NCBI GenBank assembly: GCA_964361825.1
Contig: CAYICB010000002.1
Coordinates: 5,845 to 69,844 of the forward strand
DNA length: 64,000 nt
DNA from: an uncultured Candidatus Saccharibacteria bacterium
GTDB lineage: Bacteria; Patescibacteriota; Minisyncoccia; Phycocordibacterales; JACOZG01
Direction: 5' to 3'
In this document: positions 1 through 64,000 of the stretch, one piece after another
How the letters are laid out: every line of letters begins with the position of its first letter
How positions within the stretch are numbered: position 1 is the first letter of the stretch
Translations under genes and position numbers: made by a program
The notes under the pieces: model-generated
Database searches by the model: none
Told to the model about the DNA's origin: nothing
Seen by the model: the letters and a program-made list of their open reading frames with translations, nothing else

Positions 1-25
1 TAAGAACAGAAGGGAGGAAAAACCT

Positions 26-367
26 GTGCGCGTAAACAAACTAGAGAGGTCCCTGAAGAAAGAGCTCTCCAAGAGAAAATTACGTCTTGTGTGGAGTCCC
101 AAGCCCAGAGAGCTTAGAAGAGATGAGTTGGTGGTTTTTGGCGCAGAGCAGAAGGTTCGCGGGAATAAAGAACCTCTTGTGGTTGGTTCAACCGGATCTT
201 TGGTTGATAAATATCATGAAGCTTTTCTTCGTTCCCTTGAACTGGCGGGCATCCCAAGGAAAACTCTTCATTCCCAATACGTTCATGTGGGTCGAGGGAA
301 AATTTGGCCAACCTTTGTTGCCCGAATTACTCAAGAAAATTTTCGGACTATCAAACAAGAAAAATAG
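26..367 (+). CDS. hypothetical protein (GTG start preceded by AGGGAGG RBS)
   Basis: Complete ORF in track. Strong Shine-Dalgarno AGGGAGG lies 8 nt upstream of GTG at 26. No recognisable family motif. Confidence 0.4.
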   Translation: MRVNKLERSLKKELSKRKLRLVWSPKPRELRRDELVVFGAEQKVRGNKEPLVVGSTGSLVDKYHEAFLRSLELAGIPRKTLHSQYVHVGRGKIWPTFVARITQENFRTIKQEK

Positions 368-436
368 TCCGACGGATTTTTGCTGGTCCGCCGTCTCACG
401 ATGGCGGACCTTTTTTGTTTCTGATATATTAGCGCG

Positions 437-652
437 ATGTTTAAAGAATTTTTTATTAAGAAGATGTTGAAGTCGCAGGGGGTGCCGGAGGATCAGGCGA
501 TGAAGGTGCTCACGATTATGGAGAAAAATCCGGACTTATTTAAGCAAATTGCGGCCGAAATTCAGGAGAAAACCAAGGGTGGCATGAACCAAACCGACGC
601 CGCGATGGCTGTGATGCAAGCCCACCAAGAAGAATTGCGAAAGATTTTTTAG
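437..652 (+). CDS. hypothetical small protein
   Basis: 71-aa ORF, charged/helical composition, no recognisable motif. Confidence 0.3.
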   Translation: MFKEFFIKKMLKSQGVPEDQAMKVLTIMEKNPDLFKQIAAEIQEKTKGGMNQTDAAMAVMQAHQEELRKIF

Positions 653-663
653 TGTGGTAGATT

Positions 664-867
664 ATGAACATGGAAACGTTAACAGTCTCCAAAAAAGAAC
701 TACAAGAAGTTGTAAGGGAGAGCTTGCGTGGAGCTTTGTCGTCCGAACTAATGAAACTTCGCGCCTTGGCTTTACCAACAGTTAGTCTAAAAGAACAACG
801 CGAAATTGAAAAGGGTTTACAGAAAGCTGATCGAACTATCGGCGAAACGGTTACCGTAAGGGCATGA
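664..867 (+). CDS. putative type II antitoxin (partner of downstream RelE/ParE toxin)
   Basis: 67-aa ORF whose stop overlaps the start of the RelE-like ORF by 4 nt (ATGA), the typical antitoxin-toxin operon layout. Family not recognised. Confidence 0.5.
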   Translation: MNMETLTVSKKELQEVVRESLRGALSSELMKLRALALPTVSLKEQREIEKGLQKADRTIGETVTVRA

Positions 868-1139
868 ATCAATGGAAAATAGGCCTTTCTCGCGAGTCAC
901 TAAAATTTCTTGATAAAAACCATCTTCCCAAAAATACGGTAGTTGAAGCAGTGACCTTGGCAATAAAGAAGCTTTCTGGTGAAATTGTGAGTGTTGATCT
1001 TAAAAAACTCCAGCCACCGTACGAGGGTTATTTTCGAATTCGGGTCGGTAAGATGAGAATCACTTGTGCTTTTGACTTTTACATAAACTTTGTCGATGTT
1101 GCTGAAGTCAACTGGCGTGGTTCGGCTTACAAAAAATAA
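864..1139 (+). CDS. RelE/ParE-family toxin (type II TA, mRNA interferase)
   Basis: 91 aa. The C-terminal pattern YFRIRVGKMRI..(F)DFY..FVDV..V.WRG.AYKK matches the RelE/ParE fold consensus (GDYRiiY...v.vl.vghRkd.Y). Translationally coupled to the upstream small ORF. Confidence 0.7.
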   Translation: MNQWKIGLSRESLKFLDKNHLPKNTVVEAVTLAIKKLSGEIVSVDLKKLQPPYEGYFRIRVGKMRITCAFDFYINFVDVAEVNWRGSAYKK

Positions 1140-1174
1140 CACCGCGAAAGATTTTTTAGTGTTACAATAAAAAA

Positions 1175-1699
1175 ATGAAATACGCCATTTTCTCTGACAG
1201 CCACGACCATTATTACAATGTCACAAAAGCCCTTGAATTGGTAAAAGAACGAGAGATAACTAAAGGTGTCCATCTCGGAGATTTTTGCGCTCCGCCGGTG
1301 TTTGATATTTTAAGTTCAGAGAAAAGTATAAATTGGACTTGCGTTTGGGGTAATGTCGATGGTGCCCGAGCTCAAATAATCCTACGCTTCCGCGAAGCTA
1401 CCAATTTAGACTTTAGCGCCGACTCTTTTCGAGAATTAGAGCTAGAAAGCGGCAAAAAAGTTTTCCTAACCCACTTTCCGCTCTTGGCCCAGAATGCAGC
1501 TAAATCTGGTGATTATCAAGCCGTATTTTTTGGTGACAATCATCAAAAATCGGTTGAAACTCTACCAAACGGCACGCTTCTGGCTAATCCGGGTGAATTG
1601 TCTGGCACCAGAACTGGCCAACCCACCTTTGCTGTTTGGGATAGCGAAACTAATGAGCTTGAGTTTGTTGCACTGACTGATTTTAAGGTTGCTAAGTAA
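1175..1699 (+). CDS. metallophosphoesterase (YfcE/MJ0936-like phosphodiesterase)
   Basis: Calcineurin-like motifs IFSDSH, HLGD, GNVD, THFP. Size 174 aa is typical for this family. Confidence 0.75.
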   Translation: MKYAIFSDSHDHYYNVTKALELVKEREITKGVHLGDFCAPPVFDILSSEKSINWTCVWGNVDGARAQIILRFREATNLDFSADSFRELELESGKKVFLTHFPLLAQNAAKSGDYQAVFFGDNHQKSVETLPNGTLLANPGELSGTRTGQPTFAVWDSETNELEFVALTDFKVAK

Positions 1700-1921
1700 T
1701 CATTAATTTTGATAGTCAAAGAAAAAGCCCACACCGTTACCAGTGTGGACTTCTCACCAACAATGAATTTTTGGTGAGCACCTGAAAGAGCTGAAGGTCC
1801 TCTTTTGGGGACATGGCTTATGCCAACAACCCGAAGGAAAAAGTCCCAGCTAGTTCAGGCGTTTCTATCTTTGCACACTATATACCTAAATACTGATTTG
1901 TCAAGCCAACAGGTCCCAAAG

Positions 1922-1966
1922 GATTTTAGCCAAGAAAAAAGGGCGGCCATTGCTGGTCGCCCCGGG
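1922..1966. repeat. ~45-bp dispersed repeat, copy 1 (gattttagccaagaaaaaagggcggccattgctggtcgccccggg)
   Basis: Near-identical copy at 2801-2848. Contains an imperfect GC-rich hairpin (GGGCGGCCA..TGGTCGCCC). Confidence 0.6.
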
Positions 1967-1989
1967 TATTCATTTTTGCTGAATACAAT

Positions 1990-2280
1990 CTAATCATCCA
2001 CTAAACGCCACAACAAAATCAACGAGGCACAGAGCAGAAATGTTCCACCCCCTATTACCAGCCCGAGCATTAAGTGGCTACCGTTGTTGTGAATGATGCC
2101 AGCTAAGCACAGGCCCGCTCCAACGAGAAAGCCACCCGACACAACTGCGCATAATCCTAGGAAAATGAGCCCGGCGGCAAGGAAACAGCAGATTCTCAAA
2201 AAATCGTAAATCAAATCGTAAATCCTTTTAAGAACCATGATAAACCCCCTTTGTGAAATGACCCAGTTTGTCCAAATCAA
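1990..2280 (-). CDS. hypothetical small membrane protein
   Basis: 96 aa with two to three strongly hydrophobic segments. Confidence 0.4.
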   Translation of the reverse strand: MIWTNWVISQRGFIMVLKRIYDLIYDFLRICCFLAAGLIFLGLCAVVSGGFLVGAGLCLAGIIHNNGSHLMLGLVIGGGTFLLCASLILLWRLVDD

Positions 2281-2319
2281 AAACTACCACATTTAGTGGT
2301 TTTTTGCTAGCATTGTTCA

Positions 2320-2706
2320 GTGAAAAGATTTTTGGAGTGGATTGGCATTAAACAGAAACTAGATAATCACGAGCATCAACCGCCCCTAATAACCGAAGGA
2401 GACTTGTGGTGGTGTGCAATTGGCGAAAATGTCGGTATTGAAGTTGGCGGCAAGAGCAAAGATTTTACTCGTCCAGTAATTGTTCTCAAGAAATTTGGCA
2501 GATTGGGGTTTATGATTGTTCCAACTACCACTAGAGAACGGGAGGGTTCGTGGTATGTAAGCTTCTTGCATAAAGGAATTAAAGAAACCGCAATGTTGAG
2601 TCAGGCGAGAGTTTTAAGTTACAAAAGATTACACTCTAAGATGGGAACGCTGGATGATGAGGACTTTAAAAAGGTAAAAGAGGCGTTTTCACGCCTCTTT
2701 TCCTAA
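2320..2706 (+). CDS. PemK/MazF-like toxin (type II TA endoribonuclease family)
   Basis: Motifs GDLWWCAIGENVG.E.GGK...RPVIVLKK and MIVPTTTRER fit the MazF/PemK/Kid consensus (GdiV..dF.p..G.E..k.RPalVls; vvVvPiTs). Confidence 0.65.
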   Translation: MKRFLEWIGIKQKLDNHEHQPPLITEGDLWWCAIGENVGIEVGGKSKDFTRPVIVLKKFGRLGFMIVPTTTREREGSWYVSFLHKGIKETAMLSQARVLSYKRLHSKMGTLDDEDFKKVKEAFSRLFS

Positions 2707-2800
2707 ATGTCCTCCGCTTGCGCGGAGTCGCGGGATAATCCCGAATGTGGCTTTAGTATAGGGGTTATCAAATTTTAGTCAAGTGGATAAGTGTGGTAAA

Positions 2801-2848
2801 GATTTTTTAGCCAAGAAAAAAGGGCGGCCATTGCTGGCTCGCCCGGGG
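2801..2848. repeat. ~45-bp dispersed repeat, copy 2
   Basis: About 90% identical to 1922-1966, in the same orientation. Confidence 0.6.
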
Positions 2849-2874
2849 TTCGTGTGTGTTTCGGTGTTTGAGAG

Positions 2875-3033
2875 CTACTTCTTTTGTTTGTCTTGCTTCT
2901 CAAGAAATTGAATGACCGCGGTTTCGATTAGGTTTGATAGCGTTCGGTTTTGTGCACGGGCCGTCGCCTTAATTTCATCAGCCATGCCCGTGCGAAATGA
3001 CATAAGGATTTTCTTTGATTTTTTCTTGCCCAT
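2875..3033 (-). CDS. ribbon-helix-helix (CopG/Arc-like) small DNA-binding protein, 52 aa
   Basis: Not in the ORF track (<60 aa). Hand translation of the minus strand gives MGKKKSKKILMSFRTGMADEIKATARAQNRTLSNLIETAVIQFLEKQDKQKK; the SNLIETAV segment is a typical RHH helix pair. Confidence 0.5.
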   Translation of the reverse strand: MGKKKSKKILMSFRTGMADEIKATARAQNRTLSNLIETAVIQFLEKQDKQKK

Positions 3034-3106
3034 ATTTATCCTCCCAAAATCAACTAGTCCAAGCTTTTGCTACCACATTTAGCGCTTTTTTGCTACTCTT
3101 TTCGCC

Positions 3107-4060
3107 ATGTCTCTCTCAATTGGCATTGTGGGCCTACCAAATGTGGGAAAATCGACGCTGTTTAATGCCCTGACGGGGAAGGGCGTGCCGGCGGAGAATT
3201 ATCCGTTTTGTACCATTGATCCATCGGTGGGGATTGTGGGCGTGCCCGACCCTAGGCTGGCTAAATTGGCAGAATTTAGTAAATCGGCCAAGACGATTCC
3301 GGCGGCGATTGAATTTGTTGACATTGCGGGGCTGGTGAAAGGCGCCTCCAAGGGCGAGGGCCTCGGGAATCAATTTCTCTCGCATATTCGTGAAGTGGAT
3401 GCGATTCTGCACATGGTGCGCGTTTTTGCCGACGACAAAGTGACGCATGTGAACAATAAAGTGGATCCTCTAAACGATATCGAAACGATTGGTTTGGAAC
3501 TCATTCTCGCTGACCTCGCCACGGTAGAGAAGCGCCGCAGTAATTTGCAAAAAGAGGTGAAGCGCGGAGATAAAAATGCGATTGCCGAAGACGCCCAATT
3601 GGCCGAAGCTGAAGCATTGCTGAAAGATGGCAAGCCCTCCTTCGCGATTAAACATTTGCACCTCTTGAGCGCCAAACCCGTGTTCTATGTGCTCAACACT
3701 TCAAGTGCAACAGAGAACGCCCCCACTTCATTCGTTGGTAACGAACTTCGCGGGGCAGGAGTGGTGGTAAAAGTTGATCCCGTCTTTGGCGAGGGGCTCG
3801 ATGATCTAATTAAAGCGAGTTATAAATTGCTGGGCCTTGCGACCTATTTTACAACAGGGGAAGATGAAACGCGGGCTTGGACCTTCAAACTCGGTTCCAC
3901 GGCGCCGGAGGCGGCCGCGGCGATTCACACCGACTTCCGCGATAAATTTATTAAAGCCGATGTGATTAATTGGGAAGATCTTCTCGCCGGCGGCCACTGG
4001 CGCTTGGAAGGTAAAGAATACTTGGTAAAAGATGGGGATGTGATTGAGTTTAAAATATAA
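3107..4060 (+). CDS. ychF: ribosome-binding ATPase YchF (Obg-like GTPase family)
   Basis: N-terminal GIVGLPNVGKSTLFNALT P-loop, coiled-coil insert, C-terminal TGS-like region (GDVIEFKI). Confidence 0.9.
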   Translation: MSLSIGIVGLPNVGKSTLFNALTGKGVPAENYPFCTIDPSVGIVGVPDPRLAKLAEFSKSAKTIPAAIEFVDIAGLVKGASKGEGLGNQFLSHIREVDAILHMVRVFADDKVTHVNNKVDPLNDIETIGLELILADLATVEKRRSNLQKEVKRGDKNAIAEDAQLAEAEALLKDGKPSFAIKHLHLLSAKPVFYVLNTSSATENAPTSFVGNELRGAGVVVKVDPVFGEGLDDLIKASYKLLGLATYFTTGEDETRAWTFKLGSTAPEAAAAIHTDFRDKFIKADVINWEDLLAGGHWRLEGKEYLVKDGDVIEFKI

Positions 4061-4065
4061 AAAAA

Positions 4066-4098
4066 GACCGGCACGCATGGTGCCGGGTTGCCTTTTTT
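4066..4098. terminator. rho-independent terminator (hairpin CCGGCAC-GCATG-GTGCCGG plus T6), between convergent genes
   Basis: Perfect 7-bp GC stem followed by a T-run on the plus strand and an A-run upstream. Serves ychF and the convergent ORF. Confidence 0.7.
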
Positions 4099-4107
4099 GA
4101 TTTGGGG

Positions 4108-4554
4108 TTAACAAAATAAAGGCAGATAATTACTCGAGGGTAGTTTAATCTCTGATGACCACCCACTCACACGGAGAACAAAGGTGACATTCGACCTCGA
4201 CTTATCGAGGTAAACCTCCAATGAAGAAAACTCCACCAAGAGGTTAGAGACTACCAATCCAGTTTGAGTTTCTGGATCGAAAGACACTCCTTTGTTCGGT
4301 CGAAGAAATAAGTCAAAATCCACGGTGACATTGCGTGGGATCAAAGAACGCGGCAGGTTGTGAGGAAAATTAATTTGCGGATAATGAGGGGTAACATTAT
4401 CACTGATGGTGTTTTCTACCACCAAACTCACAAACCAACCTTCTTGCCCTTTGTGATAGGGGAAAATTACAAACCTTACTTTTGGGTATAGTTTGCCGCC
4501 CTCCACCTCTACCTTCGGTATTATGCCCCAATCCGAATCTTTTCCAATGTGCAT
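4108..4554 (-). CDS. hypothetical protein
   Basis: 148-aa ORF, no recognisable motif. Confidence 0.35.
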   Translation of the reverse strand: MHIGKDSDWGIIPKVEVEGGKLYPKVRFVIFPYHKGQEGWFVSLVVENTISDNVTPHYPQINFPHNLPRSLIPRNVTVDFDLFLRPNKGVSFDPETQTGLVVSNLLVEFSSLEVYLDKSRSNVTFVLRVSGWSSEIKLPSSNYLPLFC

Positions 4555-4643
4555 ATCGCACCTCCTTTTCTGGTTTAATAAATATCAAAAAGAGGGGTGG
4601 TTGTCAATGGTTTGTTTTGTTTGATCGGTGTTATCATTTAAAA

Positions 4644-5195
4644 ATGCAAAATTCACGCTTTCTCAAATGGATCTTGGCTCTCGCTATTGTGATTGTTCTT
4701 AACCTCTTTTTCAATTACGCCATCCACTTGGTTTATGAAGCGCCACAGTGGGAAAATTTTTGTCCAACCAAACAAGTAAATATTATGCCTCAAACCAAAG
4801 AAGCTTGTTTAGATGAAGGCGGTAGTTGGACAGAGGAAAATGGTGAAATGATAACGACAATACCTCTTTTTGGTCCTGGAGATTCGGCCCCAAGGCGTAC
4901 TAGCTATTGCGATGTTAACTTCACCTGTGACCGAGAATTCGACAGTTATCAATCAGTTTATAATCGCAATGTTTTCTTGATCTTAGTGGGAGCTGGCCTA
5001 GCAACACTGTTGCTTAGCCTTTTTGTTGCCCTCACTTCACCTGTTTCGCTCGGCCTCTCGCTTGGCGGCGTGCTCTCAATAATTGTTGGTTCAATTCGTT
5101 ATTGGTCGGAGATGCAAGATTACCTCCGCGTCATTCTCCTCGCCGTCGCTCTTATTCTCCTCATCTGGCTCGGCATCAAGAAGTTTAGGGAATAA
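4644..5195 (+). CDS. hypothetical membrane protein (probable start at 4644 rather than 4482)
   Basis: The in-frame ATG at 4644 avoids overlap with the convergent ORF. N-terminal TM helix and two C-terminal TM helices. Confidence 0.45.
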   Translation: MQNSRFLKWILALAIVIVLNLFFNYAIHLVYEAPQWENFCPTKQVNIMPQTKEACLDEGGSWTEENGEMITTIPLFGPGDSAPRRTSYCDVNFTCDREFDSYQSVYNRNVFLILVGAGLATLLLSLFVALTSPVSLGLSLGGVLSIIVGSIRYWSEMQDYLRVILLAVALILLIWLGIKKFRE

Positions 5196-5201
5196 ATCAC
5201 C

Positions 5202-5909
5202 CTAACTGTTGAACATCGGATGTTCAACAATCTCTGCCAGATCTTTGGCCCCACTTGTTTGTACCCATTCGTGATAATCATCACTTTTTGCAAACTGTTC
5301 GCGAATTGGCTCGGTGTGTAGGAGGTTTGACCAACGGTTCTTAGAAAGGAAGTCTTGATAACTAGACCAAGGATATTCATGGGCCTTATTTCTCCAGCCA
5401 GTTAGCTCACAACAATTCCGATGAATATAAGCTGAGGCATATAACAGCTGTTCATTGTCGCCGATATGCGAAAATTTAAAAGCCCCCTGAAATAAGTAAC
5501 CACTCGCTTGGTATTTGGTATTAAAATATTTGGTGTAACTGTTACCCACTCTTTGCATATACTTCGATATTCCTCCCTCCTTTACTTCTTCTGCGATCAA
5601 GTGAAAATGATTAGGCATCAAGGCGAAGGCAATGAGACGCAGTCCGCGTTCTCGGGTGATTTTTTCTTCCATTGCCCTGTCAGTGTTGAACATCCGATGT
5701 TCAACATATCGAGTGACAAGTCGACCGGGGTTGTCGATTGTTTCTGGCCCTTGAAAATAAAGAAGGGAAAGCAAAAACCGAGCTCGATCACGATCGTCGA
5801 GAAAAATTTTCCTCTTTAAAACCCCGCGGTTGTAAATATGATAAAATTCACCGGGAGCTAATGTTTGCACTCGTTTCATGGTGTCTGTTGAACATCCGAT
5901 GTTCAACAT
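5202..5909 (-). CDS. IS200/IS605-like Y1 (HUH) tyrosine transposase, RAYT-like
   Basis: FYHIYNRG ... MPNHFHLI (HuH motif) ... catalytic-Tyr region YIHRN ... YPWSSY. This is the standard Y1 transposase / REP-associated tyrosine transposase layout. Both gene ends and one internal site carry the 23-bp palindrome. Confidence 0.75.
   Translation of the reverse strand: MLNIGCSTDTMKRVQTLAPGEFYHIYNRGVLKRKIFLDDRDRARFLLSLLYFQGPETIDNPGRLVTRYVEHRMFNTDRAMEEKITRERGLRLIAFALMPNHFHLIAEEVKEGGISKYMQRVGNSYTKYFNTKYQASGYLFQGAFKFSHIGDNEQLLYASAYIHRNCCELTGWRNKAHEYPWSSYQDFLSKNRWSNLLHTEPIREQFAKSDDYHEWVQTSGAKDLAEIVEHPMFNS
5207..5229. repeat. REP-like 23-bp palindrome TGTTGAACATCGGATGTTCAACA (copy at 3' end of RAYT gene)
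   Basis: Perfect 11+1+11 palindrome. Identical copies at 5684, 5886 and 14442; a compensatory variant at 49814. Confidence 0.8.
5684..5706. repeat. REP-like palindrome copy (inside RAYT coding sequence)
   Basis: TGTTGAACATCCGATGTTCAACA, translated in frame as VEHRMFN. Confidence 0.8.
5886..5908. repeat. REP-like palindrome copy (at 5' end of RAYT gene)
   Basis: TGTTGAACATCCGATGTTCAACA, overlapping the annotated start codon region. Confidence 0.8.
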
Positions 5910-5943
5910 TATACGGTATCGTAAGGATTGTGTTTGGGAACAA

Positions 5944-8900
5944 CTATCTCGTCAACTCCTTCATCCCTTCTACCACGAGGCTGGGTTCGCCGTTTCTTAG
6001 CGAGAGTTTGCCTTTAATCGCCACGCATTTTTCGGGTTCGAGGAGTTCGCGACATTCGGCAAAAGTGCGCGAGAAAATTACGAGCTCAATGGAGTCGTTG
6101 AAGTCGGTGAGTTTAGCAAAGCACATCCGGTCGCCCTTCTTAGTGTTAATCAGTTTAATTTCTTCTAACACGCCGGCCACCACGGTGGCGGTGCCGTCTT
6201 TCAAACCTTTGATTTTAGTAATCGAGCGACCAATCGCTTCAATTTTCTCGCGGAATTCTTCGAGCGGATGACCAGAAACATAGAGACCGAGTAGCTCTTT
6301 TTCCCAAGCGAGTTTTTCTTTAGCCGAGATATCGGGCGCCGGTTTGAGTTTGAAGTCGGGCACACTCGCTTTATCGGTCATCGCCGAAAAGAGTGAGTCT
6401 TGATTGCCACCCAATTTGCCACGCTCGCGATTATACTCAAGCGCCGCGTCTAAATTGGCGAGCAAGGTCCCTCTTTCTCCTGCCTTAGAGTTGGGAGAGC
6501 TAAAACAATCCATTGCGCCCGATTTAATCAGCGCTTCGAGTGATTTTTTATTCAAATTACGATGAGTAATGCGCTCAAGCAGGTCGCTAAAACTTTTGAA
6601 CGGGCCTCTCGTTTTGCGCTCACGCACAATCACTTCAGCAATCTCGGCCCCCAAGTTTTTGATGGTCAGCAAACCGAAACTAATTTTATCGCCGTCGGCA
6701 CGGGGCACCCTTGGGTCTGGGTCTTTATGGGTGACCCTTGCCGGCGCTTTGATGACCGTAAAGTCGCTGAAACTCTCATTGATATCTGGCGGTAAAACGG
6801 GGATGCCGAGCAACTTGCACTCGCTAATAATCTCGGCGATCGTTTCGATATTGCCGCTCTCGGCCGAGAGCGCGGCGGTCATATATTCACCCGGATAATT
6901 AGCCTTGAGATAAGCTGTTTGATACGCCACGCGACCATAACTCGCGGCATGCGCCTTGTTGAAGCCGTAACCCTGGAAGGGCTCAAAAAGATTCCAAATT
7001 TCTTCGGCTTTTTCTTTAGTTAAATCACTGTGTTTGATACAACCTTCAACAAACATCACATGCTGTTTCTTCATTTCTTCCGGAATCTTTTTACCGACGG
7101 CTTTGCGGAATTTATCCACTTCGCCCCAGTTGTACCCGGCCACTTCGATGGCCGTCATCAGGAGATCGTCTTGATAGACGAGCACGCCAAAGGTTGGCGC
7201 GAGATAACTCTTCATCTTCGGATGGAGAAATTTTGTTGGCTTCTTGCCATGTTTCCGCGCAATATACTCATAAATATTGTCCATCGGCCCCGGACGATAA
7301 AGCGCCACCATGACATTAATATCTTCCACGCGCGTGGGCTTAAGTTCCTTCAGCGCGCGCGTCATGCCGGTGCCATTAAGCTGAAACAGGCCAATGGTGT
7401 GACCGGCGGTAAGCATGATAAAAGTTTTTTTGTCATCGAGGGGAATTTTTTCAATATCAATTTTCTCACCTCGAGTTTTCTCGATAATTCTAATCGCGCC
7501 TTCGATAATCGAGAGGTTTCTAATGCCGAGAAAGTCGAATTTCAAGAGTCCTGCCTCTTCGACCACATACATATCAAATTGCGTAATAATCTTGCCGCCC
7601 TTCGGGTCGAATTGGAGGGGCACGAAGTCGGTGAGCGGCGTGGGCGAGATCACCACACCCGCAGCATGCACCGAGATGTGCCGAGCATTGCCTTCAATTT
7701 TCTTGGCGAGATCAATAATTTCTTTGGTTGCAGTATCGGTATCATAAAGCTGTTTTAATTCTGGTGTAATCTCAAGCGCGTGATCAATCGTCATCGGGAA
7801 GCCTTGCGAACCCATCGGGATTAAATTAGAGATTTTATCGCCCACGGCATAAGGGTGACCGAGCGCTCGCGCCACATCACGCACCGCGCCCCGCGCCATC
7901 ATCGAGCCGAAAGTACCAATTTGCGCCACATGATCTTCACCATACTTTTTCTTTACATAATCAATCACTTCATCGCGTCGACGATCGGCAAAGTCCATGT
8001 CGATATCGGGCGGGCTCGGGCGATCGGGATTAAGAAAGCGCTCGAAGGGGAGATTATAATAAAGCGGGTCAACACTAGAAATACCAATGAGATGCGAGGT
8101 AAAACAGCCGGCCGCCGAGCCTCGAGTATTGGTAAAGATGCCTTGGGCGCGGGTAAAGTTGAAGATGTCAGCCACCACGAGAAAGTAGGGAGCGTAACCC
8201 TTGTTGATAATAACTTCGAGCTCGTAAGCGAGGCGAGTGGCAGCTTCTTCTTTGCGATCGGGATTGCGTTCGAGATATTCGGGCAAGCGACTTTCGGCAA
8301 ATTTTCGTAGTTCTTCTTCTGGTGTCTCGGCGAGGGTAAGTTGAAATTTGGGAAAGACCCATTTGCCAAGCTCCAGTTTGAGATCACAAGCCTCGGCAAT
8401 TTTGAGGGTGTTATCGACGGCTTCAGGCGCGTCTTTAAAATGCTCGCGCATGGTGGCCTCGTCAATCAGTGAGAAATCATCACCGGCCTTGGTATAGCGT
8501 TTATTATCATCGGCATCAGTATTTGTACCAATCGCCACAAGCGTATCATGAGCCTTCGTGTCGTCTGGTTGTAAGTAGTGAGCATCTTGAGTAGCAACCA
8601 AGGGAATTCCCAATTCGTGAGCTAGTTTGATCGCTTGTTCTTTAAGCTCCGGATAGCGTTCAATTTTGGGGTGATGAAAAATTTCAATAAAATAATTTTC
8701 TGGGCCAAAAATTTCTCGATATTCATTAGCAATCTTTTTTGCTTCCTCATAATTCCGCGCCAGAATAGCGCGGGACAATTCACTGGCCATACAACCAGAT
8801 AAGCAAATAACCCCCTCGTGGTGCTCGCGCATCAGCTCTTTATCAATCCGTGGTTTATAATAATAACCTTCGAGGTTGGCTTTGGTCACGAGCTTAACCA

Positions 8901-9198
8901 AATTTTTATAACCCACGGCATTCTTGGCAAGCAGGGTAAGATGAAAGCGTTTGCTGTCGATATTAGCTTCTTTATCAAAGCGCGACCGCGCGGCCACATA
9001 AGCCTCCACGCCAACAATTGGCTTAATGCCCGCGCTTTGGCACTTTTTATAAAACTCAATCGCGCCATAGAGATTGCCGTGATCGGTGAGGGCGAGCGCT
9101 GGCAAACCGAGCTCCTTAGCTCGATCAACAAGATCATCAATCTTGGCCAGCCCATCAAGCAGGCTATAATGGCTGTGATTGTGAAGGTGGACAAACAT
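5944..9198 (-). CDS. dnaE: DNA polymerase III alpha subunit
   Basis: 1084 aa with a PHP domain (HLHNHSHYSLLDG), polymerase core, and C-terminal OB fold. Confidence 0.95.
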   Translation of the reverse strand: MFVHLHNHSHYSLLDGLAKIDDLVDRAKELGLPALALTDHGNLYGAIEFYKKCQSAGIKPIVGVEAYVAARSRFDKEANIDSKRFHLTLLAKNAVGYKNLVKLVTKANLEGYYYKPRIDKELMREHHEGVICLSGCMASELSRAILARNYEEAKKIANEYREIFGPENYFIEIFHHPKIERYPELKEQAIKLAHELGIPLVATQDAHYLQPDDTKAHDTLVAIGTNTDADDNKRYTKAGDDFSLIDEATMREHFKDAPEAVDNTLKIAEACDLKLELGKWVFPKFQLTLAETPEEELRKFAESRLPEYLERNPDRKEEAATRLAYELEVIINKGYAPYFLVVADIFNFTRAQGIFTNTRGSAAGCFTSHLIGISSVDPLYYNLPFERFLNPDRPSPPDIDMDFADRRRDEVIDYVKKKYGEDHVAQIGTFGSMMARGAVRDVARALGHPYAVGDKISNLIPMGSQGFPMTIDHALEITPELKQLYDTDTATKEIIDLAKKIEGNARHISVHAAGVVISPTPLTDFVPLQFDPKGGKIITQFDMYVVEEAGLLKFDFLGIRNLSIIEGAIRIIEKTRGEKIDIEKIPLDDKKTFIMLTAGHTIGLFQLNGTGMTRALKELKPTRVEDINVMVALYRPGPMDNIYEYIARKHGKKPTKFLHPKMKSYLAPTFGVLVYQDDLLMTAIEVAGYNWGEVDKFRKAVGKKIPEEMKKQHVMFVEGCIKHSDLTKEKAEEIWNLFEPFQGYGFNKAHAASYGRVAYQTAYLKANYPGEYMTAALSAESGNIETIAEIISECKLLGIPVLPPDINESFSDFTVIKAPARVTHKDPDPRVPRADGDKISFGLLTIKNLGAEIAEVIVRERKTRGPFKSFSDLLERITHRNLNKKSLEALIKSGAMDCFSSPNSKAGERGTLLANLDAALEYNRERGKLGGNQDSLFSAMTDKASVPDFKLKPAPDISAKEKLAWEKELLGLYVSGHPLEEFREKIEAIGRSITKIKGLKDGTATVVAGVLEEIKLINTKKGDRMCFAKLTDFNDSIELVIFSRTFAECRELLEPEKCVAIKGKLSLRNGEPSLVVEGMKELTR

Positions 9199-9257
9199 TG
9201 AGCCGATTATAGCAAATGTGCTAGGGTGATACAGGGCTTTTTGAAAGGAGGAAGGTT

Positions 9258-9674
9258 ATGCACGTTCACCACGAGGATTTACCTACGCGCGTTGGGATAA
9301 TCATGAGAAGACTCTTTGCTGGAGAATACCAGCTTTTATTTAAAGCTGGTAATGAATCGAAGATTTGGAGTATCCCCGAAGACATGATGAACGTAAACGA
9401 GACACCAAATGATGCGTTCTGGCGAATTCTCAAAACATTCACTGTGAACTGGGAACGCGAAACGGTGGTTTTTGAGAAGGTTGGCGATGTGAAAGCTTGG
9501 CCATTAAAAACAAGAAACACGCCCCTGTACCGACTCTATTTGGTTGAACCACTCCCACTGATTTCAAGCCACCAATGCTCTTTTTGTTTAAGTTGGCTTG
9601 GCGATCGGGAACTGAAAAACACGGGAGTCGAACTATCAAGCATCGTACCGCTGCTAACGACCAAATATCTTTGA
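9258..9674 (+). CDS. hypothetical protein (possible degenerate Nudix-like fold)
   Basis: 138 aa. The segment ETPNDAFWRILKTFTV resembles a Nudix box (ETPEEAAxRELKEETGL) with the catalytic residues replaced. Weak. Confidence 0.3.
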   Translation: MHVHHEDLPTRVGIIMRRLFAGEYQLLFKAGNESKIWSIPEDMMNVNETPNDAFWRILKTFTVNWERETVVFEKVGDVKAWPLKTRNTPLYRLYLVEPLPLISSHQCSFCLSWLGDRELKNTGVELSSIVPLLTTKYL

Positions 9675-9679
9675 GCCCC

Positions 9680-9714
9680 ACGGGTTGCCGCCAACGGCAA
9701 CCCTTATTTTTTTG
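9680..9714 (+). terminator. rho-independent terminator (GGGTTGCCG-ccaa-CGGCAACCC plus T-run)
   Basis: Perfect 9-bp stem followed by TTATTTTTTT. Confidence 0.7.
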
Positions 9715-9739
9715 TAAAAAATAGGCTTAAAATACAGAG

Positions 9740-10330
9740 ATGAAATCCAAACACCTAGTTGGCATTGATGAAGCGGGGCGGGGGCCGCTCGCCGGGCCGG
9801 TGGCGGTTGGTGTAGTAACCACGAGGGGAACCCTCGTGGTAAAAAGGTGGCAAGGAATAAAGGATTCTAAACAACTAAGTGAAAAACAACGAGAAGCGTG
9901 GTTTGCTAAGCTGAAAACAGCAAAAATAGCTGGCGAAATAGACTTTGCCGTGGCTTTGGTGAGTAATAAAGTGATTGATCAGAAAGGAATAAATGTGGCG
10001 ATTAAGCTAGGAATTCGCCGGGTCACGGCAAGGATGCTCCTTGCCGCAAAAGATTGCTTGGTTTTGCTTGATGGTGGCCTCAAGGCACCGGCCGAGTTTG
10101 TAAACCAAAAAACCATCATTCGCGGCGATGAAAAAGAACCAATTATCGCTCTGGCCTCTATTGTGGCTAAGGTTACGCGCGACCACTTCATGCAAAAAAT
10201 GGCCCAAAAGTACCCAAATTACGGCTTCGAGGTTCATAAGGGTTATGGCACACTTTCGCATCGTCAGTCAATTAAAAACAATGGCCTTTCGCCTATCCAC
10301 CGAACTAGCTTTTTGAAGTCAAAATTTTAA
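9740..10330 (+). CDS. rnhB: ribonuclease HII
   Basis: GIDEAGRGPLAGPV active-site motif; length 196 aa. Confidence 0.9.
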   Translation: MKSKHLVGIDEAGRGPLAGPVAVGVVTTRGTLVVKRWQGIKDSKQLSEKQREAWFAKLKTAKIAGEIDFAVALVSNKVIDQKGINVAIKLGIRRVTARMLLAAKDCLVLLDGGLKAPAEFVNQKTIIRGDEKEPIIALASIVAKVTRDHFMQKMAQKYPNYGFEVHKGYGTLSHRQSIKNNGLSPIHRTSFLKSKF

Positions 10331-10370
10331 CCTTTGACTTTTGCCTTTTAACTTGTTAGCATAGCGGCCT

Positions 10371-10598
10371 ATGGTAATTCGCATGCGACATACTCGGGCG
10401 CATACCGGCAATCGCCGGTCACATCATGCGCTCACCGGGCCACGCCTTTCTAAGTGCGCTAATTGTGCCGCGGAGCATTTGCGCCACCGTGTTTGCTTAT
10501 CTTGCGGTCATTATCGAGGTAAAATGATCATTGATGTGGCCGCCGCCGCTAAAAAATTGGCTGATAAAAAGAAGGCCAAATCAGCAACGGCAAAATAA
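10371..10598 (+). CDS. rpmF: 50S ribosomal protein L32
   Basis: RRSHHALT ... zinc-ribbon C.NC....HRVC.SCG.Y. Start may be the internal ATG at 10383. Confidence 0.8.
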   Translation: MVIRMRHTRAHTGNRRSHHALTGPRLSKCANCAAEHLRHRVCLSCGHYRGKMIIDVAAAAKKLADKKKAKSATAK

Positions 10599-10630
10599 TC
10601 CCACCGAGAGTGGGTTGTTTTTCTTTTTTT
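10598..10630 (+). terminator. rho-independent terminator (CCCAC-cgaga-GTGGG plus T-run) followed by a TATAAT box at 10633-10638
   Basis: Short GC stem plus a long T-run. A -10-like hexamer lies immediately downstream, before nusB. Confidence 0.55.
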
Positions 10631-10653
10631 GCTATAATGTTGGTAATTGAAAA

Positions 10654-11577
10654 TTGATTATGGCCAATCGGCACTTATCTAGAAGTCTTGCGATGCAATC
10701 TCTCTTCGAGTGGGACGAGCGCGGTGGCGAAACCAAGAAGTTGCCCGAGATTATTCAGGCCAATGTGGCCGAGTTTGCTCCGGGGATAGAAGATACTGAT
10801 TTTGTGGACCGTTTAGTGCAAGGAGTGGTGGCCAAACAAGCGGAGCTCGATGAGATTATTGAGAAAGCCGCTCCCGATTGGCCCATTAATCTTATCGCCC
10901 CAATTGACCGCAATGTACTCCGGATGGGTCTTTATGAACTTTTGTTTGCCGATCGCCACGAAGTGCCAGCAAAGGTGGCGATCAATGAAGCTATCGAGAT
11001 TGCTAAAACTTTCGGTGGAGAAAATAGCGGTAAATTTGTAAACGGCGTTCTCGGCACGGTGTATAAAGAGCTCGGCGAACCGGGTAAAGATGAGGTTCCC
11101 GCCAAGAAAAAGCGCCCCAAGGATGTGCCTTATGATGAAATGCCGATTGAGACGCTGGGTGGCGCGGTGGTGTATGCTCGTTTTGACGAAGAAATTAAAT
11201 TGGCAATGGTGCACGACATTTTTGGCTACTGGACGCTATCAAAAGGACGGATCGAAACTGGCGAAAAGGCCGAACAAGACACCGCAAAAAAAATCAAAGA
11301 AGAAATGGCTTTAGAGGTCAAGATTTTGGCTTCGCTTGGCACCAATGAATACATCGCTTCTGATCCCGAGCGGGGCAAAATTCGCAAACAAGTGAAATAC
11401 TTTTTGGCCGAAGCGCTTAATCCTACCGAAATTCATTTACCAAAAAAGGAGGAGAAGGGTGGTCTTGACGATGTGCGCTGGTTCCACTTGGCCGAAGTGC
11501 CGGATCTTAAGATGTATGATGACGTTTTACCTTTTGTGACCAAAGCGATCAAACAATTAAATGACGCCAAAAATTGA
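10654..11577 (+). CDS. nusB: NusB antitermination factor fused to a C-terminal Nudix-like domain
   Basis: N-terminus: RSLAMQSLFEWD ... NGVLG (NusB fold). C-terminal ~140 aa: GGAVVYARFDEE.KLAMVHD..GYWTLSKGRIETGEKAEQDTAKKIKEEMAL, a Nudix fold with a degenerate box (RE replaced by KK, G by A). Confidence 0.8.
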   Translation: MIMANRHLSRSLAMQSLFEWDERGGETKKLPEIIQANVAEFAPGIEDTDFVDRLVQGVVAKQAELDEIIEKAAPDWPINLIAPIDRNVLRMGLYELLFADRHEVPAKVAINEAIEIAKTFGGENSGKFVNGVLGTVYKELGEPGKDEVPAKKKRPKDVPYDEMPIETLGGAVVYARFDEEIKLAMVHDIFGYWTLSKGRIETGEKAEQDTAKKIKEEMALEVKILASLGTNEYIASDPERGKIRKQVKYFLAEALNPTEIHLPKKEEKGGLDDVRWFHLAEVPDLKMYDDVLPFVTKAIKQLNDAKN

Positions 11578-12259
11578 GCAATTCGAAACAGTTTTGGGGT
11601 TAAAGTTTAAGAATCAGGCGCTTTTGGGCGAGGCGCTCGTTCATCGGTCTTATTTAAATGAGCACCGAAACTTTAGTTTGCCCCACAATGAACGGTTAGA
11701 ATTTTTGGGTGATGCCGTGCTCGAACTTGTGATTACCGACCACCTTTTCCGCCTGTATCCCAAAGAGAATGAAGGCGCGCTGACCGCTTACCGCGCGGCG
11801 CTGGTAAATGCCAATACGCTCGGGGAAATTGCGGCCGGACTCGGGGTCAATGATTATTTACTGCTCTCAAAGGGTGAGTCGCGCGACAATGGCCGAGCGA
11901 GGCAAGTAATTCTCGCCAATGCCATCGAGGCGATTATTGGGGCGATTTATCTCGACCAAGGTTACGAAGTGGCGGCCAGTTTTATTGGCCGGAATTTTTT
12001 CGATCAAGTGCCAAGCATCATTGCCGGTGAACGCTTCCGTGATGCTAAAAGCCTCTTCCAAGAACGCGCGCAGGAAAAAGAAAACACTACTCCCGTTTAT
12101 CGCGTTTTGGGAGAAAATGGTCCCGATCACGAAAAAACCTTTACCGTCGGTCTTTACTTGGTAGAAGAAAAAGTGGCTGAAGGCACGGGTCACTCCAAAC
12201 AAGAGGCCGAGCAAGCGGCGGCCGCCGCCGGACTCTTGGTAAAAAACTGGGGAAAATAA
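11561..12259 (+). CDS. rnc: ribonuclease III
   Basis: ERLEFLGDAVLELVITDHLF signature plus a C-terminal dsRBD. Confidence 0.9.
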   Translation: MTPKIEQFETVLGLKFKNQALLGEALVHRSYLNEHRNFSLPHNERLEFLGDAVLELVITDHLFRLYPKENEGALTAYRAALVNANTLGEIAAGLGVNDYLLLSKGESRDNGRARQVILANAIEAIIGAIYLDQGYEVAASFIGRNFFDQVPSIIAGERFRDAKSLFQERAQEKENTTPVYRVLGENGPDHEKTFTVGLYLVEEKVAEGTGHSKQEAEQAAAAAGLLVKNWGK

Positions 12260-12265
12260 GAGCGT

Positions 12266-14407
12266 ATGCGCCTCAAATCTCTCGAGCTCACCGGTTTTAA
12301 ATCGTTTAGTAAGAAAACGGTTTTAATTTTTGACTCTGCTGTCACCGCCGTGGTGGGTCCTAATGGCTCAGGGAAAAGTAATGTGGCCGAGGCTTTTCGT
12401 TGGGTTTTGGGCGAACAATCGCTCAAATCTTTGCGCGGCAAACGCGGTGAGGACTTAATTTGGAATGGTTCCCAAGGCGCGCCCCGAGCAATTCGAGCTA
12501 GTGTTACGGTAACCTTCGATAATCGCGACAAGAAATTTAATGTTGCCTACGATGAAGTAAAAATTGAGCGCGTAGTGCATCGCGACGGCTTGAATGACTA
12601 TCTTTTGAACGGCACGGCGGTGCGCCTAAAAGATATTTTAGAACTTTTAGCGGGGGCTTCGCTTGGTTCTTCGGGCCATCATATTATCCGCCAAGGCGAG
12701 GCCGACCGCGTGCTGGAGTCGAGCGCCGCCGAACGACGAGAATTACTCGAAGACGCCTTTGGTTTGCGTCTGTATCAATGGAAAATTGCCGAAAGCGAGA
12801 AGAAACTAGAGAAAACTGAAGATAATTTAAAACAAGTGGCCTCGCTCCGGCGTGAACTTGCGCCACATTTGAAATATCTCGAGCGCGAGATGGAAAAAAT
12901 TAAGCGAGCCGAAAGTTTGCGCGTAGAACTAAAGGAATTTTATGAAATTTATTTAGCAACCGAGAAAGCGTATTTGGCCCAAGGCGCCTTCGCTCTAGAA
13001 AGTGAGCTTCGGCGACCCAAGGGCGAATTGCATGAAGTAGAAACAAAATTAAATCACTTGAGTCGCGAGGAGGTGAAGGTGGATGAGCGGGCGCTGGATG
13101 AAAAAAGACGCGCGCGGGAAATAATTTCGCGAGATTTAGGCCGGATTGAAGGCTTAATTGAGGCGAGGCGAATGCCGATGGCTTTGCCAAGAGCCACAGA
13201 AGCTATTACTAAAAGTCGCGTCGAAGAATTGTTTGGGCGTTTGGAAACTTGGCTTGCTGAAGCGGAGACGAGCAAAATCGTCGAAGTTTGGCAAGAAATT
13301 GGAGGGAGAATTAAACGAGCGCTAAAAGAATTTTGGCATCCGCCAGCTAGCGGAGCCGCACCAACCGAAGACAGAACAGCAGAAATTAAGGATTTGGAGA
13401 ACGAGCAGGAGAAATTAGAGAAAGAACGGGCCGAGCTCGAAACAGAAATTAGCACTTTACTTGAGCGGGCTAAAACCGTAAATGAGGCTGAGAAAGAAGT
13501 GTTTGCCCTGCGTTTACGAAAAAATGAACTCATGAGTGAGTTGGCGACACTGAAGATGAAAGAAGAAAGATTGGCGCTCGAGAAAAATCACTTCACAACC
13601 ATGCTCGCCGAGGCCAAGAATTTGCTCGGTGGCATTCTTGGTGAGGGGAAAATTGAAGATATTAATGATCGCGCGGCTCAAGAAGTGGCGCGACGAGAAA
13701 TCGAGAAAAGAAAACTTAGACTCGAAGACCTCGGAGTCGAGAGTGGCGATACAGTGAAGGAATATAAGGAAACTGTGGCGCGCGATGAGCACTTGGCCAA
13801 GGAGATTACGGATCTGGAGGCCAGTGGCGCGAGTTTGCGCCAAATTATTGAAGAATTGCAAATCAGGATTGATCGCGAATTCCGCGAAGGTCTCGCCAAA
13901 ACCAATCAGGAATTCCAAAAGTTCTTCGCCCTCATGTTTGGCGGCGGCACAGCTGAATTAATTTTAACTAAACCACCTAGGGCCAAGCGCGATGACCTTG
14001 AACTTACGGCTGAAATACCTAGCCTAAACAGCGAAACGCCGTCGGCCAAAGAAGAAGGTGTTGATATTAATTTGAGCCTGCCACGCAAGAAAATCCGCGG
14101 GCTCGAGATGCTCTCGGGTGGCGAACGCTCGCTCACCGCTATTTCGCTCCTCTTCGCGCTCTCGCAGGTTAACCCGCCGCCCTTCATGATTCTCGACGAA
14201 ACCGACGCCGCTCTCGACGAGGCCAACTCGCGCAAATATGGCGACTTGGTTGAACAACTAGCCCAACACTCGCAACTCATTCTCATTACCCATAATCGCG
14301 AAACAATGTCGCGCGCTTCCGTCCTCTACGGCGTGACCATGGGCGGCGACGGTGCCTCCCGCCTCCTCTCCATCAAACTCGACGACGCGATGGGGTATGC
14401 GAAGTGA
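12266..14407 (+). CDS. smc: SMC-like chromosome segregation ATPase (short form, 713 aa)
   Basis: N-terminal Walker A (GPNGSGKSNVAEAFRWVLGEQS), long coiled coil, C-terminal signature LSGGERSLTAISLLFAL and Walker B ILDETDAALD. Conserved rnc-smc synteny. No recognisable hinge domain. Confidence 0.75.
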   Translation: MRLKSLELTGFKSFSKKTVLIFDSAVTAVVGPNGSGKSNVAEAFRWVLGEQSLKSLRGKRGEDLIWNGSQGAPRAIRASVTVTFDNRDKKFNVAYDEVKIERVVHRDGLNDYLLNGTAVRLKDILELLAGASLGSSGHHIIRQGEADRVLESSAAERRELLEDAFGLRLYQWKIAESEKKLEKTEDNLKQVASLRRELAPHLKYLEREMEKIKRAESLRVELKEFYEIYLATEKAYLAQGAFALESELRRPKGELHEVETKLNHLSREEVKVDERALDEKRRAREIISRDLGRIEGLIEARRMPMALPRATEAITKSRVEELFGRLETWLAEAETSKIVEVWQEIGGRIKRALKEFWHPPASGAAPTEDRTAEIKDLENEQEKLEKERAELETEISTLLERAKTVNEAEKEVFALRLRKNELMSELATLKMKEERLALEKNHFTTMLAEAKNLLGGILGEGKIEDINDRAAQEVARREIEKRKLRLEDLGVESGDTVKEYKETVARDEHLAKEITDLEASGASLRQIIEELQIRIDREFREGLAKTNQEFQKFFALMFGGGTAELILTKPPRAKRDDLELTAEIPSLNSETPSAKEEGVDINLSLPRKKIRGLEMLSGGERSLTAISLLFALSQVNPPPFMILDETDAALDEANSRKYGDLVEQLAQHSQLILITHNRETMSRASVLYGVTMGGDGASRLLSIKLDDAMGYAK

Positions 14408-14441
14408 TTTTTTCTTGCTCAAAAGTTTTTGCTAGGTACAA

Positions 14442-14464
14442 TGTTGAACATCGGATGTTCAACA
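14442..14464. repeat. REP-like palindrome copy upstream of the MGMT-like gene
   Basis: TGTTGAACATCGGATGTTCAACA, identical to copies in the RAYT locus about 9 kb away. Confidence 0.8.
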
Positions 14465-14465
14465 A

Positions 14466-14729
14466 ATGAAAACAAAAAGTTTTAAGGAAAAGGTGTTTGC
14501 GGTGGTGGGTAAAATTCCGAAAGGGAAGGTGCTAACTTACAAACAGGTTGCGGAAAGAGCCGGTTCGCCCAGAGCGGCGCGGGCAGTGGGGAGTATTTTG
14601 AAAAACAATTTTGATCCTGCGATCCCGTGTCATCGGGTTATTCGCTCTGATGGGGGAATGGGCGGTTACAATCGCGGCGGCAAAAACAAAAAATTAGAAA
14701 TTTTGAAAAAAGAAGGGGCGAGAGTATAA
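14466..14729 (+). CDS. MGMT-family (Ogt C-terminal domain) small protein
   Basis: 87 aa with the HTH and PCHRV active-site cysteine motif of O6-alkylguanine-DNA alkyltransferase. Lacks the N-terminal domain. Confidence 0.7.
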   Translation: MKTKSFKEKVFAVVGKIPKGKVLTYKQVAERAGSPRAARAVGSILKNNFDPAIPCHRVIRSDGGMGGYNRGGKNKKLEILKKEGARV

Positions 14730-14737
14730 TCGGGCAA

Positions 14738-17473
14738 ATGGCGCCAAAGAAAAAAGCGAAAAAGAAGGCTTATTTGCTGGTGGAATTCCCGTACCCCTCC
14801 GGCGAGGGTTTGCATGTGGGCCATGTGCGGAGCTACACCGCGATGGATATTGTGGCCCGCAAACGGCGACTGCAAGGCGAGGAAGTGATGTTCCCGATGG
14901 GTTGGGACGCCTTTGGTTTGCCGGCCGAGAATTATGCGATTAAAACTGGTGTGAATCCGGCCATTACCACCAAAAAAAATATTGCTAACTTCAAACGGCA
15001 AATGAAGTCACTTGGACTCTCCTTCGACTGGTCGCGAGAGGTAAACACCACGGATCCAAATTATTATAAATGGACGCAGTGGCTCTTTTTGCAATTTTAC
15101 AAAAACGGCCTCGCTTACAAAGCGAAGTCAGAGATTAATTGGTGCCCGAAAGATAAAATCGGCCTAGCCAATGAAGAAGCGATTGGTGGTATTTGTGAGC
15201 GTTGCGGGACAAAAACAGAAAAGAAGGAAAAGGAGCAATGGATGCTCGCGATTACCAAATACGCCGACCAGCTCGATCGCGATCTCGACCTTGTGGATTA
15301 TCCCGAATCAGTAAAGGCGCAACAAAAAAATTGGATAGGAAAAAGTGAGGGCTGGGAGATTGGGTTCGACAATATTAAAATCTTCACCACGCGCCCCGAC
15401 ACTATTTTCGGCGCAACTTTTATCGCTGTGGCCCCAGAAGTGGCTAAGAAATTAACCGGAAAAGATTTTGGGATTAAAGTTGATAATGATCGAGAAAATA
15501 AAGAAAAACTTGGTGTTGATACTGGTTTGCGAGTGAAGAATCCCGCGAACGGGGAAATGTTACCAGTTTGGGCCGTTAATTATGTCTCGGCCGATTACGG
15601 CACCGGCGCGATTATGGGCGTGCCCGCCCACGATGAACGCGATTTCGAATTTGCCAAGAAATATAATTTGCCGATTAGGCAGGTAATTATGCCGAGCCTC
15701 ATCCATGAATCCAACCCACCATTAGAAGGAAAAGAAAACACTTTTCGCAAGGTGGTTCTCTCGATCGTATACAATCCAAAAACAAAAAAATATTTAACCC
15801 TCAAGTGGAAAAAACAACCGTGGGTCTCGTTTGTGACCGGTGGAGTGGAAGACGGAGAAAACCACGCGGAAGCAGCGGCGAGAGAAATCACAGAAGAAAC
15901 AGGGTATAAAAATGTCCGCCTCGTGCGTAGTTTTGGAATGACTGAGGCCTACTTTTTTGCCGCGCACAAAAATGTAAATCGCCGAACGAACGCTGAACAC
16001 TTCCTTTTCGAACTCGTAGATGATACTCAAGAAAAAATTTCGCCCGAAGAGCAGGAACAATATGATTTACAATGGTTATCTTTTGCCGAACTTAAGACAA
16101 TAAATTTGCAACATGCTGAAACAGCAATGCTTCTTCGGCGCATTGAAACTGGGCAAGACTTTTTCTCTGATTCGGGTCGCCTTTTCAATTCTGGTAAATT
16201 CAACGACCTAATGTCCGATGAAGCCAAAAATCAAATTGCAAAAGAGGTGGGCGCAAAGGCGGTGACAACACACAAACTCCGTGATTGGGTGTTTTCGCGA
16301 CAGCGCTACTGGGGTGAACCGATTCCGATGATTTATTGCGAAAAATGCGCCCTAAACGATTCCGTCGGGCAAGGTTGGCAACCGGTGCCGGAGAAAGATT
16401 TGCCAGTGAAATTGCCAAAGGTAGATAAGTATCAGCCGACGGATAATGGCGAATCGCCGCTCGCGAATATCAAAAAGTTTACAGAAGTGAAATGCCCCAA
16501 GTGTAAAAGCGCGGCGCGACGAGAGACCGACACCATGCCCAATTGGGCCGGCTCGAGTTGGTATTATTTGCGTTACATCGACCCAAAAAACAAAAAAGAA
16601 TTTGCGAGCAAGAAAAAACTTGAAAGCTGGCTTCCGATAGATTGGTACAATGGCGGCATGGAGCACACCACGCTCCACCTGCTCTACTCGCGCTTCTGGC
16701 ATAAGTTTTTATACGACCAAAAACTGGTTCCAACCTCCGAACCTTATACCAAACGCACTTCGCACGGCGTTATTTTGGCTCAAGATGGCGAGAAAATGAG
16801 CAAATCGCGTGGCAATGTAATTAATCCGGATGACATTGTGAAGCTTTACGGCGCCGATGCCCTGCGTCTCTACGAAATGTTTATGGGCCCCTTCGAGCAA
16901 GCGGTATCGTGGCAAACGGGGAGTATTATTGGGGTGAAGCGGTTTTTAGAGAGAGTAGAAAGAGTAAATTCAAAAGGCAAAAGGCAAAAGTCAAAAGGAC
17001 AAGGCAAAAGTCAAAAGTTGGAGATTTTACTCAACCAGTGCGCGAAGAAAGTGAGCGATGATATTGAGGCGATGCGCTTCAACACCGCCGTGAGTTCGCT
17101 AATGATTGCGCTTAATGAGCTCGAAAAAGCCGAGAAAATTCCAGCGAAGGTGTGGGAAACTTTCTTAATCTTACTTTCACCCTTTGCCCCGTTCTTAACC
17201 AAAAAACTGTTGGGTAAAAGTGCCTCGCACCGCGGAGCCTCGGCGAAGTGGTGGCCCAAATATGACCCGAGTCTGGTTGCCGAAGAAAAGAAAACGCTCT
17301 CCGTACAAATTAATGGCAAAATGCGAGGAATTCTTGAGGTTACCGGCACCGAAACCGAGGCCGAAATTATCAACCTTGCCGAGCAAGACCCCAATCTCGC
17401 CAAGTGGTTTGCCGGTAAACCCCGGAAAAAAGCCATCTACCAACCGGGTAGATTTATTAATCTGATTATTTAA
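14738..17473 (+). CDS. leuS: leucyl-tRNA synthetase with an inserted Nudix hydrolase domain
   Basis: HVGH and KMSKS class I motifs; TTRPDT and GVDTG (CP1) motifs; anticodon-binding C-terminus. A ~150-aa insert after EFAKKYNLPIRQVI carries a perfect Nudix box GGVEDGENHAEAAAREITEETGY. Confidence 0.95.
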   Translation: MAPKKKAKKKAYLLVEFPYPSGEGLHVGHVRSYTAMDIVARKRRLQGEEVMFPMGWDAFGLPAENYAIKTGVNPAITTKKNIANFKRQMKSLGLSFDWSREVNTTDPNYYKWTQWLFLQFYKNGLAYKAKSEINWCPKDKIGLANEEAIGGICERCGTKTEKKEKEQWMLAITKYADQLDRDLDLVDYPESVKAQQKNWIGKSEGWEIGFDNIKIFTTRPDTIFGATFIAVAPEVAKKLTGKDFGIKVDNDRENKEKLGVDTGLRVKNPANGEMLPVWAVNYVSADYGTGAIMGVPAHDERDFEFAKKYNLPIRQVIMPSLIHESNPPLEGKENTFRKVVLSIVYNPKTKKYLTLKWKKQPWVSFVTGGVEDGENHAEAAAREITEETGYKNVRLVRSFGMTEAYFFAAHKNVNRRTNAEHFLFELVDDTQEKISPEEQEQYDLQWLSFAELKTINLQHAETAMLLRRIETGQDFFSDSGRLFNSGKFNDLMSDEAKNQIAKEVGAKAVTTHKLRDWVFSRQRYWGEPIPMIYCEKCALNDSVGQGWQPVPEKDLPVKLPKVDKYQPTDNGESPLANIKKFTEVKCPKCKSAARRETDTMPNWAGSSWYYLRYIDPKNKKEFASKKKLESWLPIDWYNGGMEHTTLHLLYSRFWHKFLYDQKLVPTSEPYTKRTSHGVILAQDGEKMSKSRGNVINPDDIVKLYGADALRLYEMFMGPFEQAVSWQTGSIIGVKRFLERVERVNSKGKRQKSKGQGKSQKLEILLNQCAKKVSDDIEAMRFNTAVSSLMIALNELEKAEKIPAKVWETFLILLSPFAPFLTKKLLGKSASHRGASAKWWPKYDPSLVAEEKKTLSVQINGKMRGILEVTGTETEAEIINLAEQDPNLAKWFAGKPRKKAIYQPGRFINLII
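16970..17018. repeat. tandem 14-nt unit GGCAAAAGTCAAAA (about 3 copies) inside leuS, in frame
   Basis: Encodes the KGKRQKSKGQGKSQK low-complexity insert. Related copies at 10332-10349 (reverse complement, intergenic) and 41919-41949 (inside fmt). Confidence 0.55.
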
Positions 17474-17529
17474 TTTGTAGCAGATAAGAACGATCGTTCG
17501 AATCTGTTGCAAATTCAAAAAACAAAAAA

Positions 17530-17575
17530 ATAGCCGTCAGTTGGAATTGCTTCCAACTGACCGGTTTTTGTTGTT
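17530..17575. terminator. bidirectional rho-independent terminator (CAGTTGGAA-ttgc-TTCCAACTG flanked by A-run and T-run)
   Basis: Perfect 9-bp stem lying between the convergent leuS and Clp_N genes. Confidence 0.7.
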
Positions 17576-17592
17576 TCGAAAAACACCCGAGT

Positions 17593-18213
17593 TTACTCAA
17601 TAGAGGATCTGATAGCCTCTATTACCCGCTCTTTAATGGGGGCAAAGTCTGGTCGCCTGATCGTGTAACGAAGATCTCCAATGCGCACCTTTTGGGCCAA
17701 AACCACCACCAAAGCCAGTAGTTTTTCCTCTGTTTCTGTTGGGGCTGGTGGTGTTTGAACGGCATCACTCTCATCCTTCGGGTCAACCGTCCGCAACACT
17801 TCTTTGCGCACCTTCTTAAGATTGAGTCCCGAGGCAATCAAAACTTGCGCCGCGATGCCATCCTGCTCACGAAGCAGACCGAGCAATAAATGTTCACTGC
17901 CCACCCAACCATGATTCAGATTACGCGCTTCCTCAATGGTGTACTCGATGACCTTTTTGGCTCGCGGCGTCTTCGGCAGATTGCCCATAGTGACCATTTC
18001 GGGCCCACTTTTGATCAGTTTCTCCACCTCTATGCGGACCTTGCGCAGGTCGACATCGAGGTTCTTGAGAACATCGGCGCCAACACCAGACCCTTCCTTC
18101 ACCAAACCAAGCAGGATGTGTTCGGTGCCAAGGTACTCGTGATTGAATCGCTGAGCCTCCTGATTGGCCAAATGCATAATTTTTCTTGCACGATCGGTAA
18201 ATCCTTCATACAT
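17593..18213 (-). CDS. Clp N-terminal (Clp_N repeat) domain protein, no ATPase module
   Basis: Two Clp_N repeats (FTDRARKIMHLANQEAQRFNHEYLGTEHILLGL; AKKVIEYTIEEARNLNHGWVGSEHLLLGLL). Probable start at MYEGF. Confidence 0.7.
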   Translation of the reverse strand: MYEGFTDRARKIMHLANQEAQRFNHEYLGTEHILLGLVKEGSGVGADVLKNLDVDLRKVRIEVEKLIKSGPEMVTMGNLPKTPRAKKVIEYTIEEARNLNHGWVGSEHLLLGLLREQDGIAAQVLIASGLNLKKVRKEVLRTVDPKDESDAVQTPPAPTETEEKLLALVVVLAQKVRIGDLRYTIRRPDFAPIKERVIEAIRSSIE

Positions 18214-18409
18214 CTTTTCACCCCTTTCGGTGTTCGGTATCAAAGAACAAAGGTTAATTATCAAGCGGTCACGCGCCGTTTGTCCTTGCCAAAGTCCAAA
18301 CTACCGCTAAGATGGAAGTTAGTCAAATTGGGTGGTTTTAAACAGGTTTAGTTGACGGGAATAGGGTTAAATGATAGAAATAGGTAATAAATTAGATTAT
18401 TAGTAAAAT

Positions 18410-19441
18410 ATGGCTAAAATTATGATTAACTTTAAGCCTAAGGATGCCCTTAAAACCCTGCTTTCTGGGTTGCCGGAGCGTTCCCAAGACATTATTCGCC
18501 GGCGTTACGGGCTTAATGAGTCTGATGCCCTAACCCTTGAGGCTATTGGCCAAAGCTACGGTATTACTCGCGAGCGGGTACGCCAGATCGAAGAGGCCAC
18601 GCTCAAACTGATCAAAAAGTCAGACGCTTTTGCTGGTCTGGAACACGCCTTCGAAGAGCTCAAAACCGCCCTAGAGGATTACGGCGGAATTGCTCATGAG
18701 GCCGATTTTTTGCGCCATCTCCACGAGCATCCAGTCACTCAAAATCAAATTAACTTCTTTTTAGTCTTGGGCGACCACTTTACCAAACTCAAGGAGGACG
18801 ATGATTTTCATCATCGTTGGACGGTTAATACCGATCTAGCTAACCGTGTTCACGGAGCAATCAATAAATTAGTTAAGGAGTTATCTGAAGATGAACTTTT
18901 GGCCGAAGAGGAGCTAATCTCTCGTTTAATTAAGAAGTTAGAGGCTGATCATAAAGATGAGCTGGTTCGTGAGCGCGGCAAACGCTGGCTCTTAATCTCC
19001 AAGCGTCTTGGCGTTAACCCAGTTGGCGAGTGGGGATTAGCTCATTCTCCCAATATTAAGCTCCGCGGTATCCGCGATTACGCTTTTCTCGTTTTGCGCC
19101 GTCACGGTTCGCCACTTCACTTTACCGAAGTAGCCAAAGCGATCGAAAACACCTTCAAGCATCGGGCTAATCCCGCTACTTGTCACAATGAATTAATTAA
19201 AGACGGCCGTTTTGTACTCGTGGGTCGCGGTTTGTACGCCTTAACCGAATGGGGCTACTCTCGTGGCGTGGTGCGCGATGTGATCCGCGCCATGATCGAA
19301 AAGCACGGTCCGCTCTCGGAACAAGAAATTCTCGATCGGGTGCTTAAGGAGCGCTATGTGAAAGAAAACACCGTTCTAGTTAATCTACGAAATTCTCCCA
19401 ACTTCAAAAAGGATTCTAGCGGCAAATACACTGCCAATTAA
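18410..19441 (+). CDS. sigma-70 region-4-like HTH protein with a C-terminal HARE-HTH domain
   Basis: N-terminus: LPERSQDIIRRRYGL..TLEAIGQSYGITRERVRQIEEATLKL (sigma region 4). C-terminal part: PLHFTEVAKAIE....VLVGRGLYALTEWGY, matching the HARE-HTH domain of the RNAP delta subunit. Confidence 0.55.
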   Translation: MAKIMINFKPKDALKTLLSGLPERSQDIIRRRYGLNESDALTLEAIGQSYGITRERVRQIEEATLKLIKKSDAFAGLEHAFEELKTALEDYGGIAHEADFLRHLHEHPVTQNQINFFLVLGDHFTKLKEDDDFHHRWTVNTDLANRVHGAINKLVKELSEDELLAEEELISRLIKKLEADHKDELVRERGKRWLLISKRLGVNPVGEWGLAHSPNIKLRGIRDYAFLVLRRHGSPLHFTEVAKAIENTFKHRANPATCHNELIKDGRFVLVGRGLYALTEWGYSRGVVRDVIRAMIEKHGPLSEQEILDRVLKERYVKENTVLVNLRNSPNFKKDSSGKYTAN

Positions 19442-19472
19442 ACTCTGGCTTGGTTTCTGTTATTATTAAAGG

Positions 19473-20678
19473 GTGATTATTGTTGACCTAATTTGGCAGT
19501 CAGCTATTTTGTGGCTACCGCTTGGTCTTGGTATTCTCGCGTATCATCTTTGGTACGATTACAAACAAGCGGAATACAATAAAAAAACGCCGTGGGTAAT
19601 GTTTGAAATTAAATTACCCAAAATAATTGATAAATACCCATCTTCTATGGAGGTGGTGTTGGGCATTTTCGAACAAAAATACGCCGGTAATTGGTGGTCG
19701 CAATTCTGGCAAGGCCTTGTGCGCGGCTGGTTCTCTCTCGAGCTTGTGTCTTTGGGTGGGGATGTGCGCTTTTATATCCGGGCGCCAAAATTTTTCAAAA
19801 AATTAATTGAAGGTCAAATTTATTCCCAATATCCTGAAGTTGAGGTGCGCGAGGTTGAGGATTATACCAACAAGGTGCGTTATGGTGAGCCCGGCAGTGA
19901 TTTGGCGCTTTGGGGGCAAGAAATCGTTTTATCAAAAGAAGACGCTTATCCCATAAAAACTTATGTGGATTATCATCTCACTGAAGCCGACTCGCTCAAA
20001 GAAGAGTTTAAGGTGGATCCGATGACCCCGCTCTTAGAATTGCTGGGTTCGATTGGGCCACATGAGCAAATTTGGATTCAGATTCTGATTCAAGCCACCA
20101 AAGATCGGTTCAAGGATCCTAAAAAATGGTTTGGTAAACGCGGTTGGAAGGATGAGGGTAAAGATTTGATTAGAAAACTAATGAAGCGGGACGAGAAGCC
20201 CAAAGAAGGCGAGTCGTTAAAGATTGAGGTTTTGTCGCCGGGTGAAAGGGAAACCGTAACGGCCATTGAACGCAATATCGCTAAAATCGGTTTTGATACT
20301 GGTATACGAATGATCTATTTAGCACCAAAAGATAAATTTAATGTTTATAATACCGTTGGCTTACTTAGTTCTTGGAAGCAATTTGGGTCAGCTAACCTTA
20401 ATGGCTTTAAGCCGGGTTCTGGTGGGAAGCAAAAAACCGGAGTGGACTTCCCGTGGCAAGATTTTAGGGGCATCCGCGTGGAGCGTCGCAAAAGAAGAAT
20501 TTTTGACGCTTATCTCCGTCGAGCTTATTTTTATAAACCTCACTTGCGCACGCCGTTTGTTTTAAGCACCGAAGAATTGGCCACCATTTATCACTTCCCT
20601 GGCGCCGTGGCGCGCACGCCCACTCTCGAGAAGATCGAATCCAAGAAAGGCGAGTCGCCCACCAATTTGCCAATCTAA
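19473..20678 (+). CDS. hypothetical membrane-anchored protein
   Basis: N-terminal TM helix, 401 aa, no recognisable motif. Confidence 0.4.
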   Translation: MIIVDLIWQSAILWLPLGLGILAYHLWYDYKQAEYNKKTPWVMFEIKLPKIIDKYPSSMEVVLGIFEQKYAGNWWSQFWQGLVRGWFSLELVSLGGDVRFYIRAPKFFKKLIEGQIYSQYPEVEVREVEDYTNKVRYGEPGSDLALWGQEIVLSKEDAYPIKTYVDYHLTEADSLKEEFKVDPMTPLLELLGSIGPHEQIWIQILIQATKDRFKDPKKWFGKRGWKDEGKDLIRKLMKRDEKPKEGESLKIEVLSPGERETVTAIERNIAKIGFDTGIRMIYLAPKDKFNVYNTVGLLSSWKQFGSANLNGFKPGSGGKQKTGVDFPWQDFRGIRVERRKRRIFDAYLRRAYFYKPHLRTPFVLSTEELATIYHFPGAVARTPTLEKIESKKGESPTNLPI

Positions 20679-20682
20679 AACC

Positions 20683-21624
20683 ATGTCGCGCCGCACCATC
20701 TTTTATTTCTCCCTCCCTTTTATTTTAACCGCCGTTTTGTGGTTCACCCTGCGCGCTCCGAGCGCTTTCCCCGTGGGAGAAACTATCAAAATCCCCAAAG
20801 GGATTACCTTAAGTGAGGCGGGCGAAAAATTAAAGGAAAATAACATTATTGGGCGCGATTTTATTTTTAAAGTCTTGGTGTGGTTACAATCGCCGCGCGC
20901 TGGCGTAATTGCCGGTGATTATCTTTTTACCACGCGCACCAATCTGTGGAGCGTCGCCAAGCGCTTGGCGCGCGGCGACTTCGGCATCGAGTACCGGCGG
21001 GTCACAATTCCAGAAGGCGCCACGGCGATCGAAGCGGGTTTACTCATCACCAAAGCGATTCCTAAATTTGACCGCAAAACCTTCAATCAACTAATCAAAG
21101 ATTCGGAGGGTTACTTGTTCCCCGACACCTACTTTTTCTCACCAGCCATTACGCCAGCCGAAGCCTTTGCCACCATGCGCGGCAATTTCGAAGAAAAAAC
21201 CAATGGGTTAGCACCACTCATTGTTCGCTCTGGCCACAGTTTAGAAGAAATCATTATTATGGCCTCACTTTTGGAAGAAGAAGCCAAAAACCCCGAGCAA
21301 CGCCGCGTGATCTCTGGGATTCTTTGGCGAAGAATTGCGGAGGAAATGCCCTTACAAGTAGATGCTGTTTTCCCTTATATTATTGGGAGAAACACCTTCC
21401 AACTCACTCGCGCCGATTTGGCTACCGATTCTCCTTATAACACTTACAAATACGCCGGTTTACCCGCCGGGCCAATCTCTAATCCCGGACTTGATGCCAT
21501 TATTGCCGCCCTAGAACCAATCGAAAGCGACTATTTATTTTACTTATCCGATCTTTCCGGTAAGATGCATTATGCGGCCAATTTTGACGATCATGTGGCC
21601 AACAAAAGAAAATATTTGCGCTAA
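20683..21624 (+). CDS. mltG: endolytic murein transglycosylase MltG (YceG-like)
   Basis: N-terminal TM helix, YceG core, C-terminal motif YNTYKYAGLPAGPISNPG. Confidence 0.85.
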   Translation: MSRRTIFYFSLPFILTAVLWFTLRAPSAFPVGETIKIPKGITLSEAGEKLKENNIIGRDFIFKVLVWLQSPRAGVIAGDYLFTTRTNLWSVAKRLARGDFGIEYRRVTIPEGATAIEAGLLITKAIPKFDRKTFNQLIKDSEGYLFPDTYFFSPAITPAEAFATMRGNFEEKTNGLAPLIVRSGHSLEEIIIMASLLEEEAKNPEQRRVISGILWRRIAEEMPLQVDAVFPYIIGRNTFQLTRADLATDSPYNTYKYAGLPAGPISNPGLDAIIAALEPIESDYLFYLSDLSGKMHYAANFDDHVANKRKYLR

Positions 21625-21627
21625 TTT

Positions 21628-22179
21628 ATGAAAAGACACAACTTGGCTTTCATTGACCTTGAGACCACCGGTCTCGATCCAGAAAAACACGAAATTATTG
21701 AGTTAGCCTGCTTGCTGGCAAAACAAATACCCAATCCGGGCAAGGGACCAAAACTTGAATTGATTGAAGAGTTCGAATTTAAAATTAAACCGAAACACCT
21801 TGAAACCGCCGAACAAATGGCCTTAAACAAAAATGGCTACAATGACGCCGACTGGCTCTTTGCCGCCGATTTGGAACAAGTGCTCAAAACTCTGTCCGAT
21901 AAAGCCGTTGGTGCTTCGATGGTGGCACACAATGTAACCTTTGATTGGAATTTTTTGAACAAAGCTTTTAGCACCACAGGTATTCCAAACAAAATGCATT
22001 ATCATCGCATCGATACCATGTCGATGGCTTTTACCAAACTCTATCACGATGACAGAGCGCAAGCCTTTAGTCTTGGGGCCCTCGCTGACTTTTTTGGTCT
22101 CAAAAACGATCGTGCTCACACCGCTCTCGCCGATATTCGCACCACCTTCGAACTCTACAAAAAACTCCTCGGGGTTTAA
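21628..22179 (+). CDS. DEDDh 3'-5' exonuclease (DnaQ/epsilon-like)
   Basis: Exo I FIDLETTGLDP, Exo II HNVTFDWNFL, Exo III HTALADIRTT. Confidence 0.8.
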   Translation: MKRHNLAFIDLETTGLDPEKHEIIELACLLAKQIPNPGKGPKLELIEEFEFKIKPKHLETAEQMALNKNGYNDADWLFAADLEQVLKTLSDKAVGASMVAHNVTFDWNFLNKAFSTTGIPNKMHYHRIDTMSMAFTKLYHDDRAQAFSLGALADFFGLKNDRAHTALADIRTTFELYKKLLGV

Positions 22180-22950
22180 TTACTCCAACCACAGGAGGGC
22201 CAGCATTAGAAAAATGCCGAGCAGGAGAGCAAGAAATTGGATTAAAGAACGACGCGGTTCAGTGGTTTTGTGGAGTTCGGGCACCAAATCAGAACCGGCG
22301 AGGTAAAGAAAGCCGCCAGCGGTAAAGGCCAACAAAAGCGGCGTGAGAGACTCTACCCTCGAGGCAAAAAACAGAGCAATCACTGTTCCCAAAATAGCCA
22401 AGACCGCCGAGAGAAAGTTGAAAAACAAGGCTTGACCTTTGCTAAAACCGGCGTGCAACAAAATGCCAAAATCGCCAATTTCTTGCGGAATCTCGTGAAG
22501 AATCACCGCCAAGGTGGTGGCGAGCCCCACCTCAATTCCAGCCAAAAAGCTTACACCAATAATTAAACCGTCAATAAGATTGTGGAGCCCATCAGACACC
22601 AAATTGAGGTAGCCGAGTGGCTTAATAGTGGGGTGATGATGATCGGCTTCTAAACACTCATCGAGTTCATGCGAATGCGTCCAGTGCAAAAATTTTTCTA
22701 AGGCAAAAAACAGTAAAATTCCCGCCAAAATTGCCAAAGAAAGTTTAGCTGGGTCAACCGATGATTCAAAAATTTCTGGTAAAAGATGTAAAGCCACATC
22801 GCCAAAAAGAGCGCCGGTAGCAAGAGCCACCAAAAAGAAGATGGCTCTTTTTAGGCGGTTGGTATTTACCGCCAACACCAAAACCCCAATCAAAGAAATT
22901 AAACTAACCAAAAAAACTCCACCAAAAGCATAAAAATAATTAACAGGCAT
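22180..22950 (-). CDS. zupT: ZIP-family divalent metal transporter (ZupT-like)
   Basis: HEIPQEIGDFGILL signature and multiple TM helices. Confidence 0.85.
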   Translation of the reverse strand: MPVNYFYAFGGVFLVSLISLIGVLVLAVNTNRLKRAIFFLVALATGALFGDVALHLLPEIFESSVDPAKLSLAILAGILLFFALEKFLHWTHSHELDECLEADHHHPTIKPLGYLNLVSDGLHNLIDGLIIGVSFLAGIEVGLATTLAVILHEIPQEIGDFGILLHAGFSKGQALFFNFLSAVLAILGTVIALFFASRVESLTPLLLAFTAGGFLYLAGSDLVPELHKTTEPRRSLIQFLALLLGIFLMLALLWLE

Positions 22951-22953
22951 GAT

Positions 22954-23466
22954 TTAAATTTTAAAATTTTGACCCAAACGCCCAACTAAAATACCAACCA
23001 AGATTGCCAAGCCACCGAGCAAAGCCATACGCCACGCTTGATGAAAAGAATGGAGACCCGCCAACCTTGAGCCAAGCCAACCGAGCAAAAAGAGCGCAAT
23101 CAAAGAAAGGATAACCGAAACCCGAAAAGCCAAACTTACCGGCAAAAGCAAATAGGGCAAAAGAGGAATTAAACCAGAAATTAAGTAAGAAAAAAACATA
23201 ATCAAACCATCGGTGGTAGCGCCACGCGGGGTGACTTCTCGTCCTTTAAGATAATCGGCGGCCGAGGCTTCGGAGAGAAAACTGCCGACCGCCATCGAGA
23301 AAGCCTCCACTACAATCAAAATTAAGCCGGTCAAAAAAATGGCTCGAGAAGCGAGCCCGGCCAAAGCAATTCCCGAAAGCAGGCCGACAGTAGAAACTAA
23401 ACTATCTTCAACACCAAACACAAAATTACGCAAATAAGCCGCCCGCTCCAAACTTGGCTTAAACAT
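22954..23466 (-). CDS. VIT1/CCC1-family iron/manganese transporter
   Basis: FGVEDSLVSTVGLLSG motif; five TM helices. Confidence 0.7.
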   Translation of the reverse strand: MFKPSLERAAYLRNFVFGVEDSLVSTVGLLSGIALAGLASRAIFLTGLILIVVEAFSMAVGSFLSEASAADYLKGREVTPRGATTDGLIMFFSYLISGLIPLLPYLLLPVSLAFRVSVILSLIALFLLGWLGSRLAGLHSFHQAWRMALLGGLAILVGILVGRLGQNFKI

Positions 23467-23495
23467 TAAACAAATGTTAGCATGAAAAAAAACCG

Positions 23496-24563
23496 GTGCA
23501 AAATAAAGGTCGAGTGGTAGTGGCTATGTCGGGCGGGGTAGATAGCTCGGTGGCGGCGGCTTTGCTTAAAGAGCAAGGTTATGAAGTGGTGGGCGCGTTT
23601 ATTAAGGTGTGGGAACCCCCAAAAGGCTGGGGTGGTGCGGCTGACGTGTGTAATTGGCGCGCCGAACGCCGAGAAGCGATGCGCGCCGCGGCCAAGCTTG
23701 AGATTCCACTTCTCACCTTCGACCTAAGTGAAGAATATAAAAAAGGCGTGGTGGATTATATGATTGCCGAATATCGCGCGGGGCGGACGCCAAACCCCGA
23801 TGTGATGTGTAATAAAGAAATTAAGTTTGGGGCTTTCTGGCAAGCCGTTAAAGCAAAAATAAAACCAGACTTCATTGCCACTGGTCACTATGCAATTAGC
23901 AAAAAAGGCCAACTCTACCGAGCGAAAGATAAAACCAAAGAGCAAAGTTATTTCTTGTGGGCGATTGCGCCGAAATTGCTCCCGAAAATTATTTTCCCGA
24001 TTGGTAATTTGCGAAAAGTTGAAGTGAGAAAACTGGCGAAAAACCTTGGCTTACCCAATGCCGAGAAGCCGGATAGTCAAGGTTTGTGTTTTATTGGCAA
24101 AATTGATTTCAAAGACTTTTTGAAAAATTTTATTAAAGAAAAACCGGGAAAAGTGCTCAACGAAAAGGGGGAGGTGGTAGGAAAACATCCGGGAGCCACC
24201 TTTTTCACCCTTGGCGAACGCCATGGTTTTATCCTTGATAAGCAAACACCAAACGAAGAAAAACATTATGTAATTGCTAAAGATTTAAAGAAAAACACGC
24301 TTACCGTGGCTTCTCGCGCGCAAACAAAAGTTCACGACCGTGAACTTTTGTTAACCAATACCAATTGGCATCAATTACCAAAACCAAACCAAATTTATCA
24401 AGCCCAGATTCGTTATCACGGCAAGGAGCATCCTTGCCGAGTGAAGCAAAAAGGTAAAAATTGGCTGGTCTTATTTGAGCAAACACCCGATTTTCCCGCG
24501 GCCGGACAATCGCTCGTTGTTTATGACGGTTCCCTTTGTTTAGGTGGCGGCGTGATTGCTTAA
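23496..24563 (+). CDS. mnmA: tRNA 2-thiouridine(34) synthase MnmA
   Basis: PP-loop SGGVDSSVAA, catalytic Cys motifs, C-terminal beta-barrel. Confidence 0.9.
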   Translation: MQNKGRVVVAMSGGVDSSVAAALLKEQGYEVVGAFIKVWEPPKGWGGAADVCNWRAERREAMRAAAKLEIPLLTFDLSEEYKKGVVDYMIAEYRAGRTPNPDVMCNKEIKFGAFWQAVKAKIKPDFIATGHYAISKKGQLYRAKDKTKEQSYFLWAIAPKLLPKIIFPIGNLRKVEVRKLAKNLGLPNAEKPDSQGLCFIGKIDFKDFLKNFIKEKPGKVLNEKGEVVGKHPGATFFTLGERHGFILDKQTPNEEKHYVIAKDLKKNTLTVASRAQTKVHDRELLLTNTNWHQLPKPNQIYQAQIRYHGKEHPCRVKQKGKNWLVLFEQTPDFPAAGQSLVVYDGSLCLGGGVIA

Positions 24564-24623
24564 TTTTTTAAAAAAAACTAAAATTATTTCGGCAATAGAG
24601 TTCTTTTTTTCAGGGAGGTTACG

Positions 24624-25076
24624 ATGCTTAATTCGGTTAAGAAGATGTGGGTCTTCGTTGATCCGGACACTTGTGGTGAGTTGGTGGACGAATTGGTGGT
24701 GGGGATTGAACGACGAGGCTGGCAAACCGACAGATTTCCAGTCAACATGCCGAGCGTTAGAACCAAAGAGGTTCCCAAAGTTGTGATGACTCTCTTAACT
24801 AAGCCGGTGTGTTTTTCTGACGCCATTTCTCAATTGTTTGAAAGGCTAACAAAACAGGGGGTGCCCATTGCTGTTTGGTATATCGGAGACCAAGCAGAAC
24901 ACATCAAACTACCAGAAGGAACATCGATAACACTGTGCTTATTTTCTGATGAAGCCACAAAAAACGCTTGGGCCAAAGCAAACACTGGTTTTGCTACGGT
25001 AATCAAAGGGGTCGATAGCGCCCTTGCTTCAATTATCAGGAAAGTTTCCCCTGATGGTGTGGAGATGGCAAATTAA
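24624..25076 (+). CDS. hypothetical protein
   Basis: 150 aa, preceded by an AGGGAGG RBS. No recognisable family. Confidence 0.35.
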   Translation: MLNSVKKMWVFVDPDTCGELVDELVVGIERRGWQTDRFPVNMPSVRTKEVPKVVMTLLTKPVCFSDAISQLFERLTKQGVPIAVWYIGDQAEHIKLPEGTSITLCLFSDEATKNAWAKANTGFATVIKGVDSALASIIRKVSPDGVEMAN

Positions 25077-25099
25077 ACCACAGTGTCAACTCACCAGAA

Positions 25100-25145
25100 T
25101 CCGCCCGTCCGCGCGACACTAAGGTGTTAGCGGGCGGGCTTTTTC
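25100..25145 (+). terminator. rho-independent terminator (CCGCCCG ... CGGGCGG plus T-run)
   Basis: GC-rich inverted repeat followed by GCTTTTTC. Confidence 0.65.
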
Positions 25146-26936
25146 ATGCTAGAATCGCTAATTATGGATTCGGCGCAAATTCGCGAGCGGTTTCTTAAAT
25201 TCTTCGAGGTGAGAGGTCACAAAATCGTGCCCTCATCTTCGCTCGTGCCCGAAAATGATCCGTCGGTGCTCTTTACCACGGCCGGCATGCAACCACTTAT
25301 TCCTTATCTACTTGGCACACCGCATCCGGCTGGGAAGCGCTTGGTAAATATTCAAAAATGTGTGCGCACTCAAGATATTGAAGAGGTTGGCGACAGCACC
25401 CACGACACTTTTTTTGAGATGTTGGGCAATTGGTCGCTTGGCGATTATTTTAAAAAGGAAGCAATTGAGTGGAGTTGGCAGCTTTTGATCGACAAAACGG
25501 AAGGCTTTGGTCTTGATCCAGCACGACTCTATGTAACCTGCTTCGAGGGCAATACCGACGCGCCTCGAGATGAAGAATCGGCAGAAATCTGGAAAAGCCT
25601 TGGTGTGCCCGCTAATCATATCTACTTCTTGCCAGCCAAAAATAATTGGTGGAGTGCCGGGCCAAATGGCCCTTGCGGTCCAGACACCGAAATGTTTTAC
25701 GACTTGGCATCCGAACCGCAGAATCTCAAAACAAAAGAGGCGTATTTAATAGCGGACGAGAAGCAAACCGTGGTGGAAATTTGGAACGATGTCTTTATGG
25801 AATATGAGCAACGAGACGGTAAAGTCATCGGTAAACTAAAACAAAAAAATGTTGACACCGGCTCCGGTCTTGAGCGTCTAACAATGGCCTTGCAAGGGAA
25901 AAATAATATTTTTGAGACCGATTTATTTTCTAATATCATCGAAACCATTAATCAGCTGGCCACAAAAGATGATTTGAAAGCCAAAAGAATCGTCGCTGAC
26001 CACATCCGCACCGCGGTTTTCATTATTACTGACGGCGTAACTCCTTCTAACACCGGTCGGGGCTATATTTTGCGCCGTTTAATTCGCCGAGCAGTGCGCT
26101 ATGCCGACAAACTCGAAATGAAGCCGGGCTCACTGGTAAATGTAGCTGCGGCAGTGGTTTGCAAATACGCCAAGGTATACCCAGAAGTAGACAAGCACCT
26201 CATGGTGGAAAAGGAAATTGGACAAGAAGAGCAAAAATTCCGCGAAACTCTCGAACGCGGCCTGAAAGAATTTGAAAAAGGTATTGACCCTTTTATTCTC
26301 TTCACTTCCTACGGTTTTCCCCTTGAACTTATTAAGGAATTAGCGCAGGAAAAAGGACAACTGGTTGATGAAAATGATTTTCAAAAAAAGATGGCTGATC
26401 ATCAGTCCCTATCAAGAACTGGGGCGGAACAAAAATTCGCTGGTGGTCTGGCTGATCATGAACCAGCGACGATTAAGTTGCATACGGCGCATCATTTGCT
26501 CCTCGCGGCGCTGAAGCAAGTGCTCGGGCCGGAAGTGAAGCAAAAGGGGAGTAATATTACCCAAGAACGCCTGCGGCTCGATTTCTCTTGGCCAGAAAAA
26601 ATGACTGAAGAACAGAAAAAACGCGTCGAAGAAATTGTAAATCAAAAAATTGGCGAAAATTTGCCAGTCAAAAGGCAAGAAATGGCTAAGAGTGAGGCGG
26701 AAAAGCTTGGCGCGGAGATGGAATTTGGCGCGAAATATGGTGATGCGGTTTCGGTTTATTTTATCGGCGACCCCGACGCAGGGTCAGGGCAAGCTTTTAG
26801 TAAAGAATTTTGTGGCGGTCCCCATGTGGCCAACACCAGCGAACTCGGCACATTTAAAATTCTTAAAGAAGAAGCGGTCGCGGCTGGTGTGCGGCGAATA
26901 AAAGCGGTGTTGACAAACCCGCCCACTTTATGCTAA
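25146..26936 (+). CDS. alaS: alanyl-tRNA synthetase (short form, catalytic plus editing domains, no C-Ala domain)
   Basis: Class II catalytic motifs; editing-domain HTAHHLL and CGGPHV zinc-site motifs; ends right after the editing domain (596 aa). Confidence 0.9.
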   Translation: MLESLIMDSAQIRERFLKFFEVRGHKIVPSSSLVPENDPSVLFTTAGMQPLIPYLLGTPHPAGKRLVNIQKCVRTQDIEEVGDSTHDTFFEMLGNWSLGDYFKKEAIEWSWQLLIDKTEGFGLDPARLYVTCFEGNTDAPRDEESAEIWKSLGVPANHIYFLPAKNNWWSAGPNGPCGPDTEMFYDLASEPQNLKTKEAYLIADEKQTVVEIWNDVFMEYEQRDGKVIGKLKQKNVDTGSGLERLTMALQGKNNIFETDLFSNIIETINQLATKDDLKAKRIVADHIRTAVFIITDGVTPSNTGRGYILRRLIRRAVRYADKLEMKPGSLVNVAAAVVCKYAKVYPEVDKHLMVEKEIGQEEQKFRETLERGLKEFEKGIDPFILFTSYGFPLELIKELAQEKGQLVDENDFQKKMADHQSLSRTGAEQKFAGGLADHEPATIKLHTAHHLLLAALKQVLGPEVKQKGSNITQERLRLDFSWPEKMTEEQKKRVEEIVNQKIGENLPVKRQEMAKSEAEKLGAEMEFGAKYGDAVSVYFIGDPDAGSGQAFSKEFCGGPHVANTSELGTFKILKEEAVAAGVRRIKAVLTNPPTLC

Positions 26937-26998
26937 GACTAACACAGTTTGTACCTTGGAAATGAAACCTAATCTCTAAAAAAAGAAGGAGGCTTGAA

Positions 26999-28015
26999 AT
27001 GGCTCAACAGATGGCTTTGAGCGCCCCGTTATCGGGGTATGCCAAGAAGAAATTGTGGGATATAAGAGAGGATGTTGTGACTGTAACAGCGTTAATGCCC
27101 GTTATCTTCCTCGCGATCCTGATGTTCGTGGCAATGGTTTATTCAAAGGGAGGATCGATCCCGTTTGACGGTCGGGGATTTGCCATGTTTGTTGGGGTAG
27201 TGGGCGGACTATTTGTTGTCGTGATGATTATTATCTGGGGCCGACATGTCATTGTAAGCCCTGAACGGAAAGCGAAGATTTTGGAAGAAAACTCAACCGA
27301 CTATGCGCAGGCCGAATGTCTCCGGGCGCAAATTTTTCCACGATTCGCTGGTGTACGGTCAGATGAATTTCCATTGCGCGAAAGTGCAATCACAGGATCA
27401 TGGCGAGCGTTCAAGGTTGAACACTTCGTCAGTCAGAGCTTGCGTGGTGATATCACCGGGAATGTTTGCCTAGATGTCAGATCGTTCTTTATGGGCGATG
27501 GACGGGTGAACGCACAAATTAAACAACTTGCCGTGCCTGATCTGCTCGACATGAGTTCAGTTGTTTTCTTCGAGAACGATCAGGGTGAGACCTTGCGGGT
27601 TTTGGTCCCGTCACCTCGAGCAACAAAGGAAACCTTGGCACGACTCATTGAAATGTACGTCGGCAAACACAGTAATAACCGCTACTATCATGGTAGTTTG
27701 AGTGAGGGAACTCACGTACACGACGCCCTCAAGCAGTTTACGGCTGACGAGTCATCACTGTTGCACCCCATTTCTCATCCAATGATACTTGATCGATTAG
27801 ATGCCGCCACACACCGGCCAGTAGAAGCGAGGCCAGTGGTACAAGTCATTGGTGAAACGGTGCAAGACGGTGTGGCGCTAGCTACTGCGTTGGTCGTTAG
27901 CGGTCTCAAGAGCACCTTCTTTCCCTCCGGGTATCTTGGTGAACTGGCGTCGGGGATTGCTTTTACCCTCGACCGGGATCGCAAGCCAGACAACTTACTG
28001 GAGGCGGTGAGATAG
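26999..28015 (+). CDS. hypothetical membrane protein
   Basis: 338 aa, two N-terminal TM helices, AAGGAGG RBS. Confidence 0.4.
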   Translation: MAQQMALSAPLSGYAKKKLWDIREDVVTVTALMPVIFLAILMFVAMVYSKGGSIPFDGRGFAMFVGVVGGLFVVVMIIIWGRHVIVSPERKAKILEENSTDYAQAECLRAQIFPRFAGVRSDEFPLRESAITGSWRAFKVEHFVSQSLRGDITGNVCLDVRSFFMGDGRVNAQIKQLAVPDLLDMSSVVFFENDQGETLRVLVPSPRATKETLARLIEMYVGKHSNNRYYHGSLSEGTHVHDALKQFTADESSLLHPISHPMILDRLDAATHRPVEARPVVQVIGETVQDGVALATALVVSGLKSTFFPSGYLGELASGIAFTLDRDRKPDNLLEAVR

Positions 28016-28032
28016 GTAACATTGTTTTTATT

Positions 28033-28080
28033 GCGGCCGGTGTTCCCTTCTGTGGGTTACCGGCTGCTTTTCTTTTTTTC
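28033..28080 (+). terminator. rho-independent terminator (GCGGCCGGT...ACCGGCTGC plus T-run)
   Basis: Inverted repeat followed by TTTTCTTTTTTT. Confidence 0.6.
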
Positions 28081-28100
28081 GCTCATGATATAATTTTGGG

Positions 28101-29249
28101 GTGAGTAAAGAGGTGGTTGCCATTTTTGATATTGCTACCGATCGAGTGGCCGCGGCTTTAGTAGCGCCAAACGCTACTAATCAGTGTGTCAATTTTTCTA
28201 CTACCACCATGCTCGATTTACCATATCAAGAAGAACTCAACCCCGAACGCCTGCTGTCTGCCGCCACCAAAGCCTTGGGAGAAGTGGCGCAAAAATTGGT
28301 CGCGGCCAATCAACCCAAACCAAAAAGTTTCCATTGTTTTTTGGCTTCGCCATTTTATGCGCCGCAAACTAGAATTAGTCATTTAAATAAAGAAAAAGAC
28401 TTTACCGTCAACCGCGCAGTTTTACGCGACTTAGCCAATCAAGAACGCGCTCGCTTCCTCCAATCGGTTGGCGATCCCGATGGCACCAAAGGTAAATTGA
28501 TTGATGAGCTGGTAATGCAGGTCAAACTAAATCGCTATGTAACCAAAAAACCCGAACACCAAACTGCTCGTGAGGTCGAAATTGCCACTTTTTTAAGTTG
28601 GGGGGAGGCGGCGGTGATCGACAAGCTTAATGAGGCGGTTAAGCCAGTTTTCCACCGTCAAAACCTAATTTTTCATTCTTCAACCGTAGCAATGTATCAA
28701 ACTTTTCGCCTTCTTTTCCCCAATACCCCAGCGGCTCTCATTCTTCAATTAGGAGGGGAAATTACCGAACTTTCACTAATTCACAGCGGCATTTTACTGG
28801 AAACTGTTTCTTATCCTCTAGGCTTCAACTTCTTGCTCCGAGAATTGGGCACACGACTTGGCCTAACCCCCGCCGCCGCCCTTTCTCTCATTAAGTTGGG
28901 TCAAAAAGAAGGGATGCGTGAGGCCGAACAACAAAAATTTAACGAAACGATGGAAGAATTGCGTTTTAAGTGGTTAGCCATCTTTTCTGAACTTTTACAC
29001 GCCTTGGCTGAAAAACATTTCTTGGCTAATCGTCTTTTTGTCCTTGGAGATGAGCGCTTTTTGGGTCTGTTTTCCACTTGGCTTAAAAATAAAAGCTTTG
29101 CCGAAGTGGGGATTCTGAAAAAAAGTCTCGGGGTAGAGCCACTAACCGCCAAACTACACGAGGGTTTTTGCGAAATTAAAGAAAACCAAGATTTCCCCGA
29201 CGAACTCTTGCTGATGGACGCGCTTTTTTGTGCTAGAATTTTAGAATAA
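28101..29249 (+). CDS. actin-fold ATPase, FtsA/PilM-like
   Basis: N-terminal VVAIFDIATDRVAAALV (phosphate-1-like). Central ALILQLGGEITELSLIHSGILLETVSYPLGFNFLLRELGTRLGLTPAAA resembles the FtsA 2A subdomain (DIGGGTTD...IPIGG...DIA). Confidence 0.5.
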   Translation: MSKEVVAIFDIATDRVAAALVAPNATNQCVNFSTTTMLDLPYQEELNPERLLSAATKALGEVAQKLVAANQPKPKSFHCFLASPFYAPQTRISHLNKEKDFTVNRAVLRDLANQERARFLQSVGDPDGTKGKLIDELVMQVKLNRYVTKKPEHQTAREVEIATFLSWGEAAVIDKLNEAVKPVFHRQNLIFHSSTVAMYQTFRLLFPNTPAALILQLGGEITELSLIHSGILLETVSYPLGFNFLLRELGTRLGLTPAAALSLIKLGQKEGMREAEQQKFNETMEELRFKWLAIFSELLHALAEKHFLANRLFVLGDERFLGLFSTWLKNKSFAEVGILKKSLGVEPLTAKLHEGFCEIKENQDFPDELLLMDALFCARILE

Positions 29250-29255
29250 TATTTT

Positions 29256-30584
29256 ATGCGCGAAGTCATTCAAGACATCAAAAGACCCAAGCGAAGTTTA
29301 AAAGAGGTTTTACCTAAAGAAAAAACCGCCGCTCGAATCACGCCAGTAGAAATCAGAAGGGTCAATCAGAGCGTTCAGCAGGATCTCGAGCCAAATACAA
29401 TCAACCCTCCACCGCCAACAGAAAAGAGTTACCGGTCGGTAAAACGCTCCCGTCGGCCATGGGTAATTATTACTACCGTTTTAGGCTTGGTGGTAATGGT
29501 TGTTTTAATTTCTAGTGTTTTGGCTAAAGCCACAGTGCGAATTACACCCAAAGAAACCTCTTTTAATCTAAGTGATGAACTCTCGGCCCAAAAAAGTAAT
29601 CCCGAGAAAGGTCTCCGTTTCGAGACCATGACCCTAGAATCAAGCGAGACGCGACCAGTTAAAGCCACAGGAACCGAGAAAGTCTCGAAGAAAGCTTCGG
29701 GTAAAATCACTATTTACAACAGCTTTAGCGCCACAAGTCAATCACTGATCAAAGAAACCCGCTTCGAATCCAAAGAGGGCAAAATTTATCGAATTGATCG
29801 GGCGGTAACTATTCCCGGATACAAAAAACAAGGGGAAGAAATTATCCCCGGGTCAGTAGAAGCCATAATTTATGCCGATAAATCCGGCCCAGAATACAAT
29901 TCGCCGGTCACCGAGTTTACTATCCCGGGTTTCCGTGGTGGACCTCGTTTTACTAAGTTTTCAGCCAAATCGATTACTCCTCTAGAAGGCGGTTTGGAGG
30001 GAGAATTGAGCATCGTTTCCCCTGAAGAAAAAGCTCGGGTTAAAAATGACACCGAAAAAATCCTCAAAGACCGCCTCTTGGGCGAAGTAAAAACGAGAAT
30101 TCCTCCCGGTTTCAGTTATTTTGATTCTGGCATGTTTTGGGAATTTAGCGACTCTTTACCCGCCAACAACACCACGAGCACAGAGATTCCTTTTACCCAA
30201 ACGGCCAAACTCCATGTTTTAATTTTTAACCAAAAAGAATTAAGCGAAAAATTAGCCAAATTAAAGTTAAATACCGACGAAACCAATATCTTGGTTACCA
30301 ACCTAGAAACGCTAAAGTTTGAACTCAAGAACCTCGCTAATTTTGACCCAGAAAACACCGCCGAAATCAACTTTACTCTTTCTGGAGAAGCTAGAGCGGT
30401 ATGGCAAGTTCCGGCCGAAGAACTTAAAACTAATTTAAGTGGTTTATCGAAAGATGGTTATCAATCAGTGTTCGCTCAATACCCAGCAATTACCCGAGCT
30501 GAAGTAATCTTCCGGCCACCATGGATTAGACACTTTCCCGAAGAAACAACCAAGATTGAGGTCGAGATACCCCCTAAACCTTGA
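29256..30584 (+). CDS. hypothetical membrane-anchored protein (single N-terminal TM)
   Basis: 442 aa. TM helix at ~residues 68-90; extracytoplasmic remainder has no recognisable family. Confidence 0.4.
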   Translation: MREVIQDIKRPKRSLKEVLPKEKTAARITPVEIRRVNQSVQQDLEPNTINPPPPTEKSYRSVKRSRRPWVIITTVLGLVVMVVLISSVLAKATVRITPKETSFNLSDELSAQKSNPEKGLRFETMTLESSETRPVKATGTEKVSKKASGKITIYNSFSATSQSLIKETRFESKEGKIYRIDRAVTIPGYKKQGEEIIPGSVEAIIYADKSGPEYNSPVTEFTIPGFRGGPRFTKFSAKSITPLEGGLEGELSIVSPEEKARVKNDTEKILKDRLLGEVKTRIPPGFSYFDSGMFWEFSDSLPANNTTSTEIPFTQTAKLHVLIFNQKELSEKLAKLKLNTDETNILVTNLETLKFELKNLANFDPENTAEINFTLSGEARAVWQVPAEELKTNLSGLSKDGYQSVFAQYPAITRAEVIFRPPWIRHFPEETTKIEVEIPPKP

Positions 30585-30626
30585 CGAGAAAAACCTTTTT
30601 CTGCTACCATTGACTGGCCCAAAAGA

Positions 30627-30866
30627 ATGAGCGAGCAAGATCAGGAGCAAACGGCAAAAGGCCAACCCGCCAAGATGGCCGTCGGGATCGTTATTGAAGC
30701 CTTGCCAAACACCCTTTTTCGAATTAAATTTGAGGATGGTGCCGAAAATTTGGCTTATCTGGCTGGCAAAATGCGCTTGCACCGAATTCGCGTTTTGGTG
30801 GGTGATCGGGTAGAGGTCTTGCTCGATGCTTATGGTGGCAAGGGGCGAATTCAAAAACGCTTATAA
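30627..30866 (+). CDS. infA: translation initiation factor IF-1
   Basis: S1-like OB fold; GKMRLHRIRVLVGDRVEV...YGGKGRI. Confidence 0.9.
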   Translation: MSEQDQEQTAKGQPAKMAVGIVIEALPNTLFRIKFEDGAENLAYLAGKMRLHRIRVLVGDRVEVLLDAYGGKGRIQKRL

Positions 30867-30934
30867 AGCTTGATTTCAAGCTAACTAAAGCGAAATTTTA
30901 TTTTTTTCTTTACATGCAAGTTAGATCAGCTATT

Positions 30935-31030
30935 ATGAAACGTTGCGCGAGCTGCCGAATGGTGCGGCGTCGCGGTCATCTTTACATCATTTGTAAAAAC
31001 AAGAAGAAGCATAAACAAAAACAAGCTTAA
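30935..31030 (+). CDS. rpmJ: 50S ribosomal protein L36 (31 aa)
   Basis: Not in the ORF track (<60 aa). Hand translation gives MKRCASCRMVRRRGHLYIICKNKKKHKQKQA with a C-x2-C-x12-C-x4-H zinc ribbon. Canonical infA-rpmJ-rpsM order. Confidence 0.85.
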   Translation: MKRCASCRMVRRRGHLYIICKNKKKHKQKQA

Positions 31031-31033
31031 AAC

Positions 31034-31414
31034 ATGCGTTTAGCCGGCATTACATTACCCGATAATAAACGGATAGAAATCGCCCTCACCGCGATTTACG
31101 GTATTGGGCGCGGTTTGGCTCAAAAAATTTTAGACGAGGCCAAGGTGGATTACAGCAAAAAACCGCCACAAATTACCGAAGCCGAGGATTCCAGAATCAG
31201 AAAAATTGTGGAGACCCAAAAGGTGGAGGGGGTGCTGAAACGCGAGGTGGCCGGTAATATAAAACGCTTAATCGACATAAAAAGTTACCGAGGATCCAGA
31301 CATCAACGCCACCTACCATCACGAGGCCAACGCACCAAAACTAACTCTCGCACTCGCCGAGGCAATATTAGAAAGACCATGGGTTCTGGGCGCAAAAAAG
31401 TAGAAAAGAAATAA
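31034..31414 (+). CDS. rpsM: 30S ribosomal protein S13
   Basis: MRLAGITLPDNKRIEIALTAIYGIG signature. Confidence 0.95.
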   Translation: MRLAGITLPDNKRIEIALTAIYGIGRGLAQKILDEAKVDYSKKPPQITEAEDSRIRKIVETQKVEGVLKREVAGNIKRLIDIKSYRGSRHQRHLPSRGQRTKTNSRTRRGNIRKTMGSGRKKVEKK

Positions 31415-31421
31415 TTATATT

Positions 31422-31856
31422 ATGGGAAAAAAACGCGTAGTAAAACAAAAAGGGGGGAGTGTGGATGAGGGGCTAAAGGCTCGCTCTATGGCCAAAACAC
31501 CCAAGCGCAAATTGGGTGAAGGTATTTTGCATATCCAATCAACCTACAACAATACCCGCCTAGTCCTCACAGATAAAAGTGGCAATGCCGTGGCTTGGAG
31601 CTCAAGTGGCTCCCTTGGCTTTAAAGGCGCAAAAAAAGGCACCACCTTTGCCGCGGGTAAGGTCGGGGAGTTAATTGCCGATAAGGCCACCGCGATGGGG
31701 GTAAATGAGGTTGAAGTGGTAATCCGTGGGGTAGGATCGGGTCGTGAATCTGCTCTTCGCGCTTTTACCACCAAGGGCATTGGGGTAACGGGGATTAAAG
31801 ACGCCACCCCGATCCCGCACAATGGCCCCAAACCCCGCAAACCCCGCCGCGTATAA
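31422..31856 (+). CDS. rpsK: 30S ribosomal protein S11
   Basis: Conserved C-terminus TPIPHNGPKPRKPRRV. Confidence 0.95.
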   Translation: MGKKRVVKQKGGSVDEGLKARSMAKTPKRKLGEGILHIQSTYNNTRLVLTDKSGNAVAWSSSGSLGFKGAKKGTTFAAGKVGELIADKATAMGVNEVEVVIRGVGSGRESALRAFTTKGIGVTGIKDATPIPHNGPKPRKPRRV

Positions 31857-31865
31857 AAAATAATC

Positions 31866-32471
31866 ATGAAAATTGGCCCAAAATATAAAATTGCTCGTCG
31901 CTTAGGAGAAAGAATTTTTCCCAAAACGCAAACTTCTAAATTTGCGATTTCTGGTAGTGAAAAAAGAGCCGGCGGCGGCCGACCTCGAGCCATGTCGGAT
32001 TACGGTAAACAATTAATCGAAAAACAAAAAGCGCGTTACACCTACGGGGTAACCGAAAAACAATTTTCAAACTATGTAAAAAAGGTGAAGCAGGCCAGTG
32101 GCACCAATAAGAGCGCCGAACTCTATCGCCTCCTTGAGCGGCGCTTAGACAATGTGGTCTTTCGTTTAGGATTGGCTAATTCTCGCCTTTTTGCGCGACA
32201 GTTAGTTTCGCACGGACACATTGTGGTCAATGACCGACGAGTCACTATTCCTTCTTATCAGGTTCTACCGGGTGATAAAATAAAAGTTCGCGCGGGAAGC
32301 AAAGAACTTGGACCCTTTAAAAATCTAGAAGAAAAGATTAAAAATCAGCAAGTCCCAGAATGGCTTAAGGGTGATCCGAGCGGTTGGGAAGTAGCGAGTT
32401 TACCGAGCGAGCAAGCCGGGGAACTCAATTTAAATTTTGGCACTATTATTGAATTTTATAGTCGAGTGTAA
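31866..32471 (+). CDS. rpsD: 30S ribosomal protein S4
   Basis: N-terminus [11 protein letters not shown]; S4 domain [11 protein letters not shown]. Confidence 0.95.
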
Positions 32472-32486
32472 GTTTTTAAAAAAAAT

Positions 32487-33473
32487 ATGAGTGATTTAAA
32501 TATTATTTTGCCCACTAAGCCCCGCGTCGTTTCCGAGAACGAGAATCAGGGTAGTTATGAGATTGAGGGTTTGTATCCCGGCTATGGTCAAACCTTGGGT
32601 AATTCTTTGCGTCGAATCATTCTTTCTTCAATGGTTGGCACGGCCATCACTTCCCTTAAAATCAAGGGGGCGAGCCACGAGTTTTCTACTGTTCCGGGGG
32701 TTAAAGAGGATGGGATTATGCTGATTTTGAATCTAAAAAAGGTTCATTTCAAAATGTCTGACGATGGTCCCCACACCGTTACGCTTAAAGCAAAGGGGGT
32801 AAAAACCGTTACCGCCGGTGACCTCGATCTGCCGGGTCAACTCGAAGTTTCTAATCCCAAGCAACACCTCGCCACGCTGACCGAAAAAAACGCCGAGCTA
32901 GAAATTGAGCTCGTGGTAGAGCGCGGTCTTGGTTATTTGCCCAAAGAGGCGCTCGGCCGTGAGAAAAATGAAATTGGCAACATTGTGCTTGATTCCACCT
33001 TTACGCCAATCCGCCGCGTTAGCTATGAGGTAGAAAACATGCGTGTGGGTGATCGCACTGACTATAACCGTCTTCGGCTCAATATTGAGACTGATGGCAC
33101 CATCTCTCCTCGCGAGGCTCTAGAACAATCAGTTAAAATTATGATCCGTCAACTTTCGGCGATTGTGGGCTTTAGAGAAGAAGAGACCGCCGCCGCTTTA
33201 AGTGGCGAAGTGGGTCAAGACACCAAAGAAAAAACTGACACCGAACATGAGGGAAAAGAAAAAGTGAGTGAAGATATCCTTAAAACCAGAATTGATAATC
33301 TTGACCTGTCTTCGCGAGCGGTGAAGGCTCTTACCGCCGCAGGTATTCGCACCTTGGGCGGTCTGGCTCGCAAAAAAGCCTCTGACTTAGAAGAAGTTGA
33401 GGGTTTGGGCGATAAAGCGATTGAAGAAATTAAAAAAGTCTTGCAAAAACACGATTTGGCTGTTAAAGAATAG
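32487..33473 (+). CDS. rpoA: DNA-directed RNA polymerase alpha subunit
   Basis: N-terminal dimerisation domain; C-terminal alpha-CTD with HhH LDLSSRAVKALTAAGIRTLG. Confidence 0.95.
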   Translation: MSDLNIILPTKPRVVSENENQGSYEIEGLYPGYGQTLGNSLRRIILSSMVGTAITSLKIKGASHEFSTVPGVKEDGIMLILNLKKVHFKMSDDGPHTVTLKAKGVKTVTAGDLDLPGQLEVSNPKQHLATLTEKNAELEIELVVERGLGYLPKEALGREKNEIGNIVLDSTFTPIRRVSYEVENMRVGDRTDYNRLRLNIETDGTISPREALEQSVKIMIRQLSAIVGFREEETAAALSGEVGQDTKEKTDTEHEGKEKVSEDILKTRIDNLDLSSRAVKALTAAGIRTLGGLARKKASDLEEVEGLGDKAIEEIKKVLQKHDLAVKE

Positions 33474-33475
33474 TT

Positions 33476-33826
33476 ATGCGCCACCACAATAAAAATCGAA
33501 AGTTTGGTCTGGAGGCGGGTAAACGCCGAGCTTTATTGCGCGCTTTGGCCAGAAACCTAATCCTCAAAGGCAAAATAGAAACCACCGAGGCTAAGGCTAA
33601 GGCCCTTCGACCAATAGTAGAAAAAATGATCACCAAAGCCAAAGTTGGGAACTTGGCCGCCACCCGCCTGCTCGTGTCTAAACTCTCCAGCGTCAGCGCC
33701 GTTCGCACCTTAATCAAAACTCTTGGGCCGCGTTATGCCAAAAGAGCTGGTGGTTATACCAGAATTATTAAGTTGCCGACCAGATTAAGCGATGGGGCGC
33801 GTAAAGCGATTATTGAATTTGTTTAA
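33476..33826 (+). CDS. rplQ: 50S ribosomal protein L17
   Basis: Conserved L17 core; follows rpoA as in the alpha operon. Confidence 0.95.
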   Translation: MRHHNKNRKFGLEAGKRRALLRALARNLILKGKIETTEAKAKALRPIVEKMITKAKVGNLAATRLLVSKLSSVSAVRTLIKTLGPRYAKRAGGYTRIIKLPTRLSDGARKAIIEFV

Positions 33827-33833
33827 AAAAACC

Positions 33834-34181
33834 ATGCAAGAACTACTTATTGACGCCGCCGGAAAAAAATTAGGCCGACTTGCCAGCGAGGCGGCTAAAC
33901 ACTTGCGTGGTAAAAATAGCCCCGCTTTTACGCCCAATAAATTACCCGAAACCAAAGTAAAAATCACCAATGCTTCTAAGGTGATCATTACTGGTAACAA
34001 ACTGGAGCAAGACTTCCGCGCACGGTATAGCGGCTACCCAGGCGGTCTAAAGCGACCAACTTTAAATAAAATTGTGGCCCGCAAAGGTTTGGGCAACCTA
34101 ATCCGCGAAGCGATCGAAGGCATGATTCCGCGGAATAAACTCCGACCTAAAATCATGAAGCATTTAATAATTACCGAATAA
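33834..34181 (+). CDS. rplM: 50S ribosomal protein L13 (start at internal ATG 33834)
   Basis: L13 core motifs. The ATG at 33834 avoids overlap with the rplQ stop at 33826. Confidence 0.9.
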   Translation: MQELLIDAAGKKLGRLASEAAKHLRGKNSPAFTPNKLPETKVKITNASKVIITGNKLEQDFRARYSGYPGGLKRPTLNKIVARKGLGNLIREAIEGMIPRNKLRPKIMKHLIITE

Positions 34182-34183
34182 TC

Positions 34184-34585
34184 ATGACCAAAAAAGCTGT
34201 TAAAAATTACTTCGAAGGCGTGGGACGGAGAAAAGAATCCATTGCGCGAGTGCGCCTTACACCCGCTACCAAGCAAGATATCGTGGTTAACGAACGATCG
34301 TTTGAAACCTACTTTCAGGTCGCCCCGTGGCGCGAACAAATTTTGGCCGCCCTACAAGCCGGTGGAGGAAAATTTAACATGACCGTAAAAGTACGCGGTG
34401 GTGGCACCCACTCGCAAGTGGAAGCGGTGGTTCATGGGATTGGGCGCGCGCTAATTGGCTACGAACCAACCTTGCGCCCGGCCCTAAAAAAGCTCGGTTT
34501 GCTCCGTCGCGACCCGCGAGCCAAAGAACGCCGCAAATTCGGCCTCAAAAAAGCCCGAAAAGCCCCACAGTGGAGTAAGCGTTAA
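34184..34585 (+). CDS. rpsI: 30S ribosomal protein S9
   Basis: C-terminus RRDPRAKERRKFGLKKARKAPQWSKR. Confidence 0.95.
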   Translation: MTKKAVKNYFEGVGRRKESIARVRLTPATKQDIVVNERSFETYFQVAPWREQILAALQAGGGKFNMTVKVRGGGTHSQVEAVVHGIGRALIGYEPTLRPALKKLGLLRRDPRAKERRKFGLKKARKAPQWSKR

Positions 34586-34654
34586 TCTCCTCAGGAAAAC
34601 ACTGTTGGATAGTAAGTTTTAGAAAGTAGGTGGATTACTCCAGCCGCTTTTTGT

Positions 34655-34682
34655 TTGACTTTTTTAAAAATCGGCGTAAGAT
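34655..34682 (+). promoter_or_regulatory. candidate sigma-70 promoter (TTGACT-16nt-TAAGAT) upstream of grpE-dnaK-dnaJ
   Basis: Good -35 hexamer and plausible -10 with 16-nt spacing. No CIRCE inverted repeat seen. Confidence 0.35.
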
Positions 34683-34694
34683 TGATGGTTCAAA

Positions 34695-35276
34695 ATGAAT
34701 AGTGAGGAAAAAGACGAGGAAATTGTACCCGAGCCCTCGAGCGAACTCGAGGCGGGGGAAGAAGGTGACATGGGTGAAGCGGCAATTAAAAAGTTGCGTG
34801 AGCGGATTAAGCGCCTAACAGAAGAAAAACAGGAGTATCTTGACTTATCGCAAAGGCTGAAAGCGGATTATCTGAATTTAAAAAAGGAAGGTGAAACGGA
34901 GAAAGCCAAGATTCGCGAATGGGCCAACGCTGATTTACTTCTTGAACTCCTCAATGTGGCCGACAGCTTCTCGCTTGCCTTGGGGAATCAAGAAGCCCTC
35001 AAGGCCGTGCCGGAAAACTGGCGTCAGGGTGTAGAATATATTTATCAGAAGTTGCAAACTGTCTTTCGCGATCACGGTTTGCTAGAATTTAAACCTCAAA
35101 TTGGCGACTTGTTTAACCCGGAGAGCGAGCAAGCCGTGGAAAAAGTGGTAACGGGCGAGGAGCCCGAGGACGGAAAGATAGTGGCGGTTGTTCAATCCGG
35201 TTACCGTTTACACGATAAGGTGGTGAGGCCAGCGCAGGTGAAGGTGGCCAGTTGGCAATTAGCAGAAAATAATTAA
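34695..35276 (+). CDS. grpE: nucleotide exchange factor GrpE
   Basis: Coiled-coil N-terminus and conserved C-terminal beta domain. Positioned before dnaK. Confidence 0.9.
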
Positions 35277-35286
35277 AATAAAAACC

Positions 35287-37143
35287 ATGGGAAAAATTTT
35301 GGGGATTGACTTGGGGACGACCAATTCCGCCATGGCCTATGTGGAAGGCGGGAGTCCGAAGATTATTGAGAACGCTGAAGGCGCGCGCACCACGCCGTCT
35401 ATTGTGGCGCTCTCGAAGAGTGGTGAACGAATTGTGGGCCTGCTCGGCAAGCGTCAGTCGGTAACGAATCCGCAAAACACCATTTTTGAAGTCAAACGCC
35501 TAATGGGTCACCGCTACGACGACCCGAATATTCAGAAGGATAAACAAACTTTCCCATTCCAAATTGAGAAAAGTGAGGATGGCGGGATCAAGATTAAACT
35601 CGGCGATAAAACTTACCGACCGGAGGAAGTGTCGGCGATGATTTTGCAAAAGCTCAAGCATGATGCCGAGGCTAAGCTGGGGGAAAAAATTGAGGAAGCG
35701 GTAATTACCGTACCGGCTTACTTCGACGACTCGCAACGCAAAGCGACCCAAAATGCCGGAGAAATTGCCGGTTTCAAAGTCCGCCGCATCATCAATGAGC
35801 CCACTGCCGCGGCACTCGCTTACGGCTTTAACAAGAAAAAGGAAGAAAAAATTGTAGTTTACGACTTTGGGGGTGGAACCTTCGATGTTTCGGTGCTCGA
35901 AATTACGGGTGAAGATGGTGAACAAAGCATCCAAGTAAAATCAACCGACGGCGACTCGCACATGGGCGGTGGCGACATTGATCAGAAAATGATTAAGTGG
36001 ATTGGGGATGAATTTAAGAAAGAGTCGGGGATTGATGTAACTCGCGATCCTCTGGCCTTACAGCGCTTGAAGGAAGCCGCCGAAAAAACCAAACACGAAC
36101 TCTCCACCACCCAAGAATCAGAAATAAATATCCCGTTTATTACTTCTGATGCTTCCGGCCCGCGCCACCTTTTGCTCAAAATGACGCGCGGTCAGCTGGA
36201 GAGTTTGGCGGCCGAGTTTATTGATCGCTCGATAGAGATTACTAAGCGCGCCATGGAGGCTTCTGGTTACAAATTTTCTGACATTCATGAAGTGATTATG
36301 GTTGGCGGCCAAACTCGCATGCCGGCAATCGTTGAAGCGGTAAAAAAGCTCTTCGGTAAAGAACCAAACAAAAGCATTAATCCGGACGAAGTGGTGGCCG
36401 TGGGAGCCGCCATTCAGGGGGGAATCTTCCAAGGTGATGTGAAGGATGTTTTGCTTCTTGATGTGATCCCGCTCTCGCTCGGGATCGAGACCTTGGGTGG
36501 CGTGAGCACTAAGCTCATTGAGCGTAATACCACCATCCCCGCCTCGCGCTCGCAGGTGTTCTCTACCGCGGCTGATAATCAAACTTCGGTCGAGATTCAT
36601 ATTACTCAAGGCGAGCGCCAAATGGCCACCGACAATAAGAGTTTGGGGCGCTTTATTCTTGACGGCATCCCACCCTCTCCGCGCGGCATGCCGCAGGTTG
36701 AAGTTTCCTTCGATGTTGATGCCAACGGCATTTTGAATGTAAAAGCAAAAGATAAATCGAGCGGCAAAGAGCAATCAATTCGCATTGAGGCTCGCTCCAG
36801 TCTCTCGAAGGAAGATATCGAGAAAATGAAAAAGGACGCCGAACTTCACGCCGAAGAAGATAAAAAGAAAAAAGAAGAAGCCGAGACTCGCAATATTGCC
36901 GATCAACTAATTTACACCGCCGAAAAGGCGCTAAAAGACGCCGGTGATAAAGTGCCGGGCGATGTGAAAGCGAGCGTGGAACAAAAAATTGCTGATGTAA
37001 AAAAGGCGCGCGAGTCTGGAACCACCGAAGGGATCAAAGCGGCCACCGAGGCTCTATCTAACGAAATACAAAAAATCGGTCAAGCCATGAATCAGGCAAA
37101 CCAACAACCACCAAATCCCACCGAACCACCGCCCCAACAATAA
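35287..37143 (+). CDS. dnaK: molecular chaperone DnaK (Hsp70)
   Basis: [18 protein letters not shown], full-length NBD plus SBD. Confidence 0.97.
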
Positions 37144-37146
37144 ATT

Positions 37147-38232
37147 ATGGCTAAAAATTATTACGACATTTTGGGCATAAACAAAGGCGCGAGTCAGGAT
37201 GAAATCAAAAAAGCCTTCCACAAACTCGCTCACAAATATCATCCCGATAAATCTGGGGGCGACGAAACCAAGTTCAAAGAAATCAATGAAGCTTACCAAG
37301 TGCTCGGCAATGATAGAAAACGCGCCGAATATGACGCCTACGGTAGCACCTTTAGTAATGCGGGCGGCGGGGGACAGGGCTTCGGTCAAGGCTTCGGTGG
37401 ATTTGACTTTTCTGGTTTTGGTAATGCGGGCAGCGCTGATGGCTTCCAGTTTGATTTGGGCGACATCTTTAGTGAGTTCTTTGGCGGCCGAGGCGGTAGC
37501 CGAGGCCGCGATCGGGGTCGGGATATCTCGGTAGATATTGCCATCACTTTCGCCGAAGCGGTCTTTGGCGCCGAAAGAAAAATTCTTATCTCTAAAGTCG
37601 GCTTATGCGACACCTGTAGCGGGAGTGGTGGCGCCCCGGGCAGTAAAAATAAAAAATGTGAGACTTGCGCCGGCAAAGGTCGCGTACACGAAACCAGAAC
37701 CTCCTTCCTCGGCTCATTTACCAGCGCTCGCGAATGCACGGTGTGTTATGGTCGAGGCGAAACACCGGAGAAAAAATGCCCGACTTGCGGTGGTTACGGC
37801 GCGCTGAAAAAAACCGAGGAGGTGAGAGTGATGGTGCCGGCGGGGATTGAAGCCGATGAAATGATCCGTTTAACGGGTCAAGGTGAGGCCTCGCCCAAAG
37901 GTACTCCGGGTGACTTGTATGTGAAGGTGCACATCGAAAAGCATCCCATTTTCCGCCGTGACGGCGCTAATTTAATTATGGATTTACCAATTAAGCTCAC
38001 TGACGCTTTGCTTGGCGCCACTTATGAAATTGAAACGCTTGACGGTAAATCAAATCTTAAAATTCCTGAAGGAATTGTTTCTGGTGAAATTTTGAAAATA
38101 AAAGATCGTGGCGTGCCAATGCGCGGCAATAAGCGGGGCGACCTAGCGGTTCGAGTAACAATTAAAACTCCAACCAAACTCTCCAAAAAAGCTCGTCTCG
38201 CCGCCGAAACCCTCAAAGAAGAGGGGGTGTAG
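37147..38232 (+). CDS. dnaJ: molecular chaperone DnaJ
   Basis: J domain with HPD; G/F-rich region; four CxxCxGxG zinc-finger repeats. Confidence 0.95.
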
Positions 38233-38233
38233 A

Positions 38234-38779
38234 TTAACCCCGGGCTTTTTGTTTGGCTTCGTTGATTTTTTGTTTAACAAAATCGGGGCGAGCAGCGAGA
38301 GTGAGGAGAAATTCGCGGGATTCACCGGCCGTTTGAATGCGCAAATCACCATAATTTAACAAAGTAGGAATGAGACCAGCGATATTGGTGGTAATATCTT
38401 GAACATCTTCGAGATGACAGCTGGCCACCTCGCGATGGAAAAAGCCTTTTTGTTCGATATCAATGACTCTTTGGTTAGTAATAATCCACACATCAAGATA
38501 AAAATTGGTCCACGCCACAAAACCAAGAATCCATACCGCCACCAACCACAAAGAATAGGCAAAAAAGAACAACCCACCAAGAAAGGGAATAAAAGACTGG
38601 AGCAAGGCGGGCGCCGTCGCCATTACCAAAAGAAAAAGGAGTTCTAAAAAAATCACAAACCAGTGCCGTCGCGCTCGGCAAATCACCTCTTCGCCACTAT
38701 TTAATAACACCATAGAGAGCAAAAACGGATAAGGTAATAAGTAGGGCCAAACCGAGAAAATAAACCAGCGTAACCCCAA
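38234..38779 (-). CDS. membrane protein with bacterial PH-like domain (YdbS/YdbT-like)
   Basis: Two TM helices followed by a bPH-like C-terminal domain. The start may be an internal Met. Confidence 0.45.
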   Translation of the reverse strand: MGLRWFIFSVWPYLLPYPFLLSMVLLNSGEEVICRARRHWFVIFLELLFLLVMATAPALLQSFIPFLGGLFFFAYSLWLVAVWILGFVAWTNFYLDVWIITNQRVIDIEQKGFFHREVASCHLEDVQDITTNIAGLIPTLLNYGDLRIQTAGESREFLLTLAARPDFVKQKINEAKQKARG

Positions 38780-38927
38780 CCACCGTCGACCGATTTACCA
38801 CATACCGCCACCAGTGATAAACCAAAACGATCGAAAGTAAGGCCACCGCCAAAAGCGCCGCCACCCACAAATACACATAAGCTTGGGGGTTAACTACTGG
38901 AAACATTAATGATATTATAGCTCCCAC
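38697..38927 (-). CDS. hypothetical small membrane protein
   Basis: 76 aa with two TM helices; overlaps the 5' end of the downstream ORF model. Confidence 0.3.
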   Translation of the reverse strand: MGAIISLMFPVVNPQAYVYLWVAALLAVALLSIVLVYHWWRYVVNRSTVVGVTLVYFLGLALLITLSVFALYGVIK

Positions 38928-38929
38928 TT

Positions 38930-39424
38930 ATGATTCTTGCCACCCACGCCATTATTGGTGCCGGTATTGCCACTTTGGTGCCGCAAAATCCGGCGCTGGG
39001 GTTTGGTTTGGCCTTTGCCAGCCACTTTTTGCTCGATGCCATCCCACATTGGGATTACCAACTCAACTCTCGTTATGAGGACCACAGTGATCTCAAAAAT
39101 GATGACATGCTGCTCAACCGCGCCTTTGTGGGGGATTTATTTAAAATTGGGTTGGATTTTGTAATTGGCCTCGCTCTCGCTTGGCTAATTTTAACTTGGT
39201 TAAAACCCGAAATAAGTTTGGTAACGATTCTCTTCGGCGTACTTGGCGGGATGGCGCCTGACTTCCTCCAGTTCGCTTATTTTAAGCTTAAGCGCGAACC
39301 CCTAACCTCCCTCCAGCGCTTCCATCAATGGATCCACACCTCGTGGCGTTTGAAAAACAAGCCCATTGTTGGTCTTGGCCTCCAAGCCCTTCTCGTCACC
39401 ACCTTCCTTGTGCTAGTGTTATAA
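38930..39424 (+). CDS. hypothetical membrane protein
   Basis: 164 aa with four predicted TM helices. Confidence 0.4.
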   Translation: MILATHAIIGAGIATLVPQNPALGFGLAFASHFLLDAIPHWDYQLNSRYEDHSDLKNDDMLLNRAFVGDLFKIGLDFVIGLALAWLILTWLKPEISLVTILFGVLGGMAPDFLQFAYFKLKREPLTSLQRFHQWIHTSWRLKNKPIVGLGLQALLVTTFLVLVL

Positions 39425-39429
39425 TTGAT

Positions 39430-39789
39430 ATGAAAATAAATATCAAAGCGACAGGGATAGAATTAACAACCGCTATTAGATCTTACTTAGAAACCAAGCT
39501 AGAACCCTTAAAAAAGCTTTTGGGAACAAAAGAAGAAGGGGCCATTATTCAAACCGAGCTGGGTAAGGAAACCAAGCATCATAAACACGGAGAGGTTTTT
39601 AGGGCGGAAATTAATTTGAGTTTTGCGGGCAAGCAATTACGCGCCGTAGCCACCGCCAATGATCTCTATGCCGCCATTGATGAAGTAAAAGATGAATTGG
39701 TGCAAGAAACTAAGTCTGGCCGGAGCAAAGCGCAGTCCCGAGTTAAGCGGGGAGCGAGAGCGGCCAAAAAACTTTTAACAGGTAATTAA
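39430..39789 (+). CDS. hpf: ribosome hibernation promoting factor (HPF/RaiA family)
   Basis: MKINIKATGIELTTAIRSYLETKL ... HPF fold. The internal ATG at 39430 was chosen. Confidence 0.8.
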   Translation: MKINIKATGIELTTAIRSYLETKLEPLKKLLGTKEEGAIIQTELGKETKHHKHGEVFRAEINLSFAGKQLRAVATANDLYAAIDEVKDELVQETKSGRSKAQSRVKRGARAAKKLLTGN

Positions 39790-39798
39790 AAAAACGCC

Positions 39799-40437
39799 AT
39801 GCCCAAAGGAGTCATTATTGTTTTTATTATTTTAATCATTTTGGTTTTTGGTCTAATTTTCTTTTGGGGTCAGCCAGTGGAGGAACCAGTTGTCACGCCC
39901 CAAGAACAAGAAACCAAAACCCCAATTACCAAAGAAGAAAACCCTATTATGAATACTGCAATTTTTAAAACCAATCTCGGCGAAATTACTCTCGAGCTTT
40001 ACCCCGACAAAGCGCCAAAAACCGTTGAGAACTTCGTTAAACTCGCTCAAAGTGGCTTTTATAATGGCACCCTATTTCATCGCGTCATTAAAGACTTTAT
40101 GATTCAAGGTGGCGATCCAAACACCAAGAGTGAACCAAAAAATTGGGCGATCCACGGCACCGGCGGGCCGGATTATAAATTCGCTGATGAATTTAATGAT
40201 GTCAAAATTGTGAACGGCGTCCTCGCGATGGCAAATAGTGGGCCCAATACCAATGGCTCGCAATTCTTCATCGTTACCGCTCCGGCCACGCCCTGGCTTG
40301 ATGGTAAACATACCGCCTTCGGCCGCGTGACGGCCGGCCTAGATATTGTTGAGAAAATCGAAGCCGTGGCTACCGACAAAGCCAAAGGCGATCACCCTAT
40401 CGAAGATGTAATCTTGCAAGAAGTGGTGGTGAAATAG
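39799..40437 (+). CDS. ppiB: cyclophilin-type peptidyl-prolyl isomerase with N-terminal membrane anchor
   Basis: FHRVIKDFMIQGGDP, GSQFFI, cyclophilin core; N-terminal TM helix. Confidence 0.85.
   Translation: MPKGVIIVFIILIILVFGLIFFWGQPVEEPVVTPQEQETKTPITKEENPIMNTAIFKTNLGEITLELYPDKAPKTVENFVKLAQSGFYNGTLFHRVIKDFMIQGGDPNTKSEPKNWAIHGTGGPDYKFADEFNDVKIVNGVLAMANSGPNTNGSQFFIVTAPATPWLDGKHTAFGRVTAGLDIVEKIEAVATDKAKGDHPIEDVILQEVVVK
40414..40433. repeat. 20-bp direct repeat copy 1 (TTGCAAGAAGTGGTGGTGAA), 3' end of the cyclophilin gene
   Basis: Perfect copy at 41141-41160; the two copies bracket the HD-hydrolase gene. Confidence 0.85.
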
Positions 40438-40536
40438 TTTTGCTCAACAAACCTAGACAAATTGGGTTGATGGTGATAAACATATGGCCGGATGTGTTTT
40501 TTGGAATGAAACTAAGAAAGTTTAAGGAGAGCGCTG

Positions 40537-41121
40537 ATGGACAACACCAAGTCTCTCATTGAGAGGGCAAAAGAGTTTGCCACGATGGCACATGAGGGTC
40601 AGTTCAGGTTGGGGAAGAAAAAAGAGCCATTCATTGCTCATCCTGCATTAGTGGCCAGTTTGGTTTGCCTTTCCGAAGGAAGAATAGTGGCACAAATTGC
40701 GGCCGCTTGGTTGCATGATGTCGTCGAAGACGCCAGTAATGGCGACCGAGTTGGCATGCACAAAACAATCCGCAAACTGTTCGGCAAAACTGTTGCTGAA
40801 ATTGTTGACGGCCTAACCGATCCACCAGAATTTGAGGGGTTACCTCTTTTGGAAAGAAAGGCTCTTCAGGCGGAGCGCGTAGCCACTAAAAGTGCGGGCG
40901 TAAAGCGAGTCAAGCTCGCCGATCAGATTGCCAATGTGACTTCACTTGCCACGGATCCTCCCATAAAATGGAGCTTGGAAGAACGCCGAAACTATCTAGA
41001 TGGAGCAAGGTTAGTGGCCGAGCAATGTGCTGGGATTAGTCTTTTTCTCGATAACACTTGGACCAGGGCTTATGCGAAAACGGAAGAAGCGCTAGAGAAA
41101 AGGCGCCTTACCGGGGAATAA
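40537..41121 (+). CDS. HD-domain small (p)ppGpp hydrolase-like protein (RelA/SpoT HD domain only)
   Basis: FIAHPALVASLV...AAWLHDVVEDA matches the SpoT/Mesh1 HD hydrolase motif (H..HP..VA....LHDV.EDT). 194 aa; no synthetase domain. Confidence 0.65.
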   Translation: MDNTKSLIERAKEFATMAHEGQFRLGKKKEPFIAHPALVASLVCLSEGRIVAQIAAAWLHDVVEDASNGDRVGMHKTIRKLFGKTVAEIVDGLTDPPEFEGLPLLERKALQAERVATKSAGVKRVKLADQIANVTSLATDPPIKWSLEERRNYLDGARLVAEQCAGISLFLDNTWTRAYAKTEEALEKRRLTGE

Positions 41122-41140
41122 TCCGACTTTTTGCATCACA

Positions 41141-41160
41141 TTGCAAGAAGTGGTGGTGAA
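41141..41160. repeat. 20-bp direct repeat copy 2
   Basis: Identical to 40414-40433. Confidence 0.85.
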
Positions 41161-41253
41161 GTAACTAATTCCTGTTGACTTTTTTCTCAAAATTATTAGT
41201 ATTTAAACTGGCGTTAGTACAAATTCCCGCGATTCTGTTTCGAAAGGAAAAAC

Positions 41254-41472
41254 ATGGCTTCGGATAAAAAACAAAAATATGTTAGGCCGTCTCATTGCAT
41301 TGGCGGCATCGGTTGCCCCGAAGTGAAGATTGAACCGGATTGTGTTCGATTGAGGTTGTCTGATCGGCCGAACAAATCACAAACGTTCTCGTATCAAGAA
41401 TGGCGAGATCTAGTGAGGGCGGTCAAAGCGGGAGAATATGATCTCCCTGGAACAAAGGCTGAAAATCCGTAA
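41254..41472 (+). CDS. DUF397-family small protein
   Basis: CIGGIGCPEVKIEPDCVRLRLSDRPN...FSYQEWRDLVRAVKAGEYD fits DUF397 (CVEVA...V.VRDSKDP....F....W..F...VK.GEFD). Confidence 0.6.
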   Translation: MASDKKQKYVRPSHCIGGIGCPEVKIEPDCVRLRLSDRPNKSQTFSYQEWRDLVRAVKAGEYDLPGTKAENP

Positions 41473-41506
41473 CCAAAACACCAGCAGTGCGCGTGGCAAT
41501 ATGATC

Positions 41507-41539
41507 AAGCTCGAGCCAAGTAAGGCCCGAGCTTTTTTA
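41507..41539. terminator. rho-independent terminator (GCTCGAGCC..GGCCCGAGC plus T6), shared by convergent genes
   Basis: Imperfect 9-bp stem followed by TTTTTT; lies between the DUF397 gene and the fmt 3' end. Confidence 0.5.
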
Positions 41540-42406
41540 TTGTCCGCGTTTAAAGTCTTCCCAACTCATTTCTTTACGGCCTTCGGGAATCACGCTATCT
41601 AAAATAAATTGGTCAGCGGCGAGATGGGCGGCGATAATTTTGACCCGGATGTTTTTACCGTGACGATGAGTGAAAAAATAAGTCCCGGGCCAAGGTTGAT
41701 AAGCGAGAAATTTGCGGTAATTCTCAAGTGGATCAGCGTTTAGATCAAGCTGACCATCTTCTTTGGTAATTTTCTTGGTAAAAGTGGCTTGGGTGTGATC
41801 CTGCGCGGAAGGTTTAACCTTGCCAGCCAGATAGTCCGGTAAAATTTCGAGAAAAAGCTCGGCGCCAAGTTTGGCTAACTCGTCTCGCAATTCGGGATAA
41901 GATTTTTCTTCCGCCAAATTTTGACTTTTTATTTTTGCCTTTTGACTTATTATCGGCCCATGATCCACTTCTTCATCCATCTGCATAATCGTTACACCGG
42001 GCACGGCACCAGTAAGAATGGTGTTTTGAATTGGCGCCGGACCACGAAAGGCGGGGAGGAGTGAGGGGTGGATATTGAGCGTACCGTGCTTAGGTAAATC
42101 AATTACAGCTTTGGGTAAAATCTTACCGTAAGAAGCAACGAGGGCCAGATCGGGGAGGGTCTCAAGGACGCACCTTGGGTCTGGGTTTTTAAGGTGCGTC
42201 CTTTGGATTCGGTCAGGTTGAATAAAAGATAAATTGTTTGCCAAACAAAAAGTCTTGACCGGTGGCGGTGTTAACTCCTGTTTTCTCCCTGAGATAGCGT
42301 CGGGAGTGGTAATTACGGTCACTGGTCTAACTCCTTGTGCTAAGAGATAATCGAGAACCGCCACGGCAAAATCATCGGTACCAAAAAAAATTAATTTAGG
42401 TGTCAT
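41537..42406 (-). CDS. fmt: methionyl-tRNA formyltransferase
   Basis: IFFGTDDFAV; HPSLLPAFRGPAPIQ. Confidence 0.9.
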   Translation of the reverse strand: MTPKLIFFGTDDFAVAVLDYLLAQGVRPVTVITTPDAISGRKQELTPPPVKTFCLANNLSFIQPDRIQRTHLKNPDPRCVLETLPDLALVASYGKILPKAVIDLPKHGTLNIHPSLLPAFRGPAPIQNTILTGAVPGVTIMQMDEEVDHGPIISQKAKIKSQNLAEEKSYPELRDELAKLGAELFLEILPDYLAGKVKPSAQDHTQATFTKKITKEDGQLDLNADPLENYRKFLAYQPWPGTYFFTHRHGKNIRVKIIAAHLAADQFILDSVIPEGRKEMSWEDFKRGQ

Positions 42407-42899
42407 TTTTTACGGCCCGCACATCAGTGGCCAAATCGATAAACAAAACCCCGTTTAAGTGATCAATCTCGTGTTGAAAAATTTGAGCCAGAAGACCCGC
42501 GGCTCGTCGTTCAAACTTTTTCCCATTTTGATCATAAGCCATCACACTCACTTTCTCGGCCCGTTTCACCAAGCCGTAAAGCGGCCGCACGCTCAAACAC
42601 CCTTCTTCTAAAACCACTTTCTTCCGTGAAAATTTAACTATTTCTGGATTAATAAACACTTGATCGGGCGGCGGCGGTTCACCCTCTTTACCAAACACTT
42701 TTCCCGAAACCACAAAAATTCTTTTACTCAAACCAATTTGGGGCGCCGCGAGAGCCACCCCATCATCACAAGCCCCAAGCGCGGCACTCATCCGGCGTAA
42801 TTCATCAATCAAGGCCGGAGTACCAAAATCAGCCGCGGCCACCGGCGCGGCCGTAGCCCGCAAAACTGGAGCTTCAGCTTGTAAAATTTGATTAGTCAT
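42396..42899 (-). CDS. def: peptide deformylase
   Basis: EGCLSV, QHEIDHLNG motifs. Confidence 0.9.
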   Translation of the reverse strand: MTNQILQAEAPVLRATAAPVAAADFGTPALIDELRRMSAALGACDDGVALAAPQIGLSKRIFVVSGKVFGKEGEPPPPDQVFINPEIVKFSRKKVVLEEGCLSVRPLYGLVKRAEKVSVMAYDQNGKKFERRAAGLLAQIFQHEIDHLNGVLFIDLATDVRAVKNDT

Positions 42900-42904
42900 T
42901 ATGG

Positions 42905-44866
42905 TTATAAAATACTCTCTGGATCAACATTAACAATAAACCTTGGCGGCAAATTACGCAAAAAGCGATAAAGCTCCTCATCCGGCCCCCGCTCTGGATT
43001 AAGTCGGAGCAAAGCGTGCATGACAAACTGCCCCTTAACCTCCGAGGTAAAGGCAGGAAAAACTTCTGGCTCATAAGACGCGAGCGAGGCCTCAAGTTTT
43101 TTCATTTCCAAAATAATTTCTTGGCGCTTGCCTCGACGGGTAATCTTGATTAATTGCTTAAACGGCGGATAACCGAAGCGCTCGCGGTCAATAATTTCTT
43201 TTTGATAAAACTCGAGCAAACCACCACGAATTACTTCAGAAAAAATCGGCCATTCTGGATGTTTGGTCTGGATAATAAACTGTCGCTCGGCCAATAATCG
43301 CGCTCGCGATAACCAACCAAACAAACGCTCATTAATCCGAAAGTCGGGGAGAGTAAACAAACCATCAATCGCCGCCACAAACACATTGTCGACCTTTTGC
43401 GCGAGATAATAAAGCGCGAGCTCCGTACCCAAAAGTACGCCTTGAGGATCCGCCAAAAATTTGGCCACCACGGCTTTAGCCTGCTTTGGAGTTTTGGCCA
43501 CATCACTGTCTAAACGAAACAAGGCTGGTTCGGGAATAATCTTTTTTAATTCATTTTCGACCCGCTCAATCCCAATCCCAAATTGCTCCAAGCGCCAACC
43601 GCCACAATTAGCACAACGCTCTTCTACCGCCCGCGTTTCCTGACACTTATGACACAAAAGCAAGTAATCACCGGCGCCACCCTTGGTGTCGGTGCGTACT
43701 CGATGTAAAACAAGGGGAGAGCGACAACGCCGACACATCACCGCCTCGCCACAATCTTGACACAAAATGAGCGGGGCCAAACCTCTCCGACCAACCAAAA
43801 TCAGGGTTTTATCACCCCGCCGCGCGGCTTGAGCAATTAAGGCACTCAAACGCGGCGACAGCGCTTTAAACTCGCGATCGGCTGAATCTTCTTCTCTAAT
43901 CACCGGCGCTAGCTCTTGTCGCGCCGCCGAGAATAAGCGCGGTTTAAGCGGCGAGGCGGCAAAAAATTGGCCTCGCTCGGCGCGAAAAATAGTTTCTGCC
44001 CGCAAAGCGGTGTCGCCATAAACCAGTTTCCAACCGCCCGCTTCGGCCAAAATTTCGGCAAATTTACGGTAATCGACATAGGGCCGCTTCATTTCCTTAT
44101 ACCCACTAGAATTCTCGCGGTCCACAATAATTGCCCCAATATCTCGTCGCGGCAAAAAGATAAAAGTGGGCGTTACAATCACCAATACCGGATGAACTGA
44201 TTCTAGTGCTCGCCGCCAATTATCCCACAAATCCCGTTCGCTCAATTTGTGATGCAAAATCAAAAGATAGGTGTTAATCCCTTTGGCCAAAGTTTTAGCC
44301 GCGCGCTCCACCTCTAAAGCATTAGGACAAACCAAAAAAACCGACGCCCCGCGAGCAAACTCCGATCTCACCAAACTTTTATAAAAAGCCAAGCGATCCT
44401 CGTCTGTGCCCTGAAACACAATTTTATTAACGCGATCCGGGCGCACTTGAGCGGCATCGCTTTTGTCGACCGGCAAAATAGTGGCTGGTTCTAAATAACG
44501 ATTAAGGATAATCTGACTCGAAACACTTTTTAGGGTAGAACCAAGCGCCGCCACAAAATGACGCGCCGCGCCGCCAACCGCCTCAATAAAGACAGACGAA
44601 AAAAGATGTTTGGCCGAGTTCTTATCTGAACCACCCTTAAACATCAATTTTTTTAACGGATAACCAGCTTGACGCAACCCGCTTTTAACCGTTTCGGCTG
44701 GCACCACGCTTAAAACCAGGCCGGGGATAGCCCGTCCACGCACCGCCACTTTTACCAGAGTTCCCACTTCTGGCGCCACCGCCGAAAAATAGGTTAATTC
44801 CTCCAAAAAAACTCCTTTGGCAATAGGCATAACGGTAACCACTTTCATCGTTGTAGAAGATACCAC
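42905..44866 (-). CDS. priA: primosomal protein N' (PriA helicase)
   Basis: Helicase motifs; Cys-rich zinc region CQDCGEAVMCRRC...CHKCQ...CANCGG. Confidence 0.9.
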   Translation of the reverse strand: MVSSTTMKVVTVMPIAKGVFLEELTYFSAVAPEVGTLVKVAVRGRAIPGLVLSVVPAETVKSGLRQAGYPLKKLMFKGGSDKNSAKHLFSSVFIEAVGGAARHFVAALGSTLKSVSSQIILNRYLEPATILPVDKSDAAQVRPDRVNKIVFQGTDEDRLAFYKSLVRSEFARGASVFLVCPNALEVERAAKTLAKGINTYLLILHHKLSERDLWDNWRRALESVHPVLVIVTPTFIFLPRRDIGAIIVDRENSSGYKEMKRPYVDYRKFAEILAEAGGWKLVYGDTALRAETIFRAERGQFFAASPLKPRLFSAARQELAPVIREEDSADREFKALSPRLSALIAQAARRGDKTLILVGRRGLAPLILCQDCGEAVMCRRCRSPLVLHRVRTDTKGGAGDYLLLCHKCQETRAVEERCANCGGWRLEQFGIGIERVENELKKIIPEPALFRLDSDVAKTPKQAKAVVAKFLADPQGVLLGTELALYYLAQKVDNVFVAAIDGLFTLPDFRINERLFGWLSRARLLAERQFIIQTKHPEWPIFSEVIRGGLLEFYQKEIIDRERFGYPPFKQLIKITRRGKRQEIILEMKKLEASLASYEPEVFPAFTSEVKGQFVMHALLRLNPERGPDEELYRFLRNLPPRFIVNVDPESIL

Positions 44867-44886
44867 ATTTGGTAAAATAGAGCGTA

Positions 44887-45708
44887 GTGGCAGAAGAAAT
44901 TCATAAAAAATATATTCCTCTTGAGCACGCGGCCAGAAATCAAGCTGACCTGCGTCAATTAGAGAAACTTTGCGTTCAAGGCAAACTTGATGCCAAAAAA
45001 TTGAAGCGAGAGTGGTTCTTGGCGGCCGATGACTTAAGCTATGCTCAAGAATTGGCTCGTGGTTTCAATTTTCCGGATTTACTCCCGCTTGCCAAAAGCG
45101 CGACCGTAATTTTGCTTATTTTAGGCGGCGGTTGGCTTTTTGGCCACAGTCTCCGGCAAGTTCAAGGTTGGCAAAACCCCAAGGCTCCGGTGGGACCAGA
45201 AGTAATGCTCGCCGCGGCCGAACCGGTCTTTGAGCGCGTCACCCTCTCTCTGGCCGATCTTTATGGTGAGTGGCAAGATTTTTTAAAATTTGTTTCGAGC
45301 GAAATTTTTTACTACAACTATCGCCTGCGCACAGCTTGGAGTAATTTTGGTGGTAAAAAAGAACCACCAGCCGTAACCGCCATCACCCTTAATCCCAATA
45401 CCACGGTAACCGATAAAGAAACTCTTAAAAATGAAATCAAAAAAGAGCTTTTGGCCGAAATTGAGCGGGTGAGTAATTTGCCACCAAACTCAGATGGCGG
45501 CAATAATCAAGGTTTGGTCGTTTTTCCTTCCACCGGTGATCCAAAAAAGGACGCTTTAACTCAAGAAATTATTAAAGAAGCCTTCTCCAGCGAAATCTCG
45601 CTCCAAGTAGACTCTAGCGGCCGAGCCGGAATTATTACCCCCGTTTTCCAAAACACCAATAACGGCAATTATCTCTTCCTTATTACCCCCATCCAAACGG
45701 GCCCATGA
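44887..45708 (+). CDS. hypothetical membrane protein
   Basis: 273 aa with one TM helix after a ~70-aa cytoplasmic N-terminus. Confidence 0.4.
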   Translation: MAEEIHKKYIPLEHAARNQADLRQLEKLCVQGKLDAKKLKREWFLAADDLSYAQELARGFNFPDLLPLAKSATVILLILGGGWLFGHSLRQVQGWQNPKAPVGPEVMLAAAEPVFERVTLSLADLYGEWQDFLKFVSSEIFYYNYRLRTAWSNFGGKKEPPAVTAITLNPNTTVTDKETLKNEIKKELLAEIERVSNLPPNSDGGNNQGLVVFPSTGDPKKDALTQEIIKEAFSSEISLQVDSSGRAGIITPVFQNTNNGNYLFLITPIQTGP

Positions 45709-46496
45709 TCACACTCACTCCCGCCAAACTCGAAGTTAGTGTTGCCCCGGGCCAAGACTTCCTCGCCACCATTACTCTAGCCAATAAAAGCGAAGAAGAT
45801 TTGCTGGGCCGAGTTTTAATCGAGGATTTTGGCCCACCAGCATATTCTCTAAATCGCTTTCTAATTCCGGCCGTTCGAGAATTTGCGCTCGCCGCCGGCG
45901 AAACGCGCCAATTACCGCTTACGATCAAAATACCGGCCGATCAAGGCCCGGGCGGTCTCTACAGCTCGGTGGTGATTGGTTTCCGTCAAGCGGGAGAAAG
46001 TGCCAATTCCACCGAAAGCCGTTTGGCCAGCCTCCTGTTTGTGAAAGTTCCGGGTCAAACCCAAGAAGTGGGGGAATTAATCGACTTTGGTCAACTCGCG
46101 GGGCAAGGGAAATTGGGTCAATTTTATTTGACCTTCCAAAACACCGGCAATGTTTATCTTAATCCTTATGGTGTAATTACCATCAAACAACAAGGTTTTT
46201 TTAGCCTAAGAAGGGACACCAGAAAAGAGTTTACTGTTCCGATTGACCCTTGGTATGTGCTCCCCGGCGATACGCGGACTAGAGAAATCGGGCTTACTTA
46301 TCCACCTCAATCGATGAGCTACGGCCATTATCGAGCCGAAGTCTCGCTCAACCGCGGCTATCAAGATATTATCGACACCCGCGCCATCACCTTTTGGGTT
46401 TTACCACCAACATGGGTGCTGATTTTGGTTGGTCTCTTGTTTTTGGGTTTTTTGTTCGGCTTTGGTCGAAAGTTATTACGACATGGTAAAATTTAG
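45705..46496 (+). CDS. hypothetical cell-surface protein with C-terminal TM anchor
   Basis: 263 aa, beta-rich, with a C-terminal hydrophobic anchor plus a basic tail. Overlaps the upstream stop by 4 nt. Confidence 0.4.
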   Translation: MITLTPAKLEVSVAPGQDFLATITLANKSEEDLLGRVLIEDFGPPAYSLNRFLIPAVREFALAAGETRQLPLTIKIPADQGPGGLYSSVVIGFRQAGESANSTESRLASLLFVKVPGQTQEVGELIDFGQLAGQGKLGQFYLTFQNTGNVYLNPYGVITIKQQGFFSLRRDTRKEFTVPIDPWYVLPGDTRTREIGLTYPPQSMSYGHYRAEVSLNRGYQDIIDTRAITFWVLPPTWVLILVGLLFLGFLFGFGRKLLRHGKI

Positions 46497-46499
46497 GCA

Positions 46500-47240
46500 A
46501 TGAATCGAGGGTGGGGATTAATAGTTTTGATCTGTTTGCTGGGAGCGAGAATGGCTTCTGGTTATGTGGCCTCCAGCACCAATTATCGCTTGGAGAGCGA
46601 TAGTGTAAATTTTGGCGGCGGTTTTTCTAGTTCGACTAATTATGAAATTGAGAGCACGGCGGGAGAAGTGGCGACGGGGGAATCAGAAAGCACTAATTAC
46701 AAAATTAAGGCCGGTTACCAGCAAATGCTCGCGAGTTCTCTCTCGATCTCGGCTCCAAGCAATGTGAGTTTGGGTTCTATTGATGGCACTACCGGAGGGA
46801 GTGTGACCGGTTCAGTAGCCTGGACGGTGATTACCGACAACTCGGCTGGCTACATCCTAGCCGTGCGCTCAAGCACTAATCCGGCCTTGACCTCTGGTAG
46901 CAATACCATTGCCGATTATACTCCAACCGGCGCGGCGCCTGACTATGCGTGGTCGGTGGGGACGAGCGGGAGCGAATTTGGTTTTAGCCCCGAGGGCACT
47001 CATGTGGTCCAGCGTTATCTCGATAATGGGTCGAGTTGCAATACCGGCGCCAGTAATAATAGCGATACTTGTTGGGACGCTTTTTCTACCAGTAACACCA
47101 CCGTCGCGAGTAGTGCGAGCGGTAATTCTCCCACCGGCACCGCGAGCACCCTCAAGCTCCAAGCACAAATTGGCGCTGATGTAGAACCAAGCGACGGCAC
47201 TTATGCGGCCACCATTATTGCTACTGCCACCGCCCAATAA
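46500..47240 (+). CDS. secreted repeat protein (three S-T-N-Y motifs), Ser/Thr/Gly-rich
   Basis: Signal peptide; repeats SSTNYRLESDS..GGG / SSTNYEIES / ESTNYKIKAGY; low-complexity S/T/G tail. Confidence 0.4.
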   Translation: MNRGWGLIVLICLLGARMASGYVASSTNYRLESDSVNFGGGFSSSTNYEIESTAGEVATGESESTNYKIKAGYQQMLASSLSISAPSNVSLGSIDGTTGGSVTGSVAWTVITDNSAGYILAVRSSTNPALTSGSNTIADYTPTGAAPDYAWSVGTSGSEFGFSPEGTHVVQRYLDNGSSCNTGASNNSDTCWDAFSTSNTTVASSASGNSPTGTASTLKLQAQIGADVEPSDGTYAATIIATATAQ

Positions 47241-47245
47241 ACTCC

Positions 47246-49255
47246 GTGAGAAAAATTTTATTTTTAATTATCTTCGCCTTCAGCCTTCAAGCCCTAGCCG
47301 CCACCGACAATGTGGATATCAGTGTAGAAGTCTCTTGTCCGGAAGATAATTGCGCTTCATCTAGCGGCGGAGGCGGGGAGGAAGAAGAAGATCCGCCACC
47401 TGATCCCGACCCGGTGCTCGGTTGCACTGATCCTAGTGCCAGTAATTATAATTCTGCCGCCACGCAAAATGATGGCTCCTGCATCTACCCCAGCGATGAG
47501 GTGCCCAATGTTTCTGGCTTTACTGGTGATTATGATGAAACCAATGAAGAAATAAATTTAAGCTGGAACAATCCAAATTTTGCTGAATTTGATTCAATCA
47601 GAATTATCCGAGGCAACGGCTTTTTTCCTACTGGGCCAACTGATGGCATTTTAATTTATAGCGGCCCGGGCGAAAGCGCGGTTGATAATAATGTCACACC
47701 GGGTAACACTTATTATTACGCCGCCTTCGTTCGGAGTAATACTGGTGACTATTCTTCTGGCGCTTTGGCTAGCGTGGTGGTACCAGAAATCGAGCCGCCA
47801 CCAGAGGAGGAAGAGCCTCCGCCAGACGAAGAACTGCCACCCGATGAAGACGATGACGGAATTCCGGATGAAGAAGAAACGCCGGATCCTTTCGAAAACT
47901 TACCCCAAGCGCCGATTGTTGACCCGATTGTAGAACAATTAGATTTTGGCGATTTTGTGTTTATCCAACCCGGTGAGGGCCGACAATACTTTACTTCAGG
48001 GAGCACGGTGAGAATTAATGGCGCCAAAGATCTCACCGTGCTGATTGAGGCTAGTCGCGTGCCAAGCAATCTCAAAACGATCGCTATCACTCTCCGCGAT
48101 CCGCAAAATTGGCGAAAAACTTTTTCTTTCCTCCTCAAACCCAATCAAACTAATACCGCCTTCACCGCCACTATTGCGCCACTAGGCAAAAGTGGTAATT
48201 ACCCCATTTTTATCTCCATTGTGGATTTCGAAAATCAAAGTATCAAACGCCTGCAAGGCAATTTGCTGGTGGCGGCGGCTGGCGCTTTGGGGACCGGCAG
48301 AATTACCGAAGTAGCGGGAAGAATTGCCACGCCAATATTCATCACCACTGGCCTCGCGGTGGGCTTGGCGGAAAGTTTTTCTCTGCTCGGCCATATCCAA
48401 TCATTTTCTGATTTATACTGGATTATTATTCACCTGTTTAATGTGCTGGCGCGCGTTTTTGGCTTCCGGCGCAAGGTTAAACCTTGGGGCACAGTTTATG
48501 ACTCGGTTACCAAGCGGCCGCTTGACCCCGCTTATGTGGTGGTGCAAAGAAAGGGCGAGGAGGTAAATACGGCCATCACCGACCTCGATGGCCGATATGG
48601 CTTCTTGCTAGCTCCCGGTGCTTACGAACTGGTGGCCAATAAAACTCACTATCAATTCCCTTCTGTTCGTCTCGCTGGCCAAACCAATGACGAACTTTAC
48701 GACAATCTCTATCACGGCGGCGAAATGCAAACCGCCGAAGGGGAAGTAATTAATCGCAATATCCCACTTGACCCCATCGCCTTCGACTGGAACGAGTTTG
48801 CCAAAGACAAACAGGGTTTCTTTGTTCTCACTACCAAAAAAGAAAAAAGGCGCGCCAGAATTTCGGCCGCCCTCTACTTGGCTGGTTTAATTTTTGCCAC
48901 TTATCATCTTTTATTTAATCCAAACTGGCTCAATATTATTGCCGCCACGCTCTACCTCGCCACGCCCCTAGGTCGCGCTTGGTGGAAGCGCCGCCGACCA
49001 ATTAAACAAGTAAAAAGTTTGGTCACCGGCTTGCCCTCGCCTTATGCCATCGTCAAAGCCTTTTTACCCAAAGTAAATCAGCAGGTGCGCTCGGTGGTGG
49101 CCGACGCTCTCGGCCGCTTCTTCCTTCTCACGCCACCGGGCGAGTACTACTTCACGATTGAAGAAAAACAAGATGACGGTTCTTACAAAAAAGTCCTCGA
49201 GACGCCACCGATGAATCTCCCCAAAGGCGTCCTCGACCAAGACTTGACTTATTAG
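47246..49255 (+). CDS. large surface protein with a fibronectin-III-like domain, acidic Pro-rich linker, carboxypeptidase-regulatory-like domains and C-terminal TM helices
   Basis: Signal peptide. FN3-like segment (NLSWNNPN...GNTYYYAAFV). EEPPPDEELPPDEDDDG linker. GTVYDSVTKRPLDPAYVVVQRKGEEV..TDLDGRYGF resembles a CarboxypepD_reg fold. Confidence 0.5.
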   Translation: MRKILFLIIFAFSLQALAATDNVDISVEVSCPEDNCASSSGGGGEEEEDPPPDPDPVLGCTDPSASNYNSAATQNDGSCIYPSDEVPNVSGFTGDYDETNEEINLSWNNPNFAEFDSIRIIRGNGFFPTGPTDGILIYSGPGESAVDNNVTPGNTYYYAAFVRSNTGDYSSGALASVVVPEIEPPPEEEEPPPDEELPPDEDDDGIPDEEETPDPFENLPQAPIVDPIVEQLDFGDFVFIQPGEGRQYFTSGSTVRINGAKDLTVLIEASRVPSNLKTIAITLRDPQNWRKTFSFLLKPNQTNTAFTATIAPLGKSGNYPIFISIVDFENQSIKRLQGNLLVAAAGALGTGRITEVAGRIATPIFITTGLAVGLAESFSLLGHIQSFSDLYWIIIHLFNVLARVFGFRRKVKPWGTVYDSVTKRPLDPAYVVVQRKGEEVNTAITDLDGRYGFLLAPGAYELVANKTHYQFPSVRLAGQTNDELYDNLYHGGEMQTAEGEVINRNIPLDPIAFDWNEFAKDKQGFFVLTTKKEKRRARISAALYLAGLIFATYHLLFNPNWLNIIAATLYLATPLGRAWWKRRRPIKQVKSLVTGLPSPYAIVKAFLPKVNQQVRSVVADALGRFFLLTPPGEYYFTIEEKQDDGSYKKVLETPPMNLPKGVLDQDLTY

Positions 49256-49283
49256 CCCGTGTTTATTAGTCTCTGGAGAGACC

Positions 49284-49790
49284 TTGAAAGGAGGTGTTCT
49301 CGTGCAAGAAGATCCTTGGCAGAAAAAGAAGGAAGAGTTGCAAAGACAAATGGACGCTTGGGTAAAAACAACCGGGTTAATCCCCAGCACATCTAGGGTG
49401 GAGGTGTTGGTGGTGGTAAAAACAAGCGAGCAACTCCAAGCGAGTCTGCCACCATTCAAAATTGCTAATCGATCTCAAGATGGCACTAGCTTGGTACATC
49501 GCCCCTTAAATGAAAGTGAGGTGACGCAAATCCTTAGTCTTCCTTTCATCGACGTAGAAAAAAAGTTAATTACTTTGTTGGTCGAAAACGACAACCGACC
49601 ACTGACAAATAAACAACTCGTAGCAAACAAACTGGATTGCTACTTCTACAGTCAACCCAGTGCAAAGCTGAACAAGCTCTTTCGAGACAAGGGGGCACCT
49701 TTTCGTTTTCGAAAAATGCGGTCTGGAAGTAGGCGAGATCGAACGCTGGTTATCGCTTACGCCCTTTGCATGATCGAAACCAAGATTTGA
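49284..49790 (+). CDS. hypothetical protein (TTG start, AAGGAGG RBS)
   Basis: 168-aa ORF with no motif. Confidence 0.35.
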   Translation: MKGGVLVQEDPWQKKKEELQRQMDAWVKTTGLIPSTSRVEVLVVVKTSEQLQASLPPFKIANRSQDGTSLVHRPLNESEVTQILSLPFIDVEKKLITLLVENDNRPLTNKQLVANKLDCYFYSQPSAKLNKLFRDKGAPFRFRKMRSGSRRDRTLVIAYALCMIETKI

Positions 49791-49813
49791 GCGACCGCAA
49801 CCACCCGCCAGAT

Positions 49814-49836
49814 GTTTGACATCCGATGTCACACAT
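49814..49836. repeat. REP-like palindrome, divergent copy (TGTTTGACATCCGATGTCACACA) followed by a T-rich tract
   Basis: Same core (ACATCCGATGT) with symmetric compensatory changes in the arms, preserving the hairpin. Confidence 0.55.
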
Positions 49837-49885
49837 CCACGGCGGGTTTTCTTTTGTCTTTTTGCCGAAAAGAGCCTAGAATGGC

Positions 49886-51187
49886 GTGATGCCAAATGAT
49901 GAGCGGTTTATTATTGACGGCCTAAATTTGCCTACCGAGCAAAAGTTTTTGACGGGTAAAATTGCTGTCAGCGGAGCCAAAAATGACGCTTTGCCAGCTT
50001 TTGCCTCCAGCCTACTTTTTCGCGATACTCTTAAACTAAGCAATGTACCAGAAATTTCTGACATCACAGCAATGGCTAAATTGCTTGAAGTTTTGGGAGT
50101 AAAAACGGAGCCAAAAGCAGGTGGCCGATGGGAACTCTTTAGTGGCAAAAGTCCGTCCGCTACTCTTGAACCAGATATCGCCAAGCACTTCCGTGGTTCG
50201 GTGATTCTGCTTGGTCCAGTGCTCGCGAGAACGGGCGAAGTAATTTTTCCTCATCCCGGCGGTTGCGTGATCGGCGAGCGACCGATTGACCTCTTTTTAT
50301 CCGGCTTCCAAAAAATGGGGGCAGAAATTATCGAAAGCGATCACTCTTATGCCCTCCGCGCACCCAAAGGTCTCCACGGCGCCGAAATCTTTTTCAAACA
50401 TCAAACTGTTACCGCGACCGAGACCTTAATGATGGCCGCCGTGCTTGCTCAAGGCAAAACCGTGCTCAAAAATGCCGCTATGGAGCCCGAAGTGGTGGCG
50501 CTAGGCGAATTTTTAATTAAAGCCGGAGCTAAAATTAAGGGTTTGGGTAGTTCGACCATCGAGATTACCGGCCGCGGTGGCAAATTGCTTTCAGCCGCCA
50601 AATTAACGCGCAAAATTATTCCTGATCGTATTGAAGCGGGGAGTTTTGTCATTTTAGGCGCTTTGGCGGGGAAAAATTTTACCGTCACCAATCTCGAGCC
50701 AAAGCACCTAGAGTCGCTCACCAGCCTTCTCCTTGAGATGGGAATTAAGCTCAAAATTGAGACGAGCGCCATCACCATTCTCGAGCGCGCTACCACGCTT
50801 AAACCCATCAATCTCCGCACCCATGAGTACCCGGGCTTCCCCACCGATCTCCAAGCGCCCATGGCCGTGCTCCTCACTCAAGCCACTGGTCGGAGCGCCA
50901 TCTTCGAAACAATTTTTGAGGGTCGACTTGGTTATCTCGAAACGCTCAAATTGATGGGCGCTCAAGCTTGGATTCATGATCCGCATCAAGCCAGCCTTGA
51001 GGGGCCAACCCCCCTAAGAGCGCAAGAGGTCACAAGCCCCGACCTCCGCGCCGGTCTGGCTTATATTCTGGCGGGGACTATCGCTCGAGGAAAAACGGTG
51101 GTGCACAATGGCCACTATGTGGATCGCGGTTATGCCAAAATTGAAGCAAAATTACGCGGCGTGGGAGTAACAATTAGCAAAGAGTAA
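49886..51187 (+). CDS. murA: UDP-N-acetylglucosamine 1-carboxyvinyltransferase
   Basis: EPT fold. The active-site loop carries a Cys in the ~110-120 region (GGCVIGERPIDL). Confidence 0.9.
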   Translation: MMPNDERFIIDGLNLPTEQKFLTGKIAVSGAKNDALPAFASSLLFRDTLKLSNVPEISDITAMAKLLEVLGVKTEPKAGGRWELFSGKSPSATLEPDIAKHFRGSVILLGPVLARTGEVIFPHPGGCVIGERPIDLFLSGFQKMGAEIIESDHSYALRAPKGLHGAEIFFKHQTVTATETLMMAAVLAQGKTVLKNAAMEPEVVALGEFLIKAGAKIKGLGSSTIEITGRGGKLLSAAKLTRKIIPDRIEAGSFVILGALAGKNFTVTNLEPKHLESLTSLLLEMGIKLKIETSAITILERATTLKPINLRTHEYPGFPTDLQAPMAVLLTQATGRSAIFETIFEGRLGYLETLKLMGAQAWIHDPHQASLEGPTPLRAQEVTSPDLRAGLAYILAGTIARGKTVVHNGHYVDRGYAKIEAKLRGVGVTISKE

Positions 51188-52204
51188 ATGTCTTTATTTA
51201 TCCGTCAGCTTGGGATTGATTTAGGGACGGCCAACACTCTCGTTTTTGTGCCCGGCAAAGGGATTGTGCTCAATGAGCCCTCGGTCGTAGCGATCTCCCT
51301 TACTACCAACCGGATTGTGGCTGTGGGCTTAGACGCCAAAGAGATGATTGGCCGCACGCCCGATACTATCCGCGCTTATCGACCCATGAAGGATGGCGTG
51401 ATTGCCGATTATCGCGTCACGGAGGCGATGCTCCGTTATTACATTAATAAAGCGCTCGGCAAATTTAATATCTGGAAGCCAGAAGTAATGATTTCGGTGC
51501 CAGCCGGAGTAACCTCCACCGAGCGCCGCGCCGTCATTGAGGCGGCAATTAAGGCGGGAGCAAAAAGTGCCTATGTGGTTAAAGAACCGATTCTCGCCGC
51601 TATTGGCGCCGGCGTCCTCATCCAAGAGGCGCGGGGGCATATGATTGTGGATATTGGCGGTGGTACCACCGATGTGGCGGTGATCTCGCTGGGAGGCATT
51701 GTGGCCGCCACCTCGGTGAAGCATGCGGGTAATAAATTGGATCAAGCGATCGTGGAATACATCAAGAAAACCTTTAATCTCGCGATTGGTGATAAAACCG
51801 CCGAGGAGGTAAAAATTAAGATTGGCTCGGCGGTGCCGCTTGAGGATGAGCTGGTGCACACCATTAAGGGCCGCGACCTGATGAGTGGCCTACCGCGCTT
51901 TGCTGAAGTGCGAACCAATGAGATTGCCCGTGCCGTAGAGCCAGAATTAAAAGAGATTATTAAAGCCATTAAAGTGGTATTGCAAGAAACACCGCCAGAA
52001 TTATCGGCCGATATTATTGATCAGGGGATTATTATGAGCGGCGGTTCTTCTCTCTTGCGCAATTTCCCCGAACTGGTTTATCGCCGCACAGGAGTTAAGG
52101 CCTCGGTGGCCGAGGATGCCCTCTTTTGCGTCGTTAAAGGTACCGGCGTGGCCCTCGAGCACTTGGGCACTTACAAGCGACGCATTTTGGCCAAAAAACG
52201 CTAA
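51188..52204 (+). CDS. mreB: rod shape-determining protein MreB (copy 1)
   Basis: GIDLGTANTLVFV, DIGGGTTD, actin-fold motifs. Confidence 0.9.
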   Translation: MSLFIRQLGIDLGTANTLVFVPGKGIVLNEPSVVAISLTTNRIVAVGLDAKEMIGRTPDTIRAYRPMKDGVIADYRVTEAMLRYYINKALGKFNIWKPEVMISVPAGVTSTERRAVIEAAIKAGAKSAYVVKEPILAAIGAGVLIQEARGHMIVDIGGGTTDVAVISLGGIVAATSVKHAGNKLDQAIVEYIKKTFNLAIGDKTAEEVKIKIGSAVPLEDELVHTIKGRDLMSGLPRFAEVRTNEIARAVEPELKEIIKAIKVVLQETPPELSADIIDQGIIMSGGSSLLRNFPELVYRRTGVKASVAEDALFCVVKGTGVALEHLGTYKRRILAKKR

Positions 52205-52206
52205 GG

Positions 52207-52827
52207 ATGAAACTCGAGCATCATGCCTATTTAATAATCAGTGCGGAGGAAACAACTTTAATTGCCGACTTAAAAAAAGACTACCCCGAAGCCAATCATC
52301 AAAAATTTGAGCGCTTGGGGATTGAAGATAGTCGCGCGCTCGCGCTGGATCAAAGCCAAACCAATTGGCATGGGCACAAAAAAATTTTTATTCTTGAGAT
52401 TAATGATGCCACCATTGAGGCCCAAAACGCTTTGCTAAAAATGCTAGAGGAACCCACGGCCGAAACTCACTTTTTCCTCATCGTGCCAAATGCCGAAATT
52501 TTGCTCCCCACCGTCCGCTCCCGTCTCCAAACCCTAAGGGTAACCCTTAAAGACCCAAGGTGCGACCTTAATACCCAAACCGCCCAAGAATTCCTCGCCC
52601 TGATCCCAGCCAAACGCCTCGAATGGCTAAAAAATACCGATTTACCAAACAATTTTCTCGACCAGCTCGAAGTGGCAATGTTCAAACCCCAAGGTCGCAC
52701 CTTAAAAACCCAAAATTCAAGGTGCGACCTTAAATCATGGCCTGACCTCACCCTCGCCCGCCGTCACTGGCGAACCCCCGGCGCCAGCCACAAACTCTTG
52801 CTAGAACACTTAGCGGTGAGTTGCTAA
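52207..52827 (+). CDS. holB: DNA polymerase III delta' subunit-like (short)
   Basis: HAYLI..., ALLKMLEEP, LLPTVRSRLQ motifs. The C-terminal ~90 aa is encoded by palindromic repeat DNA. Confidence 0.65.
   Translation: MKLEHHAYLIISAEETTLIADLKKDYPEANHQKFERLGIEDSRALALDQSQTNWHGHKKIFILEINDATIEAQNALLKMLEEPTAETHFFLIVPNAEILLPTVRSRLQTLRVTLKDPRCDLNTQTAQEFLALIPAKRLEWLKNTDLPNNFLDQLEVAMFKPQGRTLKTQNSRCDLKSWPDLTLARRHWRTPGASHKLLLEHLAVSC
52554..52735. repeat. cluster of short palindromic repeats (AAGGTGCGACCTTAA / AAGGTCGCACCTTAA; CCCTAAGGG)
   Basis: Three copies (52554-52571, 52688-52714, 52717-52735) in both orientations within the 3' part of the holB ORF. Confidence 0.6.
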
Positions 52828-52934
52828 AATCGACAAAAAACCCTTGACAAGAGGGGTGCGTTATGATAGCTTGTCTCGCATTGGGGTTGTGTATATCCCA
52901 AAATGATTTAGCTCTTTGAAATGGAGAAAATTGT

Positions 52935-53666
52935 GTGAACACAAACCAAGAAAGGACGCGAGAAATTTTTCGAGGGTCTTTTGAGGAATGCCTTGAGCAC
53001 TACAGTCGGGGTATCGAAGAGGAGGCACCAAAGTTTTCCAACAAAGCCAATGATGCAAGAAGGCCTCTAGCCAACTTCTGCTCTGTAGAAGTCAGCTGTG
53101 TCTATAATTGGCTGAGGGGAAAAACGTGCCCAACAGGAGAGCCCCGCCTAAAGACCACCTGCTTTCTCGATCTCCATGGCTACCGAATAGTTGAGTTCGA
53201 AAATCTCGAGCCAACTATTCGCCACTTTGGAGAGTTGTGGGGGTATGGAGTTTTAGATAGAGCTCAGGTCACAAGAATCCTTGCCTATGTCATGGACCAC
53301 GCCGTGTTTCGGGTCATTAACGGCAGAGAGTCCGTTGGCCAAGAACGAAAAGAAAGGATGTGGAAAACTTGGCTTGAGAACAAAAAGGCACTGAAAACCA
53401 AAAAAGAGGAGTGGCTCGTACTTTTAGGCCTTGACGCCTTAAAGCCAAACACGGTAGCCATCGCAACGGCCAAAACGGCGACCGCACTAACCTCTCTATT
53501 GGAGCTTTGCAAACCGTCAGATTTTTCCGCAGAAGATCGCGTTTTGTTGTCTTCATTACATGATCAACTGAACAGGTTTTCTTCGGAATCTCTGGGGGTG
53601 GAAAAATTCTACCCCCCAAAACTGATTACCAGTGATGAGGGGGTGGTGCATGAAACAGCAGTATGA
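52935..53666 (+). CDS. hypothetical protein (first gene of a three-gene operon)
   Basis: 243 aa, no recognisable family. Overlaps the next ORF. Confidence 0.4.
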   Translation: MNTNQERTREIFRGSFEECLEHYSRGIEEEAPKFSNKANDARRPLANFCSVEVSCVYNWLRGKTCPTGEPRLKTTCFLDLHGYRIVEFENLEPTIRHFGELWGYGVLDRAQVTRILAYVMDHAVFRVINGRESVGQERKERMWKTWLENKKALKTKKEEWLVLLGLDALKPNTVAIATAKTATALTSLLELCKPSDFSAEDRVLLSSLHDQLNRFSSESLGVEKFYPPKLITSDEGVVHETAV

Positions 53667-53916
53667 AGCAATGGTCGAGAAGGTGATCGCGAACGGTAAA
53701 CATGGTTCATATGCCGTTGCTACACATAAAAAACTGGGCAAAATCACCTTTTCCCTAGACCACAAAGTTTGGAAAGAGAAAGAAACTCCAGACGCAGGTA
53801 GTCTGGTAATTCTTCAGAGTGTTCGAAAGAAGCGCGCCGGTTGGCGTGCTGAACAAGCGCGGTTCTTCACACCAGAAGATCAGCAAACAGAAAAGAGAAA
53901 GGAAAACAGCGAATGA
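53632..53916 (+). CDS. hypothetical small protein
   Basis: 94 aa (or about 88 from MKQQY). Overlapping starts and stops suggest translational coupling. Confidence 0.35.
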   Translation: MMRGWCMKQQYEAMVEKVIANGKHGSYAVATHKKLGKITFSLDHKVWKEKETPDAGSLVILQSVRKKRAGWRAEQARFFTPEDQQTEKRKENSE

Positions 53917-54764
53917 ACGGGAATGCAGGGATGAAAACGAAAAAGACCGGTCGAACAATCAAGGTCAGGATCGACAATCTGGACATCAACCTCTTTGTGC
54001 GAGAGTCATTGGACCACGATCATGCCATCAAGATCGCTCTCATGATGGAGAATGGTGTGAAGTTCCAACCCATTCAAATCACAGAAGGTCTGGTGGTGGT
54101 TGATGGTCGCCACAGGATCGAAGCGCACAAAATCAATAACCAAACTGATATTTGGGCAGAGGTGGTGACGGTCGAAGGAGAGACTGACCTCATTAGAAGG
54201 GCGTATCTCGCCAATGTGGGTGGCGCCCTACCCCCAACCGTCGCTGACACGGAGCACACCATCCGCTTGTTGCTTGAGCGCCAAGTACCAAAAAAGCAAA
54301 TTGGGGAGTTACTCTCAATGCCTCCCGACCTAGCGAAAAGGTATGTGGACAATGTGCAATCTCGTCTGAATCGGGCAAAACTGATGAGGGCGGTGGAGGC
54401 GGTAACTCAAGGCGGTCTCAATGTTCCTCAAGCGGCAGAAAATCACGGGGTTGATCAAAAAAAACTTCGCGATTTCTTATCTGGCAACAAACGCAAGCAA
54501 AAGGTAAATGCCATCGAAGAAGTCAAGAAGGGACTCACCAGGAGCCACCAATCCTTGAGTTTGCGCAACGCCAATGTGTTCCGAACTCTTTTGAAAAAAG
54601 TTCAGGATGGGGACATCTCGTTCAAACAAGCAGAGGATGTTTTTGAGCACGTTGATCACATGCGCAAAAGCGCGGAGCGGGCTTTGAACGACTGGAAATC
54701 AAGGTTTCGCGCCCTCACGGCACCAGACAATGAAAACCCGATCGTGAAAAACAAAACCGCTTAG
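53913..54764 (+). CDS. ParB/Srx-like nuclease-domain protein
   Basis: IKVRIDNLDINLFVRESLD..., GLVVVDGRHRIEAHK match the ParB N-terminal (ParBc) domain including the DGxHR box. C-terminal helical region. No adjacent ParA. Confidence 0.6.
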   Translation: MNGNAGMKTKKTGRTIKVRIDNLDINLFVRESLDHDHAIKIALMMENGVKFQPIQITEGLVVVDGRHRIEAHKINNQTDIWAEVVTVEGETDLIRRAYLANVGGALPPTVADTEHTIRLLLERQVPKKQIGELLSMPPDLAKRYVDNVQSRLNRAKLMRAVEAVTQGGLNVPQAAENHGVDQKKLRDFLSGNKRKQKVNAIEEVKKGLTRSHQSLSLRNANVFRTLLKKVQDGDISFKQAEDVFEHVDHMRKSAERALNDWKSRFRALTAPDNENPIVKNKTA

Positions 54765-54800
54765 CGTGATGAAACGCAACACACAATAACTCCTAACAAT

Positions 54801-54838
54801 TCCCCGTGGTCTGCGGACTGCGGGGGATTTTTTTGTCT
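54801..54838 (+). terminator. rho-independent terminator (CCCCG...CGGGG plus T7)
   Basis: GC stem followed by GATTTTTTTG after the ParB-like gene. A second hairpin (AACCACTC...GAGTGGTT, 54856-54888) lies downstream of the convergent RelE gene. Confidence 0.55.
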
Positions 54839-54891
54839 CAAAAAAGATAAAATGAACCACTCCGCACCGAAAATACAGAGTGGTTAGTTGC

Positions 54892-55152
54892 TTAGCGATA
54901 AGTGTGGTCCGACTTTCGCTCAATGTCGGTGACTTTGATCAACTTTTCGTTCACCAAAACAACATAAGTAATTCGGTATTCACCAACACGGCGGCGCCAA
55001 GTGTCGATTTCGCCCTTAACTTTCCTGATGTCACCAAAATAAGGATCCTCTATTATATCCTCCAAAACTAAAAGTATTTTGCCGGCACTACTTTTTGGCA
55101 AACGCTTTAGACTTTTTTGAGCCTGATCGGCGATGTGAATTAGCCAACTCAT
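54892..55152 (-). CDS. RelE/ParE-family toxin
   Basis: 86 aa. GEYRITYVVLVNEKLIKVTDIERKSDHTY matches the RelE consensus (GdYRiiY......i.Vl.ihRkdiY). Confidence 0.7.
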   Translation of the reverse strand: MSWLIHIADQAQKSLKRLPKSSAGKILLVLEDIIEDPYFGDIRKVKGEIDTWRRRVGEYRITYVVLVNEKLIKVTDIERKSDHTYR

Positions 55153-55285
55153 TTTTTAATTGAGTTAAAGATACATAATTACCGCAGTTGATTTCTGTCA
55201 ATCCACGCTCATGTCGCCGCCGTTCAGCAGGAGTAAATTCCTCGAGAGCTATCGCAATTTTTTTAACCAATAAAGCATTTTTCAC
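55088..55285 (-). CDS. putative antitoxin of the RelE module (overlaps toxin start by 64 nt in another frame)
   Basis: 65-aa ORF (GTG start) immediately upstream of and overlapping the toxin. Family not recognised. Confidence 0.35.
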   Translation of the reverse strand: MKNALLVKKIAIALEEFTPAERRRHERGLTEINCGNYVSLTQLKNELANSHRRSGSKKSKAFAKK

Positions 55286-55340
55286 GCTTTCAATGTTAGC
55301 ACATTTTCTCTTTTTACAAAACTATATTAATATACCTAGC

Positions 55341-55892
55341 ATGCACAGCTTAAGTGGATTTAAAGAAAAGGTTAAAGGAGTAGAAGATTGGCTCCGGCGG
55401 GAGCTTAGTGGGATCAGAACCGGTCGCGCCACGCCGGCTATTTTGGACGGCGTAATGGTTAAGGCTTATGGCGGCGAGCGTTTGCCTGTCTCTCACTTGG
55501 CGAGTGTGGCGGTGGAGGATGCCCGCACTTTGCGCGTAACCCCGTGGGATAAGGCGCAAGTGAAAGAAATTGAAATCGCCATTGGAACAGCCAATCTCGG
55601 GGTCTCGGTGGCGGCCGATGGTTCTGGTTTGCGCATCATCTTCCCCTCGCTCACAGAAGAAAATCGCGGTACTTTGGTCAAACTTGTGAGTAAAAAATTA
55701 GAGGAGGCGCGGATCAGTTTGCGCCGCGAGCGCGAAGAAGTGTGGAATGAAATTCAAGACAAAGAAAAAACGGGGGAGATTAGTGAAGATGCCAAATTTA
55801 AAGGCAAAACAGAATTGCAAAAACTAGTTGACGAAGCCAATGCCGGATTGGAGAAAGTTGCCGCGACTAAAGAGACGGAAATTAGGGGCTAA
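55341..55892 (+). CDS. frr: ribosome recycling factor (start at internal ATG 55341)
   Basis: RRF fold motifs (LSGIRTGRATPAILD, EENRGTLVKL, LRREREEV). The upstream in-frame extension overlaps the TA module and is unlikely to be translated. Confidence 0.9.
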   Translation: MHSLSGFKEKVKGVEDWLRRELSGIRTGRATPAILDGVMVKAYGGERLPVSHLASVAVEDARTLRVTPWDKAQVKEIEIAIGTANLGVSVAADGSGLRIIFPSLTEENRGTLVKLVSKKLEEARISLRREREEVWNEIQDKEKTGEISEDAKFKGKTELQKLVDEANAGLEKVAATKETEIRG

Positions 55893-55916
55893 AAAACTAA
55901 ATAGCTAAATAACTAA

Positions 55917-57038
55917 ATGTCTATAATTATTTTTATCATCATTCTCGGGATTCTCATTTTTTCTCACGAGTTGGGGCACTTCTTGGCGGCCAAAAGGGTA
56001 GGGGCGCGCGTAGATGAGTTTGGCCTCGGCTTCCCGCCACGCGTGTGGGGCATAAAGCGCGGCGAAACTATTTATTCTATCAACTGGCTACCGTTTGGTG
56101 GTTTTGTGAAAATTTTTGGCGAGGATCCTGAACCTGTGGATGTCAGACATCCTCAAGAACAAAACAGGAGTCTCGCGTATAAACCCAAATATCAGCAAGC
56201 GATTGTGCTGGTGGCGGGAGTAACCTGCAATATCATTCTCGCCTGGCTCTTAATGACGCTCGGCTTTGCCACCGTGGGCCTGCCCACCTCCGAGAGCGAA
56301 GTGGGTGATAAATACCAAATTAAAAACGCCGCACTGATGGTGACGGCGGTTTTGCCCGAGTCACCAGCCAGTGAGGCTGGGCTTAAAGCAGGCGACAAAA
56401 TTCTTTCTCTCACTTCAAGCGATGGCGTGGAGGTGCTCCAAACACCGAGTGGCGAAGTGGCGCGTGAGTTTATTGCCAAATCTACCGGACCAATTGGTCT
56501 TAAGTATGAAGCGACGAACGGCGAAATCAAAGAGGTAAATGTAACCGCCACCCCCGGCCTAATTGCTAATGAACCAGAAAAACCGGCCATTGGTATTGGC
56601 CTTGAGCGCGTGGGCTTGCTCCGCTTACCACTCTATCTCGCGCCTATCGAGGGTGCACGCGCCACGCTTAATCTTACTCTCGGCACCGCGGGCGGTTTTT
56701 ATCAATTAATTTCTAGTCTCATTAAGGGTGATCGAACAATTCTTGGCCAAATTACTGGCCCAGTGGGCCTCGCTGGTATGGTGGGCGATGCCAAAGGCTT
56801 AGGCTTGGCTTATTTGATTTCTTTTACCGCCTTAATTTCGATCAATTTGGCTATTTTAAATTTAATTCCTTTTCCGGCGCTCGATGGCGGTCGCCTCCTT
56901 TTCCTCTTAATCGAGAAAATAAAAGGCTCACCAATCACGCCAAAAGTCGCCAATACCGCTAACCTGATTGGTTTCGCTTTGCTTATTTTGCTCATGCTCG
57001 CCGTAACTTACAAAGACATTGTGCGCCTCGTAAGCTAA
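55917..57038 (+). CDS. rseP: RIP metalloprotease RseP (site-2 protease)
   Basis: HELGHFLAAK zinc motif, PDZ domain, C-terminal LDGG motif. Confidence 0.85.
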   Translation: MSIIIFIIILGILIFSHELGHFLAAKRVGARVDEFGLGFPPRVWGIKRGETIYSINWLPFGGFVKIFGEDPEPVDVRHPQEQNRSLAYKPKYQQAIVLVAGVTCNIILAWLLMTLGFATVGLPTSESEVGDKYQIKNAALMVTAVLPESPASEAGLKAGDKILSLTSSDGVEVLQTPSGEVAREFIAKSTGPIGLKYEATNGEIKEVNVTATPGLIANEPEKPAIGIGLERVGLLRLPLYLAPIEGARATLNLTLGTAGGFYQLISSLIKGDRTILGQITGPVGLAGMVGDAKGLGLAYLISFTALISINLAILNLIPFPALDGGRLLFLLIEKIKGSPITPKVANTANLIGFALLILLMLAVTYKDIVRLVS

Positions 57039-57050
57039 GTTATAATAAAA

Positions 57051-57308
57051 GTGATGAAAAAAGCCGAGAAAAAAATTACACTAGAAAGTTTGGCCGGAAA
57101 AGTAGAGACCCTATCTACCAAAGTAACGACATTAAGCACCACTATGGCTAAGGGATTTAAAGAAGTAAATAAATCAATCGAGGATTTAGCCCGAGCTACA
57201 GCCAAGGGTTTTGCAGAAACGGCCACCAAAGAAGAGTTGCGGGGAGTAACTGAACAATTATCTAGTCTAGAAAATCGCTTGGCCGAAGTAGAATTAATCT
57301 CACGATAA
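57051..57308 (+). CDS. hypothetical small coiled-coil protein
   Basis: 85 aa with heptad-like repeats; no family recognised. Confidence 0.3.
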   Translation: MMKKAEKKITLESLAGKVETLSTKVTTLSTTMAKGFKEVNKSIEDLARATAKGFAETATKEELRGVTEQLSSLENRLAEVELISR

Positions 57309-57352
57309 AAAATTTAGTTGCGGATTAACCGTTTTTTCAGTAAGATTGGGCG

Positions 57353-58582
57353 ATGATGCGTCAATCGCAATTGTTTGCCCATCCTCGCAAAGAGGCGCCA
57401 AAAGATGAGGTGGCCAAAAACGCCTCGCTTTTACTCCGCGCCAGCTATATCAATAAAGAAATGGCCGGTGTTTACTCTTATTTACCTTTGGGTTTGCGGG
57501 TGTTGAAAAAGATTGAAAACTTAATTCGCGAGGAGATGAACAAACTCGGCGCGCAAGAGGTTCTTTTGCCCTCTTTACAACCAAAAGAAAATTGGCAGAA
57601 AACCGGCCGCTGGGACACCATGGATGATCTCTACAAAATCCGCGATTCGAGCGACCGTGAGTTGGCACTTGGTCCAACCCATGAAGAAGTGGTTACTCCC
57701 TTAATCGGTCAATTTTTAAATTCATATCAAGATTTTCCTCTCGCGGTTTATCAATTCCAAAATAAATTCCGGATGGAGAAGCGCGCCAAGTCCGGCCTCT
57801 TGCGTGGGCGTGAGTTTATGATGAAGGATCTCTACTCCTTCCATCGCGATGAGGCTGATTTAAACCCTTTTTATGAGCGCGTAATTACCGCGTATCAAAA
57901 CATTTTTAATGCTGTTGGTCTTGGCGAGAAAACCTATTTAACCCTCGCTTCTGGTGGCGCTTTCAGCGAAGAATTTTCCCATGAATTCCAAACAATTACC
58001 GAGTCTGGAGAAGACACTGTTCACTTGTGCGAAACCTGTAAACTGGCAATCAATGACGAAATTTTCGACAAACAAAAGAATTGTCCCAAGTGTGGTAGCA
58101 ACAAACTCGAAACAAAAAAGTCGATTGAGGTTGGTAATATTTTCAAACTCGGGACCAAGTATACTGATGCTTTTACGGTAAATTATAAAAACGAAACAGG
58201 GGAGACCAAACGACCAATTATGGGTTGTTACGGTCTTGGTCTGGGCCGATTGATGGGCACCGTGGCCGAGGTGTTAAGTGATGAAAATGGCTTAGTGTGG
58301 CCGCAAAATATCGCTTCTCATGATCTACATCTCATTGAGCTGGGGGTGCAAAACCCCGCTCTGCTCGAAAGTTTAGAGAAAGCTGGGGTAGAAATTTTGC
58401 TTGACGATCGCGACAAGCGAGCGGGGGAAAAATTTGCCGAAGCGGATCTCTTGGGTTTGCCTTGGCGTCTCGTCATTAGTGAGAAGAGTAATGATGGTCA
58501 CTGGGAGCTAAAAAATCGCCGTAGTGGAGAAATTCTAACCCTCAAAGATGCTTCAGAAATTTTACGAACTATTCAGAAATGA
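57353..58582 (+). CDS. proS: prolyl-tRNA synthetase (short form without INS editing domain)
   Basis: Class II motifs; 409 aa; anticodon-binding C-terminus. Confidence 0.9.
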   Translation: MMRQSQLFAHPRKEAPKDEVAKNASLLLRASYINKEMAGVYSYLPLGLRVLKKIENLIREEMNKLGAQEVLLPSLQPKENWQKTGRWDTMDDLYKIRDSSDRELALGPTHEEVVTPLIGQFLNSYQDFPLAVYQFQNKFRMEKRAKSGLLRGREFMMKDLYSFHRDEADLNPFYERVITAYQNIFNAVGLGEKTYLTLASGGAFSEEFSHEFQTITESGEDTVHLCETCKLAINDEIFDKQKNCPKCGSNKLETKKSIEVGNIFKLGTKYTDAFTVNYKNETGETKRPIMGCYGLGLGRLMGTVAEVLSDENGLVWPQNIASHDLHLIELGVQNPALLESLEKAGVEILLDDRDKRAGEKFAEADLLGLPWRLVISEKSNDGHWELKNRRSGEILTLKDASEILRTIQK

Positions 58583-59603
58583 TATCGGGATCGATCTCGG
58601 TACCGCCAACACCTTAATTTATCTTAAGGGTCACGGTATCGTGGTTAATGAGCCGTCAATTGTGGCTCTAAACCAGAAAACTGGCCAATTAGTTGCCATT
58701 GGCAATGATGCCAAACAAATGGTTGGTCGCACGCCGGGCCACATTGCGATTGCTCGCCCCTTAGTAGACGGGGTGATTTCTAATTTTGAAGTCACCGAAG
58801 AAATGTTGGCTTACTTTTTGCGCAAAGTGAATAAATTAGAAGCGCGCAAATTCTTGCGCCCGCGCGTGGTAATTGGTGTGCCATCGGGAATTACCAATGT
58901 AGAAATCCGCGCCGTGCGCGACGCCGCGCGATCAGCCGGCGCAGGGGAGATCCATATTATAGAAGAGCCCATGGCTGCAGCTATTGGTATCCGCCTACCA
59001 ATTACCGAGCCGGTGGGCACCATGGTGGTAGATATTGGCGGTGGCACCACCGATGTGGCCGTAATTTCTTTGGGCGGCGTGGTGCAATCGCGCAATGTGC
59101 GCATTGCTGGTGATAAATTAAATCAAGATATTATTGCTTATATTCGAGATGAGTTTAAAATTCTGTTGGGAGAAAAAACGGCCGAGGAGGTAAAAATTGC
59201 GATTGGTGCCGTAACACCTCAAAGCGAGCCTTTAGAGGCGGCCATTCGCGGACGCGATTTAGTAACCGGTTTGCCCAAAGAAGTGATTATTACGGATGCT
59301 GATATTAAAGAAGCAATTACTCCCGCCATCTCCCACTTGGTTGAGGCAATCAAAGAAGTCCTCGAAACCACCCCGCCAGAAGTGGTGGCCGATATTATGC
59401 ATAAAGGAATTGTGTTTGTGGGTGGCGGTTCTTTACTCCAAGGACTAACTGAATTAATGGAAACGGAGCTTAAGATTCCCGTTTTTATTGCTCCCGACCC
59501 CCTTACGGCAGTGGTCCGAGGCACCGGTTTAATTTTAGAAAATCTAATCAAATATAAAGATATTTTAATCACTGATGAACACCATTTACCCCCAGCCGAA
59601 TAA
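58548..59603 (+). CDS. mreB: rod shape-determining protein MreB (copy 2)
   Basis: NDIGIDLGTANTLIY, DIGGGTTD. Followed by mreC-mreD-mrdA. Confidence 0.85.
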   Translation: MLQKFYELFRNDIGIDLGTANTLIYLKGHGIVVNEPSIVALNQKTGQLVAIGNDAKQMVGRTPGHIAIARPLVDGVISNFEVTEEMLAYFLRKVNKLEARKFLRPRVVIGVPSGITNVEIRAVRDAARSAGAGEIHIIEEPMAAAIGIRLPITEPVGTMVVDIGGGTTDVAVISLGGVVQSRNVRIAGDKLNQDIIAYIRDEFKILLGEKTAEEVKIAIGAVTPQSEPLEAAIRGRDLVTGLPKEVIITDADIKEAITPAISHLVEAIKEVLETTPPEVVADIMHKGIVFVGGGSLLQGLTELMETELKIPVFIAPDPLTAVVRGTGLILENLIKYKDILITDEHHLPPAE

Positions 59604-60375
59604 ACGCCATTCAGCCCGTTTTTGGCCCAAAATTGGCTTAGGAGTTTTTCTGTGTTTTTTGATTTTGACCCCCTTTGGCCGCCGGTTTACCACCCAACTT
59701 TTTAATCCTCTATTAAAAACTAATTCTTTGGTGGGACAAAAAATTTCTAGCTTTTTAAATTATTTCGCTAGCAAAAAAACACTCTCTCAAGAAAATGTTC
59801 GACTCACGGTGGCTCTCAATCAAGCCCAAGCTCAAGCCGCCCTCTACCAAGCCCTAAAACAAGAAAACGAAACCCTAAGAGCCGTTTTAGGAAAAAAACC
59901 AGACACCGCTAACTTTGTTTTAGCCCAAGTTTTGCACCGACCCAATCAATCACCTTACGACACGCTAATTGTGGATCTCGGTCAAAATAATTCTACTCAA
60001 GCCATTCGGGCCGGCGCCTCCGTAACCATTGAGGGCGAGTGGTTAATTGGCGAGGTGGCCGCCGTCTACAGTGAGACTGCCAAGGTGGGCTTGTTTTCTG
60101 GTGCAAATCGCGAGCTCCCCGTAACCCTCGGCGAAAGTGGTATTACTGTTTTAGCCCAAGGGCGCGGTGGAGGAAACTTTTTAGTCGAACTGCCTCGTGG
60201 TGTGGTGGTTGAACCTGGTATGCTGGTTAAAACCGTGCGCAATCATAAAGTCTGGCCCATTGGTTTGGTGGCCCAAGTACGAGGCGATCCAAGCGACGCC
60301 TTCCAAACGGTCCTCTTCAAAAATCCGGTGAATGTGTATGAAATTGGTCGAGTCGAAATTGTGAGCGAATCATGA
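59575..60375 (+). CDS. mreC: rod shape-determining protein MreC
   Basis: N-terminal TM helix, coiled-coil region, beta-domain motifs (GLVAQV..); operon position after mreB. Confidence 0.65.
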   Translation: MNTIYPQPNKRHSARFWPKIGLGVFLCFLILTPFGRRFTTQLFNPLLKTNSLVGQKISSFLNYFASKKTLSQENVRLTVALNQAQAQAALYQALKQENETLRAVLGKKPDTANFVLAQVLHRPNQSPYDTLIVDLGQNNSTQAIRAGASVTIEGEWLIGEVAAVYSETAKVGLFSGANRELPVTLGESGITVLAQGRGGGNFLVELPRGVVVEPGMLVKTVRNHKVWPIGLVAQVRGDPSDAFQTVLFKNPVNVYEIGRVEIVSES

Positions 60376-60647
60376 GCACCAAAATTAATATCAATTGGTG
60401 GTTGGGACCAATCGTCTTTTTGAGCTTTCTTAGTCTGCCGTGGTTTTTGTCTTTGGCTTTAATTTTGGTCGGTGTTTTTGGTTTCAAAAATTTTTGGCTA
60501 GCCTTACCGCTCGCCATTATTGGTGATTTGGCTTATGGCCTTGAGGGTTATGGTTGGTGGGGTTTTGGCTTTTGGTTTTCTCTTCTGACTCTCCTTAGTT
60601 TGGTCGTAAAAAAAATAGCAAACAATCTCTTAATTTTTCGTTCATGA
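60372..60647 (+). CDS. mreD: small membrane protein, possible MreD
   Basis: 91 aa with three TM helices; assignment rests on its position between mreC and mrdA only. Confidence 0.35.
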   Translation: MSTKININWWLGPIVFLSFLSLPWFLSLALILVGVFGFKNFWLALPLAIIGDLAYGLEGYGWWGFGFWFSLLTLLSLVVKKIANNLLIFRS

Positions 60648-62320
60648 AAAAACCGCTTTTAGAACTTGATCCAGACGAAGTCTTTATTGATTCTAGTAAT
60701 TTACCTGATTTTAATACCGCCAAACTAGAGGGCCAAATTGAGCGACCTTTAAACAAAAGAATGCTTTATGTGGTGATTTTTTGCTTAATGGTTGTCACGC
60801 TGATTTATCTTGGTCGCACTTTTTACTTACAAATCAATCGTGGACCAGCTTTTGCCCTCCGGAGCGAGAGTAATACCCTGCGCGAGTTAACCATCTTTGC
60901 CGAGCGGGGAGTAATTTACGATCGTCAAGGTAAACAGCTGGCCTGGAACGACCCCGATCGAGTATATCGTTCAGGCGAAGCCCTCGCTCATGTGCTGGGT
61001 TATGTGAGCTACCCCAAAGCAGAAGAATTAAATGGGGACCGTGATCCAAAAGATCTCATCGGTCGCGCAGGGAGCGAAAAGCTGTTTGATCACTGGCTGG
61101 CCGGAACTCACGGCCATAAAATTGAAGAAGTGGATGTGCGCGGCAAAATTCATTCTGACTATCTCTATCAAGAACCAAAAAACGGCAATGACCTTACGCT
61201 CTCTATCGACACCGAGGTGCAAGAAAAACTCTTTGAGTTAATAAAGGTTACGGCGGAAGAACGCGGTTTCCGGGGCGGTTCTGGCGTAATCCTTGATTTG
61301 CAAACCGGCGAACTTTTGGCCCTCACCAGTTACCCTAGTTATGATCCTGAAGTAATGTCTTCAGGTAAAGAAGCAGAAAAAATTAAAGAATTTCTCACTA
61401 ACCCGCGCACGCCTTTTCTCAATCGCGCCACGGCCGGTCTTTATCCACCCGGCTCAACTATCAAACCCATGATGGCCATCGCGGCGCTTAATGAAAAAAT
61501 TATTGTTCCGGAAACCCAAATTTTAAGCACTGGCTCATTAGTAATTCCTAATCCTTATAATCCAGATCAACCCTCAGTTTTCCGCGATTGGAAGGCGCAC
61601 GGTTTAGTAAATATGTGGCGAGCGCTGGCCATTTCATCAGATGTTTATTTTTATGAAATCGGCGGTGGGTTCAAAGACCAGCTCGGTTTAGGCATCAAAA
61701 AAATTGATGAATACGCCAAACTCTTTGGCTTGGCCCAAACTACCGGTTTCCCTCTTGAGGGTGAGGATTTGGGCACCATCCCCACACCAGAATGGAAAGA
61801 AAAAGTTTTTGGTGAGCCGTGGCGTTTGGGCAATACCTATCACACCGCCATTGGCCAATACGGCTTTCAGGTTACACCGCTCCAAATTACCCGAGCGATC
61901 GGCGCGATTGCGCGCGGGGCTTTAATCACCCCCACCATAGTAGCGGCAAATCAGGCCACCGAGGCCGAGGTCACCCCCATCGATATTCCAGAAGCTTATT
62001 TTAAAATTGTTCGTGAGGGCATGAGGCTCGCCGTGACCGAAGGCACGGCCTCCGGTTTAAGTGTGCCTTATGTAAAAATTGCGGCCAAAACCGGCACCGC
62101 CGAAATTGGTTCAGAAAAAAAAGAAACTCATTCTTGGATCACCGGCTTTTTCCCTTACGAAACGCCTCGCTACGCCTTTACCATCACAATGGAACGCGGG
62201 CCTAGCACCAATTTGATCGGTGGCGTATTTATTATGCGCCAACTCTTCGACTGGCTCAAAACACATAAACCAGAATATCTTGGTTTGCCGCCAATTGACC
62301 CCGAAGAAGAAATTGAGTAG
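60644..62320 (+). CDS. mrdA: penicillin-binding protein 2 (transpeptidase)
   Basis: N-terminal TM helix; SxxK motif in YPPGSTIKP; SxN and KTG (AKTGTAE) motifs. Confidence 0.85.
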   Translation: MKKPLLELDPDEVFIDSSNLPDFNTAKLEGQIERPLNKRMLYVVIFCLMVVTLIYLGRTFYLQINRGPAFALRSESNTLRELTIFAERGVIYDRQGKQLAWNDPDRVYRSGEALAHVLGYVSYPKAEELNGDRDPKDLIGRAGSEKLFDHWLAGTHGHKIEEVDVRGKIHSDYLYQEPKNGNDLTLSIDTEVQEKLFELIKVTAEERGFRGGSGVILDLQTGELLALTSYPSYDPEVMSSGKEAEKIKEFLTNPRTPFLNRATAGLYPPGSTIKPMMAIAALNEKIIVPETQILSTGSLVIPNPYNPDQPSVFRDWKAHGLVNMWRALAISSDVYFYEIGGGFKDQLGLGIKKIDEYAKLFGLAQTTGFPLEGEDLGTIPTPEWKEKVFGEPWRLGNTYHTAIGQYGFQVTPLQITRAIGAIARGALITPTIVAANQATEAEVTPIDIPEAYFKIVREGMRLAVTEGTASGLSVPYVKIAAKTGTAEIGSEKKETHSWITGFFPYETPRYAFTITMERGPSTNLIGGVFIMRQLFDWLKTHKPEYLGLPPIDPEEEIE

Positions 62321-62330
62321 AATACCCCCG

Positions 62331-62795
62331 ATGAATAAAGACAAAGACTACTTAAGCCAGGGGAAATTTGAAGAATTAACCAAGGAGCTAGAAGAGCTCA
62401 AAACCACGAGGCGCAAGGCCGTGGCCGAGCGCCTCGAGTTTGCCAAGTCGATGGGGGATTTATCAGAAAATGCCGAGTATCACTCGGCCAGAGACGAGCA
62501 AGCGGATATTGAGGAACGGATTTCTCAATTAGAAATAGTGCTAAAATCAGCTACCATTCTTACCGAGCGCCACGGCTCGCAGGTGGAAGTGGGTTCTAAA
62601 CTGACGGTTAAACGCTCCGGCGGCAGTAATCAAGAATTTACTTTAGTGGGTTCGGAAGAAGCCGATATCAAAAAGGGGAAAATTTCTTATCAATCACCGC
62701 TCGGTGAAGCGCTTTTAGGTAAAAAAGCGGGGGAGACCGTCAAAGCCTCTACCCCAAACGGCGAAATAAGTTATACTATCTTGAGTATCAATTAA
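62331..62795 (+). CDS. greA: transcription elongation factor GreA (start at internal ATG 62331)
   Basis: Coiled-coil N-terminus with acidic tip (SENAEYHSARDEQ); FKBP-like C-terminal domain. Confidence 0.85.
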   Translation: MNKDKDYLSQGKFEELTKELEELKTTRRKAVAERLEFAKSMGDLSENAEYHSARDEQADIEERISQLEIVLKSATILTERHGSQVEVGSKLTVKRSGGSNQEFTLVGSEEADIKKGKISYQSPLGEALLGKKAGETVKASTPNGEISYTILSIN

Positions 62796-62797
62796 AT

Positions 62798-64000
62798 ATG
62801 GCGTCTTTAGAAGAACTGCGAACAGCTCGACAAACTAAACTCGAGCGGCTTCGCACCTTGGGTAAAGAAACTTATCCGGCCAAAGTGGTCCGCGATTTTA
62901 CTCTTGGCGAAGTGGTCAAAAAATTCACCGAACTCGAGGGGAAATCCGTAAATTTAGTTGGGCGCGTAATGGCCTTGCGTGGGCAAGGTGGTTTAATTTT
63001 TATCGATTTCACTGATGGCACGGGGAGCCTGCAAGCGATGCTCAAAAGGGGCGAGACGCCTGACGCCGAGTTTGATCTCTTTGCCGAAACTGTGGATCTT
63101 GGCGACTTTGTTGCCCTTACGGGCGAACTCTTTACGGCCAAGCGCGGTGAGAAAACAATTTTGGTCAAGAGTTGGCAGATGGCGACCAAGGCGCTTTTGC
63201 CCTTGCCCGAGAAGTGGCACGGCTTACAAGACGCCGAGGAGCGCTATCGCTTGCGTTATCTCGACTTACTGATGAATCCAGAATTGCGCGCCACCTTCGA
63301 ACGCAAAGCCAAGTTTTGGGACACCGCGCGCGCTTATCTTAAAAACCGTGATTTCTTAGAAGTTGAGACACCAAGTCTCGAACTCACCACCGGCGGCGCC
63401 GAAGCACGACCGTTTAAAACGCATCATCATGACTTTGATCTCGATGTTTATTTAAGAATTTCGGTCGGCGAACTCTGGCAAAAACGCTTGATGGCCGCGG
63501 GGATCCCGCGCACCTTCGAGATCGGCCGCGTCTTCCGCAATGAGGGTACCAGTCCGGAGCATTTGCAAGAGTTCACCAATCTCGAATTTTACGCGGCGTA
63601 CCTGGATTTTACTGACGGGAAAAAGTTAATCCGCGATTTATATCTTACTTTGGCACAAGAAGTCTTCGGCAAAACCAAGTTTGAACACAAAGGTCACAAC
63701 TTCGACCTCGCGAGCGATTGGCCAGATCTCGACTATGTTTCCACCATCGAGCAAATGACGAGCATGAATGTGCTCACCAGTTCCGAAAATGATTTGATGA
63801 AAAAGTTGCAAGAGCTCGGCGTGGAATACACGGGCAAGACCCGCGAGCGTTTAGCCGACTCGCTCTGGAAGCATTGCCGTAAGCAAATTGCCGGACCAGC
63901 CTTTCTCGTCAATCATCCTAAATTTGTGGCGCCACTCTCGAAGGCGAAAGAAGATAATTCTGACCTCACCTACACCACGCAAATTATTATCGCCGGCACC
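62798..64000 (+). CDS. lysS: lysyl-tRNA synthetase, class II (partial, continues beyond window end)
   Basis: Hand translation from ATG 62798. OB anticodon-binding domain followed by class II motifs (FRNEG, motif-2 region). No stop before position 64000. Confidence 0.9.
   Translation, partial: MASLEELRTARQTKLERLRTLGKETYPAKVVRDFTLGEVVKKFTELEGKSVNLVGRVMALRGQGGLIFIDFTDGTGSLQAMLKRGETPDAEFDLFAETVDLGDFVALTGELFTAKRGEKTILVKSWQMATKALLPLPEKWHGLQDAEERYRLRYLDLLMNPELRATFERKAKFWDTARAYLKNRDFLEVETPSLELTTGGAEARPFKTHHHDFDLDVYLRISVGELWQKRLMAAGIPRTFEIGRVFRNEGTSPEHLQEFTNLEFYAAYLDFTDGKKLIRDLYLTLAQEVFGKTKFEHKGHNFDLASDWPDLDYVSTIEQMTSMNVLTSSENDLMKKLQELGVEYTGKTRERLADSLWKHCRKQIAGPAFLVNHPKFVAPLSKAKEDNSDLTYTTQIIIAGT

Follow-up and report, generated by a model that had tools for sequence, protein, structure and literature searches.

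One gene in the window (the whole 64,000-nucleotide stretch of DNA analysed here), together with the short palindromes at its ends and within it, is best read as a REPtron-like unit: a low-copy, probably domesticated gene for a RAYT-type Y1 HUH single-strand DNA endonuclease, accompanied by cognate REP-like hairpins. We put the probability of this reading at about 0.7. What RAYT enzymes do in vivo, and how REPs and RAYTs are matched to one another, is a long-standing puzzle. The large CPR/Patescibacteria family to which the gene belongs displays this match in a legible form, with three short perfect hairpins per gene. A sequence-only reading of the window had already proposed its core, a RAYT-like Y1 gene that has cognate REP-like palindromes on either side and further copies of these elsewhere, and the proposal is upheld by the Pfam match of the protein, its fold match to PDB entry 4ER8, the position of three of the four exact copies at the gene and the recurrence of the arrangement in homologous loci.

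The gene and the palindromes of the window

The open reading frame 5202-5909 on the minus strand was confirmed in the list of open reading frames. Alignment with homologues places the start of the protein at the ATG at 5879 (MKRV...), which is probably the true start rather than the ATG at 5909, a codon that falls within the upstream palindrome; with the start at 5879, 6 nt separate the upstream palindrome from the start codon (Table 1). The search with the Pfam model Y1_Tnp (PF01797) that had been suggested for this protein gave 36.9 bits against a cutoff of 23 (E=4.4e-9), and Y1_Tnp was the only Pfam domain in the protein, with no HTH domain found. The score against the NCBIfam RayT equivalog REP_Tyr_transpos (NF047646), 37.7 bits, is below the cutoff of 80 for that model. 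The layout of HUH motif and catalytic tyrosine had been recognized correctly, and H91, H93 and Y151 are invariant across 66 family sequences. Family members share the motifs NHFH, FQG, YIH[RL]NP and WSS.

The AlphaFold2 model of the protein (pLDDT 92, pTM 0.89) has the four-stranded sheet of the Y1 fold, with the HUH motif on β3 and the tyrosine on the next helix. All of the top PDB matches found by Foldseek are Y1 enzymes (4ER8, 2VJV, 2XMA, 2F4F and 2EC2), the best being 4ER8, the E. coli RAYT with a REP hairpin (E=5e-6, TM 0.70); the IS608 and ISDra2 TnpA structures match more weakly, at E about 1e-3. A search of the PDB by sequence profile returned weak matches only (ISDra2, E=0.04), and the fold search was used in its place. 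Residues 215-225, the tail encoded by the downstream palindrome, are modelled as disordered (pLDDT <50).

Table 1. Positions of the gene, its catalytic motifs and the palindrome copies in the window.
Feature	Position	Strand	Remarks
RAYT-like Y1 HUH endonuclease gene	5202..5879	(-)	225 aa; stop codon 5204-5202
HUH motif (HFH)	5609-5601	(-)	residues 91-93
Catalytic Tyr (Y151)	5429-5427	(-)	in YIHRN
Palindrome, upstream copy	5886-5908		centre base G on coding strand; ends 6 nt 5' of ATG
Palindrome, internal in-frame copy (site A)	5684-5706		encodes V59-N65 (VEHRMFN) of the 225-aa protein
Palindrome, downstream copy	5207-5229		overlaps 3' end of coding sequence; encodes tail VEHPMFN, then S*
Palindrome, solo exact copy	14442-14464		in 59-nt spacer between smc-like gene end (14407) and MGMT-like ORF ATG (14467)
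Degenerate relative, TGTTTGACATCCGATGTCACACA	49814-49836		upstream of murA; 5 substitutions, 10/11 pairs
Hairpin enclosing the degenerate relative	49803-49847		GC-clamped, followed by a T-run (terminator-like)

The palindrome is a perfect 23-mer, TGTTGAACATC-S-GATGTTCAACA, with G or C at its centre. It is present in the window in four exact copies, all where they had been read from the sequence, against an expectation of 0; allowing up to three mismatches added no further copy, 100 dinucleotide-preserving shuffles of the window yielded no match at the same tolerance, and a half-site search returned 9 matches where 1.0 was expected. Three of the four exact copies lie at the RAYT-like gene, the downstream one being inverted relative to the upstream one (its centre base is C on the coding strand), and the fourth lies 2 nt from the ATG of a small MGMT-like ORF. 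Folded as single-stranded DNA, each 23-mer is predicted to close a 3-nt loop with a stem of 10 bp, at energies of -8.6 to -8.9 kcal/mol (z -3.7 to -5.4). The copies have a perfect stem without a bulge, a TGT...ACA foot and, in one orientation, an A-rich 5' flank; neither GTAG nor GTGG adjoins any of them.

Dispersal within the 64 kb is thin, and the term 'repetitive' fits weakly: of the further copies that had been claimed, one is an exact solo copy and the other is the degenerate sequence upstream of murA. The compensatory arm changes attributed to the latter are present at two positions, and it has the core ACATCCGATGT in common with the main palindrome, but one of its pairs is broken and its membership of the same repeat family is plausible, judged on these likenesses.

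Searches for known regulatory elements returned little. A comparison with Rfam was negative both for positions 4800-6300 (E≤1) and, at gathering thresholds, for the whole window; a tRNA search found none, and promoter and terminator counts in a scan of positions 4900-6200 were at chance level. A generic terminator is ruled out as the identity of the palindrome, because three of the four copies are at the gene and no gene-associated copy is followed by a T-run; the ubiquitous terminator motif, not enriched at this gene, that had been named as the contrary case was thus not what we found. By eye, TATAAT- or TACAAT-like hexamers adjoin the copies at 5886 and 14442, and we make no regulatory claim for them.

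Recurrence in Patescibacteria and metagenomes

The gene, which has one copy in the window, belongs to a family with more than 2300 matches, mostly in Patescibacteria, and about 1160 clusters at 50% identity (E≤1e-30), which has so far been annotated generically as 'transposase'. The sequence-only reading had considered a complete RAYT with its REPs noteworthy in what looks like a reduced genome; given the size of the family, such a system is no rarity there, and RAYT classes were already known well outside Proteobacteria (PMC6006769). In the collection of papers that we searched, nothing beyond a passing KEGG annotation connects RAYT, TnpAREP or REPtron with CPR/Patescibacteria.

We scanned 85 homologous genes, counting an upstream palindrome if it lay within 130 nt of the gene. 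In 53 of them one and the same locus-specific palindrome flanks the gene, closely preceding the ATG and recurring at the stop codon, and a third, in-frame copy lies inside 29 of these 53 doubly flanked genes; about a third of the family members scanned have no shared flanking palindrome. The upstream copy lies 2-64 nt 5' of the ATG in most family loci. The sequence of the palindrome varies from locus to locus and agrees within a locus: cores of flanking and internal copies differ at 0.83 of 21 positions within loci and at 10.3 between loci. Palindromes of paralogues differ from that of the window (for example, TGTCCAAAGC... or TGAGCAACATC...). In 13 loci the loops of the upstream and downstream copies are inverted relative to each other, compared with 5 loci in which they are direct, a tendency that resembles REPtrons; the internal copy favours neither orientation with respect to the flanking ones (direct in 13 cases, inverted in 9).

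A near-identical locus (L092) occurs in time-series assemblies from Hainich groundwater. The exact 23-mer of the window was also found in 30 metagenomic contigs. Seven of these carry a RAYT homologue and 23 have none within the retrieved stretch, some stretches being only 1-2 kb long; in the RAYT-less stretches the 23-mer lies between genes or is read in frame within murI and trmD. Comparison of TrmD orthologues with and without the 23-mer places the element in a hypervariable loop, the nearest element-free orthologue being only about 80% identical. Solo copies number 1-2 in the window and about 10 in roughly 1.1 Mb of homologous loci, many fewer than for classical REPs, which counts against the REPtron-like reading. 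These figures point to a low copy number, as reported for the repeats associated with Bertels groups 1 and 4 (Bertels 2017, PMC5581495).

We considered the possibility that the unit is an autonomous insertion sequence of the IS200/IS605 type, with the outer palindromes as left- and right-end subterminal hairpins, a 0.7-kb cassette that moves by peel-and-paste, and solo palindromes as scars of excision or insertion. The compact cassette exactly fills the gap between its neighbours, a membrane-protein gene and dnaE, and the gene occupies varied contexts in different genomes, being near dnaE or ychF in a few others, in differing orientations and in numbers not clearly above chance. Compared with that of a relative, the cassette has only 2 differences in about 750 nt, against a difference of about 2% between the two dnaE genes. 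Together with the Y1 fold, the IS608/ISDra2 TnpA matches and the presence of two or three paralogues in several genomes, these observations speak for an insertion sequence. We nevertheless regard it as improbable. The family consensus of the tyrosine motif, YIHRNP, is of the class 2, RAYT-like form Y-x-x-x-N-P and not the Y-x-x-x-Q of IS200 (PMC6006769, Table 1); the window protein has YIHRNC, with a P-to-C change that is also present in several close homologues. The structure is nearer to RAYT than to the insertion-sequence transposases, and paralogues within one genome are 39-73% identical, compared with about 99% for IS200 copies (PMC6006769). The locus is likewise occupied in a relative with flanks about 96% identical. 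The cassette carries one and the same perfect palindrome at its two ends, which are thus not distinguishable as left and right, no tnpB partner is present among the neighbouring genes, and viral contigs, in which we found only two distant relatives, contain essentially no members of the family. The 23 contig stretches with a hairpin and no RAYT gene, including the in-frame copies in murI and trmD, also count against an insertion sequence.

A second alternative leaves out cutting and copying altogether: the palindromes would be cis-regulatory elements of the host, either operators for a dimeric binder of double-stranded DNA (possibly the RAYT-like protein itself, as a repressor) or RNA hairpins acting in translation, mRNA stability or termination. 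Perfect two-fold symmetry is typical of operators, and perfect palindromes would suit a dimeric double-strand DNA binder equally well. Two copies are close to start codons (the upstream copy and the solo copy at 14442), the copy at 49814 and one in another locus (L091) lie within GC-clamped, T-tailed terminator-like hairpins, and REPs elsewhere are reported to act as 3'-UTR elements (10.64898/2026.03.23.713779). On the other side, the invariant HUH and tyrosine residues argue for retained nuclease chemistry across the family, and an operator or terminator makes little sense in frame within unrelated housekeeping genes. The missing T-runs, the chance-level scan and the lack of an Rfam match weigh in the same direction. 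Fast sequence turnover combined with identity within each locus also suits copying better than the independent upkeep of three operators. On this balance we judge a purely cis-regulatory role distinctly improbable, and the regulatory or terminator-like function that had been suggested for the REPs is not established.

The copy within the coding sequence

The peptide VEHRMFN had been suspected to be an insertion relative to homologues. Instead, it is a fixed, ungapped segment of the family alignment. In the model this segment (site A), which precedes the HUH motif, takes in the end of helix 51-61 and the loop after it, as part of a family-specific helix-loop between strands β1 and β2. When the site is placed by protein alignment alone, at least 9 of 11 complementary pairs are present in 16 of 59 genes, with a bimodal distribution. 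In a set of 27 sequences, pairing extends to 91% of cells, and double (compensatory) changes are seen in 10 of the 11 pairs; the covariation score is 0.51, compared with 0.23 for shuffled data (0 of 500 shuffles reach it) and at most 0.12 with the partners slid. At the protein level, the peptide varies as reverse-complement codon pairs (VEHRMFN, VQSRALD, VQSSTLH and EQHRMLL). This pattern indicates that it is the DNA palindrome that dictates the sequence of the internal peptide, and not the reverse. Counts of G:U/G:T pairs at site A do not tell DNA-level from RNA-level constraint. As one hairpin is read as protein, paired amino-acid changes keep a record of every change in hairpin specificity; the family is thereby a natural covariation data set for hairpin-protein specificity, and it offers simple 23-mer substrates for biochemistry.

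Most likely, the internal copy is a resident substrate that is tolerated in a permissive segment; that it is also used for self-limitation or autoregulation is speculative. For this copy only, we weighed neutrality as an alternative: a REP would long ago have entered a tolerant segment in frame, and would since have been carried along as a passenger that has no function of its own and is passively overwritten by gene conversion from the flanks. We give this somewhat less than even odds. Many members (L004, L005, L028, L034, L018 and L023-26) keep the peptide segment ungapped and have lost the palindrome, and the protein therefore does not need the palindrome. Other clades use a second internal site (site B), just after the tyrosine motif; the upstream copy of locus L001 has hybrid arms, which suggests mechanical exchange between copies; and in-frame REPs in the RAYT genes of TnpAY1 subclass 2.4 were judged peripheral to the DNA-binding surface (PMC6006769). 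Less easily reconciled with a passenger is the occupation of site A in lineages ranging from 36% to 100% protein identity and bearing many different palindromes, a distribution that calls for long retention or for palindromes captured again and again at the same place. The site A segment is also modelled as ordered (pLDDT >90), from an alignment dominated by palindrome-bearing sequences.

The opposite view of the internal hairpin, which we find rather doubtful, is that it is a selected cis-element of a self-referential system, in which the reading frame that encodes the enzyme also holds, at a set place, the site that the enzyme recognizes. The enzyme would then act on its own gene, limiting itself by nicking or binding, or the internal copy would serve it as a protected master template, from which the copies at the flanks and elsewhere are seeded anew. 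With the recognition site at a fixed place in the coding sequence, the protein segment would evolve as a 'translation' of the DNA target. If this were true, the family would offer a tractable case of active RAYT-driven sequence homogenization in ultra-small CPR genomes; and the concerted evolution of the copies, if the enzyme drives it, would attest RAYT activity directly from genome sequences.

Relation to known systems and a possible mechanism

The closest reference for the REPtron-like reading is E. coli TnpA_REP, which with its REPs and BIMEs constitutes the 'REPtron' (Nunvar 2010, PMC2817692; Ton-Hoang 2012, PMC3333891; Messing 2012, PMC3479197, PDB 4ER8). The two have in common the Y1 HUH fold, in which 4ER8 is the best structural match, the Y-x-x-x-N-P motif, a low-copy gene with cognate hairpins on both sides, mostly inverted, a hairpin type that co-varies with the protein, and a C-terminal extension past the IS200 core. 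The differences lie in host and in detail. Here, the host belongs to the CPR/Patescibacteria, copies probably come in units to tens rather than hundreds, a cognate hairpin lies within the coding sequence, and the protein, which falls below the NCBIfam RayT cutoff, has 225 residues with an extra β1-β2 helix-loop and a WSS-containing tail. E. coli TnpA_REP requires a 5' GTAG/GTGG tag and a bulge in the hairpin (PMC3479197), whereas the hairpins described here have a perfect 10-11-bp stem with neither tag nor bulge, and the mode of recognition must therefore differ.

If the enzyme works like E. coli TnpA_REP and IS608 TnpA, the palindrome would be extruded as a hairpin, with a 10-bp stem and a 3-nt loop, on single-stranded DNA such as the lagging-strand template. 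The enzyme would recognize the hairpin, nick nearby through a 5'-phosphotyrosine intermediate and rejoin the strands. Occasionally, such nicking and rejoining may copy the hairpin to new sites or re-template resident copies, and this copying, together with co-evolution of protein specificity, would keep the upstream, internal and downstream copies alike. We infer hairpin binding, cleavage and copying by this enzyme from those better-known relatives. Likeness to the IS200/IS605 transposases IS608 and ISDra2 TnpA extends to the HUH/Y1 chemistry and to subterminal DNA hairpins on single-stranded DNA, predicted in our case. Those elements are, however, multi-copy and near-identical, with distinct ends, guide tetranucleotides and often tnpB, none of which we see here.

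A hairpin inside the gene has a precedent in TnpAY1 subclass 2.4 (Bertels group 4), which has in-frame REPs within tnpAREP (Quentin et al. 2018, PMC6006769), and on sequence grounds the present layout would be a variant of a known system. Both combine cognate REPs in a RAYT gene of intact frame with flanking REPs. The inserts of subclass 2.4, however, lie between HUH and Y, are variable in length and sequence and have GT[AG]G feet; its motifs are NH[IFV]H, WQ and YIxNNP and its hosts are Cyanobacteria and Bacteroidetes. In our family the main site is upstream of HUH, fixed and ungapped, with pairwise covariation, and site B follows directly on the Y motif. Compared by eye, the motif pattern of the family matches that of subclass 2.1 (TIRYT, Bertels group 1; Di Nocera 2013, PMC3733652; Quentin 2018, PMC6006769), with NH[YF]H, FQ, Y[IV]HLNP and an SS motif in about 220-240 residues, and in both the paralogues are low-copy and divergent. 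Yet subclass 2.1 genes are reported to be without REP-like flanks and to have terminal inverted repeats (GGGGWSAS) and a C-terminal HTH, whereas here the flanks are self-complementary hairpins and Pfam found no HTH.

Finally, the copies in murI and trmD of related metagenomic contigs are reminiscent of intragenic REPs and Rickettsia palindromic elements, which lie in frame in housekeeping genes and add a few residues in loops (Di Nocera 2013, PMC3733652). In contrast to those elements, the palindrome described here is only 23 nt long and goes with one specific Y1 gene, in which it is also embedded. Streamlined genomes thus also keep such elements and tolerate their insertion in essential genes.

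A RAYT-like Y1 transposase gene

The open reading frame that had been read from sequence alone as a gene for a Y1 transposase resembling the REP-associated tyrosine transposases (RAYTs) is real, and alignment with homologues places the start of its 225-residue protein within the frame, at the ATG at 5879 (MKRV...). Hence the upstream palindrome precedes the gene, and 6 nt separate it from the start codon. The protein matches Pfam Y1_Tnp (36.9 bits, cutoff 23, E=4.4e-9); the only other relevant match, to the NCBIfam RayT equivalog, is below cutoff (37.7 versus 80). AlphaFold2, given 66 homologues, models the protein with confidence (pLDDT 92, pTM 0.89), and the best match of the model among solved structures is 4ER8, E. 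coli TnpA_REP with a REP hairpin (E=5e-6, target TM 0.70), with the TnpA structures of IS608, ISDra2 and IS200 trailing (E about 1e-3 to 1e-2). H91 and H93 of the HUH motif and Y151 are invariant across the family, whose Y motif has the consensus YIHRNP, a class-2 (RAYT-type) form, Y-x-x-x-Q being the IS200 signature (Quentin et al. 2018, PMC6006769). The Pfam match, the fold and the Y motif support the RAYT-like assignment.

A database search at E<=1e-3 yields more than 2300 relatives of the protein; those that are named, annotated as plain 'transposase', come nearly all from Patescibacteria/CPR (Vogelbacteria, Paceibacterota, Giovannonibacteria, Zambryskibacteria and others). A full HMM scan returned 1161 clusters at 50% identity (E<=1e-30). 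Scanning species-representative genomes yielded over 500 loci, and 80 of these were retained with flanks. Viral contigs carry essentially no members of the family.

A RAYT-like, low-copy, largely resident gene is favoured over an active insertion sequence, because paralogues within one genome share 39-73% identity (IS200 copies are ~99% identical; PMC6006769), a groundwater contig (L092) carries the cassette at the same site between flanks ~96% identical (aligned to window 4020-10083), the locus has no tnpB partner, and the two cassette ends are identical perfect palindromes. The L092 cassette differs from window 5200-5950 at 2 positions in ~750 nt, with ~2% difference in the adjacent dnaE. 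Slow evolution, which has been described in some RAYT groups (PMC5581495), may explain this near-identity, as may a recent sweep or exchange. Distant members (34-50% identity, different palindromes, other orientations) adjoin ychF and the membrane-protein gene at two loci (L055, L073) and dnaE at three (L032, L014, L020); this recurrent neighbourhood may mark a hotspot or an old residence where inversions took place between flanking palindromes, or may have arisen by chance.

Flanking and dispersed palindromes

The 23-nt palindrome TGTTGAACATC-[G/C]-GATGTTCAACA occurs in four exact copies in the window, as the sequence-only reading had observed, and no further copy is found there at up to 3 mismatches. 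There were 0 matches in 100 dinucleotide-preserving shuffles of the window, and the 11-nt half-site occurs 9 times versus 1.0 expected. Folded as single-stranded DNA, each copy forms a 10-bp stem with a 3-nt loop (-8.6 to -8.9 kcal/mol; z -3.7 to -5.4). The copy at 5684-5706 is in frame and encodes VEHRMFN, while that at 5207-5229 encodes the C-terminal tail that runs up to the stop codon and is disordered in the model.

Coordinates of the gene, the palindrome copies and the internal sites
Feature	Location	Strand	Detail
ORF	5202-5909	minus	Confirmed real
Exact palindrome copies	5207-5229, 5684-5706, 5886-5908, 14442-14464		Exact-match search of window
Solo exact copy	14442-14464		Between smc and small MGMT-like ORF
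Putative degenerate fifth relative	49814-49836		Common core ACATCCGATGT; 10/11 pairs kept
Glutamate racemase gene with in-frame 23-mer	L082:447-1280; also L083, L086, L089, L090, L101	minus (L082)	KLVEHPMFNIS; six contigs
TrmD gene with in-frame 23-mer	L106:1628-2356; L107:1505-2437	plus; minus	RNVEHRMFNKS
Site A of internal copy	75-105 nt before HUH codons		As in window
Site B of internal copy	Just after Y motif, before WSS motif		Another clade

The putative degenerate relative lies upstream of murA, within a GC-clamped hairpin that has a T-run after it (window 49796-49866, CCCGCC...GGCGGGTTTTCTTTT), and a longer hairpin of this kind surrounds a copy upstream of an L25 gene (L091:2830-2890, CCCCC...GGGGGTTTTGTTTTG); at both places the element looks as if it had landed in, or been built into, an intrinsic terminator. 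The bases directly 5' of two copies form, together with the palindrome's first T, -10-like hexamers: TATAAT on the minus strand before the RAYT gene (window 5909-5915) and TACAAT before the MGMT-like ORF (14436-14442), the latter with TTGCTC 16 nt upstream. A generic promoter scan was at chance level.

We examined 85 genes (the window's and 84 in loci), taking the strongest palindrome beside either gene end and then seeking its other occurrences. In 53 of them one palindrome occurs at both ends, in front of the ATG at a distance of up to 130 nt (typically 6-35 nt) and at the stop codon or just beyond. The palindromes vary widely by locus (TGTTGAACATC, TGTCCAAAGC, TGTGCAAAGT, TGAGCAACATC, TGTTCGGAGTC, TACAAGGGT, GTTTAGAGGTT, CTTGGCGGTG and more), and the 21-nt cores of flanking and internal copies differ by a mean of 0.83 positions within a locus versus 10.3 between loci. 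Where the loop is asymmetric, the upstream and downstream copies are inverted at 13 loci and direct at 5. The flanking palindromes are a family trait that co-varies with the gene, in the REPtron arrangement described for RAYTs; the possibility that would have refuted the sequence-only reading, a ubiquitous terminator motif with no enrichment near the gene, gives way to a palindrome specifically tied to the gene.

Copies are also dispersed. The exact 23-mer was found by a contig scan in 30 metagenome contigs. On 7 of them a family member is encoded; the stretches retrieved from the remaining 23, some only 1-2 kb long, contain none. Copies in these 23 are intergenic, often near gene ends, or in frame in housekeeping genes; in TrmD the element occupies a hypervariable loop. 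Solo copies and close doublets occur at other loci (L010, 27 nt apart; L031; L059), at a low density of ~10 solo copies across the ~1.1 Mb of loci sampled. A further partial left arm directly precedes the full palindrome on three contigs (L098:3315-3352, L104:6009-6045, L107:1975-2012; for example TGTTGAACATCT-TGTTGAACATCCGATGTTCAACA), adding MFNK-MFNK to TrmD in the last; such arms may be the footprint of a copying or joining reaction, or of slippage.

The internal copy

The sequence-only reading had left it to a check whether the VEHRMFN segment was inserted relative to homologues; it was not, as it aligns ungapped throughout the family. With the position taken solely from the protein alignment, 9 or more of the 11 pairs are complementary in 16 of 59 genes (chance ~1e-4 per gene), and the pair counts are bimodal, with modes at 1-4 and 9-11. 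Changes in the peptide come as reverse-complement codon pairs (VKHRMFN, VKHRVFD, VQHRVLD, VQSRALD, VQSSTLH, VRNRVSN, EQHRMLL, VRSPTPN). Among 27 aligned 27-mers, 91% of cells are paired, two-sided changes occur in 10 of 11 pairs, and the covariation score is 0.51 versus 0.23 shuffled (0/500 reach 0.51) and at most 0.12 with partners slid. It is therefore the DNA (or RNA) palindrome that is conserved, not the peptide.

An internal copy is present in 29 of the 53 genes having both flanking copies; one member (L077) has sites A and B, with GGETAK encoded by each. In the model, site A falls at the end of helix 51-61 and in the next loop, an extra element between beta1 (12-19) and beta2 (80-87) that lies outside the Pfam and ISDra2 alignments. 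Members lacking the internal palindrome still have the segment and the flanking palindromes, and the protein is therefore independent of the internal copy. This copy may have a role of its own, in self-limitation or as a master template, or may be a passenger that is tolerated. In some distant members the gene holds a much longer internal palindrome (38-52 nt, arms 19-26) roughly where site A lies (L074:326-377, L052:5957-6002, L058:3296-3333).

Precedents and proposed mechanism

The closest precedent is TnpAY1 subclass 2.4, in which tnpAREP itself contains in-frame REPs of variable length, placed between HuH and Y (PMC6006769); REPs have also been described inside other genes and overlapping the ends of RAYT genes (PMC3733652). 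Judged by the look of its motifs (NHFH, FQG, YIH[RL]NP, WSS), the CPR family appears nearest to subclass 2.1/TIRYT, which is reported without REP flanks, whereas the CPR family has hairpin flanks. No description of RAYT/REP systems in CPR was found in the literature searched. The CPR-wide family, the GTAG-less perfect 23-nt hairpin, the fixed three-site layout and the pair-by-pair covariation, in which a protein segment is the read-out of its DNA target, appear to be new.

On the model of TnpA_REP and IS608 TnpA, the enzyme would recognise the hairpin on single-stranded DNA, nick nearby through a 5'-phosphotyrosine and rejoin strands, occasionally copying hairpins and re-templating resident ones. 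The identity of copies within a locus fits such copying, as do a mismatch common to the internal and upstream copies of one locus (L006) and the hybrid arms of another's upstream copy (L001). Both a 5' GTAG and a bulge are required for recognition by E. coli TnpA_REP (PMC3479197). Going by the sequences, hairpin recognition here must differ, because window-type palindromes have perfect stems with the foot TGT...ACA; their sole flank bias, read by eye from contig copies, is a richness in A on the 5' side, seen in one loop orientation.

The whole 64-kb window holds no tRNA genes and no Rfam families at the gathering threshold, and its ychF, dnaE, smc, leuS and murA fit the gene content of a CPR chromosome. 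It also contains an unrelated perfect inverted repeat with 14-nt arms, AACAAAAGTTCACG-AC-CGTGAACTTTTGTT (24323-24352), adjoined by a second, imperfect palindrome (24346-24383).

Follow-up and report, generated by a model that had tools for sequence, protein, structure and literature searches.

The window, by which we mean the whole 64-kb stretch of DNA analysed here, carries a gene in which a NusB domain, a Lys-rich linker and a Nudix-fold domain follow one another in a single reading frame. This gene, called nusB::nudix below, stands between rpmF, its conserved upstream neighbour, and rnc, whose 5' end overlaps the 3' end of the fusion gene by 17 nt (Table 1). The reading frame found mechanically (10654..11577, forward strand) opens with TTG and encodes 307 aa without internal stop. 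The ATG at 10660, two codons past the TTG at 10654, appears to be the likelier start, since the N-terminus of the relatives reads MANRH and since a public protein of 305 aa, the length that this start would give, is identical to it (P0001; NCBI MEK7505212.1, named 'NusB', from a Patescibacteria group bacterium; 100% identity over 305 aa). Residue numbers are nevertheless counted from the TTG throughout, so that the NusB domain, which begins at 10660, covers aa 3-140.

Table 1. Features of the nusB::nudix locus and of the second Nudix-containing gene of the window.
Feature	Coordinates	Strand	Description
rpmF	10371..10598	+	Ribosomal protein L32; conserved upstream neighbour of nusB::nudix
Terminator-like hairpin	10600..10630	+	CCCAC-CGAGA-GTGGG followed by a T tract; directly 3' of the rpmF stop codon
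TGCTATAAT	10630..10638	+	Fits the extended -10 promoter consensus (TGnTATAAT); lies 22 nt 5' of the ATG; read directly
nusB::nudix CDS	10660..11577	+	Probable ATG start; stop codon 11575-11577
NusB domain, aa 3-140	10660..11073	+	All-helical; Pfam, TIGR01951, PDB matches and model
Linker GEPGKDEVPAKKKRPKDVPYDEMP, aa 141-164	11074..11145	+	Lys-rich; predicted disordered at 143-153
Nudix-fold domain, Ap4A-hydrolase/RppH type, aa 165-307	11146..11574	+	Pfam, model, Foldseek and profile
Nudix box, aa 198-220	11245..11313	+	G RIETG E KAEQDTA KK I K EE M A L
K212 K213	11287..11292	+	AAA AAA within an A8 run, replacing Arg-Glu; direct reading
rnc	11561..12259	+	RNase III; 5' end overlaps the nusB::nudix 3' end
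LeuRS gene with NUDIX insert	14738..17473		Insert aa 336-460, Pfam E 2.3e-16; fully canonical box

Two short elements lie between rpmF and the fusion gene. The motif TGCTATAAT is a possible promoter of nusB::nudix and rnc; a promoter scan that needs a -35 hexamer did not report it, and it stands as a consensus match only. The same holds for the hairpin that follows rpmF, terminator-like sites being no more numerous in the region than expected from shuffled sequence. Taken as such consensus matches, the two elements suggest a nusB::nudix-rnc transcription unit. An Rfam search of the 64-kb window returned no RNA element, hence no rRNA leader there.

A NusB of the ordinary kind stops after about 140 aa, and to our knowledge this universal and well-studied protein is very constant in size and architecture. 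The initial annotation had read the present ORF as a single-gene fusion whose residues ~1-140 are NusB, and both points stand. The N-terminal part matches Pfam NusB (PF01029, aa 9-138, E 8.5e-35, 120.5 bits for a cut-off of 23.1) and scores 129.6 bits with the NCBIfam equivalog model TIGR01951 (nusB), whose curated cut-off is 88.35. Solved NusB chains of the PDB match it by sequence with E values from 1e-20 to 1e-14, and AlphaFold builds aa 2-140 as seven helices, mostly with pLDDT >90. A second NusB domain was not found in the 64-kb window. As this is the only NusB of the window and scores above the equivalog cut-off, the best reading of nusB::nudix is that it encodes the organism's own NusB, that is, the boxA-RNA- and S10-binding subunit of the rRNA antitermination complex. 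NusB binds, together with S10, to boxA in the rRNA leader, and it remains with the elongating polymerase.

The linker is the best conserved part of the protein among close relatives, with a mean identity of 75%, compared with 69% for the NusB domain and 62% for the Nudix domain; in distant fusions it is variable in sequence, basic, and 13-45 aa long. AlphaFold gives pLDDT values below 50 to residues 143-153. For the full-length protein the mean pLDDT is 86 with a pTM of 0.51 and no confident arrangement of NusB relative to Nudix; the C-terminal part modelled by itself reaches a pTM of 0.78. The models thus predict no set position of the domains relative to each other, and the Nudix domain looks tethered to NusB rather than docked on it.

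The C-terminal part folds in the AlphaFold model as the alpha/beta sandwich of Nudix proteins, and it matches Pfam NUDIX above the cut-off (PF00293, aa 176-288, E 2.9e-9, 37.5 bits for a cut-off of 21.1). With Foldseek, the model retrieved 570 Nudix chains of the PDB at E <= 1e-3. The best of them is the Ap4A hydrolase of Aquifex (3i7u, aq_158; E 1.4e-10), which also gives the top TM score, 0.89; other top matches are the mycobacterial diadenosine polyphosphatase MutT1/Rv2985, Chlamydia CT771, NrtR, Thermus Ndx1, NUDT2 and RppH, the RppH enzymes of Bdellovibrio (BdRppH) and E. coli (EcRppH) coming at E about 1e-7. The best hit of the profile search is the Ap4A hydrolase of C. elegans (E 5e-10), Dcp2 also being significant (E 5e-5). 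Both by sequence and by structure, the nearest neighbours therefore form the Ap4A-hydrolase/RppH-like subgroup of Nudix proteins. In the profile alignment with the C. elegans enzyme (1kt9), K197, K240, K242, K245 and Y288 correspond to K36, K79, K81, K83 and Y121, and F190 and Y192 lie opposite Y27 and H31; we take these residues of the C. elegans enzyme to be its phosphate-binding and adenine-stacking residues. Two weak leads towards RNA were also met in this part of the Nudix family, namely the similarity to RppH and Dcp2 and, in the same clade, an RNase E/G protein with two degenerate Nudix domains; this latter fusion lies on one contig of low coverage, whose source does not appear to be a Patescibacterium.

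The Nudix box itself departs from the signature GX5EX7REUXEEXGU. It reads G-x5-E-x7-KK-I-x-EE-x-A-L, the relevant residues being G198, E204, K212, K213, E216, E217 and A219; the G, the E and the EE pair are present, while KK stands for RE and Ala for the last Gly, exactly as had been annotated from the sequence. The Ala carries little weight, the final Gly position of the box being occupied by S, N or G in the family. An assembly error in the A8 run that encodes the two lysines was considered and is ruled out: KK is also read in P0400, from a contig of 84.9 kb, and in P0401, from a separate ENA assembly whose protein differs elsewhere by one residue (D45E). The RExxEE residues bind the metal cofactor of Nudix enzymes (PMC5526541). 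In RppH, the Nudix motif covers residues 38-60 and the E53A variant is catalytically inactive (PMC6061791); K213 sits at the position of this E53, the Glu of RE. Because a Lys is found at that position and because the Arg has changed as well, efficient hydrolysis by the window domain is unlikely, and we predict that it is lost or crippled, although E204, E216 and E217 are kept and may conceivably sustain a residual activity. For these reasons, 'Nudix hydrolase' is the wrong term for the domain, which is better called a Nudix fold of the Ap4A-hydrolase/RppH type whose box is degenerate. Each of the 46 positions with a conservation of 95% or more in the family is retained in the window protein, and the divergence of its Nudix domain does not exceed the family mean.

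A search with a profile of the C-terminal part against one genome per GTDB species showed that at least 592 species genomes, of the Paceibacteria/Parcubacteria type, contain the fusion. The 120 best database matches are all about 300 aa long, carry both Pfam domains and share 63-75% identity with the query, and a profile built from divergent fusions recovered only two-domain proteins, again of about 300 aa. The sources that bear a name are Paceibacterota, Nomura-, Vogel-, Taylor-, Campbell- and Moranbacteria, the Parcubacteria group and Minisyncoccia. The fusion spans the Paceibacteria (Parcubacteria) branch of Patescibacteria. Its gene order is equally constant. In all of the best 80 species loci, NusB and Nudix lie in one uninterrupted frame and the order is rpmF, nusB::nudix, rnc, usually with smc next and, in most, dnaE and rnhB upstream. 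The same order is found even for the divergent protein P0244, whose Nudix part is no longer seen by Pfam and which is still encoded between rpmF and rnc.

Two genes, or a frameshift or stop missed in the assembly, are ruled out by the continuous frame in the window and in 80/80 related loci. A separate Nudix protein starting internally at the invariant Met163 was also considered but is improbable, no convincing ribosome-binding site being seen there; Met163 belongs to a conserved PYExMPIE segment that packs on the domain in the AlphaFold model. As to the origin of the fusion, we found no support for the joining of neighbouring genes: the stand-alone relatives P0147, P0243 and P0166 are not located beside nusB, and one of the three lies in a phage-like context. 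Public databases name these proteins plainly 'NusB', even though the pair of precomputed Pfam domains is visible there, and our literature search found no paper describing a NusB-Nudix fusion. As far as we have checked, the architecture, though retrievable from public data, is thus uncharacterised; that the catalytic site was lost repeatedly within the fusion is a new observation.

The state of the box varies widely among the relatives. RE is present in 100 of 121 close relatives (83%), and the box is canonical in 49 of the 80 best species loci and in 67 of 118 members of a second homologue sample. Of the stand-alone relatives, which measure about 140 aa, 17 of 20 are canonical. The proportion falls to 5/40 among full-length representatives of 50%-identity clusters, a sample that over-weights divergent lineages and singletons. 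In a pooled set of 359 fusions, 214 (60%) are canonical at E204, R212, E213, E216 and E217 and 145 are not; position 213 is E in 249 of them, K in 56, R in 22, V in 12 and I in 10. Degeneracy of the box can therefore be ruled out as a hallmark of the family, 60-83% of the better-sampled relatives being canonical. The fusion is common to the relatives, but the degeneracy that had been annotated with it is limited to the window protein and to scattered lineages. On a neighbour-joining tree built from the positions outside the box, parsimony places a canonical box at the root and counts at least 50 changes of state, a figure that tree error inflates. Even so, the sequences clearly point to many losses of the box.

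Among the non-canonical members, D188, F190, W193, T194, K197, Y233, K245, W276 and Y288 are retained at 94-100%, K197, K240, K242, K245 and Y288 are nearly invariant across the fusions, and the divergence of the Nudix domain in the non-canonical members is only slightly above that of their NusB domains. Loss of box residues, with fold and pocket retained under selection, is the pattern expected of a non-catalytic Nudix binder, and it is the pattern found here. We infer that the catalytic site was given up time and again and that purifying selection went on acting on the pocket, which would mean that in those lineages the domain has a selected function without turnover.

The window contains one other Nudix domain, inserted into its LeuRS. 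The initial annotation had seen in the two cases a genome that repeatedly attaches Nudix modules to its information-processing proteins. The LeuRS insert is real; yet its box is canonical and its similarity to the NusB-linked domain marginal, and on a BLASTP E value of 0.028 we reject a common origin. Judged from their sequences, the two attachments in this genome are independent and belong to different Nudix subtypes, and are not one repeated module. For a third candidate, the ORF 9258..9674, a Nudix-like nature found no support, as it has no Pfam match and an hhalign probability of 0.08.

Altogether, we propose that nusB::nudix encodes the cell's NusB with a tethered module that binds polyphosphate nucleotides, that this module is catalytically dead or crippled in the window protein, and that its likeliest ligand is the 5' end of nascent pre-rRNA. 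We give this reading a probability of roughly 45%. The ancestral Nudix domain would most likely have been an active pyrophosphohydrolase, whose metal-binding residues were replaced in many lineages, here by the change from RE to KK, with the nucleotide/polyphosphate pocket being retained. The suggestion of the initial annotation that the domain binds rather than hydrolyses remains the most reasonable one, the metal-binding RE being absent and the pocket conserved; the loss of activity in the window protein is deduced by analogy with RppH. In our opinion the domain most likely binds, and does not cleave, a nucleotide or the 5' end of an RNA.

The 25-residue basic tether, the pocket of the Ap4A-hydrolase/RppH type and the fixed operon with RNase III lead us to suppose that the module is brought to the boxA antitermination complex, where it would probably work. 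Its ligand would be a group of the nucleoside-polyphosphate type. On a more speculative note, we would prefer the 5'-triphosphate or Np4-capped end of the pre-rRNA leader, an end that would lie a few tens of nucleotides from boxA and could be reached by the tether. Members of the KK type would then hold the 5' end at the NusB/S10-boxA complex, aiding its handling and the processing by RNase III, while box-intact members would, like RppH, turn it into a monophosphate. The rRNA antitermination complex (rrnTAC) has been reported to bridge the 5' and 3' parts of pre-rRNA and in this way to boost its processing by RNase III during transcription (bioRxiv 10.64898/2026.03.17.712431). The consequence of such binding for rRNA synthesis is equally speculative.

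One may wonder whether the window domain is still an enzyme, that is, an RppH- or Ap4A-hydrolase-like pyrophosphohydrolase working at the rRNA transcription complex, which would tolerate KK and leave the metals to its other acidic residues. E204, E216 and E217 are indeed available, E217 showing no variation within the close family; the box is canonical in most relatives, and the entire substrate pocket is conserved. However, the Glu of RE is essential in RppH and forms part of the metal site, and a positively charged Lys takes its place here. Moreover, K, R, V or I occupies position 213 in about 100-105 of the 359 fusions, often with E204 and R212 lost too, which looks like a metal site that has been abandoned. 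We consider an active window enzyme unlikely. As for the family as a whole, hydrolysis may be the main function and the KK-type members the exceptions, given that 60% of the fusions and 83% of the close relatives are canonical. Another possibility concerns the ligand. The domain could sense a free nucleotide, such as Ap4A, other dinucleoside polyphosphates or (p)ppGpp, and tune NusB-dependent antitermination, with hydrolysis, where it persists, resetting the signal. The conservation of the pocket without the catalytic residues would suit such a sensor, the closest structures and profiles are those of dinucleoside polyphosphate hydrolases, and the top structural matches include NrtR (3gz8), in which a non-catalytic Nudix domain senses a ligand on behalf of a transcription regulator. 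The same data fit the 5' end of an RNA, though, and no allosteric path to NusB is apparent in a model where the domains are joined by a disordered tether; a free-nucleotide sensor is in our view doubtful.

A ligand may even be dispensable, if the enzyme fold was recruited as a scaffold of the antitermination complex. The precedent would be E. coli SuhB, a protein of the inositol-monophosphatase fold that is an integral subunit of the rrnTAC and whose enzymatic function is regarded as unnecessary there (PMC6614797). Repeated loss of catalytic residues and conservation of the linker speak for such a part, but the invariant residues align with the nucleotide/phosphate pocket of Ap4A hydrolases and outline no obvious separate surface, which makes a pure scaffold quite improbable. 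Much the least credible explanation is a chance fusion, in which a house-cleaning Nudix gene would have been joined to nusB without any functional coupling and would be decaying in some lineages. Gene fusions are frequent in reduced genomes, and the LeuRS of the same window has received a second, unrelated Nudix insertion. Against this, at least 592 species have retained the fusion, at a constant place in the operon, the non-canonical members preserve the other invariant residues at 94-100% with a Nudix domain barely more diverged than NusB, and the Nudix domain of the window protein shows no excess divergence. We hold a chance event to be highly improbable.

Returning to the preferred reading, a NusB with a tethered binding module, a bolder version of it can be formulated, in which the NusB of an entire class of ultra-small bacteria would possess a built-in clamp or sensor for the 5' end of pre-rRNA, either triphosphorylated or Np4-capped, or for an alarmone such as Ap4A, catalysis being optional. 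We would at present bet against this version. If it were true, antitermination, looping of the 5' leader and processing by RNase III would be coupled to the nucleotide state, the Nudix domain taking on the job that falls in E. coli to separate accessory subunits such as SuhB, and some lineages would cut the 5' end where others merely hold it. More generally, a nucleotide-handling fusion that runs through the class and shares a fixed operon with RNase III would imply that Patescibacteria assemble their machine for rRNA transcription and processing in another way than the E. coli model. Orthologues with an intact box and orthologues with a degenerate one make up a natural series, and comparing them could reveal which role the Nudix domain plays, be it 5'-end conversion, capture or nucleotide sensing. 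It should also be kept in mind that thousands of public 'NusB' entries hide a second domain, to which Pfam is blind in the divergent members.

A parallel can be drawn with several known systems. Over its N-terminal 140 aa the protein resembles any NusB, being all-helical and above the cut-offs of TIGR01951 and PF01029; it differs from ordinary NusB by its additional basic tether of 25 aa and Nudix domain of 140 aa, and by the position of its gene between rpmF and rnc. With the Ap4A hydrolases of C. elegans and human, aq_158, CT771, Ndx1 and Rv2985, the C-terminal domain shares the W-T-x-x-K-G lead-in and the Lys and Tyr positions, but identity is only 20-26%, and here the domain is fused to NusB and has KK for RE. 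RppH and Dcp2, which act on the 5' ends of RNA, have the same Nudix sub-fold; they are weaker matches than the Ap4A hydrolases, and the E53 that is essential in RppH is a Lys in the window protein.

In other cases a Nudix fold serves as a binding module on the gene-expression machinery, as in the effector domain of NrtR, which binds ADP-ribose and whose structure is among the ten best matches to the window domain, and in CFIm25/NUDT21, which binds RNA. The Nudix domain of NUDT21 has been described as RNA-binding (PMC7852185). The NusB-linked domains have no specific sequence relationship to either of them and, unlike them, mix canonical and degenerate boxes among orthologues. Finally, SuhB offers the example of an enzyme fold placed at the service of a NusB-containing complex. 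The analogy is functional only, as SuhB has another fold, that of inositol monophosphatases, is a separate polypeptide and binds the AR2 domain of NusA, while in the Paceibacteria the Nudix fold is part of NusB itself.

The Nudix clade of the NusB-linked domain is also carried by other nucleic-acid proteins. We found two domains of this clade at the C-terminal side of an RNase E/G protein (P0255), both with degenerate boxes. The contig that encodes P0255 has low coverage, and the neighbouring genes, coding for an H+-PPase, an argininosuccinate lyase and a DAP decarboxylase, do not look like those of Patescibacteria. A further case of attachment to a nucleic-acid-binding protein is P0210 (379 aa), in which sigma-70 region 4 and a DnaA C-terminal helix-turn-helix domain are joined to a Nudix domain of this clade.

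Concerning the fusion itself, Met163 (window 11140..11145) immediately precedes the first Nudix strand and is invariant in the close relatives (121/121), where it lies inside a conserved PYExMPIE motif. In fragmentary homologues, gene callers place the start at this residue. Where a Nudix box would have Arg-Glu, this gene has two Lys codons, both contained in an A8 homopolymer run at window 11286..11293 (gcAAAAAAAAtc). Recurrence of the run in independent assemblies rules out a sequencing error. The run may be liable to slippage.

Features discussed in this section, with their coordinates
Feature	Length	Location	Strand	Remarks
RNase E/G protein P0255	1074 aa	L086 (locus) 5001-8225		
Leucyl-tRNA synthetase gene	911 aa	window 14738..17473	+	NUDIX insert at about 15743-16117
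ORF between dnaE and rnhB	138 aa	window 9258..9674	+	Pfam: no match
SMC-like gene downstream of rnc	713 aa	window 12266..14407	+	

In the leucyl-tRNA synthetase of the window, the editing domain is followed by an inserted NUDIX domain (residues 336-460, Pfam E 2.3e-16). This insert has a fully canonical box (GGVEDGENHAEAAAREITEETGY), and its similarity to the NusB-linked domain is only marginal (BLASTP E 0.028). As for the small ORF between dnaE and rnhB, a Nudix-box-like stretch (WSIPEDMMNVNETPNDAFWRILKTFTV) was noticed by eye, and a Nudix relationship of this ORF was not supported by profile comparison (hhalign probability 0.08). An Rfam scan of window 1..64000 at the gathering threshold returned no RNA family, be it tRNA, rRNA or riboswitch.

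Finally, the SMC-like gene keeps its position downstream of rnc in most related loci. Typical bacterial SMC proteins comprise about 1,150-1,200 aa, and the protein encoded in the window is far shorter than these.

Follow-up and report, generated by a model that had tools for sequence, protein, structure and literature searches.

A Nudix hydrolase domain embedded in the editing domain of Patescibacteria leucyl-tRNA synthetase

What is a Nudix hydrolase domain doing inside a leucyl-tRNA synthetase (LeuRS)? LeuRS is among the best-studied of enzymes, and its CP1 editing domain is a benzoxaborole drug target. The question is raised by a leuS gene in a 64,000-nt stretch of DNA, hereafter the window. 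The architecture had not been recognised as a described one in a preliminary description of this DNA, and likewise no description of a LeuRS-Nudix or synthetase-Nudix protein was found in the literature searched, subscription-only papers lying outside its scope. Here we describe the host enzyme, the inserted domain, its distribution, and the functions that may account for it. The gene and the landmarks that lie outside the insert are as follows.

14738..17473, + strand: leuS, encoding a 911-aa bacterial-type LeuRS with an embedded Nudix domain (ORF translation, Pfam, NCBIfam, Thermus thermophilus alignment)
14813..14824, + strand: HIGH signature H26-V-G-H29 of the class I synthetic site (translation, T. 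thermophilus LeuRS alignment)
15326..15691, + strand: N-terminal part of the CP1 editing domain, aa 197-318 (Pfam PF13603)
15386..15403, + strand: T-rich motif of the editing site, T217-T-R-P-D-T222 (homolog conservation)
15629..15643, + strand: editing-site residues H298-D299-E-R301-D302, including the strictly conserved Asp (homolog conservation)
16163..16297, + strand: C-terminal part of the CP1 editing domain, aa 476-520 (...GRLFNSGKFNDL...KLRDWVFS), after the insert (alignment, model)
16778..16807, + strand: linker AQDGE replacing the leucine-specific domain, then K686-MSKS690 (T. thermophilus alignment; comparison with the M. mobile GKDG)
17030..17356, + strand: anticodon-binding domain (Anticodon_1, aa 765-873), the C-terminal domain then running to aa 911 (Pfam, alignment)

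By its sequence, the 911-aa product is a bacterial leucine--tRNA ligase. It matches the NCBIfam equivalog TIGR00396 (leuS_bact) with 883 bits against a cut-off of 548.4, in two stretches that flank the insert, and the closest sequence in the PDB set is the LeuRS of T. thermophilus (phmmer, E 9e-180). The domain order is that of other bacterial LeuRS (T. thermophilus 1H3N/2BYT, E. coli 4AQ7/4ARC, S. pneumoniae CP1), and the HIGH and KMSKS signatures, the T-rich motif and Asp of the editing site, and the anticodon-binding and C-terminal domains are all present. The conserved residues strongly support an intact synthetic site and an intact CP1 editing site. Both class I signatures (H26-VGH29 and K686-MSKS690) are seen in the translation and in the T. 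thermophilus LeuRS alignment. The T-rich motif of the LeuRS editing site has been defined previously (PMC3747510); T217, T218, R219 and T222 are invariant (121/121 homologs), as are H298, D299, R301 and D302, with D221 found in 118/121, E300 in 108/121 and P220 in 95/121. The overall tally was given as 9/11 T-rich and HDxRD residues invariant (121/121), with P220 and E300 named as the positions that vary. PF13603 matches aa 197-320 with 160.8 bits and covers only positions 1-143 of the 185 in the profile.

LeuRS of this lineage lack the initial ~25 residues at the N-terminus. The leucine-specific domain, which most but not all bacterial LeuRS have and which spans residues ~577-634 of the T. 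thermophilus enzyme, is also absent: residues ~593-636 of that enzyme have no counterpart in the alignment, where the window protein reads LAQDGEKMSKS, and the domain is missing as well from the consensus of 60 aligned homologs. A linker of five residues stands in its place. This is likewise the case in M. mobile LeuRS, with its GKDG linker, and in B. subtilis LeuRS, both of which are without the domain (PMC3643597), so its loss is no bar to membership in LeuRS.

The two parts of CP1 are separated by the following features.

15692..16162, + strand: Nudix module at loop I4b, aa 319-475, comprising an N-terminal linker (319-336), the fold (336-460) and a C-terminal helix plus linker (Pfam, alignment, models)
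15839..15907, + strand: Nudix box GGVEDGENHAEAAAREITEETGY, G368...Y390, with predicted catalytic E383, E386 and E387 (homolog conservation, pattern scan)
15968..15982, + strand: family-specific K411-x-x-N414-R415 downstream of the box (homolog conservation)

The flanks of the module align to T. thermophilus LeuRS (aa 8-318 to residues 32-363, aa 476-694 to residues 377-592), and thus ~157 aa (319-475) stand in for a 13-residue loop. What is a short and variable I4b loop in T. thermophilus is, in the window LeuRS, an enzyme domain of 157 aa. The Pfam search of the 911-aa protein that had been proposed as a check returned tRNA-synt_1 at aa 5-208 and NUDIX (PF00293) at aa 336-460, the latter with E 2.3e-16, 60.5 bits against a cut-off of 21.1, and positions 2-128 of the 134 in the profile. 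The box is exact (G368-x5-E374-x7-R382-E383-I-x-E386-E387-x-G389-Y390). The score, the box and the modelled fold place the insert in the Nudix hydrolase superfamily. The preliminary description, which reported an insert of ~150 aa at 15690-16160 with a textbook Nudix box and all catalytic glutamates, was therefore accurate on these points. It erred in placing the insert at the leucine-specific domain: the alignment, the model and the published loop definitions (PMC3747510) put it in CP1 loop I4b, and the leucine-specific domain is deleted.

The insert could be explained trivially by a chimeric assembly, an ORF called wrongly or a motif arising by chance. The reading frame is continuous, GC shows no anomaly across the insert, the Pfam match (E 2e-16) is strong, and a six-frame scan of the whole window yields a single match to the Nudix-box pattern, the one in LeuRS. 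The chimera that had been named as a refutation is contradicted by an NCBI MAG record of the identical 911-aa protein (MEK7505007.1; longest contig recorded, 84.9 kb), by an 81%-identical copy on a 716-kb contig with conserved synteny, by homologs that share the insert, and by the same insert junctions across hundreds of independent assemblies. These artefacts are thus ruled out, and we give them a negligible chance. An intein or other self-splicing element was also ruled out. Pfam reports no intein family and the splice-junction residues are wrong: an intein would call for Cys, Ser or Thr as the first residue of both insert and C-extein and for a terminal His-Asn, whereas the insert begins PSLIH and ends DFFSDSG, followed by RLF, and the junction residues P319 and G480 are conserved among homologs as parts of the protein. 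The N-terminal linker (aa 319-336) is conserved among homologs as well.

The survey of LeuRS from related genomes that had been suggested shows how widespread the arrangement is. PF00293 is found in all of the 120 best LeuRS homologs (120/120). A search of GTDB species genomes across Patescibacteria, seeded with an alignment of 8 closer sequences, places a Nudix domain inside LeuRS at 76/80 loci, and LeuRS loci labelled Saccharibacteria have the same insert. With the insert alone as query, a word-indexed search matched just the free-standing protein P0001, the insert being too divergent for that index; a full-length query and an exhaustive profile search were used to recover family members, and the profile search matched 172 clusters of the representative library at E<=1e-30. 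Hundreds of public records contain the architecture, under the automatic names 'class I tRNA ligase family protein' or 'leucyl-tRNA synthetase'. It is the standard LeuRS architecture of Patescibacteria (CPR), contrary to the rarity that had been implied, and the insertion is almost certainly genuine and clade-wide.

Where in CP1 does the insert sit? Alignment and model place it between helix alpha2 (EFAKKY) and helix alpha3, so the site is I4b, and there is strong support for this peripheral loop at the rim of the editing pocket as the point of insertion. I4b is a known site of peripheral insertions that shape the CP1 editing pocket, and in S. pneumoniae LeuRS its Thr373 lies ~4 A from the ligand in that pocket (PMC3747510). 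The structural model proposed as a check of autonomous folding gave, for the insert alone, a pLDDT of 93.9 and a pTM of 0.87, and the insert models as an autonomous Nudix fold, an alpha/beta/alpha sandwich. When CP1 and the Nudix domain were modelled together (pLDDT 92, pTM 0.86; both linkers pLDDT 93-96), the model places the Nudix domain rigidly docked against CP1. The insert resembles the archaeal and eukaryal I4ae in being a lineage-specific insertion at an equivalent CP1 position by the opening of the pocket (PMC3747510). I4ae is a pocket-covering helix with no catalytic function, whereas the insert in the window is a complete Nudix enzyme fold.

The comparison with I4ae raises the prospect of a domain that has no catalysis to perform. 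It could be a structural or tRNA-binding extension of CP1, either I4ae-like or offsetting the lost leucine-specific domain, or else a sensor of a nucleotide ligand. Such a role would fit a site known for pocket-shaping insertions (PMC3747510), the rigid docking predicted by the model, the absence of the leucine-specific domain from both the window protein and the 60-homolog consensus, and the degenerate boxes in some extra copies of the domain (e.g. TEIEQE in the pre-CP1 copies of P0010 and P0016). The conservation of the canonical-site copies speaks against it. Among 303 distinct copies the metal-binding glutamates and the complete box persist in 96-99% (E383 99%, E386 96%, E387 99%), the box is conserved over 364 unique copies, and the remainder of the domain has diverged to ~43% identity, a pattern expected for an enzyme. 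Furthermore, a LeuRS without the insert exists together with the Nudix as a separate gene, and so the fold is not required for the integrity of CP1. We consider a non-catalytic role highly improbable. The catalytic residues appear to be under purifying selection, and the embedded Nudix is probably active. The residues specific to the family are similarly constrained (K411 99%, N414 95% and W446 97% in the same 303 copies). Pairwise identities of insert and host are uncorrelated (r = 0.05), for which a narrow sampling range or domain swapping may be the explanation, and two subtypes of the insert do not sort by host LeuRS.

The class of substrate was approached through the curated subfamilies and the nearest structures. 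No curated Nudix subfamily model in NCBIfam reaches its cut-off for the insert. RppH (PRK00714 models; 37.1 bits against 118), the dihydroneopterin triphosphate diphosphatase NudB (NF006961; 38.2 bits against 103) and the 8-oxo-dGTP diphosphatase MutT (NF008044; 19 bits against 148) were rejected, as were the NudE, NudI and NudC equivalogs, with the insert far under each cut-off. In structure the insert comes closest to Ap(n)A hydrolases, to RppH and to uncharacterised MutT-like proteins. The scores of MutT-like and NTPase structures are almost as high as those of the Ap(n)A hydrolases, with MutT1 and NudI among the top matches. Identity to T. thermophilus Ndx1, M. tuberculosis Rv2985, C. trachomatis CT771, the A. 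aeolicus Ap4A hydrolase and E. coli RppH is 17-25%. Unlike the Ap(n)A hydrolases and RppH, the insert is embedded in a synthetase and has a family signature of its own (KWKK, HK-x2-NR and W446). A MutT/nudix protein of E. faecalis (PDB 2AZW) has 17% identity to the insert and is free-standing; its PDB description names no substrate and so gives no clue in this respect.

A marker of Ap(n)A hydrolases, a Tyr or other aromatic residue 16-18 residues after the Nudix box, was reportedly described by Dunn et al. in 1999. The insert has the aromatic pair F406/F407 at +16/+17. F or Y occupies +16 and +17 in 362/364 copies, with Tyr in 243/364, and the marker is a weak one. Substrates of the Ap(n)A type are compatible with the nearest structures, and we put them forward tentatively, as a possibility short of probable. 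Against them, LeuRS is a weak producer of Ap4A and ArgRS is not known to make any. The preliminary description had suggested a mis-activated adenylate or Ap4A as possible substrates; no acyl-adenylate is known to be hydrolysed by a Nudix enzyme.

The same structural matches could indicate a pyrophosphohydrolase of RNA ends, acting on bound tRNA or another RNA, with the synthetase supplying the RNA binding. Such an enzyme might remove a 5'-triphosphate or nucleotide cap in the manner of RppH, Dcp2 or NudC, or strip a pyrophosphate or nucleotide adduct from the 3'-CCA at the editing pocket. E. coli RppH structures, RNA complexes included, recur among the top Foldseek matches, and a PDB profile search ranks the decapping effectors AvrM14-A/B first and also yields Dcp2 and NUDT12. 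The insert at I4b adjoins the entrance to the pocket in which A76 is received, the partners by fusion or gene neighbourhood (LeuRS, ProRS, ArgRS, IleRS) are all tRNA binders, and basic residues abound in the family signature (KWKK, K411, R415, R337). However, the RppH models are far under their cut-offs, the same residues persist in free-standing copies that have no partner to bind RNA, these organisms are not known to have any tRNA substrate ending in a polyphosphate, and the insert in ProRS is not near the acceptor end. Action on RNA ends is distinctly unlikely in our estimate. No tRNA gene or Rfam family was found within the 64,000-nt window as a hint of a linked RNA.

Relatives outside the canonical site bear on whether the domain has anything to do with tRNA charging, and a distinct Nudix family is strongly supported. 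Extra copies are found at two other LeuRS sites, making three sites and a maximum of three copies per LeuRS. The same family is inserted in five archaeal-type ProRS (DPANN), between the anticodon-binding and C-terminal domains. Of the free-standing members, P0139 is encoded 2 bp upstream of leuS and P0177 3 bp upstream of a leuS whose LeuRS is without the insert; P0205 lies between argS and ileS. Against such a link, most of the free-standing members examined have no adjoining synthetase gene. A NusB-Nudix fusion nearby in the window was rejected as a member, having no match to the family HMM and a degenerate box.

These relatives can also be read as a house-cleaning Nudix, MutT-like and acting on oxidised (d)NTPs or another damaged nucleotide, for which LeuRS is no more than a carrier. 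Joined to an essential and constitutively expressed gene, it would be sure of expression and retention in a tiny genome, with no mechanistic link to aminoacylation. The free-standing copies retain the same catalytic and family-specific residues, and hence the Nudix enzyme has no need of LeuRS. One of them (P0193) is encoded 5 bp downstream of fpg/mutM, which suggests a sanitiser of 8-oxo-guanine nucleotides, another (P0139) carries the JGI name 'MutT (NUDIX family)', and the best structural matches include MutT1, NudI and MutT-like proteins. Some of these LeuRS also contain other, unrelated hydrolase domains as insertions (Ser_hydrolase, HAD, DUF559), and LeuRS may simply tolerate them. This reading leaves unexplained why one family recurs within LeuRS, at three sites or more and in as many as three copies, and in archaeal ProRS too, why separate genes for it lie just upstream of leuS or between argS and ileS, and why the model docks it rigidly on the rim of the pocket. 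The score against the MutT equivalog, given above, is also against it. We judge a house-cleaning role unlikely.

For an uncharacterised pairing the evidence from fusion, multiple sites, a second synthetase in archaea and split operon genes is unusually consistent, and the arrangement points to a link between tRNA charging and nucleotide hydrolysis. Our best guess, held with about even confidence, is that this bacterial LeuRS is functional and contains a third catalytic module, an active Nudix pyrophosphohydrolase to which it is coupled. Taken on its own, a functional coupling to aminoacyl-tRNA synthetases is somewhat probable. The domain would be an Mg2+-dependent pyrophosphohydrolase acting in cis with LeuRS, with metals bound by E383, E386 and E387, and E438 as the candidate base. 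The favoured substrate would be a nucleoside polyphosphate that contains adenine and is either produced by the synthetase or used there, of which Ap4A or another Ap(n)A arising from the aminoacyl-adenylate and ATP seems the likeliest; an RNA 5'-polyphosphate or cap, hydrolysed RppH-style, would be the second choice. More specifically, the Nudix could form a third, substrate-coupled site for quality control or repair of what the synthetase makes or holds. It might destroy Ap(n)A or aberrant adenylates at their source, or strip the tRNA end at the editing pocket of an adduct (pyrophosphate, nucleotide or cap). This is a speculative extension that we think unlikely. If it is true, the capture of the family by LeuRS, ProRS and synthetase operons in CPR and DPANN would amount to an unrecognised nucleotide-hydrolysis pathway of ultra-small symbionts. 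A precedent for a class I synthetase with an extra catalytic domain, by model name alone, is NF040702 ('isoleucine--tRNA ligase, N-acetyltransferase domain-containing'), which differs from the window LeuRS in both the synthetase and the inserted fold.

A whole bacterial superphylum thus appears to use a LeuRS with a second hydrolase in its editing domain, at the loop that shapes the pocket. Coupling of the Nudix to the synthetase would mean a novel form of quality control, of translation or of nucleotides, and would directly connect tRNA charging with the metabolism of Ap(n)A or RNA ends in organisms without most nucleotide metabolism. Tractable Saccharibacteria may permit study in vivo, given that the loci so labelled have the same insert. 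Annotation can be improved in the meantime, as the NCBI pipeline down-ranks these LeuRS to 'class I tRNA ligase family protein'.

Leucyl-tRNA synthetase (LeuRS) of the window carries a predicted enzyme of the Nudix type within its editing domain, CP1, and this combination is found across the Patescibacteria (CPR). What appears new is that a predicted enzyme is embedded in LeuRS throughout a lineage, together with a synthetase-associated Nudix family. Judged by its sequence, the 911-aa host protein is a LeuRS of bacterial type. It scores 883 bits with the NCBIfam model leuS_bact (cut-off 548), its top match among PDB sequences is T. thermophilus LeuRS (Tt; E 9e-180), and the full set of LeuRS motifs is present. 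The tRNA-synt_1 plus NUDIX layout anticipated in the preliminary description was recovered by Pfam:

14738-17473, +, leuS, 911-aa protein (ORF translation)
aa 5-208, tRNA-synt_1 (Pfam)
aa 197-320, LeuRS editing domain PF13603 (Pfam; profile positions 1-143 of 185 only)
aa 336-460, NUDIX PF00293 (Pfam; E 2.3e-16, 60.5 bits vs cut-off 21.1)
aa 765-873, Anticodon_1 (Pfam)

Residues 8-318 align to Tt 32-363 and residues 476-694 to Tt 377-592, so approximately 157 residues (aa 319-475, nt 15692-16162) stand for a 13-residue loop, in agreement with the insert coordinates first proposed. The textbook Nudix box reported there is GGVEDGENHAEAAAREITEETGY (aa 368-390), an exact fit to G-x5-E-x7-REUxEExGU; across the window's six frames the pattern is matched nowhere else.

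An assembly chimera had been named as a possible refutation. Both a chimera and a chance motif are ruled out. The identical 911-aa protein is deposited at NCBI (MEK7505007.1, 'class I tRNA ligase family protein [Patescibacteria group bacterium]'; longest recorded contig 84.9 kb), an 81%-identical LeuRS (P0003) lies on a 716-kb contig, and GC content shows no shift along the insert. On the 716-kb contig a Sigma70_r4/HARE-HTH gene directly follows leuS; in the window a minus-strand Clp_N gene lies between the two, and a YceG gene is next in both.

17593-18264, -, Clp_N-only protein, 223 aa, absent at that position in the related genome (loci L001/L002)

The survey of related LeuRS proposed in the preliminary description found PF00293 together with LeuRS domains in 120/120 of the best full-protein matches (48-100% identity). 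Of 1.84 billion cluster representatives, a profile of the insert matched 172 at E<=1e-30, a number that rises to 494 when the threshold is relaxed to E<=1e-10. Counting one genome per GTDB species, there are at least 238 confirmed relatives; among the 80 loci kept from these, the domain lies within the LeuRS ORF in 76, is free-standing in 3 and is a fragment in 1. By the record titles of loci found in GTDB species genomes, the lineages with the domain include Buchananbacteria, Uhrbacteria, Zambryskibacteria, Taylorbacteria, Komeilibacteria, Adlerbacteria, Moranbacteria, Nomurabacteria, Kerfeldbacteria, Paceibacterota, Minisyncoccia, Levyibacteriota, Saccharibacteria and Peribacteria.

The insert had been placed at the leucine-specific domain, whose position is just ahead of KMSKS. 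It lies rather in CP1, probably at the I4b loop, and the leucine-specific domain is missing: the alignment resumes with aa 686-911 on Tt 637-876, and ...LAQDGEKMSKS is read at this point (consensus of 60 aligned homologs, LAEGGEKMSKS).

16778-16807, +, AQDGE linker before KMSKS, in place of the leucine-specific domain

The LeuRS of B. subtilis and M. mobile also lack this domain, and the AQDGE linker resembles the tetrapeptide GKDG that replaces it in M. mobile (PMC3643597).

The insert starts 17 residues past the strictly conserved editing-site Asp D302, and in a model of CP1 plus Nudix it has helix aa 300-308 on one side and helix aa 493-503 on the other. The bacterial CP1 core has the order beta1-beta2-alpha1-beta3-beta4-beta5-beta6-alpha2-alpha3-beta7, with two named peripheral insertions (PMC3747510). 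One of these is I4b; its Thr373 in S. pneumoniae LeuRS is separated by approximately 4 A from a ligand in the editing pocket, and I4ae, the archaeal/eukaryal counterpart, covers the pocket opening (PMC3747510). Because Asp347 of S. pneumoniae corresponds to Asp302 of the window LeuRS, Thr373 maps to approximately aa 328, which falls in the insert's conserved N-linker (P319, D/H323, N326, P327, G331, K332). From this register and the predicted secondary structure, the Nudix domain would thus sit at I4b, on the edge of the editing pocket. It adds to the editing function and does not replace it: 9/11 residues of the T-rich and HDxRD editing motifs are invariant in 121/121 LeuRS, with P220 and E300 variable.

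Among these 121 LeuRS homologs, the Nudix box is kept at G368, E383 and G389 in all, G369 and E387 in 120, E386 in 118, R382 in 114, E374 in 113 and E371 in 102. A family signature accompanies it (K411 and W446 in 121; R337 and N414 in 120; W362, R415 and E438 in 117). The catalytic glutamates are retained, as first noticed: in 303 canonical-site copies (of 364 unique copies from all sources) E383 is kept in 99%, E386 in 96%, E387 in 99% and K411 in 99%, and all four are likewise kept in free-standing copies. The remainder of the Nudix domain averages approximately 43% identity vs approximately 67% for the LeuRS body. A conserved box in a diverged domain is the pattern expected of a catalytically constrained domain; a structural role without catalysis is a rival reading. 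Modelled alone, the insert gives a compact Nudix fold (pLDDT 93.9, pTM 0.87), which answers the earlier question of autonomous folding. The CP1 plus Nudix model (aa 195-520; pLDDT 92, pTM 0.86) has both linkers at pLDDT 93-96, suggesting that the domain is held on CP1 in a fixed orientation rather than loosely tethered. By computation, the LeuRS is intact, and so is the Nudix domain within it, which folds autonomously in the model, is under purifying selection and is fixed in position at the I4b loop. Pairwise identities of insert and LeuRS body are uncorrelated across the 121 homologs (r = 0.05). Subtypes 'NPKT.KYL' and 'KHWSEDKY' of the insert both occur at the canonical site, and their hosts are not partitioned by subtype. 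Domain swapping or a sampling artefact may account for both observations.

No curated subfamily model reached its cut-off on the insert (RppH 37 bits vs 118, NudB 38 vs 103, MutT 19 vs 148, the remainder lower). The insert profile matched PDB sequences only weakly throughout, led by the rust decapping effectors AvrM14-A/B, lupin Ap4A hydrolase, NudB, Dcp2, AtNUDT7 and NUDT12. An aromatic pair (F/Y) at +16/+17 after the box is present in 362/364 copies; Tyr at +16 to +18 was reportedly described by Dunn and colleagues in 1999 as an Ap(n)A-hydrolase marker, and the pair lends weak support to that type. We therefore assign the domain to a family of its own among the small single-domain Nudix enzymes, with RNA 5' ends or (di)nucleoside polyphosphates as predicted targets. 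The domain would hydrolyse a nucleoside-diphosphate-X compound, with E383, E386 and E387 as putative metal ligands. Ap(n)A would be the most economical substrate candidate; synthetases make it from aminoacyl-adenylate and ATP, and it is the substrate of several of the insert's nearest structures. A rival would be an RNA-end hydrolase with the bound tRNA as its target; decapping proteins are among the weak matches. Another is a MutT-like house-cleaning enzyme with LeuRS as a mere carrier, to be set beside the low MutT score and the synthetase associations of the family.

These associations, the most informative of the findings, reach beyond LeuRS and beyond Bacteria. P0254 and four relatives at 61-100% identity (P0274-P0277) belong to the class II ProRS of archaeal type and carry a Nudix domain of this family between the anticodon-binding and ProRS C-terminal domains; the three glutamates are kept and R382 is Lys in 4/5. 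The nearest insert-free ProRS are in records named Nanoarchaeota or Woesearchaeota (DPANN).

L084 2906-4837, ProRS with Nudix insert

Approximately 35 of the best 149 representatives are free-standing. P0139 ends 2 bp ahead of a leuS that itself carries the insert; its synteny, leuS-sigma-like-DUF8128, is that of the P0003 loci (L001/L002). The sigma-like neighbour is common to these and the window, where the ORF after it matched no Pfam family. P0177 (161 aa) ends 3 bp ahead of a leuS whose N-part runs to aa 379 and C-part from aa 405, with no CP1 Nudix insert. This pair (L087 3451-5303; L088 492-3217) corresponds to the fusion, split into two genes. P0205 follows argS by 13 bp and precedes an ileS by approximately 600 bp, and P0193 follows fpg/mutM. 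No synthetase neighbours free-standing P0172, P0001, L046, L048 or L062.

L091 2279-8498, gene order argS, P0205, small ORF, IleRS-like gene

Upstream in L091 are a second, unrelated Nudix gene and a dUTPase. At ten loci (L027, L029, L032, L039, L041, L044, L055, L056, L067, L078), most labelled Saccharibacteria, a same-strand ORF of approximately 167 aa lies approximately 1.1 kb downstream of leuS and matches the family HMM weakly (30-41 bits).

Fusion, several independent insertion sites, the archaeal ProRS and operonic split genes together argue for a functional, though not exclusive, link of the family to aminoacyl-tRNA synthetases. Some CPR LeuRS have further copies at one of two sites, which in window numbering follow aa ~185-210, just ahead of the CP1 core, and aa ~580, in the C-terminal half; tandem copies also occur, to a maximum of three (P0122, P0123, P0272, L042 ORF). 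Some extra copies have altered boxes, e.g. TEIEQE. Unrelated inserts lie at window-equivalent positions ~210, ~487, ~542 and ~591, and CPR LeuRS is a hotspot for inserted domains, mostly hydrolases:

L042 3239-8443, LeuRS ORF, 1735 aa, three Nudix copies
two or three Nudix copies, P0010, P0011, P0016, P0027, P0032, P0054, P0062, P0083, P0105, P0110, P0122, P0123, P0133, P0272
after aa 210 or 542, Ser_hydrolase / alpha-beta hydrolase, P0016, P0103, P0105, P0054, P0055, P0061, P0085
after aa 591, HAD, P0120
after aa 210, DUF559, P0043, P0093
unassigned 114-136-aa inserts, P0027, P0032, P0059

The IleRS-like product of L091 likewise has His_Phos_1 (histidine phosphatase; Pfam) between two tRNA-synt_1 stretches. 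Synthetases there thus tolerate or attract hydrolase insertions generally, which tempers the argument for Nudix-synthetase coupling.

The preliminary description did not recognise this LeuRS architecture, and a full-text literature search, mainly of papers available without subscription, found no LeuRS-Nudix or other synthetase-Nudix protein described. Since public databases contain the sequences with automatic annotation, the architecture is 'known' there; it is apparently unstudied.

Upstream of leuS, which starts 9 nt past the preceding ORF, the window contains:

10654-11577, +, fusion of NusB (aa 9-138) and a NUDIX-like domain (aa 176-288, Pfam 37.5 bits), 307 aa
11561-12259, RNase III, next after the NusB-NUDIX ORF
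12266-14407, +, short SMC_N-family protein, 713 aa, ahead of the MGMT-like ORF
14466-14729, +, MGMT DNA_binding_1-only ORF, 87 aa, PCHR motif, directly upstream of leuS

Compared with other CPR LeuRS, the window LeuRS (14738-14800, +) and P0003 are shorter at the start by approximately 25 residues and therefore lack the usual 'KYDHKKIEKKWQKxW' N-terminus; in the window no upstream frame encodes the segment. The NusB-NUDIX box is degenerate (GRIETGEKAEQDTAKKIKEEMAL, RE to KK), and the fusion was rejected as a member of the LeuRS-type family, whose HMM gives no match. It is a second Nudix-fold fusion with an RNA-related protein in the window, 3 kb from leuS.
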